NCBI GenBank assembly: GCA_002633005.1
Contig: NMRA01000040.1
Coordinates: forward strand, 327,362-391,361
Source: Phoronis australis
Taxonomy: Eukaryota; Animalia; Phoronida
DNA: 64,000 bases
Direction: 5' to 3'
The translations under genes were made by a program, and so were the position numbers. Under the pieces are notes generated by a model. That model made no database searches, was not told the origin of the DNA, and was given only the letters and a program-made list of their open reading frames with translations. This document shows, one piece after another, positions 1 through 64,000 of the stretch (its first letter is position 1; each line of letters opens with the position of its first letter).

Positions 1-1409
1 TTAGTTTTAGTTGAAGTTTCTGCTTCCATATTTGAGGGGCTTACCTTTTCAAGTAAACTGTAATAATAAAATGATGAATGCATCAATACAATACAATTCC
101 TTCGTATTCAAAAGTATCTCATCCAATCAACATGCTGATTTTCATCATCCTCACTGGTTTGCCTCTCATTCAGGCTATGTCTATAGCTTCCTTTTCACAA
201 TACCCAACCATAACACTATTTAGATTTAAAGAAACTTTGGAGTAAGGCCACTATGACCATCTTCCGACTTTAGAAAAACATGACCTTGTTACAGAATACA
301 GGCCTCGATTTGGTGACTTGCAGGTCACCAACGCAATCTCCAGGGTTTTTTGGCGACTAAGTCAAATACAAGAACGCACTCAAAATAGTAAATAGTACAG
401 GAAATAAATGGACGAATGTCAGTATTATTTGGCAAAAATCGAAAGGGCCTAAGCGTGATCATCGCCCCAGGATGTACGCTTATGTGCGGGAATATTGGGC
501 CCAAAAGGGAGAAATTGGTTGCCTGCGAGTATGTGGACACTCATAATTTTCCATTTAAGCAAAAAAATATTTAAAAAACGTGGAACAAAGTCATGTGACA
601 CTAACTATGGGTAAAAGCAAAGTCAGGTGAAAAGGCTTTTTCAAATTCCTCAAACTATCCATTATTTAGGATGGCAATAATTACCATATCATTCATTGAT
701 GAATAATCATGCTGCACTGCACTTGGTAACTACTGATTACTAATAACATATCTTAAGGTTAAGTGTATCCTTATTTTTCAAAAAATGCTGTTTTAAAAAT
801 ACAGGCTGCACATGCACCAAAATGTACGAAGATTTCATAATTAAACGTTGCATTTCGCCCTATTTAGCTGGCTCAGTAACAAAAATGGAATTGAGTATTT
901 TACTCACATAAAATCGGTCTCATAATATTCCTTACTATAATAGGATTCTATTTTAAAAACCGATTTGTAAAGACACATTAGACTTGCACACCAGTGACCA
1001 AGTTTAAAACATGTCATTAGCGTATCAATTATAAAGTCTGACCCACAATCATGTACACCCTCGGGAGATGAAAGAAGTGGAGACCGTCAGACCAATCAGA
1101 AGAGCACTCAGGAGTCATTATATAGCATTGCTGCTCCATTAAAATCAAAATATTAGAGAAGAAATAATCACATCCACATTAACAGCAATTAATGTCCATA
1201 AATTTATCATTCCGACATATCTGTGCGAATAGGCAATGCAATCGCCCAGGGTGCCACAAAAGCAGGCCATTTATTTCCCTTGGGAAAGCTAGATAACTAA
1301 TTTACTATATAATTAAAAAAAATACACGAAGCATGTGAGGAAACTGCTATTACATGTAAACCCTAATAAGATTGATTGAAAATACACATATCAGAATTAG
1401 ATTACTTGC

Positions 1410-2021
1410 CTTCCAGGGTTTTGTCTTAAGGTGAAATTGTTTGGTAAAATATTGAATCAACTCTCCAGAAACTACATCATGACATTGTTGTAGGCCTACA
1501 AGAACACATGGGGATGCAAACCAAGGTTAGGCTCAGTTTACTGATTGGTTGTCACTGCAGTTGTTGAAAGAACTACAGAGTGCAGTTAATGGAAAACCAG
1601 TGCCGGGTCGGGTTAAAATTCTAGATGGTGTACTCCCAGAGGAGATATACGGGAGGTCCAGCACAGAAGGTAGCCAGCCAACCTGCATAAGACTAACGCG
1701 AACACTAAACAGCTGTGCACCAACGTGACCAAGGCTATTTTCACGACCAATTTACGATCAAAACGGTACTTTTTCCTACAAAATCCTCACAGGACGATCT
1801 TCAGATTAAGAAAAACTTCAAACAGAAACCCCGGGGGAAAATCAAGGCATATTTCATTTCAAAATGACAACCCTTTCGTCAGACAAGTAAACTGTGTAGT
1901 GACAAATGAATTGCAGAACAAGTCATTCACTGACATTGTCAAGAAAACTAAGCTGGCAGTGCACTGTCAATGACCTACCGGGATTTCTGTCAGTTTCATC
2001 GTAGTTGTTCGGTTCGGCCAT
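1410..2021 (-). CDS. Possible first two exons of an unidentified gene divergent from EXOSC9
   Basis: ATG GCC at 2021 gives MAEPNNYDETDRNP G|GTAGGT (2021-1979, phase 1). A phase-compatible exon at 1495-1410 (TTCTTGTAG|..LQQCHDVVSGELIQYFTKQFHLKTKPWK|GCAAGT) uses a GC donor. No homology recognised. Confidence 0.3.
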
Positions 2022-2240
2022 CGTATATTCAATAACTTAGACAGGCATATGCTATGAAGAACGAGAATACTGAGCGACCTGCATAGTAGAGAACGTCGGC
2101 AGACGCTTCTCACGACTCACGATCTTGTTTCCATTTTGTTAAAAATAGATCAAAAGGTTATCCTCGTTTTCATTCCAACATGGCAGCCTCCTTTAAGCAA
2201 TTTTCAGCGTGTTAGTTTTGGAAAGAGTTCTGTTGAAACT

Positions 2241-5200
2241 ATGAGAGAAACACCGTTTTCCAACTGTGAAAAAGAATTTATATTGAGCTGCATTGCGAAG
2301 CGATTGGTAAGGCCCAGTTTGAAACTGAAATATTTGTAATCATGAGCTCAACTGGTCAATTACACCGGCGTTAGCGTAACGAAGAAGAAAAATTGCAGAC
2401 CCCGTGAGTGACTGTGAGTCGAGATAGGTAGCCAGCTAGGTAGACAATTATATAGCCCTGCATGCCGCAGAAATAAAGGGGCTATAGTACACCCTCATAA
2501 AAACTTACTGATCTTAAAATACAGCGAATAAAATCGAATGAATCATGAACATATGCACATAGGCAACACGTAAAGTCGTAGCCCCTCAGTTGGCCGGTTA
2601 GGTAGCTACAATACTTCCCATCGCTTTCTGTATTAATTTCGTCCCGTGGTTAGCAAAATCCGCTCACCAATTAAGAGTTTTCACCTCATCAAAAATACAT
2701 TCTACACTCAAAACTATCACTTAAAAGCGCTTTCTTTCTTTAGTGGTAGTAGTCCTTTCTAGTATCTTTGAAGCATAGCTACAAGAATTCAGGTGACTTT
2801 GGCAAAGAATTCCAATTCCAATTGCACTTTTTGGTCACTGTTAACTATTTCACCTTGCGCGATAACCACAATATGAGTTAGGCAAAGGCTAGCACGAGAC
2901 TGAGGGAAGCGCGTGACACTGGCGCATGACACTGGCGCGTGACACTTTCAAAATATTAGCAGATATTATGTAAAATTTGTAAGATTTGTGTCCCTTGGAC
3001 TTTTTATTCATCAACATGTGTGATTTCACATAACTTCCTCAAAATGACACCTGGTAAGAGAAACTCGAGCAAAACGCAACAGTTTTTCTTGAATATGTTC
3101 AAGTTATGGTGCCTTAGTAGTATCCAGAGTCATGGTATGTTTTAATTATAACTCCATGTGCTTATAGTTAACGACCGGCATGCAAAATATAAGAGTCAAC
3201 CGACATTTACCTTGTCCATTGCAGCCGTTTTAGTGAAAAACAATCTAATAAACATCATTTCTTGTATAATTCTCCACCTTTTGTGACAAAGAAAAGTATG
3301 TCGTTGTTTCAAAAACAGTACGCTCGTGACACGCACATGCGCCATTTCCAAAACTTTTGCGACATCTTTCGGGAGATTGTGACAGCTTCGCAGCCACAAA
3401 ATTTATTCTGAAATTCAGTTTGCTGGTTTTATAATACTAAGAATTTGTAACGAAACGAAACCAATTTCGATTATTTGTTGTGACAAATACGCAACCTCGT
3501 GGAAGAGAAGAACAGTTGATTCAAGAATCGGAGGGGAAAAGAAACTGGTCAATAGGTGATGCAGTATTTTATGGCGTCGAAAGCCGACGCAAAAGATCGC
3601 ACTACTGTTTTAGCAGCAGAATGATGGTGGAACGCCAATTTTCCAACACCGGTAAATAATTTAGTTTACTCACGCAAGAGTGTAGTTTTTAATAACACTA
3701 ATATTGTGTAAAATTTTATTTGGTCAGTTTTTTACCCTCATCGGCGCAAAGCTTTTTGTTTAGTATACAGCTATGCATCAAAGCTACGCTACAAGTTGCC
3801 CCAGTCAAAAACCACTACTATTCACATGTACTGGCTTTGCTTACAGTTTTGTGCAAACAAAGGTTATCAAAGAAATTTGACAAAAAGTGGAATGTGCGAC
3901 CTTCACAATAGTATAAAAACATACCTGGATTATAAAATGATTATCCCCTGTTCTGTTCACGTTTCCTGCGCAAGAATTAGCTACCCAAAATTAAGTAAAT
4001 TTGTCGATAAAAAGACCACCTTCAAAGTGGAGACTTCGACGTCTGTTTCCGTTTCTGCCAGATTAAGATCTCGAGGGTTAGTCTGATTTCTAAATCAAGC
4101 AATAGCATTCAAGTACAAATTTGGTCATTAGGTTAAATGCTGACATTTTTTCACAAATCACAACATCAACTTACGGCAGTATACTTAGCGACAAGATGGC
4201 GATGAGAGCAAGGCATGTGTGTGGAAAATGTTGACATTTTTACATGCAGAATTTTTACATGTACTGCAGACTTCTTTCATTAAATGATTTTTTTCTGTCT
4301 TAATTAGGAACTGGTACTGTATTTTGCTTCATTCAAGTCTCACAACTGCCACAGGTACGGTTTAATTTTGCATTATTTGGGCAAAGTTGTGTTCCTCGGT
4401 TTAACAACCTTGTGAAGCGTGTCTATAAATGCTTATTTACTCATTAAGTGACACTTTACTTTTGTAGAGACTCGATGGGAGGCAAGCTTATGACTATAGA
4501 AAATTGAAAATAACTTTTGGCATCGACCGTGGGTGCTGCCATGTTCAGCTTGGAGATACACTGTGAGTATTCACTCTACACGGCGGCTTGAGATTTTCAC
4601 CAGATCACCAAACATGTGGTTGCATTGGTGACCAGTTACTCTCCAAATCAAGCCTTGCAACCATTGAAGATTTACAGTCTCGCCTTTAGCTCCTCAGCTT
4701 GGTTTAAATATTGGTAGTACTGTTCCTGTATATGTCTGTTTCAGAGATGTGTATGTTTTAACTGTTGCGGTTAGTATCCTAGTTAAAAATGATTGAGCTA
4801 ATTGTTAAGTTACCGGAAATTAAAATTAAAAGGCGGCCATTTTCCCAGCAATAGTGGTCTGACGATGTTGATGGAGTCAGCCACCAGTGAAAGATATAAT
4901 GTGCAGCTTTAACTGTAATTGACATCACAATCAGAAAGGTAAACTCTCAATATAGAGGACAAAAATGGTGGACAAGCAAAATTTTGTTTTCTCACTTTTT
5001 CCGTAAAGGATACGTGGCACTGAATTGATGCTTTACCATGTCCTGATCTGTACCATATCAAGCATTGTTTTGATGAACTGCAACCAAGGTAGAAGACCTT
5101 GAAAAATGAGAAAGGGGAATATTGGCAATTATTTATGTATAACATTAACAAAATTTCGCCGTACATTACCGTGGATGAACATCTTTGAACACAGGGTTAT

Positions 5201-8200
5201 GGCCCAGGTGTCATGTGAAGTAACACAACCCAAGTCCAACCGGCCAACAGATGGAGTGCTTTTCGTGAATGTAGAGTTGTCCCCCATGGCTTCGCCAGGC
5301 TTTGAATCAGGAAGGTATGCAAAGCATTTTGGTTTACGACTTAAGCATTTGGGTCAGTATCATAAATGATGTGATTATGAAGTTTGCCCCCCCCCCTCTG
5401 TATTTGTCAACTTTAACGTGAGTGGTGTCAAATTGTTCATGCAAGGGAATAGTGGTGCACGTTAGTTATTTACCATACACACCTCCGGTCTCCATTCTTC
5501 CTCAGCAAATCCTCGTGTGATTCTAACCCTAACCGTGATGGGAATCTTTAATCATTGATGGGTAATTTGTGAGCTTGATAATAGGAATTTTAGTCATCAT
5601 TTTCAAACGTAGTTGTTGGGGAATAGGGCCAATATTCAGCCCCAGAATCAAGGCATTGAGGGCCTTGCACCCAGTTTATGATTGTGCTTGCTCATCAAAC
5701 CATTTCTCATTTCTCAAGGTAAATTTGATTTGTGGCAGGTTGTCCGACTTTGGGGTTGAAATCAATCGACTTCTTGAGCGGTGTATAAAGGAATCGAGGT
5801 GCATTGACACAGAATCACTCTGCATCATAGCCGGTGAAAAGGTGGGTTCGCATCAGCTTCTGGCATCCTTTCGTGAAGGTTTAGATAGTTATAGGAATTT
5901 AAGATTTAGATACTGTAAGTTTCTTGTTGCACTGGTGCTAATCTATGTAACATTGAAATTACACACGCTAATTCTTTTGCAATGAGACACTCTAACATTA
6001 GTTCTGCACGTCCATCTAGAATTCTCTTTGTATTTGTTTAGATATATTGCAACCTCTGAAAACATTTTTATGCTCTTTGAAAATGTACCCTAGAACAATG
6101 TCCAAATTTGGCTACCTTCAAAACATTCTCAGAAATGGCTGACCGGATTCATTTGAAATTTTCAGATATTTTATTTGCTTTATGCATTGTTCTCCAATTG
6201 CTGATAGGAATCGCTTTTAAAATGTTTCATTGTTGCATGAGGCGCTATTTGAAAGTAGTGAGTATTGATAGAAATGAAAATTCAAGATTTTAGAGAAGAC
6301 TACAAAATGTCCAAATTTGGCCAACTTCGGAACATTATCTCAAAAATGGATGTTCGGCTTCATATTTACCTTTTTGATACCACACTTTGTGTAATGTTCT
6401 CCAAAATGCTTTCAGGAATTGCTTTCAAGATGTATCACTTTTGCATGATGCGCTGTAAAAAATAGGACTTTTGTGATTTTTATGAAAAAAAATCAAAAGT
6501 TGCATCACACGAACTGATAATTTAGAAAACTAAGAACGTTTTTAAGATTCCATCTTCAACATCTATATTTAACGAAATTTAATCCTGCTATTGGTACCAA
6601 CTGTTTTGCTAAATTTTAAATAAAAATATATGGTCACGTGACGGAATTACTGGCAGATTGGTCATAAAGTGAAAACTCAAATTCTGCAATATTTCTACTT
6701 CATACGTTTTACCCAGTTACAGTCTATAGTTTTGTAGATATTTAACTAAATGTACAGACAGGTGGTTAAGGTTTCGCATAACTTTCATCAACGTTTGTTT
6801 AGAACTTGGCCAACACCTGTGAGACAAATGAATTGTCGCATGACTACGCTCTTTCTTCAGGTTTGGCAGCTCCGTATCGACATCCACACACTGAACCACG
6901 AGGGAAACCTCATTGATGCTTCCAGTATCGCAGCAATAGCCGCTCTGGCGCACTTCAGGTAGGCAGTGACATATGTTGATCTAGTGGCGAAGTTTTGTTC
7001 ACAACTAGCAAACTGCGTGCTTTTTGTATACTTGCAGTCCAATCTTACTAATTTAGGACACAGTGTAGCTGACAAATGAAATTTCATTTTCTCATTTTTT
7101 TCATAAAAGATATGTAGCACCATATTAGTGTTTTACCATGTCGCAAGTTCTGTACTATGGTTATCGACAAACAATACTTTTAAAAATTGTCGTCATTCAC
7201 GACAATGCTGAAAGTCTTTGAAAATGAAGAAACGGTGCTTTTTTGACAATTACTTTTGTCTGGAATTTGTGAAATTTACTGTTCATGCAATATCATGGAA
7301 CAAATACTTGGTTTTCTTCACTGTGTTAATTAGCGATTCTTAAAAACTGCTGGGTGTCACTGAAGTCTCTTTATCTTCTGAATGGTGTGCTATCCTTGTT
7401 ATGAGGTGTTAGTGCAGCTATAGTTCCATATTTCAGGCGACCTGATGTATCGGTTTCTGGCGAAGAAGTCACAGTAGTGAGTATTGATATAAATGGAAAT
7501 TCAAGGTTTTGGAGAACCCTACAGAAATGTCCAAAACTGGCTAACTTCGGAACGTCATATCCCAGAAATGCCTTATCAGATTCATAATTATGTAACTTTT
7601 ACGTACCATGCTTTATGTACTATTCTCCAATATGCTGTTAGGAATTGTCTTCAAAATGTTTCACTTTTGCATGAGGCGCTGTAAAAAATGGAACTTTTAC
7701 GATATTTATGAAAAAATGCAAAAGTTGCATAAATCAATAACAAAGTTATATTTGAGAAAATTTTAGTATCGTTTTGGAGATTTATGTCAAGCGGATTGTG
7801 GTCATGTTATTGATACCGTGGTTTTGCTAAGGAAGTATCTTCTTTGCTAAATTTTACTAAAAAGACATGATCACGTGTTTGTTGATGACTGTTGTACAAT
7901 TTAAACTGTGCAAATAATGAAGTATAGTTTTCTTTTCATTTACTTTTTTCACATTGTGTTCTAAGTTAAAGAAACCTTGCCGCAATTTGCGTAATTTTCT
8001 TTTTTATATCTGGTTTTGTTTTGACATAGTAAAAGGAGTCTTCATGGGCATTGTCAATCTTGTGAAACTAACTATTAAGTTGCCACATCATGATTTGAGA
8101 TACACATAGATTCTCGCGTCACATGATTTCCTAACACGGTTCTCCAACACTCCATTACAGCACCCAGTCACTGAGCGTGACCCTATACCTCTCAGTCTAC

Positions 8201-11200
8201 TCCATATGCCACTTTGTGTAACATTCGCCTTCTTTGACCAGGGGTAAGTGCTGTTTTATTATCTAAGTCATCGCTTGTGCACAGCTCAGGTGTACAATTA
8301 ATATGACCTCTGTGTGCGTGTCTGTTGCATTGGTTTTGTGTCTGGCAGGAGAGACTACTTGAATCAGTTGTTATTGTCGCATTGTCTTTAATGAGACTTA
8401 CAGTTGAGTCACTGATAAGTACAAGTTATTTAAGAATGTTTTCGAAAGGAATGATATTGTATGCTCATTGATATAGTTCATATTCCCTTGTAAAAAGTAA
8501 AATTGTCTGGCAATTTTTAGTACCGAAATGAATTTCAAGGCATAGGAGAGTCAATGCTTGATGTCTTTTGGGCGTCACTTTTTGCTACATAAGTCAATGT
8601 CTTACTTCACCCATAACAGTAAAGTGGCCCTAAGGTGTGATAGCCCTTTTCCTTTCCCGTGAGGCCTCCAAATGCCATTTTTGTCACAGGCAAATTTTGG
8701 TTGTCCACTATTTCTCCACTGTCTGTCCTCCATACTCCATCGTAAGCATCACAATTGCACATTAAACCTGGCTTGTCACAGCTGTTGTGAAAGCCACACG
8801 AGCACATTCTGCTGCCAGGGGGCGCTTCACCCCAGCTTTCCATACGCCGCCCATCCCTCGAAAACCAGTCGATGTAAGTCGTCCCCTTGTGGTGGAACCG
8901 AGAGTTGAAACATTCGTATCTTATCGACTGTGCGCAGTGTTTTGATTTTTTAATAAGAGCGGCTATTTGAGCCATAGAAGCCTGGTAGATCACGTGACGT
9001 GTGTATGTTCTGGCTCCATAGTTATCGCTTCGGGCATTGTGCCGTTGCTCTGTGTTGTGATGTATTACGGTCGCTGGTTCCCCTTTTCCCTCATTCATGT
9101 CACATTCGACGTGAAATTCCTGCACACCACCCAGGCCATCAGGATCAATGACATAGTGTCCACTCTCCAAGTATCCAGCCAGTCTCAGTTCTTTACAGCT
9201 TGACTTATCTGAAAATTGAAAACCAGATTGTTAATAAGTAAACAATACAAATACAACACAAATCTGTCTCTTGTACAGATTCTCCTGATTTGTTGTTTAA
9301 GGCTATATAAGATTTAAAGTCAGTGAAAGTGCATATTTGCTAAAAGTAAAAAGATTAGAAGTTTTTACTTTTAATTACACCAGTGTGCCGTGAATCAGGT
9401 CATATGACCATGGGTCTTTAGTAAAATGTAGCAAAAAAGTTAGATACATGCAGAGCAAAACAACAGTAACAATGACATGACCAAATTTTGTTTGATGTAA
9501 ATGATCAAGATGAAATCTCAACTTGTAATTTGGTTTTAATTTTACGTAACTTTTGAGTTTTTTATTAAAAATCAAAAAAGTTGTTTTATTGCCTCTCTGG
9601 CAAAAGTGGAACATTTCTTTGGTGAACAGTTCATAAAACATAGTATCTGAAAGTTTCATAAGAATTTGATCAGTCGTTAGTGAGATACGATGTTGCAAAG
9701 TCACCCACACGTTATTGCATCACTGATACCTTGTACTGTAAAGCTACTACCAGAGGTCAGTCACTTGTAAGTCAGTACTCTTCACTCCATGAACGCTGCT
9801 TGGTTTNATCCCTCGAAAACCAGTCGATGTAAGTCGTCCCCTTGTGGTGGAACCGAGAGTTGAAACATTCGTATCTTATCGACTGTGCGCAGTGTTTTGA
9901 TTTTTTAATAAGAGCGGCTATTTGAGCCATAGAAGCCTGGTAGATCACGTGACGTGTGTATGTTCTGGCTCCATAGTTATCGCTTCGGGCATTGTGCCGT
10001 TGCTCTGTGTTGTGATGTATTACGGTCGCTGGTTCCCCTTTTCCCTCATTCATGTCACATTCGACGTGAAATTCCTGCACACCACCCAGGCCATCAGGAT
10101 CAATGACATAGTGTCCACTCTCCAAGTATCCAGCCAGTCTCAGTTCTTTACAGCTTGACTTATCTGAAAATTGAAAACCAGATTGTTAATAAGTAAACAA
10201 TACAAATACAATACAAATCTGTCTCTTGTACAGTTTCTCCTGATTTGTTGTTTAAAGCTATATAAGATTTAAAGTCAGTGAAAGTGCATATTTGCTAAAA
10301 GTAAAAAGATTAGAATTTAAGTTTTTACTTTTAATTACACCAGTGTGCCGTGAATCAGGTCATGTGACCATGGGTTTTTAGTAAAATGTAGCAAAAAAGT
10401 TAGATACATGCAGAGCAAAACAACAGTAACAAGGACATGACCAAATTTTGTTTGATGTAAATGATCAAGATGAAATCTCAACTTGTAATTTGGTTTTAAT
10501 TTTACGTAACTTTTGAGTTTTTTATTAAAAATCAAAAAAGTTGTTTTATTGCCTCTCTGGCAAAAGTGGAAGATTTCTTTGGTGAACAGTTCATAAAACA
10601 TAGTATCTGAAAGTTTCATAAGAATTTGATCAATCGTTAGTGAGATACGATGTTGCGAAGTCACCCACACGTTATTGCATCACTGATACCTTGTACTGTA
10701 AAGCTGCTACCAGAGGTCAGTCACTTGTAAGTCAGTACTCTTCACTCCATGAACGCTTGGTTTCCTATTTTAGTTGAGTTTTTCATACATAATGTGTCCT
10801 TTTAAATGCCTCTTTGTAATTGTAGTGAACTTATCATGCGTGCACCCAGGGGGGGCTCGGGGGGCTCAAATGAGCCTCCCGAGCCCCCCATTTGGCGAAG
10901 TGGGCAAAAGGTCTGCCTCAGAGAAACAAAAAGTCCAAGAAAACGAGACAAAAGTCCTCTAAAAAGGCGCAGACATACAGTGAAGGTGGTACCCGTTTCT
11001 TTAGTCCTCCCACTATTTTGTCAGCAAAAGGTCCACATCGCCAGAAATTCAAGCCCCCCCCCTATATTAAAGGCTGGATGCGCACATGCTTATTAGTAAC
11101 CTCTGATCAGTGCCAGTCTCTAGCACAGGTCAAGCTTCCTTCAGACGCTTCAGCATGCTAAAACTGAAAGAATGATTACAAATGTGCAAAAATCTCGGGC

Positions 11201-14200
11201 TACAAAAGATCCTAAGAGAGAATAAAACTTAGAACATGCTTACATTTATGTGATCCTGTTCTACATTGGTAGTACAACAGTTCTGTTTTCCTTGTGTCGG
11301 TCCTGCATGCCTCCAGTGCTGTCTTGGTCTCATTCAGCGAAACTCGATCGTTGTACTTGTCGTTTAGCAGAATCACCGACAGCTCTTCTTGACCTTTAGC
11401 CTTCTCTGATAATTNGCACCCAGGGGGGGCTCGGGGGGCTCAAATGAGCCCCCGAGCCCCCCCATTTGGCGAAGTGGGCAAAAGGTCTGCCTCAGAGAAA
11501 CAAAAAGTCCAAGAAAACGAGACAAAAGTCCTCTAAAAAGGCGCAGACATACAGTGAAGGTGGTACCCGTTTCTTTAGTCCTCCCACTATTTTGTCAGCA
11601 AAAGGTCCGCATCGCCAGAAATTCGAGCCCCCCCCCCCCTATATTAAAGGCTGGATGCGCTCATGCTTATTAGTAACCTCTGATCAGTGCCATTCTCTAG
11701 CACAGGTCAAGCTTCTGTCAGACGCTTCGGCATACTCAAACTGAAAGAATGATTATAAATGTGGAAACATCTCTGGCTGCAAAAGATCCTAAGAGAGAAT
11801 AAAACTTAGAACATGCTTACATTTATGTGATCCCGTTCTACATTGGTAGTACAACAGTTCTGTTTTCCTTGTGTCGGCCTTGCATGCCTCCAATGCCGTC
11901 TTGGTCTCATTCAGCGAAACTCGATCGTTGTACTTGTCGTTTAGCAGAATCACCGACAGCTCTTCTTGACCTTTAGCCTTCTCTGATAATTGTTTAGATT
12001 CGCTGGAACACTGAGCGAGTTGTCTCGTTGTCGATTCCAACTGTGTTTGTGCGTCTTCCAACTGTCTCCTCAACTCGTCATTTTCTTCACCGAGATCTCT
12101 TAGTTGAGTGGATAAGTCCCTGGCATCTTGTTGATAATTTTGGCTGTCAACGTCTTGCAGTAGTCGCAATGAGGCAGTGTGTTTCGATAGGACTGCGGCT
12201 AGCAGTAGCCACAGGCTCCTTTGTGCTGCATGCATCCTGTGTTATGTTTTGCCCAATTCTAATTTCATTCTATGTTGGACAGTTATTGGTGCATCTTAGC
12301 AGATAACACGTGAGTGAATGTCTTTATCAGTGTTTACTGATTTTCTAAGTCAATGGGAAAGGTTGTCTTAGCCCGAGATAATAGAGCTTATATTATCAAA
12401 GGTTGTGGGCCCGGTCTAAACTGAGAGCTGAGACAGTCATGACTTGTATGTTAATTTGTTCACAGTTCATTAACTTGGCTCGGTTGTTGCTGTAACTCCA
12501 GTTTGAGACAGTCCCTTAAATTTGGGACACCAGAATTTAAGTAGAAAGTGAATTTTGATTCTAAATATTGAGCTGTAGGCAATTTTGGCATTCATCATTT
12601 ATTGGACACTACATTTTGTGTCAACAGTACAGTTTAAAAATGAATTTAATTGGCAATTTTTAAAATCAGGGAAACTAGTGCCTGCATATTGTTTTCAGCC
12701 ATCCTCGTAGTGTGTTTCATTAATGTGCATGATCGTTTGTCATTTATCATGCATCGGGAATTTACAACCAATATATTGACAATTTCTAAAATTTGGTACA
12801 CGCTCCAACCATTAGCAAAACAATTGTTGTTTCAATCTCCCTAACTAGAGAATTTTTACTTTAAGTCAGAATGTAAAAAATAATCATCCAATTTATTGTT
12901 TTCATTCTTCTAAAAAATGCAGCATTGCATTTTCATTTACAAACTTACGACCATCTTAGTTGAAGCAACTACCTGTTGTATTGCCACAGCTGGATTGCAC
13001 AAATGGTTAAAATTAAGGACTAATTTTCTTCCTTCTTGGTTTTTGTTGAGAAGTTTGAAACGTTGTGTTTTATTTTAAAAAATGTATCCTATGTTTCAAA
13101 GAGGGTGGTAGTGAATGAGTGAATGATATAAAATTAGATGACATTATGTTCAATACGCGGTATTATTTATGAACTGATTTCGCTCATCGCCTACCCAATA
13201 ATCTTTGTCAATATACTTGTTTATCTGTTTTTTGTTTTGTTTTGACAGTTCTAGTGTCAACGAATTTGTCCAGGGCCAGCTATGTTTTCAAAGAGCACTA
13301 AGATTTGAGTTATGTTAATCCTTTAGAAAACACTTCAATTTCAGAGCTTTTGTAGACTGAGGTTGTCATGTAACTCCCTGACTGTGTGCCTAATGAATTT
13401 TGAGGTCCCTTCTCATTTATTGAGAGAACTGAGTGCACTGTTAGGAATTACAGTAGCTTTCTTTTGTGGAAGATTAAATAACCTGTCAATATTTGCAAGC
13501 AAAGTGTAAAGGCCAACGTACTTACGACAATTCTTCCGTAATATAGTATGCAATATGGCCGACTAGAAAAATCCTATTTATCAAATTTCTTCGCAAAAAT
13601 AAAATTATGAAAAATTGAATCTGTTTGTAGCATGGTTGGTACTGTGTAGATGTCTTGAACCAACTTTTAGTAAATTTTCCATTTTCAGTAAAATGGAAAA
13701 ATGACAAGTTTGGCAATTATTTTTGTACTTGGAGAATTGTTGCAGCTCAAACTGATGCCTGCACCAAATTGATTTGGCACACTTCCATTTGGAGTGGGTC
13801 GATTAGCCAAACTGATGCCTGCACCAAACTGAAGCTTCTCAAAATTACTCTCAGTGGTTTTCAGGGTTTTTTAACAGTTATCAGAACAGAAATTAACGAC
13901 AATGAGTGCAGGTTGGTGAGTAATCGTTTCTCAGGACATTTCCCTGTGTGATTAATCCATATGGCCTGCATGTGGGAGCACTCATTGTCATCAATTTTGG
14001 TTCTTATAAGCATTAAAGAAATCCATAAACCACTTTCAGTAATTTGGGAACTCACAGTAGCTTGAGTTTGGCTTGGGCATCAGTTTGGCTCACCAACCAG
14101 CACCGAATTTAGGTGTGGCAAATCAATTTGGTGCAGACATCAGTTTGGGCTGCAACAGAATTACCGCATCATTTGCATTCATGAGTAAACTGATGAGTAA

Positions 14201-17200
14201 TTCTGGAAATTTCCATCGACAGAAAATTTCTTTTGGTTGATCCTACATACAAGGAAGAGGCAGTCATGAATGGCAAAATGGTGATCGCCATGAACAAGCA
14301 CCGCGAGATCTGCACACTCCAGATGACCGGTGACATGATGTTACTGAGGGAACAGGTAAGTGTCTCTGATGCACTGAGGTTTTGATACCAGACAGTGGCG
14401 CTGGTGTTGTTAACTTTTTGTGTAGGGCACATTTGAAGTGCGCAAGTTCATTTTTTTACTTTAAGGCTGCCCAACACAGAGTCAAAGGCTTGTAAAATGA
14501 TGTAAAATAGTGAAAATACTAAAAATATATAATAATGTATATAATAATATATAATAGTAATGATAATATATTTTAGTACCGTCACTCATTTTATTTTTAT
14601 TATTTTTACTATTTTATATTCTTATTCGTCAGTAACTGCACGGCATTCCAACATCTATTTGATTTTTTTGTAAAATGATGGCTTTGCAGTGCTCATCCTG
14701 GCAATGTGTGTTAATAAATTTTGAGATTGTAAACGGGTCAATTCAAAAGTTAAGAACTGTTTGTCTGCTCAATACTATTTTGAATTGACAAGTTTTTGAA
14801 TCATTGGGATCTGTAAATTGCTGGTCATGATTTGGTTGGTTTTTTAAGTATAGCTTGATGGATGTGTTGTTTTAAAGGAGCTATGGGATTCTTATTTTTC
14901 GGAATGCATGATATCTCTTTTAGTTTTGAAGTTAATGTCTCTCTGTGAACGTAAATTTGCGTGTTGTCATGACCACTTTGTGTCCTTCCCCAGGTGCTCA
15001 GGTGTTCCAATATGGCAGCTGTAAAAGTGGGTGAAATAACACAACTTATTCAGAAGGCCCTGGAGAATGATGCAAACGCAAGGTCTGTTTTAGCATTATC
15101 CTGTTGACACTCGTTGTTCTAATAAACTCATTGTAATTTATGTGCTCGAGACTTGTGCAGATTGCATTGCATCATGCAATGTTAAAAGAGGGAGGCATTC
15201 AAGTGATGATTTTGTGTTTATGTTTGAATGAATATTTTGATTTATATATCGCACGACTGGCACATTATTTTAAGTTTGAGGTTAAAAGTGTGTACAATGT
15301 TTACGTGTAGAGAACCAGAAATTGCTAAAAGTAAAATTAAAGTCTTTGTGCTGTTAATTTTAAAATTTTTCGCTAAGTATTGTTTGCTTTCAAAGGAATT
15401 AATAAAGGTTTATTTAAGCTGATGTTCATTTTTTGGCTCCAACCAATAAAATTCCCTCACCTGTCTAAAATTTATAATCTCTGTGTAAAACAATCATTGT
15501 TCTCTGTTGGTTACCTATAACTCTAAAAAATCTCGCTGTTAATTGACAGTTTTAGGATATTGCTCTCTCATTGGTTGGGACACTTATTTTTCTATTGCTC
15601 ACAGAGCGAATGGAGCCCAGTTTGGCTTCGCCGAATCAATAACAGCTGACAAAGTGACCACCCATGTCATGACGGAGGAACCCATTGTCATCAACTCGGC
15701 ACACCAAGAAGCCAGGCAGATCATTGACCACAGTTTAGAAGATATGGAGACAGATGACATTGAAGTCCGTATTAAGGTATTACAATGTCAGTTTTGTTCT
15801 TGCATGAGCAGGAAACGTAATAATCATTGTCAAGGACGTCATTGATATCAGCATGGAAGATACAGACACAGATAATACTAAAGTCTTTCTCAAAGGATCT
15901 AAATGTCAGATTTGACCCCTGGTGTCAACTCTGCAACTCGTGCAATGTGTAGTAAAATTTTGTTGATATTGAACGCCGATTGTTTTAAAGAATTTGACAT
16001 AAAACTAGGTCGTGGATCAGCAATGGTGTGAATTCGTGGTTGGAAAAGTACCTGTTGGTTATACAGCATTGTACATTTATTCTAGGGGATGTTTCTCGTT
16101 TTTTGTCTGAGTTTTAGGGCTGCTTTGTTAGAGATACCAGATTTTGGCTTTGTGCATCCTGCAACTCAGCAACATTTTGTACTAAGTTCTGACTTCAAGT
16201 CAGGTTTCCTGCTGATCCAGTGAAAATTCCATTTAAATGACCTCCATGAAGATGTTTTGACCTGCAATGTGGACATCACTTTGATTCCAGTGAGGATGAT
16301 TTCAACTGGAATCATCAGTTTCGAGTCTATGAAAGAAATGTTTGGCCAAGATGTATACAAAGATGTCCCAGTGGTGTCACTAGTTGGATTATGAGAAAGG
16401 GCAATAGCCTGATATAACGTGCCCACATCTTGAGAACCAGTTTGATGCCCGTTATTTAGTGGGGAAAACTGGTTCTCAAAATTTGTGCATGTTATATCAG
16501 ACCATTACCATGAGAAACTGCCTGCTTTTTACTGTCAGAGGAGAACAGGAAATAATTATTAATAGTTTTGTAATCGCGGTAACAAATTTATGTCTACCTG
16601 TTGGTTAAGACAGGAGCTAACCTGTTTATGTTGCAAACTGTGTTATGTTAAAGCGGTTACCTCGCAGTGAATAATGTTCTCTTTGTGACTCTGCTCAGTA
16701 CTGTTCCTAAGGTTTGACTTGGTTCCTGTGTTGTATACACACAGGTACACATGTTTCTGCTGAAACGTCCTGTTGTGTCTTTCTATTTCTTTTACTTCAG
16801 TGGCTGTCTAAAATGCATTCACGTTCCTGAAGAACATATGGATACTCTGTTCTGTGTTGGTAGTAGTAAAGGTTATGTCTGTTGTGAATTTCAGAGTCTT
16901 GGCACTGGTGAGATTGGTGTAGGAGGGGACAATACATGGGGCATTGATGAGGGGCTGAGAGGAGACAGTAAGATCAAAACAAATTTTGAAAAGCCAAAGC
17001 CCACCTCCATGCCTACAGGTAGGCTTGGTCGCAGATCATTTAAGTCAATAACTTACTTCTGAAGTAAGGCTCTATTAATGCAGCACAAAACTTTTTCAAA
17101 TTTAACACATTGAGTAAAGAAATTCAATATTTATGCGCCCACATATTCACATGATCATTTATCGTAACCAGTCTATGGTACACATATGTGTTAATGCCCA

Positions 17201-18565
17201 TACTTAACCATATCCATAACCAGTCAGATGTGTGTAGCACCTACACCTTTTACCATAATCAGAATGTTGTGCCAATCAGACATGAGTTAACGCCCATACT
17301 TTACCATAACCAGGCGTGCGTTCAGTAGACGCTAGGACCTACGCTAGGACCTAGCTAAAACCTAGTCAAAGTCACGTGTTCTAATTTAAAATGCACGGCA
17401 ATATCTCACGTAGTCTCGCGAAGTCTTGCTTTTTAGCGAGGTCCTAGCGTTACTGAACGGGAGGCAGTATGTGGCGTGTCAATCAGAAGTCTGTTAACAC
17501 CCACACTTTACCATAACCAGCATGTGGTGTGTCAGACACAATTGTGTTAACGCCCACTTTTTATCATAACCAGTATGTGTTGTCAGAAGTGTGTTAACTC
17601 CTACTCTTTCACTTACAGGGGGAGATTTAAGTGGAGATAGTGAAGAGGAAACAACGATGATCTTGAGTCAGGAGGAGCTGGGCTTGTCAAGTAAAAGGTA
17701 ACCTTTCTAGATTTAGCACAGAGGATAGTTTAAAACAGTTATGGCCCTGTTATCTTCAAAAAAAACTTAGTTTAGACCACTTACCATTATATAGTTGGTC
17801 TCAAATTGTCCCGTTCTCAGTTTTGAAGGGATGTCAGGGTTTGGAGCAGTTCATTGTGTCTGTGACCAGGGCTATTAGGTTGGCTTCAGGTGACTGGTCA
17901 TTTTGTGCTTCAAGAGTGGCTGCATTTACAAACTGTTTGTTCTCTCCAAGCCAAGAAATCACTTCACTTCCAGTTTTGCAACTATTTGTTGTCTAAATCA
18001 AAAGTTACTGTTATTGCAGAAGGTGGATTCTTGCCAGTTTTGTCATGTCATCATCTTGGCACATCATATAATATAGCTATTGATGTAACAGTCATTAAAA
18101 TATGCAAAGGGTAATTTGGAACAATCCTCAGGGGGCTAGAGATTTATATGTGAGGACATCCATAATACTATAGTGATCAGGAATTGAATTTTACTCAAAT
18201 CAGAAATAGGACTATGGTTGTCGTTTGTAGTTTGAATGTTCGCTGAAATCGGCAATAGTTAGATATTACGTGCCCACATTTGTAGAACCAGTTTGATGCC
18301 CTTTATTAAGTGGAGAAAATTGGTTGTCAAAATGCAGGCACATTTTATCCAAATATTACCCTAAAAATGTTGATTGTAACTAATTAACTTTGCATACAGT
18401 AGAGTTGGCTTGGGACTTTTTGATACAAATGGGTGGGTTTTGATGCAGCTCAACTCTATTGCGTTGTTTGTGACTATTTTTCTTCGTTCCAGTTCGCCAC
18501 GAGATCCTGTCTCCAAAAAAGATAGTGTAAAGAAATCAAAGAAAGTGAAAAAGAAAAAGACTTGA
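2241..18565 (+). CDS. EXOSC9: Exosome complex component RRP45 (EXOSC9 / PM-Scl75), 13 coding exons, about 424 aa
   Basis: GT-AG exons in consistent phase: 2241-2306, 4468-4562, 5195-5314, 5739-5841, 6861-6958, 7437-7476, 8161-8243, 14223-14355, 14994-15082, 15605-15776, 16895-17018, 17619-17697, 18493-18565 (1275 nt). Translation MRETPFSNCEKEFIL..RLDGRQAYDYR..VELSPMASPGFESGR..CIDTESLCIIAGEKVWQLRIDIHTLNHEGNLIDA..ALAHFRRPDVSVSGEEVTV..FLLVDPT..NKHREICT is the RNase PH-fold RRP45 sequence. It ends in an acidic DSEEE..MIL segment and a Lys-rich C-terminus. Confidence 0.96.
6095..7730 (+). repeat. Three related copies of a ~150-200 bp intronic repeat (about 6097-6245, 6305-6500, 7526-7730)
   Basis: Shared AATGTCCAAA..GGC..ACTTC..AACATT..AAATG..TTCTCCAA..AGGAAT..TTGCATGA.GCGCT. 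Confidence 0.55.
8607..12235 (-). CDS. Secreted protein: signal peptide, coiled coil and CASPR/neurexin-IV-type fibrinogen-like domain (about 338 aa), nested antisense in EXOSC9 intron 7
   Basis: Exon 12235-11821 (MHAAQRSLWLLLAAVLSKHTAS then a heptad-rich helix; donor T|GTAAGC, phase 1) joins in phase to exon 9208-8607 (TTTTCAG|AT). This gives YKSSCKELRLAGYLESGHYVIDPDGLGGVQEFHVECDM..CAQSIRYEC..W.SRDG..WG..CSCG..C..CNCDA..WRTDSG..LPVT..GYHTLGPLYCYG*. A partial second copy of the exon (10163-9808) is cut by an N. Confidence 0.8.
8853..11991. other. Two probable haplotype-overlap assembly duplications (8853-9806/9808-10763 and 10842-11414/11416-11991)
   Basis: Each pair of near-identical copies is separated by exactly one N (9807, 11415). 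Confidence 0.75.
10835..11088. mobile_element. MITE with terminal inverted repeats and 5-bp TSD (CTTAT)
   Basis: Ends CATGCGTGCACCCAG / CTGGATGCGCACATG, flanked by CTTAT on both sides, with G/C-run subterminal palindromes. A duplicate copy starts at 11416. Confidence 0.7.
13738..14157. mobile_element. MITE with TGT...ACA termini and 4-bp TSD (GAAT), Ginger-like signature
   Basis: About 45-bp imperfect TIR TGTTGCAGCTCAAACTGATGCCTGCACCAAATTGATTTG / CAAATCAATTTGGTGCAGACATCAGTTTGGGCTGCAACA, with GAAT on both flanks. Confidence 0.65.
17150..17600. repeat. Degenerate ~50-bp tandem repeat in EXOSC9 intron 11 interrupted by a short palindromic MITE (about 17319-17459)
   Basis: Recurrent TTTACCATAACCAG..GTGTTAACGCCCA units. 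The inserted element has CGTTCAGTA...TACTGAACG ends, with related copies at about 38190-38327 and, reversed, about 57033-57160. Confidence 0.6.
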
Positions 18566-21265
18566 TCAGTTTACCTTTTATGCTTTTCACTTTTAAATTA
18601 TATATTTTATATTCACATTGTAATATACTATTTTATTGAAACAGGATGTTTTGAGTTTCATCTTCAGTGCGACTAGATAATGAAGTAGTCTTTGGTGTTG
18701 TGGAAAAAATTGGGATGCATTTAATGTTAGGATCTTAGGAGGGACTAATTTTAGATTGTGCAACAGTTCAGTGCTTACAAAATGACAAATTTCTTTAAAA
18801 GCTTTAATTCATGAGAGTTTATAAATTAATATTGGTATTGGAAAATGGACAAACTTCATAAATAGGTTCAAGTTAGTTACGGGATGGGAATTTTAACTTT
18901 CGTTTTCTTTTCACTCTGCGAAAATAAAAGGAATGCGACACAGTGTCACAAATCAAATTTCATTTTACTGAATTTACTCAGATCTAATCAAAAGGTCTGT
19001 ACTGCCCTACCACCCACAATACTAGGACTTCCCAGAGTGCAAGTTAATTTTTTAACAAATTTAAAGTTAAATTGCACCAAATAAATGCCTAATCATATAT
19101 CTATACCTTGTTAACATCTGTTTTACGAGAAATAGCAACAATGGTGCCTTTGAAATTAAGTCAAGACAATTCTGATATTTTCAGAAATATTGGGAGCTTA
19201 TAGTTTGCAGATGTAGTGTTAATAAAAGTGTTTTTTGTACATATCTATAAACATGTCTCACTGGTCCCCTTACCCACATGCGGTGAGAAATTATTCCCGA
19301 TGCAAGAGAAATCTTGGCGAGACATTCACCTCACCTCTCGAGGCAAAATCCTTACGGATAATTTTGTAATTTTGCCGCAGACGTGACCTATGTGTAGAGC
19401 TTATTTGCATTACTGGCACCTAGCTCTCCATCTACAGTGGCCCTAGAAGGATCAACACAATAAAACACAGGTTCGAGCTCAACATTTATATTACAAAAAA
19501 GTCCATGGCTACAAAAGTAGGGGTACTGCTATTTACAAGTATACAGTGAGAGGTATATGTTTTATGCAAATGAGCATTTTAATAAATAAGTAGACTGGTT
19601 GTTTAGAAATTAAAATTCAAATCAAAGAAAACGTACACCTCTGACCAATGACTATCACATCATGCCATTTATTACGTTTATTGGTATTTAAAGAACACCA
19701 ATTAACATAATATTCAACTCCCCAATTCAGTACTATTTAAAACGATGGCTCGAAATAATAGAAGCAATTCAGGTAACAAAAGCATTTACTTTATTTACTG
19801 ATCTCTATTGTCCACACACCGTCCACTCCAAAACAAAGTTCCCACAGATTCTATGACGAGGTCAGTAAAAGTAAATTTGGTTCTGGTCCATTGCTCTGAA
19901 AATTGATACCGCGGTTTAATATTTTTTAGCTATTAGTGATATCTGCTAAAGAGGTGTTGGAAAAGCTTATTTTCACAGAAATTTACTTGATACGAGCACA
20001 TTAAAATATGCTTTTTAGCTGAAGTTGGACACAAAAAAGACCTACATATTGGCTAAATAAAAGGCTAGCTGGGTTACTGTTATGAAGTGGAAGTGAGTGG
20101 TGAACAAAATATACCCTTCGAAATTAAAACGACACAGAATAGAACAATTAAAACCATCGAAATCTTGTCAACGTATTCGGCCCCGCGTAATACTCAGCTC
20201 GTGTCACACTGAGCACAAACTGGTCAACATAAAAATATACCGAGCTTACAAATCTATTTTGCGGTCACAGGCAACTCACCACCACACATACTCAAAACTC
20301 GGGTAGAAAAATTGATTAGCTCAATTGCACAAATAGCCATTGTGAGGCGGTTCTACGGTGGGGAGCGAGACTTCACCCGGTCCCCAAGCGTGAAGGGCTC
20401 ACCATGAAAAGTAGTCCCGAACTGATCAGTCAACAGCGGCAGCATACAAAACCACAATCATCCATCATCAAACACGCAAGACCAGATCTGTAATTCTCAG
20501 CATTTCAAAGTCATGATTACGTAATCACCATCTCCTCAGGCCCGTGTGTATGTGTGTGCGCGCACGCGCGCGGAGTTCCACACAAGTGACAGAAAATGAA
20601 CCCAGGTCCACCGTCCAATGTGTAATTTTATTTTCCCAACAGCAATTAAGAACACCAACATCGGCACCACGAACCATCAGTTGTTGGACATTATAGTTCA
20701 ATTCTGACCCTTTTATGGAAGCCCGCACAACTCAATATTAGAAAGATCTCCTGCTAGCAATTTCTGACCGTGTAACACACTCAAAACGATAAATCGACTG
20801 AAGCATTATCTCCCCTTTCCGAAATTTCTATTTTCCCAACACTTTCTCACTTTTCACTTTCAAAAATTGTTCTCAAGAGCCAGCTAAAATAGCAATTGTA
20901 TAATTTTGGCACCAGGTCACTAAAGTTTGCACTGATTGCAGAGACAGCAAGAAATTGCTAGCAGAGGACACTGCTACAAGTACTCATATATACAGGACAA
21001 GATACAATAAGTTTTGCAAGCACCGAAGCTAAGAAAACCTTGTTTCACACCGAATTCTTAATTCAGCAGACGACAGGTTCTCCAGGTACGGGACCTACAA
21101 AACCGACTACTTCTCCGAGTGTTTACGTCCTTCTGTATTCTACAACAGACTGAAGGACCAAGTCTGGGAGGCAGTTTGTAGCTGGTTGATTCAACCGAGA
21201 TACATTACATCACAATGACACATATATATAAATATACAGATGCAAGGACCAGGTAGCTGGTTCAG

Positions 21266-24200
21266 CTAGTTGAAGGAGGCAAAGTCTGGCAGGCAGGACG
21301 GCACCATGGTCATGGACACATTGTGGAACCTGTACAGAGAAAGCAGTAACAGTGGATGAAATTTATTCAAATAACAGTAAAACTCGGGCATGCACGAGTC
21401 GGATTGTTGCTTAACTTGTACAAAGGTCAACAGTACCGTTGTTCTGGTTCGTGCACTCGGAACTTCAGATAAGTCAGATTTCGTCATACACGCATAAAAT
21501 ATCCTGTTGGAGCAGATTCATAAAATCATAACCATTTTGTAATTCTTACGTTGAGCTCAACATCCACCTCCGCGACGTATTCTTTCGGTCGCACCCTCTG
21601 AATGTACAACTCAGTAGGTTGACCATGTCTGCGGCACAAAATGGCCATTCTTTTTAAAGGACCATTTCGAAAGACTTTAATTTAACGTCTTTTACTTATG
21701 AAAGGTATTTCAAACCTACCTTTAATCAACATTTACAAAAACACAATTTATAAAATTCAAACCAGAAGTTGTGATGCTGTGATCAACTGGCACAATGCTA
21801 GTAGTGCATGCCTGACAGGCTGAATTGCTGTTGTATTCATTTTACTACCTGTTTCTGGCGTCATTGCTCAAGTCAAATTCAAAACACCATTTACAGAAAT
21901 CGAGCCAAATGCTAAAATTGACCAAAAACTCCTTGAATTCCAATTTAATCCTACTTAATAAAGACACCTGTGAAAATTTTGAAACATTTTCTCACCACAG
22001 GTAGTCATAAGCAGTTTTTATATGAATGGGATTTCATTAGTGTATGTTGGCAGCAAATTTTATTTAATGCAAGTGCTGTTCAAAAGCAAATAAAAAACTG
22101 CTAACATACAACACCAACAAAGCCTTATTCGTATATAAACTATACCAGTACCTACGCTGCTTCTGCAGATTCTATCGTCCTCAGAGACCTCTTAATAAGT
22201 TTGAAATAACACGCTCTTGTATTGGCACACAATGCAATAGCTGATCCAGGTTTATTGCAAAAACGATGAGAACACGTAAACACGTCAACTCTTCTTCCGG
22301 GATCAAAGTGAGAAGCCATATTTTGTTCAGTGGCACTTGAATTAAAGAACTGGACTTCCAACAGCAAGCATGCACGTTGCAACAGAACAGCGGACGGGGT
22401 TACACTTGTTCTTACAAAGAGTTGAACAATTTTTTGACACCCTGTTACTTTTAGGCGATGCTCTCTGAAGACCCATCTGCAACCAAGCTTCAGCTACGAA
22501 TGCTCAGTGCTCACAAAATAAGTACATTGTTATCACTGTTGCTACTCTAACTAACGATGTCATTACTCCCCTTATGCCATTTCCGTTACTGCTATTATTG
22601 AAGGCCAATTAATAAACTCACTTTGCGTGTTTGTACTTCTCCACGATGGCCTGCTGTGGGTTGGAATGGGCGTTCCTCATTGTGTGATACACGTGCGAAA
22701 GGCAGTCGCCAAAGTCCAGAATCTGGTAGCCCGTCACGTGGTACAGGCGCTGGCTCTGGAGGGGCGTAAAGGTAAAGAGTGATTAGAATGGAAGCGGTCA
22801 ACGGTTCCAGGTGTTCTGAACTGACCACTTTATTGTGTTCGGACAACAAATACAGAAGCGGCACCTGTCTGACACAAACGCCACCTATAAGGGACTGTTG
22901 GACTGTATACAACACCAGGCTGGCGAGGAGAAAATGTCGCAGCAGTTAGACAATTTGGGGGGGAACTGGTACGACCAGATTTGGCAGGTGCTAACCATCA
23001 TTGGATGGGTGGATGTCTCGGGACGTTACTCATGTCGACAAGGTGAATTCCGGTGTGTACCAAACATTGCTGAGAGACCCCCTATTGCGGGTGCTAGGTC
23101 TGCTAATTCCCACCCCCATTCGCGGGTTAAAGTTTTCTGCCTCAACGAAATGGAAATTTAGGGGTCTATTGGGCCCCACAAAACTTGCTGAAAAAGTACC
23201 GCCTACCCACAGTTTTTGGTACACGCCTGCGGGTACCTTGTCAATATGAATGACTTCACCGATGGATCTTATAAATTTGGGTGGCTATGCGTCCTTTACA
23301 AAGGAATCCGGACTTTAACACTGCTGTCTCATTCCAAGTTTAAGCTCAGACACATACCCAACAAAATGTTTTTGAAGTAACAGTTGTTAGATGAAGATCA
23401 AGAACAGTGGTCTGTTTCATGAAAAGATTTAAGACAGAAATTTTGTCTTTCACAGTTACCAAATAAAGGTTTAGCCGTGTATTGTGTTAGCACATCACTG
23501 CTTGGAAATAATTTGTACAAATTGTCTCAGTAACTAGCAGTTAGGGGTGTATTCCAAGATGCTTTGGTCTTTTGCTAAATTGTGTTTAAATTCTTTTTCA
23601 GAAATATTTGTGTGTGAGATCAAATTTCTGTCTAAGTCACTTTTCATAACGCAGACCATGGATGAAAGGCAAACCCTGCCATACTTGATATGGGTACCCA
23701 CACTGCTTCTGGCAGCATATCTATTCCCTGTCAGTACAGTTGAACCACGTTACAAAGGACCTCCCTCGAATGTTCAAAGGCACATCGAAACTGAAATTCA
23801 CCATGACCAAATCAGATTGCACAGTCAGTGCATTCGAATCAGGACTTGTTGTGAGCGGGCGTTATAAACTAGGTGCATTGTAATGCAGTTTGACAGTACA
23901 CAGTGCACGTACTTATAGACAGTTACCAGGTTTATGGTTGAAACCACACTATTAAGGTCATGTTTCTTAGGGGCAAAATATTGAAGCTGTTGCAGTGCTA
24001 CAATAGTGAAAAAGGAACACTTCACGTCCATCCAAGGCAATAGAATAGCACGAACAGCGTACAGATCACCACAGCAGTTGGTATTGAGTGCCTTATCTCA
24101 AACAAGCCGTTACCTATGATTAATTGACCTACCCAGGCTGGTTTATGTAGAGCGTAGCTGGCCATACAAACACAGGCAGCAGCGATGGTGCTGGGGAGAA

Positions 24201-27200
24201 AGAACAGGTACCTCTCGGCGTCCACCAAGCTCAGTTCAGCCAGGTACTTCAAGGGAGAGAAAAAAAACAGACTGACAGGAGACAAAAACGTCCATGAAAA
24301 AAGTCACATTAGATGGTAAACCAACCCCTAAACAGGGTTGAAGTCCGTACATTGAAAGTGTAGAATTTAGTGTCATACATACCACATTCGAATAGCACAT
24401 CAAATATTAGCCAGTTACCAGAATATGTCGAAAATTTATCTGCAGCAGTAATACAACGAATATAACTACACAGAAATCAAGCCCTTCAAAAAAATTCTGG
24501 AATTTCTTCCGATTTATGTCCATTTCCCAAAATCTGGGGAAAACTTTTCGATGGGCCTTGCCCAACTTGTCAATTTTCGGTTTCAACATTGCCACTGCTT
24601 GTCCAATAGTAAAATATGACTTGGCATTAGATGGATGAAAGCAATAACTTTGATGTATAAAACAGTGACTAGTTAGGTGACGCAGCATTGTGGGTAAATA
24701 CCATAGAAATAGAGCAATGTTGAGGCATTTCAGAATGGCGCGTTTCCCAGGCTGATGAACACAAGGGACATGGCTATAAATAGATCAGTGGGATTCCACA
24801 ATGGTTGTTCACAAGTTAGCACGGGAATGAACCCAGTCTCCTATACTGTGAGTGATGAAAACGGGATCAGAGACTATCAGTCATCGTCTCTGGAAGGTCA
24901 CATTTGTAGAAAACCAGAACTATTGCCAGGTTGGAGACTAGAAAACTTACTAAAGAATTAACTTGAAATATCATCAATTACATGGCACGCTTCCGACAGT
25001 AATGTTCAAGTTTCAGACGGAAATTTTGCTGGTCGCCAGCCCAGGAAGAGTTCTTGATTTCGGTTTTCTGAAACCACCAAGTCTAGCAGCACTGAGGGAG
25101 CAGGTACTCCTCATGTTCACTGACAAAAAGACAATAGTCACTTACAGATCTGGATTTTGAGAATCAGTTTGATGTCCGTTGTTCTGTGGAGAAAACTAGT
25201 TCTCAAAATGTGCAACAGCTGAGACTATTACAGACAAAAAATGACCTACTTATAATACAGTGGCATTTGCTGTCACAAAGGACGAGTTGAAGAGGACACT
25301 ATTTTACTCTAAATAATTAGGGTGAAACACCGTGCAAAGATTCTGGTAAGCAAAGCGTCCAGTGTACCCACCATAGCCAGAGATTCTACGTCGTCGGCGC
25401 AGCCAGCCTTCTTGATGAACAACTCTATGAAACAGTTTGCCGTGGGTACGGCAACATCAAATTGTAGGGTCTTGAGGATCAAGTGTTCCATGCGCAGCAC
25501 CTACAACACGACAGCTGGTGAGAGGCAAAAGTGAATAGCAAATAATGGGACTGCCACGAACCATTGCATATTTCTATGCGAAATATGGTGAATTTTGATA
25601 TGAATTCAGGGAAAAAATTTGCCTGTCTACACTGCTAAGATGGCTCAGGGCTGTTCCAGCAAAAAAAGTACGGGAGGGTGGAAGGCACCTTCATTTTTAC
25701 CCAACGCCTGGAACAGTTGCCATTGCGGTGTCATTACAAAAAGCGCCCAAAGGAAGCAAATAATTCTTCCTAATAAATTATTTCGGTGAAAATTCTGACA
25801 CGAGCAAAATCTCTTTTCCTCCATACCGCTTTTTAAATTGAAACAAACCCTAACATGGCAAATAAACGAAATACCTGTTTCTTTGTGTAAGTGTCATCGG
25901 TGATATACACAAACTCGCCAACATCGGGAGGGTAGATCTCTTCGTATTTACTGAAATCAAAAAATTATTGTTTACACTTAAACTTGTCGAATGTTAACGA
26001 GGTAACACGCAACATGAAAAGAGTGTCCTGAATCTGGATTTCGAGCACCAAAGTGTACTGTTGTTTACTGATTTTCAGAAAGAAATCAAATTTTTCTTAG
26101 AAAACTGAAGAACATCGACATGACAAGAGTCAGCAGCACAAGACATAACAGAGGATGCGATTCAAGGACATTCCAAGAGCCATTTTCCAGAAGTGCGAGT
26201 ACTTTTCAAGGACCAGCGTCATCAGAGCCATTTAGAAATCAAGTGAATCGGTACAATTTTTGAGTGATTTTTCATTTGTTGGTAGTCTGCTCACTCCATC
26301 TACAGAGCTTCCTGAAAACAAAAGAATTACCCTTGACAAGTACTTAGTAAGAGCAAGTCAGCTAACCAGAACTTGTCATCAAGCCCTGCATTATTATATT
26401 CACACAATGAGCAACTAACATTGCTTAGCAAGCGCTCTACATACAGCTGAGAATGAGGAGACTTACGCGGCTAGAAACATGCTGGCAGCTCCAACCAGTT
26501 GAAGCTTTCCCCGCATGACCTGCATGAGGCTGAGGAACCGATCTATGTAGTCAACAGCCAGGAAGAGCGTCTCTCTGTGTAGCTTGTACTCCTCAGCAAC
26601 CTCAACAAGCCAATCGACCAATATGGCACGCATGTTGTAAGTGATGTCTGTCTGTTTACGCATGTACGTCGGCTTCGGCCGGTGTTTCAGCTGTTGTGAG
26701 AAGAAAAATGCGATTAAAGAACAAGAGACTCAGATACTGCAACTGGTATAAATCCAACTTTTCTGAAATACAATTAAGTCATCTTCATAAACCTCCTTAA
26801 TGCAAGACGTGTCAAGGAAATCGAAGGTATGATTGCCTTAGGTGCAACTGGTTGAACAAACATGATAATGAATTATCTATGCGAATTTGATGCATCTTTC
26901 TTGAATCCATGTAACTAGGTCCCACATACTGCAACAAGAACCTTGTGCCAATGAATCTAGTCACTTAAAAAAACAAGCAAAACAAGGAGCACCAGAGGTA
27001 AACATCCAATCAAAATTGACAGCAGTAATGGCAACACTGCATCCGTCACTTCCAGAATATGGTTGTGCATCTACGGCAGTCACCGCTGTCACCTTTTAGC
27101 AACAAGTAACATCTCCTTGCAATATTGAGTGGTAATTTTTTAACACATCCAACAGACTGCATTTCATTGCGACTAAGTGAGAGACCCCCTACCGGATTCA

Positions 27201-28374
27201 AACAAACTGAGAAACTATGCAAACCATTTGTGAGACTTTCACGCGTGCAGTTTGTTACAGTCACAGCATGAGAAACATTACCTCTGCCGCCCTTAAGTAT
27301 CTGTAGATATCTTCAGAATATTCAGGAACAGTTAGGATGATGTCCTCTCTCGACTCTTGCTCGGACACATGCTGGCTTGATGTTCTGTCCGTCATAGACA
27401 CATCGAGGTTCATAGGTGAATCTTAATTACAGAAAAACATATTAAAACCAACACATACCATACAACGTTTTAAGTATATTTACTCGATCATTTTTAAAAC
27501 TCGGGAATATCCAATTAAAAGAAACACATGTGGTGGATCTTGAAGGTCTGCATTCCATTAAAGCAGCATTAACTCTCAACCAGTCAAATTAGGACATGGA
27601 CCACTAAACGATACAAGATTGATCTTGACTTGCTAATTAATCAAGTGAGAAAGGATCCCTGGGCTTGCAAAGAAAGAAGAGTTCGTTTTTATCATCTATG
27701 CAACACAGTTCAGGTAATCGCAATGAATCTGGTTCTCAAAATCGGGTCTACAATGTCTGACCAGTTCTGAGAAGAATTATTTTGAAAAATTCACCAGAAT
27801 TTGACGAATCTAGGTCGATGACACTGATGTTTTGTTCAGAGCACGAGGGAAGGGAGACCACTTCTGGCAGCAACTGTAACTTTTCTGACGAGAAAGTGTC
27901 TTTTGCAGGAGGGATATTTGTGTATTTTTCATATTCGACACCTTCGTCCACGTATATTTGGAAGCTTTGCGTCGGTGGTTGAACAGAGAAGGCAGATTTT
28001 CCCGCCGGCACACAAACGGCATTTTCATCTCCATAAATTGAAAAGTTTTCGGTAAAAGCACCCTGAAAAAGAAACTTTAACTTAGTTGTCTGCATTTAAG
28101 CGTATAATCAACACTTGAAATTTTCCATGAATTTCACATTAAAAAAATATATTGATCAGTTAGTAACGAGTTTCAAAATGGCGCTCCAAATGTTCGTTAC
28201 CTGTTTGACCGCTCTCGAAGGCTGACTTCGTGTGGCTTGATTTGTGATTATTCCAAGGGCTGCTCGTTTTGTCTGAGGTCCTCCTGTTTCTCTTTTCGAC
28301 TTCCTCGAACCTTGGTTAGCTCGAGTTTGAGCCTGCTCAGTCATTGTGCTTCCATTTCCGAAAGGGTACGACAT
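21266..28374 (-). CDS. CCNA: Cyclin A, 9 coding exons, about 440 aa
   Basis: Exons (minus): 28374-28201, 28062-27795, 27421-27282, 26690-26467, 25950-25875, 25500-25372, 24246-24133, 22755-22622, 21329-21266 (1323 nt, all GT-AG, in phase). Motifs: destruction box [20 protein letters not shown], cyclin box [49 protein letters not shown], and QQAIVEKYK near the C-terminus. Confidence 0.97.
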
Positions 28375-28579
28375 TGTCAGCAGCTCGAGTAACCCAAATT
28401 TAAACACAAATTAGACCGTTTTAAAAATATCAAAAGTTTCTATAAAATCTATGTAGCAAAATAAAAAGCTAGAATGCGAAATATGATAAAAACTACAAAG
28501 ATTGCACTCCAGTTGTCTAAAAGTCGTCAAAAAACACCACTCCTGTGGACGTGCAAAGCCCAACTGCCGTACACAATAA

Positions 28580-28740
28580 ATTTTTAGCGATCGTTGAATT
28601 ACCCGCTTGTGGTAAATTACTCCAATCATAAGGCGTTCTGCTGTCACGTGCTTTGCAAACAGCAACACGGGCCTCGTTGCGGACTCGTGGACTGAATGAC
28701 CATTTAGCGGGTATTTAAATTCATTGTTTGACGTCAGAAC
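28580..28740 (-). promoter_or_regulatory. Cyclin A proximal promoter: CRE, CCAAT, E-box, CDE/CHR-like motif
   Basis: TGACGTCA 28729-28736, CCAAT 28622-28626, CACGTG 28645-28650, TAGCGG-gta-TTTAAA 28705-28719 (as read on +), all 250-360 bp upstream of the ATG. Confidence 0.45.
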
Positions 28741-29280
28741 CTTTTGTGAATACAACGTCAAAAACTTCAGTGAATACAACTAGTAACTTGGATTTCACCA
28801 TGGATACTTTTGCCACGAAATTATCATAGATTCTGTTTACGTACCAACTAAAGTCAAGGCCTAATGTAGACCTTATACACGCACAGTTTCCGGCGAATTC
28901 GCGATTTCGTGGTCACGGTAGTCGGTAGCTAGCCGGCCTAAGGTTTCTCTGGGAGTATGGTCCCAGGGTTCAAAATTAGCCGGGCCCTCAGGCTCACTCT
29001 GCATACACAATTGAGGTGTTTCTCTGTGGAACAAACAGTCCGGATCAATTAGATGTTGCTATGACCTGAGTGCCAGAACTGTGGACTATCCGAAGTCACA
29101 TTGCGTCATGTCTTAGGCTATATTTTGATGATTCGTGTGTAACATATGTTGACTAACCATTGGGGTTTTCGCTGCCCATAGTTTTCACTGGCAGAGTAAC
29201 TCCAGTTAATGATGTTCATTCTCTTTTAAGACTATTCCTCTCTGTAAATTATTTTCTACAGATGTATCTTATATCGGTAT

Positions 29281-29514
29281 CAGAGGCGGATCTACAGGGG
29301 GGTTCAGGGGGTTTAAACCCCCCCTCGGGACAGGATCAAAAATAAAAACTGGAAAAAAATCGCCAGAAAATGAAATTAGCTACTAAAATCAAAAAAAATC
29401 TTACACGGGAGGAGGGAAACCCCCTCGCGACCTTCCTGTTCCCCTCGGCGCTACGCGCCTCGGATTCTTTCGAATCCTAAACTCCCCCTTACTGAAATCG
29501 TAGATCTGCCACTG
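29281..29514. mobile_element. MITE (CAG.GGCGGATC family) with 5-bp TSD GGTAT
   Basis: TIR CAGAGGCGGATCTAC / GTAGATCTGCCACTG; GGTAT at 29276-29280 and 29515-29519. A partial related copy lies at about 59694-59795. Confidence 0.75.
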
Positions 29515-31847
29515 GGTATCCAACACTTGTGCTTATGTTTATTTTAGTATACACCGATGTTACATGAACGTTTTATTACTTTTGCTCTGCGCTGCGTTTT
29601 AGTTGAGTGCTTGGTGGTTTCGATGTTGGTCCTGTCACAGTAAGAAATATCACGAGGCCGATTTTATGAGAATAAAATGCCTAATTCAATTTTCGTTTTA
29701 GCAGAGGCTGAGAAATGCAACTTCAAAGCGAACCCATGTACCGACCCAAGAAACGAACTCTCATTTTTTTGGCCTACAATGACGCCTGGCAAAACCGAGG
29801 GTGAAGGGTAGTCCTGGCTGAGTTCGTGTCCACTCCCCAAAATTTGTACAATATCACTGAATGGCCAAAAAAAATATAAAAAGTATTTGAATATATTTCA
29901 GAAACATGAGGAGGGGATTGAACAGCTAAATTATGGTAATCGAATTCAGAAATTAAAAAAATGTCTTAACTAACTGATTTGACGACCGCCAGGGTGCATT
30001 CATGTCGTAAAAACAACTGGTACGTCTAGGTTGATTCACATTTTTGTCCAATATTTAAGATACAAAAATAGGATTAGAGCCAAAATAAATAGAATAATTC
30101 AAGATTTTATTTAGCGCGAAAAATAACCCAAGAATAAAGAAATCTGTTTCTGTAGGCCTACTTCCGTATAAAGAACGAGGGTTAAAATATCCTACTTTGG
30201 AAATAAGAAATAGCCTCGTGTTTAATTGGATCAAACGTAAAATAAAATGTCAGTTATAAATTATAACCCAAATCTCTTATCACTAAGTTGGCTGGAATTT
30301 GAAATTAACAATTAGCAATTTCTTTTACACCGATGTGTGTAAAACTTTAGAACTTGTAAATAGAACAGTTTTTAAGAAAACACCTATTAGCAAACAGGTG
30401 TTATGGAATAACTAAAATACGTTGCTTTGTGATGAATCACTTTCTTGACGAGAACTGTTCGAAGCGGGACTTTTAGTTAGTGAAGATTTTTTAAATGATT
30501 GAAATAACATTCTTCGTCGGTAATTTTTTAAAAAATACAATCGTAGGAATTTAATTTTTGTATGTTGTCATACAATGTGGTTATTAATGCATTGAAGAAG
30601 CGTTTTGGCGAACGAGGAATAAATCCTTAGGCTGTAACCACAAGTTTCATTTAACAAATTATGACCGTCGTAATAGGGTTTGGGTTAAAAACTCCATTTA
30701 ACATAAGCCTACATTTGCACAAAGCCCCAATAATCATGTACCATTAAGTAATTATTATAATGATAACGAAATTTGTTATACACCTTTTACCCTTACCATC
30801 AATTCAGAGTTGAAGAATTTTAGATACTTATGTAAGAATATTTTCAAATATGACTTTATACAAGGTGGGAGTAGCCCAAACTGGGTAAGCGTCCCTATTG
30901 CGAGGAGATAGAGACTTTCCTTCGTTAATTGCACCTGAGTAAGAGCTTTATGGGAAGCAGTGCTAAGATTTTTGAATCAAGTCTCAACGCTCAGTTCATA
31001 GTTACAATGTGGCATACTACATAAACCTCCTAACAATTTTAAACTGAAGTTACACGCGTGTATAAGCACAATTCTAACAGATACCCCTGACACAAATGTG
31101 GATAGATGGAGAGGTTTGCACGCATGTCTCTAGTTACTATCCGAGAAATGCGCAAAAAACGGAATTGTTGTGAAGCGTGACTTCCTGTTGTTATGTTGTC
31201 ATTTTATAGACATTAAGTTCATATTGTTCTCTTTACTGTCCTGCAAAGGCTACATCTAAGGCGCTCAATCTCAGACTAGAGTTTCTATATTGTCTGGGCA
31301 ATCAATTTATAAAAAACTCTCATTTCGACCACCGGGGTCTCAACTCGGTTATTCTTTTCTTTTGTCTTGCAGGCAAATCTCAGTCTTTTCACAGCAGCTG
31401 ACAAAAAATCTTTTGATTAGCGGTCAGTAGTGCTCTATGAAAAATACTAGTGACGCACAGGTACATTTTTGTCATTTTGACTCTCTTAAATTGTGACGTA
31501 GAATAATTGATGACTACTTGTGCTAGGAAACCGATCCTGAATATTTGATCTATTGGCTAGCATAGAAAACGCTTGAAAACATTTGGAGACTATCTTCATA
31601 GTAGTTTGCGCTGTTTATTAGTTGGTACATTCGAAGGACCAGTGGAATTATTAATTTAGATTTCAGTTAAGTTTTCTTCGTGGGAAATTTACCATCCATG
31701 AGAACGGGAGTGGCGATTATGAACTCGAGGTCCTTTCTGGCAAAATCAATCGCCCCATGAATGCTGATTTGAAATAGGAGGTACTACACGGTAACCCGGC
31801 TTGTCATGAAAAGCCAGAGACAGGCGCACGTAAGCGCAGCCAACCAC

Positions 31848-32155
31848 CAGTGGGGACAAGGGGGTTATGCCCCCCCCCCTAAAATTCTCCCAGATACCAC
31901 TTGGCAGTTCGGGGTGCTAATTGCTGACTAGCATATGCGCGCTCCCAGGGGGGCTGGGGGGACGAATGCACAATGCATAGGCCTTGACCAAACCCCTTTA
32001 CCGTTTTTTTCTTTAATTTTTTAGCAATAAGGTCCACAAACCCAAAAATTCGAGACTCTTGCATCCCTACGTTTTGGCTGGGAGCGCGCATGTGGCGAAA
32101 TTCTGGTTATTCCTGTGCTTCGCCCCCCCAACTCAGAATCCTGGATCCGCCCCTG
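31848..32155. mobile_element. MITE (CAG.GGCGGATC family) with 5-bp TSD ACCAC
   Basis: Ends CAGTGG.. / GGATCCGCCCCTG; ACCAC on both flanks; internal sequence is the reverse complement of the 46260-46561 copy. Confidence 0.72.
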
Positions 32156-32534
32156 ACCACCTTTTTGCTTTTCAACGAAGCGCCTACCCACCGTAAACTA
32201 CGGTATTGTGGGGCGTAAGCGCACGTAGTTGCAGCCAACCACCTTTTTACCTTTTCCATTTTGGGCCCCCTTCAGAGACCGCTTGGAATGCACGCGTACA
32301 TTTGCCTTCGAATATGTGTGGTTGGACGCTCTTTCTCCGACATCCAATATCCGCCACTGAAGACTTTATGTAAATACCAACTCGTGAGTCAAAAAATAAG
32401 CCAACATGTTTGTGAGTCAGGTTTTGCGGGTTCAATGCACTTTTAAAATTCAGCGCTCAAGGTGATACGATCGGCTTTGGGAGCCTACTTACTTCTAATT
32501 CTACCACGACAGCACTGAACAGGATACGAGACTA

Positions 32535-35500
32535 CAGTCCCGTAGCCAGGCGGGGTTCGGGAGGTTCGATCGAACCCCCCTCCGAGGAAAATGTCCAGCC
32601 CTTGCCTATCCGATAGGATAAGATAGGGTTTACTAGATGGAAAGAAATGTTGTAACTACAAGTTCTACTAACCACAATCATAACCGAGTTAATATTAATT
32701 TTGAATTTGCTTCTGATGTAAAGCGCTTCACATAATCATCGGGTCGTATCCGGCGCGAGTGGTGACTGCGTAGATGACGATTAGGGGAGGCTTTATGTTA
32801 TTCATTGGCCGAACTAGTGCGTGGTCTCTACACCATAGGGTAACAAGGAAGTATATAAGTAAATGTCTATGCCTAGCCCAAACTATATAGCATCGAGAGA
32901 GATCCCCAAAAGTGGTGCTGTGTGAATGCCTTAAAATCGACCAAGAAACAAAACAGCAGAAAATGGGTTTGTTGTTTGCTACTTTGTTGTACTTTCTAGC
33001 ATAGTATGGGTAAAGTGCAGGCATTTTCAAATTTCGAATTGAAAGTGATCGTCAAATATCTTGATCATCAAGTGTCCACTTTGGTTGTGAATTGATGGAT
33101 TGACATGCATGTGTGTACACGTGTGTGCGTTTCCGTTCTTTTAAATTCAGTACACGCCGACGGTAAGTTCACTGAATACTCTGACTGTCGTTTCTCAAAA
33201 GTCAGACATTTAGCTACCGCGTTTTCTTTCACTGGGAAATTCCCGCATGTTCACATTTTTAGGCAAGTCTAGACCTAATTAAAATTTTGGTCAATGAAGA
33301 AAGTCTTCTCTTGTCAATTAATGTCAATGGTGCACAGCCCCGTAGATTTCATACGAGCAACAATTTTGATGGAAAAGAATTCCAAGGTTACATATACATG
33401 ACCAAAGGTTCATTACTACGATGGTTCGTTACCTTCGAAAGTTCACTTCGAATGTCCACAATTCCGAAACCAGAACTACGACAGTTCAGCTCTGTTTTTT
33501 TTTTCTAATGATTCAGAACTGAAAATGAATAAGGTACGCATTTTTGTCCATTTAGTAACCATTTAAATGGTGTGCAAGAGTGGAATAGTCCTGAAAAGAT
33601 TGATTTGCACTGTTTATAAAAGAGCTCACTTCCAATCATTGGCAATCGTGATTCTTGAATCTAACCAAAGATACTATAAAATCTTTGATCTAACTAAAGG
33701 CTCGTTCTCAATTAGCGACAACATGTGGGACACGATTTCGGGAGGCGGCGACCAACGACGGTTTTAAATTTCAGAAGTCTGAATGAGACTTTGTGAAGAC
33801 TGGGACAGGGTAGCTTACTAACTACATTTAGTTTCGACCCGGCGGTGCGAGTAGTTTCGGTGGGTGAGGTTGAAGCGCAGCTGCCCTAAACTTTTCTGTC
33901 GCGCTGTGAAATGATGCGATCTTATCATGGGATTGGTGAACGTATCGTGGTTGATAATTCATCAACAATCCTACTTCATATTCTTTTAGAAATGCAAGTA
34001 CGTACTCACTCAGACATGGGGACAATTCCACATGCATGTGAAATCCAAACAAAGTGGTTTATTAGCTGGGTGTATTATTGTCGGTACAGTTGCAATGACC
34101 GAAGTGTAGCTNNNNNNNNNNNNNNNNNNNNNNNNNNNNNNNNNNNNNNNNNNNNNNNNNNNNNNNNNNNNNNNNNNNNNNNNNNNNNNNNNNNNNNNNN
34201 NNNNNNNNNNNNNNNNNNNNNNNNNNNNNNNNNNNNNNNNNNNNNNNNNNNNNNNNNNNNNNNNNNNNNNNNNNNNNNNNNNNNNNNNNNNNNNNNNNNN
34301 NNNNNNNNNNNNNNNNNNNNNNNNNNNNNNNNNNNNNNNNNNNNNNNNNNNNNNNNNNNNNNNNNNNNNNNNNNNNNNNNNNNNNNNNNNNNNNNNNNNN
34401 NNNNNNNNNNNNNNNNNNNNNNNNNNNNNNNNNNNNNNNNNNNNNNNNNNNNNNNNNNNNNNNNNNNNNNNNNNNNNNNNNNNAACCCCCCTCCGAGGAA
34501 AAGGTCCAGCCCTTGCCTATCCGATAGGATAAGATAGGGTTTACTAGATGGAAAGAAATGTTGTAACTTCAAGTTCTACTAACCACAATCATAACCGAGT
34601 TAATATTAATTTTGAATTTGCTTCTGATGTAAAGCGCTTCACATAATCATCGGGTCATATCCGGCGCGAGTGGTGACTGCGTAGCTGACGATTAGGGGAT
34701 GCTTTTTGTTATTCATTGGCCGAAAGCGCGTGGTCTCTACACTATAGGGTAACAAGGAAGTCGGAAGTAAATGTCGATGCCTAGCCCAAACTATATAGCA
34801 TCGAGAGAGATCCCCAAAAGTGGTGCTGTGTGAATGCCTTAAAATCGACCAAGAAACAAAGCAGCAGAAAATGGGTTTGTTATTTGCTACTTTGTTGTAC
34901 TTTCTAGCGTAGTATGGGTAAAGCCGTGCAGGCATTTTCAAATTTCGAATTGAAAGTGATTGTCAAATATCTTGATCATCAAGTGTCCACTTAGATTGTG
35001 AATTGATGGATTGACATGCATGTGTGCCGTACACATGTGTGCGTTTCCATTCTTTTATATTCAGTACACGCCGACGGTAAGTTCACTGAATGCTCTGACT
35101 GTCGATTCTCAAAAATCAGACATTTAGCTACCGCGTTTTCTTGCACTGGGAAATTCCCGCATGTTCACATTTTAGGCAAGTCTAGACCTAATTAAAGTTT
35201 TGGTCAATGAAGAAAGTCTTCTCTTGTCAATCAATGTCAATGGGGCACAGCCCCGTAGATTTCATACGAGCAACAATTTTGATGGAAAAGAATTCCAAGG
35301 TTACATATACATGACCAAAGGTTCGTTACTACGATGGTTCGTTACCTTCGAAAGTTCACCACTTCGAATGTCCACAATTCCGAAACCAGAACTACGACAG
35401 TTGATTGCTCTGATTTTTTTCTAATGATTCAGAACTGAAAATGAATAAGGTATTGCATTTTTGTCCATTTAGTAACCATTTACGTGGTGTGCAAGAGTGG

Positions 35501-36579
35501 AATAGTCCTGAAAAGATTGATTTGCACTGTTTATAAAAGAGCTCACTTCGAATCACTGGCAATCGTAATTCTTGAATCTAACCAAAGATACTATAAAATC
35601 TTTGATCTAACTAAAGGCTCGTTCTCAATTAGCGACAACATCTGGGACACGATTCCGGGAGGCGGCGACCAACGACGATTTTAAATATCAGAAGTCTGAA
35701 TGAGACTTTGTGAAGACTGGGACAGGTTAGCTTACTAACTACATTTAGTTTCGACCCGGCGGTGCGAGTAGTTCCGGTGGGTGAGGTTGAAGAGCAGCTG
35801 CCCTAAACTTTTCTGTCGCGCTGTGAAATGATGCAATCTTATCATGGGATTGATGAACGTATCGTGGTTGATAATTCATCAACAATCCTACTTCATATTC
35901 TTTTAGAAATGCAAGTACGTACTCACTCAGACATGGGGACAATTTCACATGCATGTGAAATCCAAACAAAGTGGTTTATTAGCCGGGTGTATTATTGTCG
36001 GTACAGTTGCAATGACCGAAGTGTAGCTCATTTTCGCAGTTACACCTCAATCAAGAAATTTTAGACATATTCGGAGTAATGAATCTTCAGAGTGGTGAAC
36101 CTTCGAAGTAGTGAACCTTCGGAATAGAACCTTAGGAATAGTGGGCTGTTCCCATTTCCAGCGACGTAATGAACTTTTAATAAAAATACAATCATATAAA
36201 AAAATTACGTCAGTCATTCTTGGACTAAATATTGCTGTCCGAGTATGTAATGAGGTCTAATCAATCATTTAAAAAAGCCAGATTTGAATGTTTGGCAGAA
36301 GGTAACGCGAGAACGTTAGGCTATATTTATGGATCGCACTACGTCCGAATTTGATTCCTGTTGTTTGCAAGCAACCGTCGCGACATCCTCATTTCTGGTG
36401 TTACAAATTCCGTTTTATCTCAGTAACATAGAGCTGAAAGCTGCCGTGAATACAGATTTCTCTTCATCATAATTAAACTGTGTCAAGCGCATAACCAAAA
36501 ACTCGAGTGTAGACGTTTGCAAAAGGTCCACCTTTCTAGAAATTCGAACCACCCCCGCGCAATGCTGGCTACGGGCCTG
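32535..36579. mobile_element. Longer non-autonomous TIR element, inflated by an assembly duplication and gap
   Basis: TIR CAGTCCCGTAGCCAG / CTGGCTACGGGCCTG (14/15 match). It contains nested inverted ends AATGG.GCACAGCCC / GGGCTGTTCCCATT with short CTTCGAA-type repeats. No clear TSD. Confidence 0.55.
32573..36028. other. Assembly gap (34112-34483) flanked by a probable haplotype duplication (32573-34111 / 34484-36028)
   Basis: The ~1.54-kb copies end and begin exactly at the N run and differ only by SNPs and small indels. Confidence 0.75.
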
Positions 36580-36593
36580 ATGTTATAACGTCG

Positions 36594-37363
36594 GTTTCAT
36601 TACTTTAAGCAATGAGAAGCCATGATCAATACTAATGCCACAGTGCTACCTTTCGTAGCACTGTGAAAGAGTGTACTGCAAGTCCTGTGACTTTCAAGCT
36701 ACACAATAATTGCTTTCGTCTCTGAAGTTCGCACACGCGCAAATACTGTTCGCCTCAGAGGTCGTGAAGTTTGAAGCTACGAAAATAACCGATATGTTTC
36801 TAATGGCCTGAAATTTGAAGCTACGAAAATACGTGAGATGTTTCGGATGTCCTCGAAACGCATCATCCGAAACACCTCGGGTATTTTCGGAGCCTCAAAT
36901 TAGCTCTCGGAGGTGTTTCATATTTGCGTATGTGCGAAATTCGATCATTACAGCAAAGTGATTTTGCCCAGAGACTGCTAAAATCATCTTTTGACTTCAA
37001 ACTAGCAGGTCTCAAAATGTTCATCTTCAATCTTTGCTCTGCTCTCCCTCGAGGAATAAGGAAATTTGGTGTATGGATGAATCCTGTCAATCACTATCTA
37101 GAATATATGCCATCGGTTTCTACCTCCGAGTTACTGTTATAGAGTTATTCGAAGTCTACTGATCTAAGTGTTCTTTTATTGGTCTATCTCAGTCATGGAC
37201 GCTACAGATTGACATGAAATTTATGCACAATAACATGTATCGCGTGAAAAGATATGGTATATTGTTTTTGGGTGAGAAATCGGGAACAATATGGCTATGT
37301 GACCAGTGTTCGAGCTTAGTTAGCAAATATATGTGCTGGCTCGCTGGGCCTATTACTTGAATA
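36594..37363 (+). repeat. Dispersed ~770-bp repeat, second copy at about 53972-54725
   Basis: Colinear, diverged copies from TTTCATTACTTTAA..AATGAGAAGCCATGATC to CCTATTACTTGAATA. Confidence 0.75.
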
Positions 37364-38449
37364 GGAAACCACCTCCACATATGGCCTATATGTGAAAGTT
37401 TACTGGCCAGAGGCTGCAAACCCACTGGCCCCGGGCCACCGTGTACTTCGAACACTGGCTGTGACGGCCACTTTTTGAACAATCGTTTGGGGAGCTTTAG
37501 CTCCGTGGTCTTTTGAAGGAAAATAAATATAAATAGATCTTGCCAAGGGCTATCTGAAAAGTGTCAACATCGCCAAATTTTGCTGTCTAGAGCGCTTTCA
37601 TTTTGTGCTTTTGCTGTGAATGAAGTACTATTTGAGTATTAATTTTGTATGTAGATATGTATTTGTGTGCGAAGCTGAGATGCACGACCCTCGCACGATG
37701 TCTGGGACATCCACCATGACGACCTTGACACAATTTAGAGTCAAATTTCTGTCGTCGTTGTGAGAATGCCATCACGTTCTGCTGGGGGTGTAGATAGGTC
37801 TGTAAAAATAATTCTTACGTCTGGTCTAGTTTTATTTACTTTTAATCATGGGAGGCGCACCATAGGGGACTGGGGGGCTATAGCCCCCCACTTTTTTCAG
37901 TGCTGCGCCGCCCATGCTACTGAATCGATAAATTCATCAGTGCTCTTGGATATCGACCTAACAGGTTTTCGTGCCTTTGCGTGGTTAAGGAACGAACATA
38001 TAAGATTCATCGATTTGGTTAATTAAACTGCCAAGGCAGGGCTGCACGTCATTTTACTTATTGGGGAAATTCAATACAAAGATGTGAATCAAAGCAAATT
38101 GTTTTTATTGCAACATCTTTATGTCAGCCTATTCAAACTGAAGAAATGATTAAGCATGTTATACAATAAACAAGACAAATGCTGGATAGAGTTCAGTAGC
38201 TTCTAGCGGCTGGAAAAATCTAGACAAAATCACGTGTTCTCAATTAAAACACATGGCAATATCTCTCGTAATCTCGCGATGTCTTGTTTTTAATGAGGTT
38301 CTAGCTTAGGTCTTAGCATTACTGAACTTTACCCTGTTTTCATCAGGTTAGTCGTTTTTAAGCAAATGAAGTTACATTAGAGTATTCGTTGTAAAGTACG
38401 TTTCATTTCCGATTGTGGGTCTTGATTGGTACTCGAAAGCCACTTCTTT

Positions 38450-41400
38450 TTAACGACCCTTTAATAACGAGATTCTGCAGCAACATCGCGGTGCTCTGAC
38501 CCAAATCCTGGCCCGGAACAGTTTGCCATTCGGTAAGACGCGACAAACTGCACTTCTGTAGAATCTGTAAGTGCGGGTGTAACACTTGCCGCTTTTATTT
38601 CTTAGTCTGCATCTAAGCCTGCAAATAGATGACAGAACCAGCTCATCAGTATCAGTACTTGTTTGTATGTCACACTGATATGATTTTGCCTTTTTTCTGA
38701 GGTACAAGCTGTATACTTGAACTAGCGTAATGGACTTCATACTTTTCAACATTAACACCATGGGTTTGTTACATAAAACAAGTCCGAAGATGGGTGATGC
38801 GCTCCACATAACTATTTCTGAAAAATAGTTGAATGTCACGTGAGCAACAGTGCAAAGTTTCTGAGAATATACATATAACCGTTAGTTAATAATTTCTGTA
38901 AATTGTTTGTAGGATGTGATTGACACATAAATTCTGGCAAATCTTTCTGTATTAAGCCTTAAGTTGCTCTCATGAAACAGACCCCATGTCCAACACATAG
39001 CAGTCAGCTACATGTACCTGACTGAAACAAGATGCTTTCACAGTTAGTAAATTTCTCATGCGGTCTGTTTGAAACATTAGTCAGTCATATGTTTTAACTC
39101 AGTAACCAATGATAAAAGTTGTCTAACTAACCAATGACGAAACTTCTCGTTCCTAGCCCATGCCTCAGAATTCAGGTGAACGCGCCTTACAGTTTTTGAA
39201 ACTTTCTTGGTGGTGGCCCTCCACCCCCCTGTCCCGTAGGAGAGGGATACCAGTTTCTCAGCTCATCCGAGGCACAAATAATCACACCATGAGTGTACCG
39301 CATATCCGTGCTCGTTCTTCTAAGAAAGCGGGACCCCCTGGCGATGGCCGGAGAATAGACCGACCGGAACGTCGTGACAGTGTAAATAGACAAGAGGTCG
39401 GTGTAAATAGACCAAGAGATTTTAATAATAGTAACACGTCACCACCTCAGAGAGGTTTTAGAAAGTCATTTCAGGCAGTCTGTGCGCACGACAGCAAAGC
39501 TTATGAATTTTTGTTTTGACAGTGAATTTTCGGTTATTCCATATGATTCGCTCCCACGTCGATCCAACCAAACAACTCCAAATAGGCCTACTATACGCCC
39601 GGCCTGTGCCAGGGGTATCGATAACGACTAGGGCTATGGAAGAAAGAAGCCAGAGTTTCAGCATTCATCGGTTTCACATCTTTCTATAATAATAGTTGGC
39701 TACTGTGATGCTGTCTGCCGTTTCTCTAGTAGTACATAAAATGCCCAATCACTTACGCCCACCATAGGCGAACAGCCCCTAATTACAATCGGGTTATTGG
39801 AATATAGGATTCTCACAATAAGAATGCAGATCTGGCGCTCGAGTTGGAGAGGGACAGTAAGAAGGCACGTGTGAAATTTTTTCAGACGATAGACTTGACA
39901 TCAAATCTGCCTTCTGACCGGACAACATGTGAACGCTGCTTCAGATCATTTACCGTTACAAAACTAGTTTTAACTTGTGATTTCGGAAGAACCGACAGCG
40001 TGTTATTGTTTGAAACCAAGCCGACTTAGAGCTGCAGGTGATTTCCTTATCCCTTGCCAGAGAGTTGTCCCTGATGGAACGGAGTCTCTGTCTTGTAGGA
40101 ACTCCTTAATTTTGAAAACTATAACAATTTACTGCATTTAACAAACGTTTAGTTAATTCGTTCTTTCCCACTGCAAGTTGACTCGATGAATAATTGGGGC
40201 TCCAAAACATTAAACCGAAAAAAATCAGCATTCCGTCGAAGAAAGTAAATTTTGATTTAGAACTTTTAAAAATAAAATAAAGTTGGTTTCAACTTGTTCC
40301 TTACTCAGACAAGAATTTATCAGATTTCTCAGATTTGACTCAGATGTCGCTTTCGGGCTAATAAGCACCTCAATCATTTTCGTCACTCCAGGTAATTGTC
40401 TAACGAAAGTCCTTAAACACCAAAAATAAGATTTGAATTAAATGGATCATTATCGGCGAGCAATCTGATTTTTGGGGGGATCGAAATCGAATCGACAACT
40501 ACCGCGGTTGCAGTTTACTTCTCTGCCCGCAGAGCTAATTTAACTTAACTTGACAAATGGCAGAGTCTTTTAAGCGTATATATCACCGACCTTGACCTCA
40601 GGTAACATTGGCAAACAATGGTGATAACTGGCGATTTGTAATCAAATCACAAAACCCAAAATGTGTTGCTCTAATGTTCCAATCAAAACTAAAAGCTTCA
40701 AGAAGTCTATTTCATTCAACAATAATCACAAAACGTTAAACAGATAATTTTCATGAAAAGTAGGAAAACTGGAAACAATTGTACCGCTAGATGAAAGAGG
40801 GGCTACTTTTGGTGATCATTGGGAGAACGAGAGCAGAAGATGTGCACGATTTATTACTAATTTGATAACACCGTCAATCCAAAATCGACATCTTTACCTC
40901 GCTAAAATTATCTTTCTGCCATCAGAAATCAGAAGAAATTACTTCCAAGTTAAAAATTACAAAAATGCAGGATTTAGAATTTCATATACAGTTATCCCTG
41001 TTGCCCGTTTTCCTTCAAATTCATCTCAAAGATTCTTACCGAAACAAGTTTGTAACTATCCTACTGAACTGTCATGTATGTAAATTTGCTCTGTAAAATC
41101 TTCACAGCTCAAGTATTCTCGGACTTGTCTCTATGGTAAAGTATCCGAGTTTAAATACATGTTGGCGAAGTATGCAATGAATCTGGATTATTGGGGCCAC
41201 ATGAAAAGTGTCCTGGAGTCCCGAGGTGTAAATACGGTACTGTTTAGGAATCACTTCTAACCTGATTAAGTTGCACGTTTAGATCAGTCTCACAGCGGTA
41301 ACTGGTCTAAGTCAGAAGCTAAGTTTTTGTGCAGGTTGGTGAAGAGCTGCTTTGGCACGTGAGCCTTTATAGTATACGCGTGGTTCAAAATGCAGGCCTG

Positions 41401-42935
41401 ATTTTTTTGGTGTGAAATTTCAAAAACAAGTGAACATTTAATAGCTACTTACCCATTCTTTCTGCAAACGTGACTTATGACTGGTCGGAACCTCGTACAA
41501 ATGTAGACGCGTCCGTTCTTAACAATTCTCACCAAGCGAATGATCCGGGTCAACCTTGGGCAAGTCCCAGGCCAATACCTCTTTTGTTCATCAAGATTGG
41601 AGGCATCCAGGGAACGAACTAACTGATCTGATTCGTCTTCTTCTTCACTTGCATCTTCGGCAGAACGCGCGTCAAAGTCTGCCTGCTCGTCGCTTTCGTT
41701 TTCTTCCAAAGAACGGACGTCAAGATCTGTCTGATCATCTGTATCGCCGTCTAGGGTGCCGTAGTTTTCGAATTCCTCTGTTCGGACCAACCCCAGGACA
41801 CAACAGAGCAGAGCGCATAGAAAGATCTATAAGTACAGTATATCGCTAGCTTTAGTAACCAAAATATTGCACCAAATATATCATGTCATTTTTAATCCTG
41901 CCCACCAGTTTGTAAGAGAAAAACTGCATCGCGGCCAGGACAGGCGTCAAAGCGATGCATTTACTAATGGTTGCCTTGCCAAGTTAACGAATCAAATGGC
42001 ATTGTTTGTGTCAGTTTTCACACAGAGACGTGTGCATCCCGGTATGTTCATGTTGCTGTAGCTCGGACTACATTGGAACGACGGTTTGAGCACTGGCTGT
42101 ACATCTTTCAGTGGACTTTGTGCACGGAATAATAAAAATAATCATCGTCCACTTCATTTCATTTAAGTGAACTCGCACGCTTAAGCATTTTAGAAACAAT
42201 AATGAATTCGCAGCAGCGTCTCGGGAGAATCAAATCGGTTGAATTTTGTTAGAAATACAGCAAACCCCGCTTTGCAGAATCATTTTTGAAACACTGAAGT
42301 TCAACAGCAACGAACTAAGTTGCAATCTGAATAAAGAGCAAGTTGATATCATTTTTTCTCTGACTGGAAGTTTTTGACTATTTATAACACCTCGAACACG
42401 AAAAAGTGCCGAAGACGACTGTTTTTATTTTTTTTTAATTCTTAACCTTGTAAAGCTACCTTAAAACAGAAACCAGCATCACATTTTCCATGCTAAACGA
42501 AAAATTAAACTGAAATTTACAGCACATTGAGCATATTTGACAGAAAACGAGTGTATCATAACAAATAAAATTTGTCAAAGAAAGGCTGCAAACTGTCTTA
42601 GTACAGTTGAACTTCACCGCCCTCGAGGAAAGTTTACACTGATCTGCCTGTCTTCAAACAACAAGAATTACAAGTCATAACGATTAGTACCATTACACAT
42701 CACATAATTTTTAACACGAAAAGACGTGAATAACGAACACCAGCTGAATGCACCATTGCTATTACTGTTTGTCGGCGTAGTGACAAAATGTAAATTTTCA
42801 AGAGAAAATCATGGAGGATAATTTTAAAACAAATAGCAAGGAAAGTTCAGGATGATTCGTAATTCAGAAATCCTTCATGACACCGACTTATCAAAAAAAC
42901 ACATTAACACGGTCTAAATTCCTTACCGGTTTCAT
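38450..42935 (-). CDS. Secreted 183-aa prepro-protein with acidic pro-region and highly cationic cystine-knot-like (neurotrophin/Spaetzle-like) mature domain
   Basis: Exon 1 42935-42927 (ATG AAA CCG|GTAAGG), exon 2 41826-41453 (TTATAG|ATC..AAT GG|GTAAGT), exon 3 38618-38450 (TTTGCAG|G..TAA); 552 nt in frame. Protein: MKPIFLCALLCCVLGLVRT / 67-aa D/E-rich pro-region ending KR / YWPGTCPRLTRIIRLVRIVKNGRVYICTRFRPVISHVCRKNGLRCRLRNKSGKCYTRTYRFYRSAVCRVLPNGKLFRARIWVRAPRCCCRISLLKGR*. A minus-strand AATAAA lies at 38109-38104. The fold call is inferred from Cys spacing only. Confidence 0.8.
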
Positions 42936-42997
42936 CTCGCTAGAGGGAGTAGCTGGCCTATTTGTCGATAGAGATAGCTTGCTAATCGATAACAAAC

Positions 42998-43030
42998 TAG
43001 CTGATATGAGACTACACGTACCAATTTATA
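42998..43030 (-). promoter_or_regulatory. TATA box and initiator-like element of the cationic cystine-knot gene
   Basis: Minus-strand TATAAA at 43030-43025 and a TCAG initiator-like sequence about 28 nt downstream (A at 43002), about 67 nt before the ATG at 42935. Confidence 0.55.
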
Positions 43031-43386
43031 GAGGTGTGCCGTTACGGTCCACATATTTTCCCAAAAGGGCTGTGCTAATTCATTGCACGTTCCTTAAAAT
43101 TTACTACCCATTAAGTTCAACGTGGCTATTAATAAACAGTTTAATCATGTCTATGCACGTATTTTGTGAATGCACCAACAGCCGCACCATATGAGTGCAA
43201 ACGCGCATATTAAAATATGTGTCGATGTAATAAAACACATACGTTTTCTGTTGTTTTATAGCTGTGGTCAAAGCTAATAACTTCAAGAATTAAATCCCAC
43301 CCAAACATAATCCCAACCCCCCAAAAATGTGTTCTTTAGTCGCAAAAATGATAAATGTCCCTTAATATCAACAAGGAGTGTACGAG

Positions 43387-44165
43387 CATAGGAGAGTTCA
43401 CTCCGCCATTTTACCATTCGCCGCAATGGTTTCTGGTCGAAACACTAGCGCTCCAAGCGGTGAATAATCAACACTTAGTTTGGCGCACAGTCCGAACAAT
43501 GTAAACGCTCATAAATTCATACTTTAATGACATTCAACGTGCAATAAAATTACTGTGTGATTGAAAATGGTTAGAATACATAAACTAACATCCACTTACA
43601 ATAGAATGAGAAAGAAAATGTGTATTTTAATCATGACAGACTTAGTGGCCCTGTGGCTGTGATTGTGCCATGGCTGTGTCACCAGTCATATTACTCATGG
43701 CCATGGGCATGTTTTCCTAAAATTGTCCCTGCGATCGTACAGGTGACATTTTGATTTGGAATTGATGGACTGCAAGTATCCAAAAAGCTGACGATCACAT
43801 CGTACGTTCATCATAGTCCTTCCGCCGGCAGCCCGCTTGTACAGTAGGCCTAGCCTACACTGCAGACAACAGAACAGTGGCAACGGGACTGTGATCGACT
43901 TGTCTAACAACCGTGAACAGAACACACAAAATGAAAGCCAATGTATCATTTTATTGAATAAAGGATAATCCTTACCTTTCTGGATCCTTAGGAAACCAGG
44001 AAAATGACACGTCTGGGGTTTTCGTGGATGAATTCATGAAATTTATCGCACTGCAAAATGCGTCCTTCTATTGTTAAGGCGCTTCCTGGTTGACAGTTGC
44101 TTGTTCACCACTTGGCGGCGCTAGTAGTAGCGGTAACAGCGAACTCACAAGTGAACTCTCCTATA
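43387..44165 (-). mobile_element. Deleted THAP-bearing (P-element-like) DNA transposon
   Basis: Perfect 15-bp TIR ATAGGAGAGTTCACT (43388-43402) / AGTGAACTCTCCTAT (44150-44164), plus subterminal inverted motifs. An internal decayed THAP first exon FCSAINFMNSSTKTPDVSFSWFPKDPER|GTAAGG lies at about 44060-43976. Confidence 0.65.
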
Positions 44166-44559
44166 CTACTACACTCCTTGCTATCAAGTTCTGGAAGAAA
44201 ATTTGATTCCACTGTTGCGGAATTTACTAACTTATACATTGTTGCAAAACGACCATAGATCCAGAATTTGGTGTAAGTAAGTCTTGCTCCGTCATCTCTC
44301 ATGTCTCATCTTTTCTACACAGCTACAGTACACGCCTCAAAGTCGCTCTTCGAAATCTTATAGCCGACAGGTCATTCAAACAGCAGCGATTGTAAGCGTG
44401 AACAACCAAAGGGATGTTTGACTACAGCACAAACTGTCTATCACGAAATCGCTGAATGTGAATCATTTTCATCTGATTGACTATTCATTTTTCAATGAGT
44501 TCCCACCACGCATTTTTCTTAGTTTTTGAGATTTCAGTAAGCTAATATGAAATGAATAC

Positions 44560-45440
44560 TTTATGCCAAGTTGTCGCGATTTTTTAATTTAGTTATTTCC
44601 AAGTTTACCGCCAAATGATGTAATGGGTGGAAGTCGTTTGGTCACTTGGCAATGACCAACGCAGCAGATCAGAAGACGAGGACGATTTTGAGCGAGAACT
44701 GGACACTACTGTTATTCAAAATAGACACTAAATGACCACTGACAAAGGCCACAGTAAATTCACTATTACCAAAATGGAATGGGCACGGTCTAAACACAGT
44801 GCACAAGCCTACGTGTCGTACCACTCGATCTGGGCCGTGGATGAGGGCTTGGCATTACTCGCCCTAGAATGGAAGCAGTTTGTTCGTTATTTATAAAATT
44901 TGCAAATACACTTACAAGGTGACGAGCCCTTCATTGTAACGCCGCTTTTATGTTTGGTCGAAGCACGATTCCTTGAAATGTGCCGACCGAATCGCATGTT
45001 CCACACTAACATTCCACCGATGCAGTTTCTGTGCAACTTTCACATCTTCAGGAAATTTGAACACAGAGACGTTCTCGTTCAAGTTGCTGTTACTAGAGCC
45101 TACACAAACGCACCTTTTCATGTCTGAAAAAGGCGGCACGTCTACCTGAACTGTCCACACAACTCCTTAGTATCGCACTGGTAAAAACAACAAAATGGCA
45201 GAGACTGCCTTCCACCCATTACGTTATATAATGTTTAATTTTTGGCTTGTTTCTGACCATCAGGTATACTAAAGATGTATTAATAAAATTCTTTTTGAGA
45301 CAAATGGTCATGGTAGAAATTTCTCAACATTACCGTACTAAGAAAATCTGCCTAAGCGTCTATTTGATTTTACATCGTTTTAGAAATGCCTTTCAGAAGC
45401 GATTAAAACTAAACTATAAAGATACAAGTTGGCGTAAAGT
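44560..45440 (-). mobile_element. Second THAP-domain relic bracketed by inverted repeats
   Basis: MKRCVCVGSSNSNLNENVSVFKFPEDVKVAQKLHRW..AIRSAHFKESCFDQT* (45121-44948) follows the THAP pattern with Zn ligands lost. Inverted repeats GTAATGGGTGGAAG 44620-44633 / 45209-45222, plus an outer imperfect pair near 44560 and 45430. Confidence 0.6.
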
Positions 45441-46259
45441 CTGAACACGTTTCAATTTGATACCATTTTCATCTTTTTCTGAGTTTCAGTTACCTGTGAG
45501 CAACACAGGGAATTCTATGTTGTAAGTAAAGGGTCTCAGCCTCGTTTGTCTGATATTTACCCACTGACTGCAGCTGTGATGAACATGGCGTGGAGATCGG
45601 GAGGGACACGTGCTCCCATTAATCATTTGTATTCCTCGACAGTAATCGTTCGAACATCTCACATCATCTCAACTTTTGCTGCATTCGTTGACATGGGAAA
45701 AGCATTTTTTTGAGTTGGAAAGATAGGATTTATTACCCCTAAAACGTTAAGTTACAATTGAAATGTCGTCTGTATAGTACAGTTAAAATGATTTATGAAC
45801 GATTTTGTGAAACTATTCTACTTGATAATAAGACCAGAAAATGGCATTCGTCTGGCCCATATTCTTTTTTTTTTGCTTTTTAAGTAACTGATCAGCATTT
45901 TACCCTAGGGTAAAACATGCTAGACAGCTCATCTGTTTGGGTCTACGTGGCACGTGTTCGTCTAAGTACGCGAGAAATATCATTCGTTCAGACTAATGTA
46001 TTGACAAGAGGATCACACCATCGTTGCTGAAATTACCGCGCGCGGGAATTCGAAGTAATCGCATTTGCTTTTGATATTTACAGTCGTGCAAGACTTCAAC
46101 GGGTCAGTGGCTGTGGGAAAATATCCCAACTACACACCTCATTGTGAAAATTTACACATAATTTTTCAACCGTGTTTATTATCAATCTAAACTGTTATTT
46201 TCGCTCGAGTGACCATGCGAAACAGTCGAGGCGACTGACTAATAATGATTGGCACTCTC

Positions 46260-46561
46260 CATGGGCGGATCCAGGATTTTGAGTTAGGGGGACCAGGGCA
46301 CAGTTATAACCCGAATTTAGCCTCATGTTCGCGCCCAGTCTAAAATGTAGCGATGTAGGGGGTCGAATTTTTGGGTTTGTGTACCTTATTACTAAAACAA
46401 AACAAACGGGGTTTGTTCAAGGCCTATGCATTGTGCATTCGCTCCCCGAGCCCCCTGAGTGCGCGCATATACTAGTCAGCAATTCGCACCCCGAAATGCC
46501 AAATGGAATCTGGGAGAATTTTAGGGGGGCATGGCCCCTTGCCCCCCCAAATCCGCCACTG
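46260..46561. mobile_element. MITE (same family) with 5-bp TSD CTCTC
   Basis: CATGGGCGGATCC / AATCCGCCACTG; CTCTC at 46255-46259 and 46562-46566. Further relatives at 47968-48259 (TTCTT/TACTT flanks) and about 54754-54899. Confidence 0.72.
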
Positions 46562-46980
46562 CTCTCAATGGCAAATTTTGAGGAGGCGCAAAGAGGTCTT
46601 AGACCCTCCTGAATTTTTGCCAAGTAAGTGGTCACTGCTACAATCTAAACAGTCAACATATGTTGGTGGCCAAGACAGTTCCTGTAGTATTACACCCGTT
46701 TTGCTTAACGTGTCTTCTTGGCGTCTTTCTAAAGGCTCCCAAGACAAAAAACCACATGCCGGCATTCAAACACTTTATGATCATTCAAATTGGAGATCGG
46801 TGATTTACAAGTGAGACAACACGAGAGAAAAATTTCACTGAATTAAAATATCGTTTTTATGGAAATTATGCGTCTCATTTTTCATAGCGTATAAATGTCG
46901 GTGCAATGCCCTTTGCTGAACATGCGATTGTTGCTCGTGCTCATTTAAGTATTCTATTTTCACGTTCGATGACGTCAGCC

Positions 46981-47050
46981 GCTGAGTGGTGTAGTGGTAA
47001 ACTCGGCGACTCGCAACTGTTGAGGCCCGGGTTCGAATCCGGCCTCGGTT
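46981..47050 (+). repeat. tRNA-derived SINE head or tRNA pseudogene
   Basis: Pol III A box TGGTGTAGTGG and B box GGTTCGAATCC at tRNA spacing. The anticodon and acceptor stems pair poorly, so it is not called as a functional tRNA. Confidence 0.55.
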
Positions 47051-50000
47051 TCCCGCCAAAATGTTATCTCACTAGTGAGAGAACTTTATGGGTTATTACA
47101 CGGTTGTATCTGCCATTCGAGGCTAATATTGTGGTATAAATATATATATATTATGCTTTCATATTGGAGTTGACTTCAAGGCTTCGAGAGAACTGGCAAC
47201 TCCAAATTTCTTCACCAAGCTTTTAAATTTCAGGTCACGGCCCTCGGCAATAACAAACCACCAGTTCTTCCCGAGCGCACGGTTTTTTTAAACTGAGTAA
47301 GGAACAACACAAGCTGAACTTGTATAATCAAAATACATCAAAATACATCAAAATCATCAAATACATCAAAATACAATTCGTTACAGAAAGCCACAGAGTT
47401 AATGCCGCTTTAAACTGCTGTTATGGAGAAAAACGTCCATGGTATAAATTGAATGAAATACGACGCGAGACATGTAATGTAATGCGTATTACTGCCCAAA
47501 GTGAGAAAACCGGTTTACTTTGAGTTACTGTAGTATTAGAACCCCACGACGGAACCGTTCTTTAAATCAATGTCCTAACGTTCGACACTACGAATGTCGT
47601 TGCTTCCTACAAAATCCGCATGAAATTCCCGTTGTAATTAAAGAATCTTAAAATCCTTCCTATGCTTTGTGTGACAGAACTTAGGTCTCACTTAACTGTT
47701 GGATATTTGAGTGATTCAGTCACACTAGCTTGTGTGGCTTTCGTTGTTAGGACCCTTGCAATGGTCACTAAAATCCAAGGATAACCACAATCCGTTAAAG
47801 ACTATACGATAAAGCTATCTCAGCTTTGTGGTCGCCTGTAACCAGGCCACTCAGACCATTCTCTTACACGTGCACCTGGATTTTCTGAGAGTGATACGAG
47901 TTTGTATTAGTTGAAAACATAGAACTGGAGTTCCGTGGAGTTCAGCGACTGAGACTATGTGCTTCTTCATAGGCGGATTGGGGAGGGGGGGAGCGCCAAA
48001 AATAAAACAGGAAGACAACAAGAGCGTGAGGAAATGTTGAGTTTACTAATTAACCCTGGTATTGGCGAAGCGGCCGAATCAAACGTTTCCCCTTTTTTAT
48101 TTTATTTAGTCGTGCGGTTGAATTTTAGCGAGAAGTCCACATTCTCAGAAGTCCAAGCCCTCCTTCATTTCAGGCTGGGTGTGCGCATGCAGTCGTACTT
48201 CACGCGATTGCCCGACACAACGTGTTGCCCCCCCTTATGGTATTCTAGGTCCGCCACTGTACTTGACTTGTGCGAGTTTTACTGTATGTGTACAATCAAT
48301 GTATTAGTGTATTAAATTTAACTTGTTAAATGCCCATGCCCATCTTGCAGAGTCTTAGTTAGTTTTATCTATTTACGTCATAATAAATGACAATATTCGC
48401 AATCTTCCTCTTGTTTTACTCTGCAACATAGCTCGTGGCGTACCCCGGGCAAAATAGATTACGATAAAAATTATTTTTTTATTTCTATAAACCAAAAACC
48501 ATCTGTGCTGATATTCGATGTTTTTATTTGCTCTAACAAGTCGATGTGGTTACAGCGAACCTCGACTACAAGAAGGTTCCGGGAAGTTGGTTGTAATGAG
48601 ATTCGACTGTTTAATTGGGCCTGTCATTGTGTGGTAAAAAAGTCACGTGTGCGGAAGTTAGCCACTCTCGATGAATTTTTTTAGAAATCAAAACTACGCG
48701 ACAGTAAACGTCCAAGCATTATTTTTGTGTTCGTCAAATTACGCTTCTGGGCAAGTTTGTTTTTGACTTATGGTTAACTGCGTGGCCTACTTAAAAAGCA
48801 AATATATTCAGTTGAAAGATAATGGAAAAAACGCGCCGGATTGATAATTGAGACAGGTACATCTCACACGTAAACGTTTTCCACTCAGTGAGTTTACTTG
48901 TATAGTGCATGTACACATCAGTGACATTGCCAAAAAACTGAAATTCCTAGATCCGCCACTGATTCTGTAGTGAGCAGATGGGCCTGGTTAGAAAAAACAG
49001 GCAGTAAATAGTGGCGTGGTTTAAATTTGGTCAAAGCCAAAAGGGCGAAAAATAAGATTCGTGGTCGTTAAATGAGCGCAGGTCACACGCACGACAACAC
49101 ACAAGACAAAGAAGTATATACGAGAAGCCTAAAAACTGTCAACAACAAAAAATCCCACCACGGACACTGCCTCTTTCATAAGTGTTGAAAATAGTTTCAC
49201 GACATCACGCACGAGTTGATAAACAGAGATTTAGATGTCATGCAACAATCAAACTTGAGACATAAAGTTAAAAATACTTTTTCCAACAAAGGTTAGCATC
49301 CTCTCGGAACTCACTGACCCGAGACCACAAAATATCATTAGCAAATCGAGTGTCCATAGTAAACAGCCATTGTTCACGTGGTGGAATTGTTTAATTTTCG
49401 AGTCTATTCACCTGCAAAGTTTGTTGCTGTATAGAAACCGTAGCGCTGTGTGTGCCTGTGATTTTTATGGTGAGTTGCCATGTGATGGCCCAGCGTGGCT
49501 AAGGTTATTTTCTTCACCTGCAAAGGTTGTTGACTTACATGTTAATGTAACTACGAAAATCAACTGAATCATAACCGATTTTGTGGCAATTATAACCTTA
49601 TCTTGTAAGAAATTTGCGATTCAGAGTCGGAACTTTGAAGCGGGGTGAAAGTTATTAAAATGTCAAACATCAACCTCAAACTATTAGTGCAACAGAGGTG
49701 ATTTTTGCCACTCTGAAATAAACCTCTAAGAATTTAGCGAATTTAGACGAACAATGGTGAAATTTATCCACTTCAACATCATTTTCCGCCCCGGGGGGAG
49801 GTAGCCATGTGCACTCGAACTTCGGGTACCCATTTTCAAGAAGGGATTTTGAAACCGACAGCACCTTAGGCAGTGTACAAGAGACGCCTGAGAGCCACTG
49901 CACCCGTTTTAAATGTACCCCTTCAAAGCATGACACTAACAAAATGAAAAATTTAACCAAACTGGAATTAATAAAGTGAACCCTCAGAAATAGATGAAAC

Positions 50001-53000
50001 CATAATCGAAATTTCCGACACGATGTTCCATCCACTCATTCCGAAACTAATGATACTGTTTTTCCTTGTATTTCTCCGGTTGTTGCAGCACGCAGTAGGG
50101 TTTTGTTGTGTTTTTATCGTCCCTCAAAGAATGATTTTGGCATTACACCTTTTTTGGCTCCGTCCCTGATAAACGCGTACCCACGTAACATGCTCAAATA
50201 TAAAAATTTGAGATACCCTTTTTCGTAAAAATGTGTTGACCCTTGGTAATCAAGTTTCTGGTGGCTGTCTCTTCGCACGCCTATAGCGACGAAATGTGAA
50301 ATACTCGACAACCAAGGGAAGCTGAGGCGGTGGCAACAGGGATGACATCTGACTTTGGTACCACAAACGCGGCGAGTGGGGCGGAGGTAAACATATTGTT
50401 ATATACATAACTGACGCCGACATGGGTGCAAGTGGAGGTAAAAGGGTGGTTTGTACCTGAGCCTTGAATTGCATGCCATTCTCTAACTGGTGCTGCAATA
50501 CAAAGGTAAAACACTGAGTGCCAGTTCAAACAATGTACACAGACAAATGGGAGAAGAGCTCTACCTGCCTGCAAACAATCAAAGCAAATAGTTACGCATT
50601 ACTGGGACGATATACTCTTATCCCGGTATAGGCTTGCTATTAGGCAGGTGATCCAGGTAATTATTGGTACTCACGGTAAATTTTCTCGGCAACGGAAAGT
50701 CACAGGCCACACGACACGCTCAAACTGTTCTTAGTGTGGTGACTCATCCTCAATATTTAGTGGAGATTTCCGGTGACTTTCAAAGGCTTCGCAGCCTTCT
50801 ACTCGACAGACATATGTTGCATAGTCTTCTACCTATGACGAACCCTTACTGAACAGTCGCCTTGAGTCAAAATTAGGTGATCAGTGCAATGGGCCCAGTC
50901 GTGGTGGCCTATTAAGCATTCCTGGATTCCGGTCGATTAAAGCCATGCGCATACTGTCTCCGATGGTATTTCGATAGCTTCCGATAATTTCTGACCAGTA
51001 CTTCAAAATTGCGACTTCTGATTAATATAAGAAAAGTCATTGGCATTTGGGCATCAGCTTACACGATTAGTATAGAACTTGAGTCGATGGTCCACGGTCC
51101 GTTGAATGAGTTGCATTTACTATGTGAGTCAAAGCTGGCGTGTAACAGATGTTTGGCACTAAACCTACCCATAAAGATATTTCTTCTGTACTTGGTTTGG
51201 TATGGCAGAGTCAATAGCCTGACTGTTGAGCTTAGCCCGCGCGTTTTCAGCCGGCTAAATTTGACCGACAAATCTTAAATAAAGTTTCGATGGCAAAGCC
51301 TTTTTAGAAACAAACTTCACATATCACAATTACCCAAAACTATCACTGATTATTGATTAGGGGGTTGCCAAGCTTGAAATTGCGAATTAATGAACTTATT
51401 GACGTTTTTAAGTTGGGAATATTCGAGTTAAGCATGCCTTATAATGACGAGGTAACCAAGGTCACCTCTCTCATTGGTTAATGTCTGGCTAATATCCTTT
51501 GAGCTAGCCAATGAAAAGCAGGGTCACATGTAGAAAACAACATCCTGTATGTCTGTTTCTAGGGATGCCACTTGTGATTGATGTGGTTATTTGTTTAAAT
51601 TGGGCATTATTTAAAAGGGCAATCTTAATTACATACCAATTATGCTAAAATGTCTGAGCCTTTCCATAAATCAACTTTGCAGTGTTAAATACAGAACAGA
51701 GTCTATATTTATTCATTTTTTCATATCTACTTATTTTTGTACTCTGACTAAGCCCTAGGCTAAACCAGTCTGTGACTGTCACATTCTAATCACATGATTT
51801 TGTAGGGTTTGCATTGGCATTTGTCAACGAACTTGAGGTTTTTGATTTTACTGCATTCACAAGTTGTTATTTAGTCATGGCTTGTATACCTCAAACAATC
51901 ATCTGTTACCATGCTAAGAATTTACTGATGGCACGTCAGCTCACCCTATTTGTATATCTATTTGGCCGTACGTCCGACGTGGCTGGAAATGGCTTCTGCT
52001 TTCACAGCGTCAAAACCTAGAGTTGGCTGAGAAAACAATATACATTTTTTGAAGACTCCACTAATAGTTTACTCTCTGCAGCAGAACTGATGACTTAAAC
52101 CTACCGTAAATTTTCCCAGTACAAGCGAAATAATGCATTTTCTGGGAACTGAATACTGAAAAATGCAACGATCCAGAATATAGGGGTATAAGCCTGTAAG
52201 ACCATAGCATTTCTTTGGATGTAAGGCCAATCGATATTTTCCATGTGTTTTCTGCCAATCAGTCATGATCTGTACTGTCATAATTAATAAAGCTTTGATT
52301 GACTAAAACTATTCCGTGAAAATAGTCTCTCAAACATACTGAGCCACAACACCACGTTCCTTACAATATCTTTTTATCACTCCGGCTGGTCTGCTCACTC
52401 AGCTTGTCCGGAACCTGCTTTGCAGCTTGTTAAAGCCCAGTTGGCTGTTTGATGTACCCACTTGGTACTTTGTTATATGATATTTGCCCATTTGGCAGTT
52501 GTACCCATTTGGTACTTGTTTTTGAATTTGCCGTTTTGCTCGACCCACTTGGCAGGCAATCGGCCAATACCCATTTGGTATTATGTACCCATTTGTTACT
52601 ATGCTAACCTGTGCCACTTAGTATCCGATACTCAATATACACATTGTGTATCGTAAATTTGTGTGTTATCTCTTGTAATTAAGGAACCCATCTGATTCCT
52701 TCTGTGAAATAGTCATTTGTAGAGCTGTGACCCTGAAATTCCCAATACAACCTAAAATATATATTATTGTTGTTGTTATATTTGTCCCCAATAATGGGTT
52801 AAATAATAAAACAAAACAGCACGTGTTGTACGTTCTCTAGTTCGTTGTTTTGTGACGTGTCCACATTACTATACTGTTGTAATTCCAAAATACCTGGTTA
52901 CCGTGGCAACAAAGCGCGTTCAATCTTGACAACTGTCCTAAGTTTTAGGGAGGGTCACTAAAATGATTTGATCATGGTTGCCTGCTATCTAAAATTACTG

Positions 53001-55411
53001 CCATTAAGCCTAAAATTGGAGATCTTAATAGTGCAAATACCTAGTTACAATGGTAACGGCACCCAATTCAGCTTAGCAGCACATCTAAATTTCAAAAGAA
53101 ATTAGAGGGAAGAAAATTGATTTTCTGAGATCAGCCTAAGGAATCGAACCTGCAATCTCCGCTGTCTCTTAACCCTACTAGATAAATGGCAGAGCATTTA
53201 AGAGTTCTTAACTTGTAAAGTCATCGGCTTTGACTGATTTTGGCGAATGACTGGCAGACAACGGCAAGTGTTGGTGACTTGTAGTTAAATCACAAAAAAA
53301 CACCATGTACCTAAGCATTTAAGTTTCGGCAAATTTGGTTGATTTGCAAAAAAAATTGACGGACAACGAATGTCGTATCGAAAACTGAAAACGGCCAATA
53401 TGAGGTTCCACGGTAGAATCCGTAAGAAAATCGACTGGTGCCGTAGCATACTGAGGCTGGAGCATACCTGACACATAACTTTGTAAAATTTCTGTACGAT
53501 CCGTCAAGCGGTTCAACGAACAAACAGACATAAAAATGGATGGACGGCGAATGGATGCTGGCTATGCAACCGGTAAATTTCTGCAGGGGCTTACAACATG
53601 CCAACAGAGGGTGCTAGGGTAGTCGAATGCGGTATCTGCTGCAAGTCTACGCTCTGACACAGCGCCACCTATACTGAAAAGTTGTCCTGTGGAAACATGA
53701 TGGACGATACACGGAATTCCGTGCGCATGCTTGGTCGGAAATTTATCGATCACATCACCACCACTTGCACAAGTCATGCCTTTCTATGCACTGCACCTAT
53801 TTGGGCTTAGCCACTGGATCAGGTCCTCCTTTATTTTGTTTACTTCGATCGCTACCTGGTTTAATAATATACAACTATTTAAGTCAAAAGTGGTCGCCAT
53901 ATTACGTAACAGTAAGGTGAAAGGGCTTTCCAGATTTCAACCAATGGGAATGACTGAATATTATGAATTCGATTTCATTACTTTAACTAATGAGAAGCCA
54001 TGATCGATAGTAATTCAACAGTGCTACCTGTGAAAGCGTGTAGTGCAAGTCCTGTGACTTTCAAGCTACACAACGATTGCTTTCGTCTCTAAAGTTTGCA
54101 TGTGCGCAAATACTGTTCATCTCCAAGATGAAATTTGAAGCTACGAAAATAACCGAAATGTTTATAATGGCCTGAAGTTTGAGGCTACAAAAATACTTGT
54201 GATGTTTCGCATGCCATCGAAGGGCATCATCCGAAACACCTCTGGTATTTTCGCCAGCAGCCTCAAATTAGCTCTCGGAGGTGTTTCATATTTGCGTATG
54301 TGAGAAATTCGATCATTACAGCAAAGCAGCAGGAATTTTGTCAAGAGACTGATAAAATCATGGCTTCAAGCTAGTAGGTCTCATAACGGTTATCTTCAAT
54401 CTTTTGCTCTGCTCTCCCTTGAGGGATTAGAAAATTTGGTGCATGAATGAATCTTGTCGATCACTATCTAGAATATATGCCATCGGTTTCTACCTCTGAC
54501 TTACTGTTATAGAGTTATTCGAAGTTTACTGATCTGAGTGTTCTTGTATTGGTCTATCTCGTGAACGCTACAGATCGACATGAAATTTATACACAATAAC
54601 ATGTATCGCGTGAAAAGATAAAGGTATGTTTTTTGGGTGAGAAATCGGGCGCAATATGGCGCTGTCACCAGTGTTCGAGCTTCAGAAAATAAATATGCTG
54701 GCCCGCCGGGCCTATTACTTGAATATGCGACCTTTTCCACAAAGGGCATATATCACGGCGGATCCAGGATTTTGAGCTAAAGGAGGGCCAGGGCAGAGTA
54801 TTGGTTAGGATTTTGCTCGTCAGACATTCGCACTCCCGAACTGCCAAATGAAAATGGGAGAATTTTAGGGGGCCTTGACCCACTATAAATCCGCCACTGG
54901 TTCCTTTGATCCTTAGTGTAGGCCTAATTCCTTTTTCTCGCTGGTCATTGTGTTTTTTAACACTGGTCTCGGCATGTGCGTTTCTTTCACTATTCACGCT
55001 AATAATTTGGCAATGCTAGCCACAACATGGAAGTTCTAACCTTTCTCGGAAAGAGACAAATCGGAGAAACCCTAGACTAGTGGAGAAAATCTGTATTTCT
55101 TTTAACAAAAAAGAAGGTACGGTAATCGAAAAATTGCTACATATTATTACAACTGCTCAGTTTATAGCTACCTGTATAATGCTTTGGTTACAGGTTGAGT
55201 ATTATATCCAAGCGAACGAAAGTTACCCTACGTTTCCTACAATCAATCTTTGTCCATGTGAATAGCGTCAGAGATGCACTGAACCTTTTTATGTGTACGA
55301 GGTTTTTTTTTACCCAAAGTCAGTAATGGCTTTGACTAAGCATCATTTTGCTGGACGAGCGATCGGGATTTTTTGAATGATGCAAACTGGTGTTCTTTGT
55401 TTATTATAAAA

Positions 55412-56135
55412 CATTTATGATCGACATATGTCCCGGATAATAGATAAATGATACGTGCGTCGGCAAGCTCGTTACCAGCGATGAAAGGAGACTGATGTAG
55501 GCGATATAAGGTCATTTATTATGACTAGTACAATTACAATAAAATGAATACAGGTAAATAAGTATAATAGGTAATCTCTGGTAAGATGGGCAATAAAAAG
55601 CGCCGGCCACGTGGAAGTACGAGAGAATGACGAAAACTGGGAGGAAGAGGGTGGGAAAATTGAATGAGATTTTGACGTACGACAATGTGGCCGGAACAAA
55701 GTGAATTGAAAGCGAGGTTACAATAACAAAGAAAAACGCCCCTAAAGACACGTGACAATCATCAGCCTATAAGAGCCAAGAGCTGACCAAACTCGAGGCA
55801 CGTGGTAACAACAGACCAATGCGAAGGCTGGAAAAACGTCGTGTAGTCCTGCACAAGGGAATAATGGAATAGACCAAGATGAGGGGGAAAAGGAGTAAGG
55901 CGAGTCCATATGCTCACATAAATATATTTAACGAGTGAAATACCATTTATGATCGACATATGTCCCGGATAATAGATAAATGATACGTGCGTCGCAAGCT
56001 CGTTACCAGAGATGAAAGGAGACTGATGTAGGCGATATAAGGTCATTTATTATGACTAGTACAACTACAATAAAATGAATACAGGTAAATAAGTATAATA
56101 GGTAATCTCTGGTAAGATGGGCAATAAAAAGCGCC
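55412..56135 (+). repeat. Near-identical ~192-bp direct repeats (55412-55604 and 55944-56135)
   Basis: CATTTATGATCGACATATG...GGGCAATAAAAAGCGCC occurs twice, 339 bp apart, with no N between. Confidence 0.8.
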
Positions 56136-56330
56136 ACAGAGGCTGGAATGAGGTCATTTTTTCTCCATGTTATTCGAATATAGGGTTCAGTTGCCACAGT
56201 ACAGCTCCTTGTGCTTAGATTGTTTACATAGGGCGCTTAACTATATTGTCTTTTTGTCAACGGAAAAACCTTTGGTCACATTTTGATATTCACAGAATTT
56301 TTTTGACCTGATGCTTAACCTTGGTATTTC

Positions 56331-56879
56331 TCTCGCTGGTTCCCTGAGTGCCGCTAGGTGGTAGCCAGCACGCAGGTATCACTTAGTTTTCCTCGAGATT
56401 TTTTTACATCGGCGTTTGTGATTGGCTGGTCGAATTCTCAACAGGCAGCGCTGACGAAGGAAGTGTAAATGAGGTGTGTTGTACAGACAAATCGGTGTTT
56501 AATTCATGTTTAAGAAATGTGAAATCCAGAAAATTGTGGTTGCGCCTTTTCAGAGTGGATCTTTCTACTATCGCTGACTTTTTGTTTAGGTTGCTGTTCT
56601 GTATTCCGAGTCAATACTGTATGAATAACACACCAGTTAAATAGGCCAGATGTGTCTTTATCGTACATGTATGTGGTTATTAAACATTACTGCAAAGTCG
56701 ACCTAGTTGCTGTTACCGTGATGCCATTTGAATCACAATGCTCAAAATCGTTCATAGACCGCCATTTTCTCACTTTGTTGTAAAGCTAACCAATCACTGC
56801 CGAGGTGACATCAACCAATGGTAAAGCGCGTGCTACCTGTGTGCTGGCTACCACCTAGCGGTACGCAGGAACCAGCGAA
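56331..56879. mobile_element. MITE with ~45-bp TIRs and 8-bp TSD GGTATTTC
   Basis: TCGCTGGTTCCCTGAGTGCCGCTAGGTGGTAGCCAGCAC / GTGCTGGCTACCACCTAGCGGTACGCAGGAACCAGCGA; GGTATTTC at 56323-56330 and 56880-56887. Confidence 0.7.
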
Positions 56880-57945
56880 GGTATTTCCATCCTCCTTGAG
56901 AATTGTGCAAATTTTTGACTAGTCACAGTACATTTGTGGTTCAGAATTTTACTGGGTATTTCCAACCTACGAAATAGAAGGAAGGTGAATTTTTTCTCAC
57001 GTCTCTTGACTCTGTGGTATTGACTTGACTTGCGTTCGGTAGACGAGAGAACATCGCGTAAATTCTAGAGCACGCAAGACTTCGCGAGATATTGGTATGT
57101 TTTCCAAGTGAATCACGTGGTCACACTAACTTCCTCCAAGAGATTCTCGCGTCTACGTAAGTCAACTCATTTCAGTAGGATTATATTATTTTCTACTATG
57201 CAACAGCTATCCTTTTGTGTGGACGACACGATGGTGCCCCTTTTGTACCTTAAAAGTTAAGGGCATCTCGCTGTTGTTCAGTTGTCAATGTTGAACTCTA
57301 ACCCTTACAAAAAATTAATTCGATTTTTCGTTGACAACGTTTGTATGACGAAAAACGTAATTTTTGGAAGAATGGGACATAACGGATTTTACGGATGGGG
57401 TGGAATAGACTTTAAGCATTTACTTTGACCAGGGGCCAGTTGCATAAAAGTTATACGCCATGTAGCAACAATTACGTCGCATGTTGTTATTGTTGAACAA
57501 TGCATCTGACGTCATGCAACAATAAAACTTATCCAGCGGTTAATTTTGAAGTTTTATGCGACCCAGCCCAGGAGTGTGAATGAACAACAAGTCGCCAATT
57601 CTCGCCGCTATCTTCCAACCATTCGCTGAAATCAATGACGGTGTTTGATTCAGCTTCACCAGCGGTAATTCAATTCGACAGCTTGAATTAGACATGCATA
57701 TTTAACATGCATGTCGAAAAACAATCCTTTTTACGCAAATTCAATTTTCTGTTCGTGAAAGCCAGTGCCTCATGACGTATAGTGGAGTTAATCAGTTGCT
57801 CTGTGATGACGAGAACGATTGGGAAACTGTGGCAATGATGACGACGCCTGTTGCGTTGCATTTTTGAAACTTTTCCCACTTGATTATACTCAATATTTGA
57901 GAATAAGAGAACGTTTAAAACACAAATACTCCATTTGAATAATTT

Positions 57946-59556
57946 TTATCGTAAAAAATTAAAAATAATAGAGTTATGAGTTGATTCGCTCTCAATCTTC
58001 TTTATGATTGGCAGCATGTTTTGTGGCCGGCTTTTTGTGTCATCCGACCGGCACAGCAATCCTAGAAACAGGAGGGTGTGTATCGCTTCTTTGTAAATGG
58101 CAGGAGCTTTTTCTTGCAAGGCATGACAAACGTCGGTAATGCTAATTCCAAACGAATAAACATCCGTGAGCACGGATGTTGACTCCCCGTCGCGAACCTC
58201 GGGTGCCAGGTGCTCACATGTGTTGCTGCCGTATCTCAATAAAGAGACATCTGTCAGTAGTTACTTGTACTACCTAAAGACACACTATCAGTAAAACAAC
58301 CACTGCGTCTAGCATCGTTTACAAGAGGCCCGTGTCTTGGCAACCTTGCTACAGCAAAATAACCAGCCTTAACAAACTTAAATGATCTAAGTGTTAGCTA
58401 ATTCTTAACACAGAAATCGCCTGTTTTGAATAAGGAACAAACTAAGAGCATTTTCATGAGAGTAGGTGCACTAAAGCAACAGTTGGGTTCATTAGATCTA
58501 AGCTGTTTACGCTTCACTTGCGGCAAGAAATCGTCGCGTGTGGAACGGTAACAGCGAATTTTATCCCATGATTCAGCATCTCGAGCTCGCCGAGCAATCC
58601 CTTCGATTACTTCCATTATTGCAAGTGAACGCTAATAAGCGCGAGAAGCATTCGCATTTCCCGTGGTATTGCGTGATTTTGAGTTTTCGTTAGACGCTTG
58701 GGTTTACGGAACGCTCCCAGCTTGAACAAGAAATACGTATCATTCCTACTATTGCAATATGAAATATAATCAAATTTTATCCCTGGCAATGCCGGAATTG
58801 TAAGTTTTAACAATCAATCTCTTCAGTGTACATGTTACAATACTATTTTTCCATCTATTTTATATTTTCTTCTAGTCGTTTTACTTTTTTGGTTGATTTG
58901 AATTGAAACTAGACAAGATTTTTCGACTTTTCGCTTTTCTTTCAGATTATTCTGGGAATCATATGGATTTTCAACGACCATTGATAACCGAGAGAATGCA
59001 AGGACACGCGGCGTTTGTTCTTAACAAATCCGCTTACCGAAAACCTTTCTTTATGGTCGCATGTCCAAAATCAATCAATTTCACTTTGTTGGTTTGTCGT
59101 TCCACCATTACATTCTCGGTGTGGAAATCATTAAGCAATATATCTCTTCTGTGAGCGCGATGAACTGCTTTTGCGGCTTTCAGTAATACCTTCACAATTT
59201 CTGGAATAGGCAGCGATACCTCGCTCACATTTTCAAGATGGTGGTCTATGTAATCTGCGAGTGTAAAACCGTCTATTAGTTCCATGACAAGACAAACTAT
59301 CGGCGGGGCTTCGTCGTCAACCGTTGGTGTCAAATACAAGCCGAACGGTTTAGGGTCGCATCTGTACCGAGTAAGGGCCCGTAGACATCGGTATTCTGTC
59401 TCAGCTGTTGAGTTCACGTCGTTTTCATTCACGTAATTTTTTACACAAACTTTTTGCTCAATACCCGTAGCGTCATTTACGAACGTCCCAAGGCACACTT
59501 TGCCTGAAATTCCTTCGCCGATCACAGCGTAATCCTCGTTTCCTCTTACATCGTAT
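57946..59556 (-). CDS. Divergent protein kinase catalytic domain (two exons seen; 5' start exon unresolved)
   Basis: Exon 59556-59038 (IGEGISGKV Gly loop, VCVK, alphaC Glu, LVMEL, LNDFHTEN catalytic loop, IDFG; donor CG|GTAAGC) joins in phase 2 to 58234-57946 (HLAPE, TDVYSFG, C..RP). The second acceptor is a weak GAG. There is no in-frame ATG before the Gly loop. Confidence 0.72.
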
Positions 59557-60701
59557 CTATAAAGAGAAAAAAAATGTTGAACAAACTTAGATTTGTCAGT
59601 TTAGCTAGTTGGATGCGCTGGCTCAGATTCTTCAATTTCGCGAAGGGGCCGCGCGATTACTGCTAAGAGCGTATGAAGCAGCTTGGTCCATAACAGTGGC
59701 GGATCTACGTTTTCAGTAAGGAGGGGTTTAGGATTACCGCAAAGGTCGAATGCGAGGCGCGTGGAGACGAGCGGGGGGAGGTCGGGAGGGGTTTTTATAG
59801 CCAAATATTGAAATTTCCATGCATCCTGGTACATTTCTGGCACTTAAAAGGTCTCTGGAGTTTTTCGTGAGATAATTTAAAACCTTTCTCGATTGTCGTC
59901 ACATGAACTTTGCTCATAAGTTTCGTGAAGAAATATTTGTGCACATCTGGGTGTGAGTCACGCCACCAGCAAAAATTTTTGTTGGAACATCTGAAAACAG
60001 TTTCACGAAACCAAAACATTCTGTACACCGTGTTAAAAAGATATACAGGACCAGTTCGCAGAGGGACCAGATGTACACTGAGAGTACACAGTAAAAAGAC
60101 TGGCCTGGTCTGTCACGAGACCAAAAGTACACCTGTGCTTTTTATCCCTTTAAAAATAGTCGATCTGTCGTTGGACCAAACAGTGCTGGCTGAGATAAAT
60201 AGTTTTACAAAGCACAGTTTGGAAAAAGCATCACAAGACTAATTCGCCGAGGGACCAGAAATACACTGAAACTCAATATTTACACAAATCAAGCTGGCTT
60301 GGTCCGTCGCGAGACCTAAAGTGTACTATGCAAAAAAAATTGTATTGAAAACTTCTCTCTAGACACACAGTGGTTGATCATACGTGTATTTTACACATCT
60401 GGTCGTCAACTGCTGCGAGAGGTTGTCTAGGAAGGGTTTTCGCACCGTTCCGTAGTACTCACTGGAAGAAACAAATATTGAGTACAAATTTTACTACGCA
60501 CTACGTGAAATAGATTTTGGATATGAAGCAGATAGAGCCAAGTGGAAATACAAACCAGAATCAGTTTCTGTGCGCTCGTAGACCCTCTGCTGTACTGGGT
60601 AAATTTGGCGTGTAGAAAAATAATTTCTATTTCGTTTTCATTGTACAATAGCATAAAAAACCGACATTATATACAAACTGTGTAGAATTATCACTTATTA
60701 C

Positions 60702-61300
60702 CTGGGTGTTTCTCCAGGAACGTTAGTCCTATCCTGTTTTCTAGACTGCCGAGGAATCTGTATATCGGATCCAATGGTTTGTTCGTCTTGGAACCATTCA
60801 ACCCAGACATCTTGGATGTTTGTTCAGTTCCCAACGCTTGCACTTCGTCAACTGCTGTGTCAATGAAGTTTTAAGCCTCTACAATGTCAGCATCTCGTTT
60901 CGCAGCTCAGTTGGCACCAAGCCCCCTGAGGTTGCCAAGTCAATTCAAAAGACTTACATGCGCAACTAAATTTGATCCGTTCATCATGGACTACTTCAAA
61001 CCTTGACGATGTATCCCAGGACCTATTTGCATCTCTTGCAAATTTCGAAATAAGCGTCCCAATGTCTGAACGCTTGAAACCCGAAGTACTAACATCAAAT
61101 AAATGCCCATGGGCATGGGCGTTTCATCGGGTGGGCCTTTCTGCGGAAATTCCCAATATAGAAGACAGCAGTGGTGCTTATTGCAGGTAGAAAGACGGTA
61201 GGTGTTGAGATCGGAACTAGGGCTCCTTAGGAGGCCTATTGAACATCGCACGAGTCTCGCAAGGCTTTGTTGTGAAAGTACAGCCTCCCTGCAATTTCTG
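60702..61300 (-). pseudogene. Decayed hAT-superfamily (THAP12/ZMYM1-like) transposase fragment
   Basis: Frameshifted and stop-interrupted motifs in the expected order: PCETR (compare LCETRW), KRDADIVEA*NFIDTAVDEV, and IQIPRQSRKQDRTNVPGETP (compare PR..RQ..R.N.P..TP). Confidence 0.5.
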
Positions 61301-64000
61301 GTACTGTACACTGTTCGCGAATGCGGTCACTTTGTCAATATGAGTGCACCCTTGGTCATTCCATGTATAGACATAACTTGTTAGAGTGCATCTTCAAACG
61401 GACTCGCGACCAGACCACGGCGTCCGCCACAATAACAATTCTTCGGAAAACGAGTTATTTTTTTTTCAAAAATATTACGTATACATGTACACTGTATGAT
61501 ATTGCACAAGACAACTTTACTATACACCAGTCAAATTCGAGTTACAAACGTGTGGAGTATGATGGAATGACACGGCATGACAGATGAGGTAAAAACGTTG
61601 CACGTCAATTCGCCGGAATATCAGGGTTGCGGCACCACAGTATATCCCCTAATCAAATCAAAACATATCCTAGAGTAAAGAAGCTAGTTACCTAAAGAAA
61701 TCAGCTATAGAGCTGCTCTTTCAGCGGTGGATCCACCTAAAATGCTTGGCTACTTCAGAAGTGTCGACGGAAGCGCGCGCACAATGGGGCTATTCGGAAA
61801 ATTCACATTAACTAGAGGGTGCGCGTGTACTATAGTGGTGATCCATGAACAGCCTGATTTCGCGAGCCCTTTAAATACATGGTGAAATGGCTTGCAGCTG
61901 TGCCAACTGAATCTGAGATTCCGTGAAAAGGGTGCTTCTATGAGAGGAAGTAAGCACACCCTAATACAAAGGTAAGGTTTATGGTTATTTTAACGATTAT
62001 TCTATGTTTATTCTATTGATGCCTGTTAACTGAGGTACTCGCCGATGTCGACTTCGCGGCAGTCGCCAGTTAGGTTAATCTTTGTTTGTTGTGATGTGTG
62101 TTACGATACTTGACGTAGCACTCGGAATCTTTTCGTACATCAAAGCAGTATTATTGTTTGGAATGATTTCCAACAGGTTTATCAGTGACAGTTACATCAA
62201 TCAATGCTGAATGTTTATGCTGTCAATTCTGGCTAATGAGTTAAGATTACAATCCAAGCCCAATGGCGAAGGGTAAGTGACAAATATCCATTAGACTATC
62301 CTATGTCTTCCGGAAATCTAATACACGTTGAAATGGAAATCTATCATGTCTGTTTTCACGTGACCTTTGGTTTTTAGGTTTGAGGTCTCAAGCTGTACCG
62401 TGCTGAGGAGATATGCGTCGCTTCTGCACCGTCCCTGAATTGACAAAAATTGGTTTTAAGCAATTGACTGCAGCTAAGCGGCAAGATCTTCCCGTCCAGT
62501 GCAGATCTGTTGTCAAAGCCTACTTTCTGTATCGGAGACAACGAACAAAGCCTTTGAAAAGGAACAGTTATTTTTTAAAGAAAGGTATGTAACTGAGTCA
62601 TTTTGTTAATTTACTTATTCTGGTCCTCAGCGGGGGATTGGCATAGGGGGTTGGGGTTATAAAATTTAGTGCAACTGACTCTGGAAATAACAGGTAATAC
62701 ATGTTTGATGGAAAGAGAATGGTGAGGTAATTCTTAACCTTCATGAAGCTCCTTCGAGTTTATTTTATGAAACCGTTTTGCTATCAATAATTCAATTGTA
62801 AACCCATAAAAATATATTACATTTTCTGAATTTTCAGTGACTGAGTGTTAACTCATGCGTTGAAATGTTGCAAGTCATTTATAAATTCAAATGACTGTCA
62901 TTTTTTGTGAAAATTGCTTTTTTGATGGTGCTTTACGATTTGTAATTACTCTTAAACAACAGAATGATTATCCATCATTTTTTAAATGACCCAAGTATTC
63001 ATATCTTCTATTAGAACAAAAATAAAAAGTCTGAGAAACCGTTCCCTCAGCCTTAGACCAGAAGTATGCTTGACAGACCCATGAATCTGTAATCGTAGTT
63101 TAAAGTTGCTGAAAGGATCAAAAATATATCTTGAAAATGGATAACAAAAGTTTGAAGTTGTCTCAAAAAGCTTGCATATTTTGCAGACAAGTGATGCGTT
63201 TAAAGAATTGTTATGGCTACGAATGAAAGATAAAGACGCAGTTTTATACAATACTTATTGTGTACACCCTTGCTTTCTGAAAATAGTAATTATTTTTTGT
63301 GAAATTGTAGAGCAGTCACCATATCATATTTTTTGAAGAACAGGGGTAGCAGTTTTAACCCAACCTGGACTACTTAATTATTTATATTTCAATATTTGTT
63401 CCAGGTTCAATGACATTTTAAGACCACTTCAAGCCGCAACACAGACAAGCTTTGTTACTCCTTTCTCTTTCCAAAGCATTTACACATACCAGCAGTGCTG
63501 CATGGCACAACGTACAAGTCAGTGGCCCCGGAGAAATGTGAATCGCAGTACTAAGTTACCATAAAACCATGTGCCAGTGGATTGTTTGTGTATGAAGAGA
63601 AACTATATCTGACTGCTACACAAGTCAGTCTCATTGGTGAGGATGCCCTTTCATAAGCACTGAGTCATGTGTGGACAATAGCTTATTTCCTAAATCCTTG
63701 AAGAAACATGAATGACTGAAGCTAAAGAAGACCGACACTCTGGTCTAGTTCAGGGTCAGATTTTGAGCACAAAACAAGTCAAGTGAAAGGGGAAATGACA
63801 TTCAGTGACTGCATCGATTGTCTTATTGTCAGTAGAAAGCCCGTTAATGTTACACTTTGATGATGGAATAATTTTTTTCATCAACAGGCAAGTTTGTCAC
63901 TAATTATTGAAACCACAATATTTCTTCAGTTTTAAAGCCCCATACAGTGCAGTTGTGCTTATTCTTTATAAAGCTGAAATGATTACCGAATATGCTTACG

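What the first reader, a model, noticed from the sequence alone, without database searches (positions are those of the whole stretch)
38450..43030. Hidden 3-exon gene for an extremely cationic neurotrophin/Spaetzle-like cystine-knot precursor
Seen in sequence: a TATA/Inr promoter, a 9-nt first coding exon (MKP), two GT-AG introns in phase and a downstream AATAAA. These give a signal peptide, an acidic pro-region, KR and a 97-aa mature domain with 9 Cys (positions 6, 27, 38, 45, 54, 67, 87, 88, 89), about 27 Arg/Lys and no Asp/Glu, ending GR (possible amidation). Established: the NGF/Spaetzle/coagulogen cystine knot has the layout C..[hairpin]..C-x(5-9)-C..C.T..[hairpin]..CxC. Here TCPR / VCRKNGLRC / KCYTRTY / RIWVRAPRCCC parallel NGF VCDS / KCR..GC / YCTTTHT / WRFIRIDTACVC. 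Inference: a cystine-knot ligand scaffold driven to AMP-like charge, either a Toll/Trk-type ligand or a growth-factor fold repurposed as an antimicrobial, toxin or matrix-binding effector. The extra Cys27/Cys67 could link the two NG-turn hairpins, and Cys88 could mediate dimerisation. The ORF track splits it into two unrelated-looking ORFs.
Basis: partly seen in the sequence, partly recalled or inferred. Interest (0 to 1): 0.88.

Follow-up and report, generated by a model that had tools for sequence, protein, structure and literature searches.

The report
Orphan ultra-cationic knot-patterned secreted protein
This is a real, spliced and expressed animal gene with no detected relatives, whose product is predicted to be secreted and cut to free an extremely positively charged, cysteine-rich 97-residue domain that likely folds like a growth-factor cystine knot and likely serves as a defence or surface-binding molecule, which would be an unusual reuse of a hormone-type scaffold.

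Summary
The gene is real. RNA reads span both predicted introns at the stated GT-AG sites on the minus strand: three stranded runs of one study plus a contig from a second. The 183-aa product has a hydrophobic leader, an acidic pro-region (net -22), KR and a 97-aa mature domain with 9 Cys, +27 and no Asp/Glu. No homologue was found, but every search used single exons.

The cystine-knot call is plausible but unproven. One Cys set fits a growth-factor knot and both NG turns are centred in its fingers (1 of 100,000 shuffles, ranges set after the fact). The whole domain could not be folded, and single-sequence models of the halves gave no support.

It is not a neurotrophin or Spaetzle member: it has no Gln at all, carries extra Cys and shows no sequence match. 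Alleles differ at up to 5 of 97 mature residues with the Cys kept.

Best reading: a pro-region-masked cationic defence or polyanion-binding effector on a knot scaffold. Function is untested.

The parts
43025..43030 (-). TATA box
   Evidence: sequence; no RNA depth beyond the bin ending at 43031
42999..43004 (-). Inr-like site, probable transcription start
   Evidence: 26 nt after the TATA start; X1 contig begins at 42983; exact start not mapped
42927..42935 (-). coding part of exon 1 (3 codons)
41827..42926 (-). intron 1, 1100 nt, GT-AG, phase 0
   Evidence: 15, 17 and 2 joint reads plus X1 contig
41453..41826 (-). exon 2
   Evidence: stranded depth 8-45 in X2-X4
41779..41826 (-). rest of the predicted signal peptide (residues 4 to about 19)
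   Evidence: most hydrophobic 12-mer of the protein starts at residue 6, mean hydropathy 3.0; cleavage site inferred by eye, SignalP not available
41584..41778 (-). acidic pro-region with three Arg-Ser motifs
   Evidence: residues 19-86 net -22, pI 4.05; RS at 41, 57, 74
41578..41583 (-). Lys-Arg, predicted convertase site
   Evidence: sequence; cleavage inferred
41453..41577 (-). mature domain residues 1-42 (Cys6, 27, 38; NG turns at 21 and 41)
38619..41452 (-). intron 2, 2834 nt, GT-AG, phase 2
   Evidence: 25, 14 and 8 joint reads plus X1 contig
38450..38618 (-). coding part of exon 3: mature residues 42-97 (Cys45, 54, 67, 87, 88, 89; NG at 72; terminal Gly-Arg, possible amidation signal) and stop
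38104..38109 (-). AATAAA, candidate poly(A) signal (ATTAAA at 38294 is an alternative)
   Evidence: use not shown

Best explanation
An expressed three-exon animal gene encodes a predicted secreted prepro-protein whose acidic pro-region likely masks a +27, cysteine-rich 97-residue domain until cleavage at Lys-Arg frees it, likely as a growth-factor-type cystine knot that would bind microbial membranes or other polyanions as a defence effector. Shown: transcription, splicing, composition, charge asymmetry and allelic variation. Inferred: secretion, cleavage, C-terminal amidation (Gly-Arg end), the knot C6-C54, C38-C87, C45-C89 with two long NG-turn hairpins as fingers, a C27-C67 bond tying the fingers, a C88 interchain dimer, and the defence role.
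For: Splicing and strand are shown. The pro-region at -22 nearly balances the mature domain at +27, pI 11.6; anionic pro-pieces that neutralise a cationic mature peptide are described for marine AMPs (PMC10608444, passage). Exactly one six-Cys set fits the knot spacing. 1061 of 100,000 shuffles give the spacing and 1 of 100,000 gives it with both turns centred; with Cys fixed, 11 of 100,000 give both turns. Beta-forming residues make up 31-53% of the four putative strands. Mature-domain alleles differ from the window at 5 of 97 residues in X1 and 2 of 97 in X2-X4, with no listed change at a Cys, the KR or an NG. That fits a fast-changing effector on a fixed frame better than a conserved hormone.
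Against: No homologue, profile or structure match supports the fold. AlphaFold2 without an alignment modelled mature residues 4-42 as one long helix at pLDDT 69, not a hairpin, and exon 3 at pLDDT 50; both are fragments, so this is weak. None of the four putative strands shows significant alternating amphipathy (p 0.16-0.79), unlike typical membrane-active hairpins. The spacing ranges in the shuffle test were recalled and set after seeing the sequence. No kappaB, AP-1 or C/EBP-like consensus lies in the 565 nt upstream of the ATG. No close paralogous transcript appeared at 80% likeness, whereas defence peptides often come in families (own knowledge). Allele counts are too few to show positive selection (about 6 replacement against 3 silent changes on 223 and 68 sites). 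Basic surfaces on knot proteins commonly serve heparan sulphate binding in signalling (PMC6154108).
Confidence: 0.4

Rival explanations
1. It is a cationic, cysteine-rich antimicrobial or toxin-type precursor with some other fold (for example separate disulfide-closed hairpins or a partly helical domain), and the knot pattern is coincidental or only partly true.
For: Same precursor logic. Helical model of the exon 2 part. No knot-family profile or structure hit. Six RxxR motifs and one RK inside the mature domain allow further cutting.
Against: Unique knot-compatible Cys set with both turns centred. Cnidarian AMPs listed in PMC12496222 are ShK- or knottin-type (passages), and Pfam gave no such hit on the exons.
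Confidence: 0.25
2. It is a divergent cystine-knot signalling ligand or antagonist (Spaetzle3/4-, Trunk/PTTH/IL-17-, noggin- or DAN-like in action), whose charge holds it on heparan sulphate near its source.
For: Signal peptide, pro-domain, cleavage and a roughly 100-aa knot with a spare Cys match the Spaetzle layout (PMC9427763). Spz3 and Spz4 carry two extra Cys and Spz4 is immune-induced (PMC2586362). Knots tolerate great sequence divergence (PMC11087794). Sclerostin and gremlin bind heparin through basic finger residues (PMC6154108).
Against: No acidic residue and no Gln in the mature domain. No CxGxC ring. No orthologue detected. Five replacement differences between alleles in 97 residues.
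Confidence: 0.22
3. It is a structural, adhesive or clotting component of a secretion (mucus, cement, egg coat or coagulogen-like gel): a polycation stored neutralised and released to cross-link polyanions.
For: Extreme charge, little strand amphipathy, 7 Tyr/Trp and an odd Cys count. Coagulogen is a knot protein used in clotting (PMC2586362).
Against: Moderate read depth in X2-X4. No repeats. The Gly-Arg end suggests a processed bioactive peptide (own knowledge).
Confidence: 0.13

Closest known systems
Spaetzle / neurotrophin cystine-knot precursors (Spz1, Spz3/4, DNT1, NGF, coagulogen)
   Same: Signal peptide, pro-domain, protease site, about 100-aa C-terminal domain with six Cys in knot-compatible spacing ending CxC, and a spare Cys beside the last knot cysteines.
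   Different: No conserved Gln, no acidic residues, three extra Cys, short strongly acidic pro-region, Gly-Arg end, no sequence or Pfam match on the exons.
DAN/CAN family (sclerostin, gremlin), glycoprotein hormones, bursicon
   Same: Basic knot fingers that bind polyanions. One extra Cys in each finger, 11 before knot Cys2 and 13 after knot Cys4, which from memory is the fingertip disulfide position in these families; not confirmed in a paper.
   Different: These have an eight-residue ring; here Cys38 and Cys45 are separated by six residues, giving an 11-residue ring.
Marine invertebrate AMP precursors with anionic pro-pieces (centrocins, strongylocins; Cys-rich cnidarian AMPs such as damicornin, aurelin, hydramacin, periculin)
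   Same: Signal, anionic pro-piece and cationic Cys-rich mature peptide.
   Different: The pro-region is about 65 aa against 15-30. The mature domain is 97 aa, +27, with 9 Cys. Folds reported for the cnidarian peptides are ShK or knottin. No similarity detected.
Noggin / Trunk / PTTH / ancestral IL-17 (T1A) knots
   Same: Knots with Cys 1/4, 2/5, 3/6 bonds and little sequence conservation; ring and heel lengths are close to noggin's and PTTH's as recalled.
   Different: No sequence or profile match on the exons; much more basic.

Membership tests
Cystine-knot growth-factor superfamily | six Cys spaced to allow I-IV, II-V, III-VI with terminal CxC | tested here: met
   unique set 6, 38, 45, 54, 87, 89; 1061 of 100,000 shuffles; ranges recalled and post hoc
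Cystine-knot growth-factor superfamily | two beta-hairpin fingers between Cys I-II and IV-V | tested here: inconclusive
   NG turns centred, but fragment models gave a helix and low confidence
Cystine-knot growth-factor superfamily | actual knotted disulfide connectivity or structural match | not testable with these tools
   the spliced mature domain could not be folded as one chain; fragment searches uninformative
Neurotrophin / Spaetzle | signal peptide, pro-domain and cleavage before the knot | tested here: met
   layout per PMC9427763; cleavage itself inferred
Neurotrophin / Spaetzle | conserved Gln in the knot domain | tested here: not met
   no Gln in the 97-aa domain; feature from PMC2586362
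Neurotrophin (NGF family proper) | only the six knot cysteines | tested here: not met
   9 Cys; feature from PMC4079206
Neurotrophin / Spaetzle | Pfam NGF or Spaetzle profile match | tested here: inconclusive
   0 families at E up to 10, but only single exons were scanned
Neurotrophin / Spaetzle | dimerisation and Toll/Trk/p75 binding | not testable with these tools
   needs protein
DAN/CAN, glycoprotein hormone, TGF-beta (eight-membered ring) | eight-residue ring (Cys-x-Gly-x-Cys plus CxC) | tested here: not met
   Cys38-x6-Cys45; ring size; the CxGxC motif itself is recalled
DAN/CAN, glycoprotein hormone | extra Cys pair linking the two fingers | tested here: inconclusive
   Cys27 and Cys67 lie one in each finger; reference positions recalled; bond not shown
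Cationic Cys-rich AMP precursors | signal, anionic pro-piece, cationic Cys-rich mature peptide | tested here: met
Cationic Cys-rich AMP precursors | amphipathic structure | tested here: inconclusive
   no significant period-2 amphipathy in 4 of 4 putative strands; no reliable 3D model
Cationic Cys-rich AMP precursors | antimicrobial activity or induction on challenge | not testable with these tools
   run conditions are not given; no kappaB consensus upstream

The most novel reading that the evidence does not exclude
First member of an undescribed lineage-restricted family in which a growth-factor cystine knot, with a Spaetzle-size ring and a DAN-type fingertip disulfide, has been turned into an acid-free, +27, pro-region-masked antimicrobial or cytolytic effector: a hormone scaffold recruited directly into innate killing.
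Probability: 0.3. Interest if true: 0.82.

Novelty: new variant of a known kind. Interest (0 to 1): 0.6.

Why it matters
The gene is a validated, expressed orphan that ORF-based annotation splits in two. If the knot is real and the protein kills microbes, it would add the growth-factor knot to the folds used by antimicrobial effectors and link the Spaetzle/coagulogen/IL-17 immune knots to direct killing. It would also be a rigid, disulfide-stabilised polycation worth testing as an antimicrobial lead. If it is a ligand instead, it defines a new knot subfamily with mixed Spaetzle and DAN features.

Tried and rejected
No whole genome is held, so paralogues outside the window could not be sought. 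Within the window, tblastn found only the gene itself (next hit E 0.27).

Homology searches, all on single exons:
- Pfam: 0 families for 3 of 3 and 3 of 3 stretches.
- 5.8-billion set: exon 2, none of 30 candidates at E up to 1; exon 3 against longer proteins, no candidate.
- 1.84-billion representatives with exon 3: 3 hits, all long repeat proteins without the Cys frame; rejected as summed weak matches.
- ESM Atlas: no usable hit twice.
- PDB sequences: only chance-level matches, E 0.15-0.48.
- Metagenome contigs: 595 and 463 pattern matches, none confirmed. Viral contigs: 28, none confirmed.

One search listed no holder on record as RNA; laying the runs settled expression.

The organism was not identified. 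A neighbouring exon's best relatives cluster with stony-coral proteins, but at only 42-45% identity, too far to assign a taxon.

Earlier scan notes: nothing by sequence, place or first words; 3 unrelated items.

Literature: searches listed no paper on such a protein by title or abstract start, 0 of the 20 listed (of 413) held 'cystine knot growth factor'. Searches did not yield residue-level Cys spacings, so those are recalled. The alignment supplement of PMC4079206 is a .doc that could not be read and may bear on the family assignment.

Rejected: artefact or pseudogene (spliced, open in all alleles seen); neurotrophin proper; eight-membered-ring families.
Full report
Observation. The minus strand carries the gene as described: TATAAA at 43030, an Inr-like site at 43004, ATG at 42935, exons 42935-42927, 41826-41453 and 38618-38450, and GT-AG introns of 1100 and 2834 nt. 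The 183-aa product has a hydrophobic N-terminus, a pro-region of net -22, Lys-Arg and a 97-aa mature domain with 9 Cys, 21 Arg, 6 Lys, no Asp, Glu or Gln, pI 11.6, ending Gly-Arg. The most acidic 40-residue stretch in all six frames of the window lies in exon 2 and the most basic in exon 3.

Expression. Four public runs were laid. Intron 1 is spanned by 15, 17 and 2 reads and intron 2 by 25, 14 and 8 reads in X2-X4 (one study, about 18-19% of each run read), all with the first mate on +, i.e. minus-strand RNA. An 851-nt contig of X1 (second study) holds all three exons. Its 5' end is 42983 and no depth lies beyond the bin ending at 43031. The 3' end is not resolved because the UTR overlaps repeats. 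At 80% likeness only this one X1 contig lay on exons 1-2, so no close paralogue was seen in these runs.

Variation. Against the window, X2-X4 differ at mature residues 44 and 75, and X1 at 19, 44, 51, 66 and 75; residues 44 and 51 were read from the loose-end lines. No listed change hits a Cys, the KR or an NG. One search left 221 difference rows unshown; by its totals at most one X1 difference in exon 3 and its UTR is unaccounted for. Roughly 6 replacement and 3 silent changes on 223 and 68 sites show a tolerant sequence, not positive selection.

Relatives. None was found in Pfam, the 5.8-billion protein set, 1.84 billion representatives (3 hits, all long repeat proteins, rejected), the ESM Atlas, PDB sequences, metagenome contigs or viral contigs. 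All searches used single exons and the collections lean towards microbes, so this is weak evidence of uniqueness. No genome is held. The window is animal DNA. A neighbouring exon's best relatives cluster with coral proteins at 42-45% identity, which does not fix the taxon.

Fold, evidence for. With permissive, recalled spacing ranges, exactly one six-Cys set fits a growth-factor knot: 6, 38, 45, 54, 87, 89. The NG at 21 lies at the midpoint of Cys6-Cys38 (22.0) and the NG at 72 at the midpoint of Cys54-Cys89 (71.5). Of 100,000 shuffles, 1061 gave the spacing and 1 gave spacing plus both centred turns; with Cys fixed, 11 of 100,000 gave both turns. The ranges were set after seeing the sequence, so these numbers overstate significance.

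Fold, evidence against. A single-sequence model of mature residues 4-42 was one helix at pLDDT 69, exon 3 alone reached pLDDT 50 and matched nothing, and the putative strands show no alternating amphipathy. The whole domain could not be folded as one chain. I put the knot at about 0.6-0.65.

Family. It is laid out like Spaetzle (pro-domain, cleavage, knot, spare Cys; PMC9427763, passages). It lacks the Gln conserved in all NT/Spz knots (PMC2586362, passages) and has more than the six Cys of the NGF family (PMC4079206, passages), though Spz3 and Spz4 do carry two extra Cys. The ring is not the eight-residue ring of TGF-beta/DAN proteins (PMC6154108 and PMC8377005, passages). Cys27 and Cys67 sit one in each finger, at positions that from memory match the DAN/glycoprotein-hormone fingertip bond; passages of PMC3843708 confirmed only the third knot bond of sclerostin. 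Knots tolerate wide divergence (PMC11087794, passages). A true annelid neurotrophin keeps over 40% identity to human NT3 (PMC4812194, passages), which the PDB sequence search would be expected to detect even on halves (inference). So it is not filed under any named knot family.

Mechanism. Shown: transcription, splicing, charge asymmetry. Inferred: secretion; storage with the acidic pro-region neutralising the polycation, as described for sea-urchin AMP pro-pieces (PMC10608444, passages); cleavage at Lys-Arg; trimming and amidation at Gly-Arg (own knowledge); folding into a two-fingered knot, possibly dimerised through Cys88; binding of anionic microbial surfaces or glycans. I give this 0.40. 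A defence peptide of another fold gets 0.25, a heparan-sulphate-tethered ligand or antagonist 0.22 and a structural or clotting polycation 0.13. Against a defence role: no kappaB-like site upstream, no visible gene family, weak amphipathy.

Novelty. The precursor logic is familiar from AMPs and toxins; the cnidarian examples in PMC12496222 (passages) use ShK or knottin folds. Searches listed no paper on a cationic growth-factor-knot effector of this kind, judged from listings only, in a library lacking most subscription journals. The alignment supplement of PMC4079206 could not be read. Verdict: a real orphan gene, new variant of a known kind, interest 0.60; 0.82 if both knot and killing are shown (probability about 0.3).

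Noticed in passing
window 6000-12241, minus strand: Probable multi-exon secreted protein: a signal-peptide-like start and coiled coil (11789-12241) followed by repeated COLFI-like exons (Pfam E 0.00017, below cut-off). Best relatives cluster with Pocillopora and Porites proteins at 42-45%.
   Followed up: partly
window 8853-10763, 10842-11991 and 32573-36028: Near-identical tandem duplicates (96-98%) flanking N gaps at 9807, 11415 and 34112-34483; probably uncollapsed haplotypes in the assembly.
   Followed up: no
window 59034-59600, minus strand: Protein kinase exon (Pkinase E 1.3e-12) whose catalytic loop reads DFH where an arginine or leucine is usual (recalled).
   Followed up: no
window 37850-37916, 39270-39430, 43250-43290: Short dispersed repeats present in many transcripts on both strands; the 3' UTR stretch 38215-38305 also matches 17357-17448.
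   Followed up: no
window 38546-38548: Mature codon 66 differs at all three positions between the window and X1 (Val against Trp), with an intermediate silent form in X2-X4; it lies next to Cys67.
   Followed up: partly
window 41600-41710, minus strand: The pro-region holds three Arg-Ser motifs 16-17 residues apart, possibly internal repeats or single-Arg processing sites.
   Followed up: no
window 13738-14157: Long imperfect inverted repeat (69% over about 440 nt), possibly a MITE-type element.
   Followed up: no
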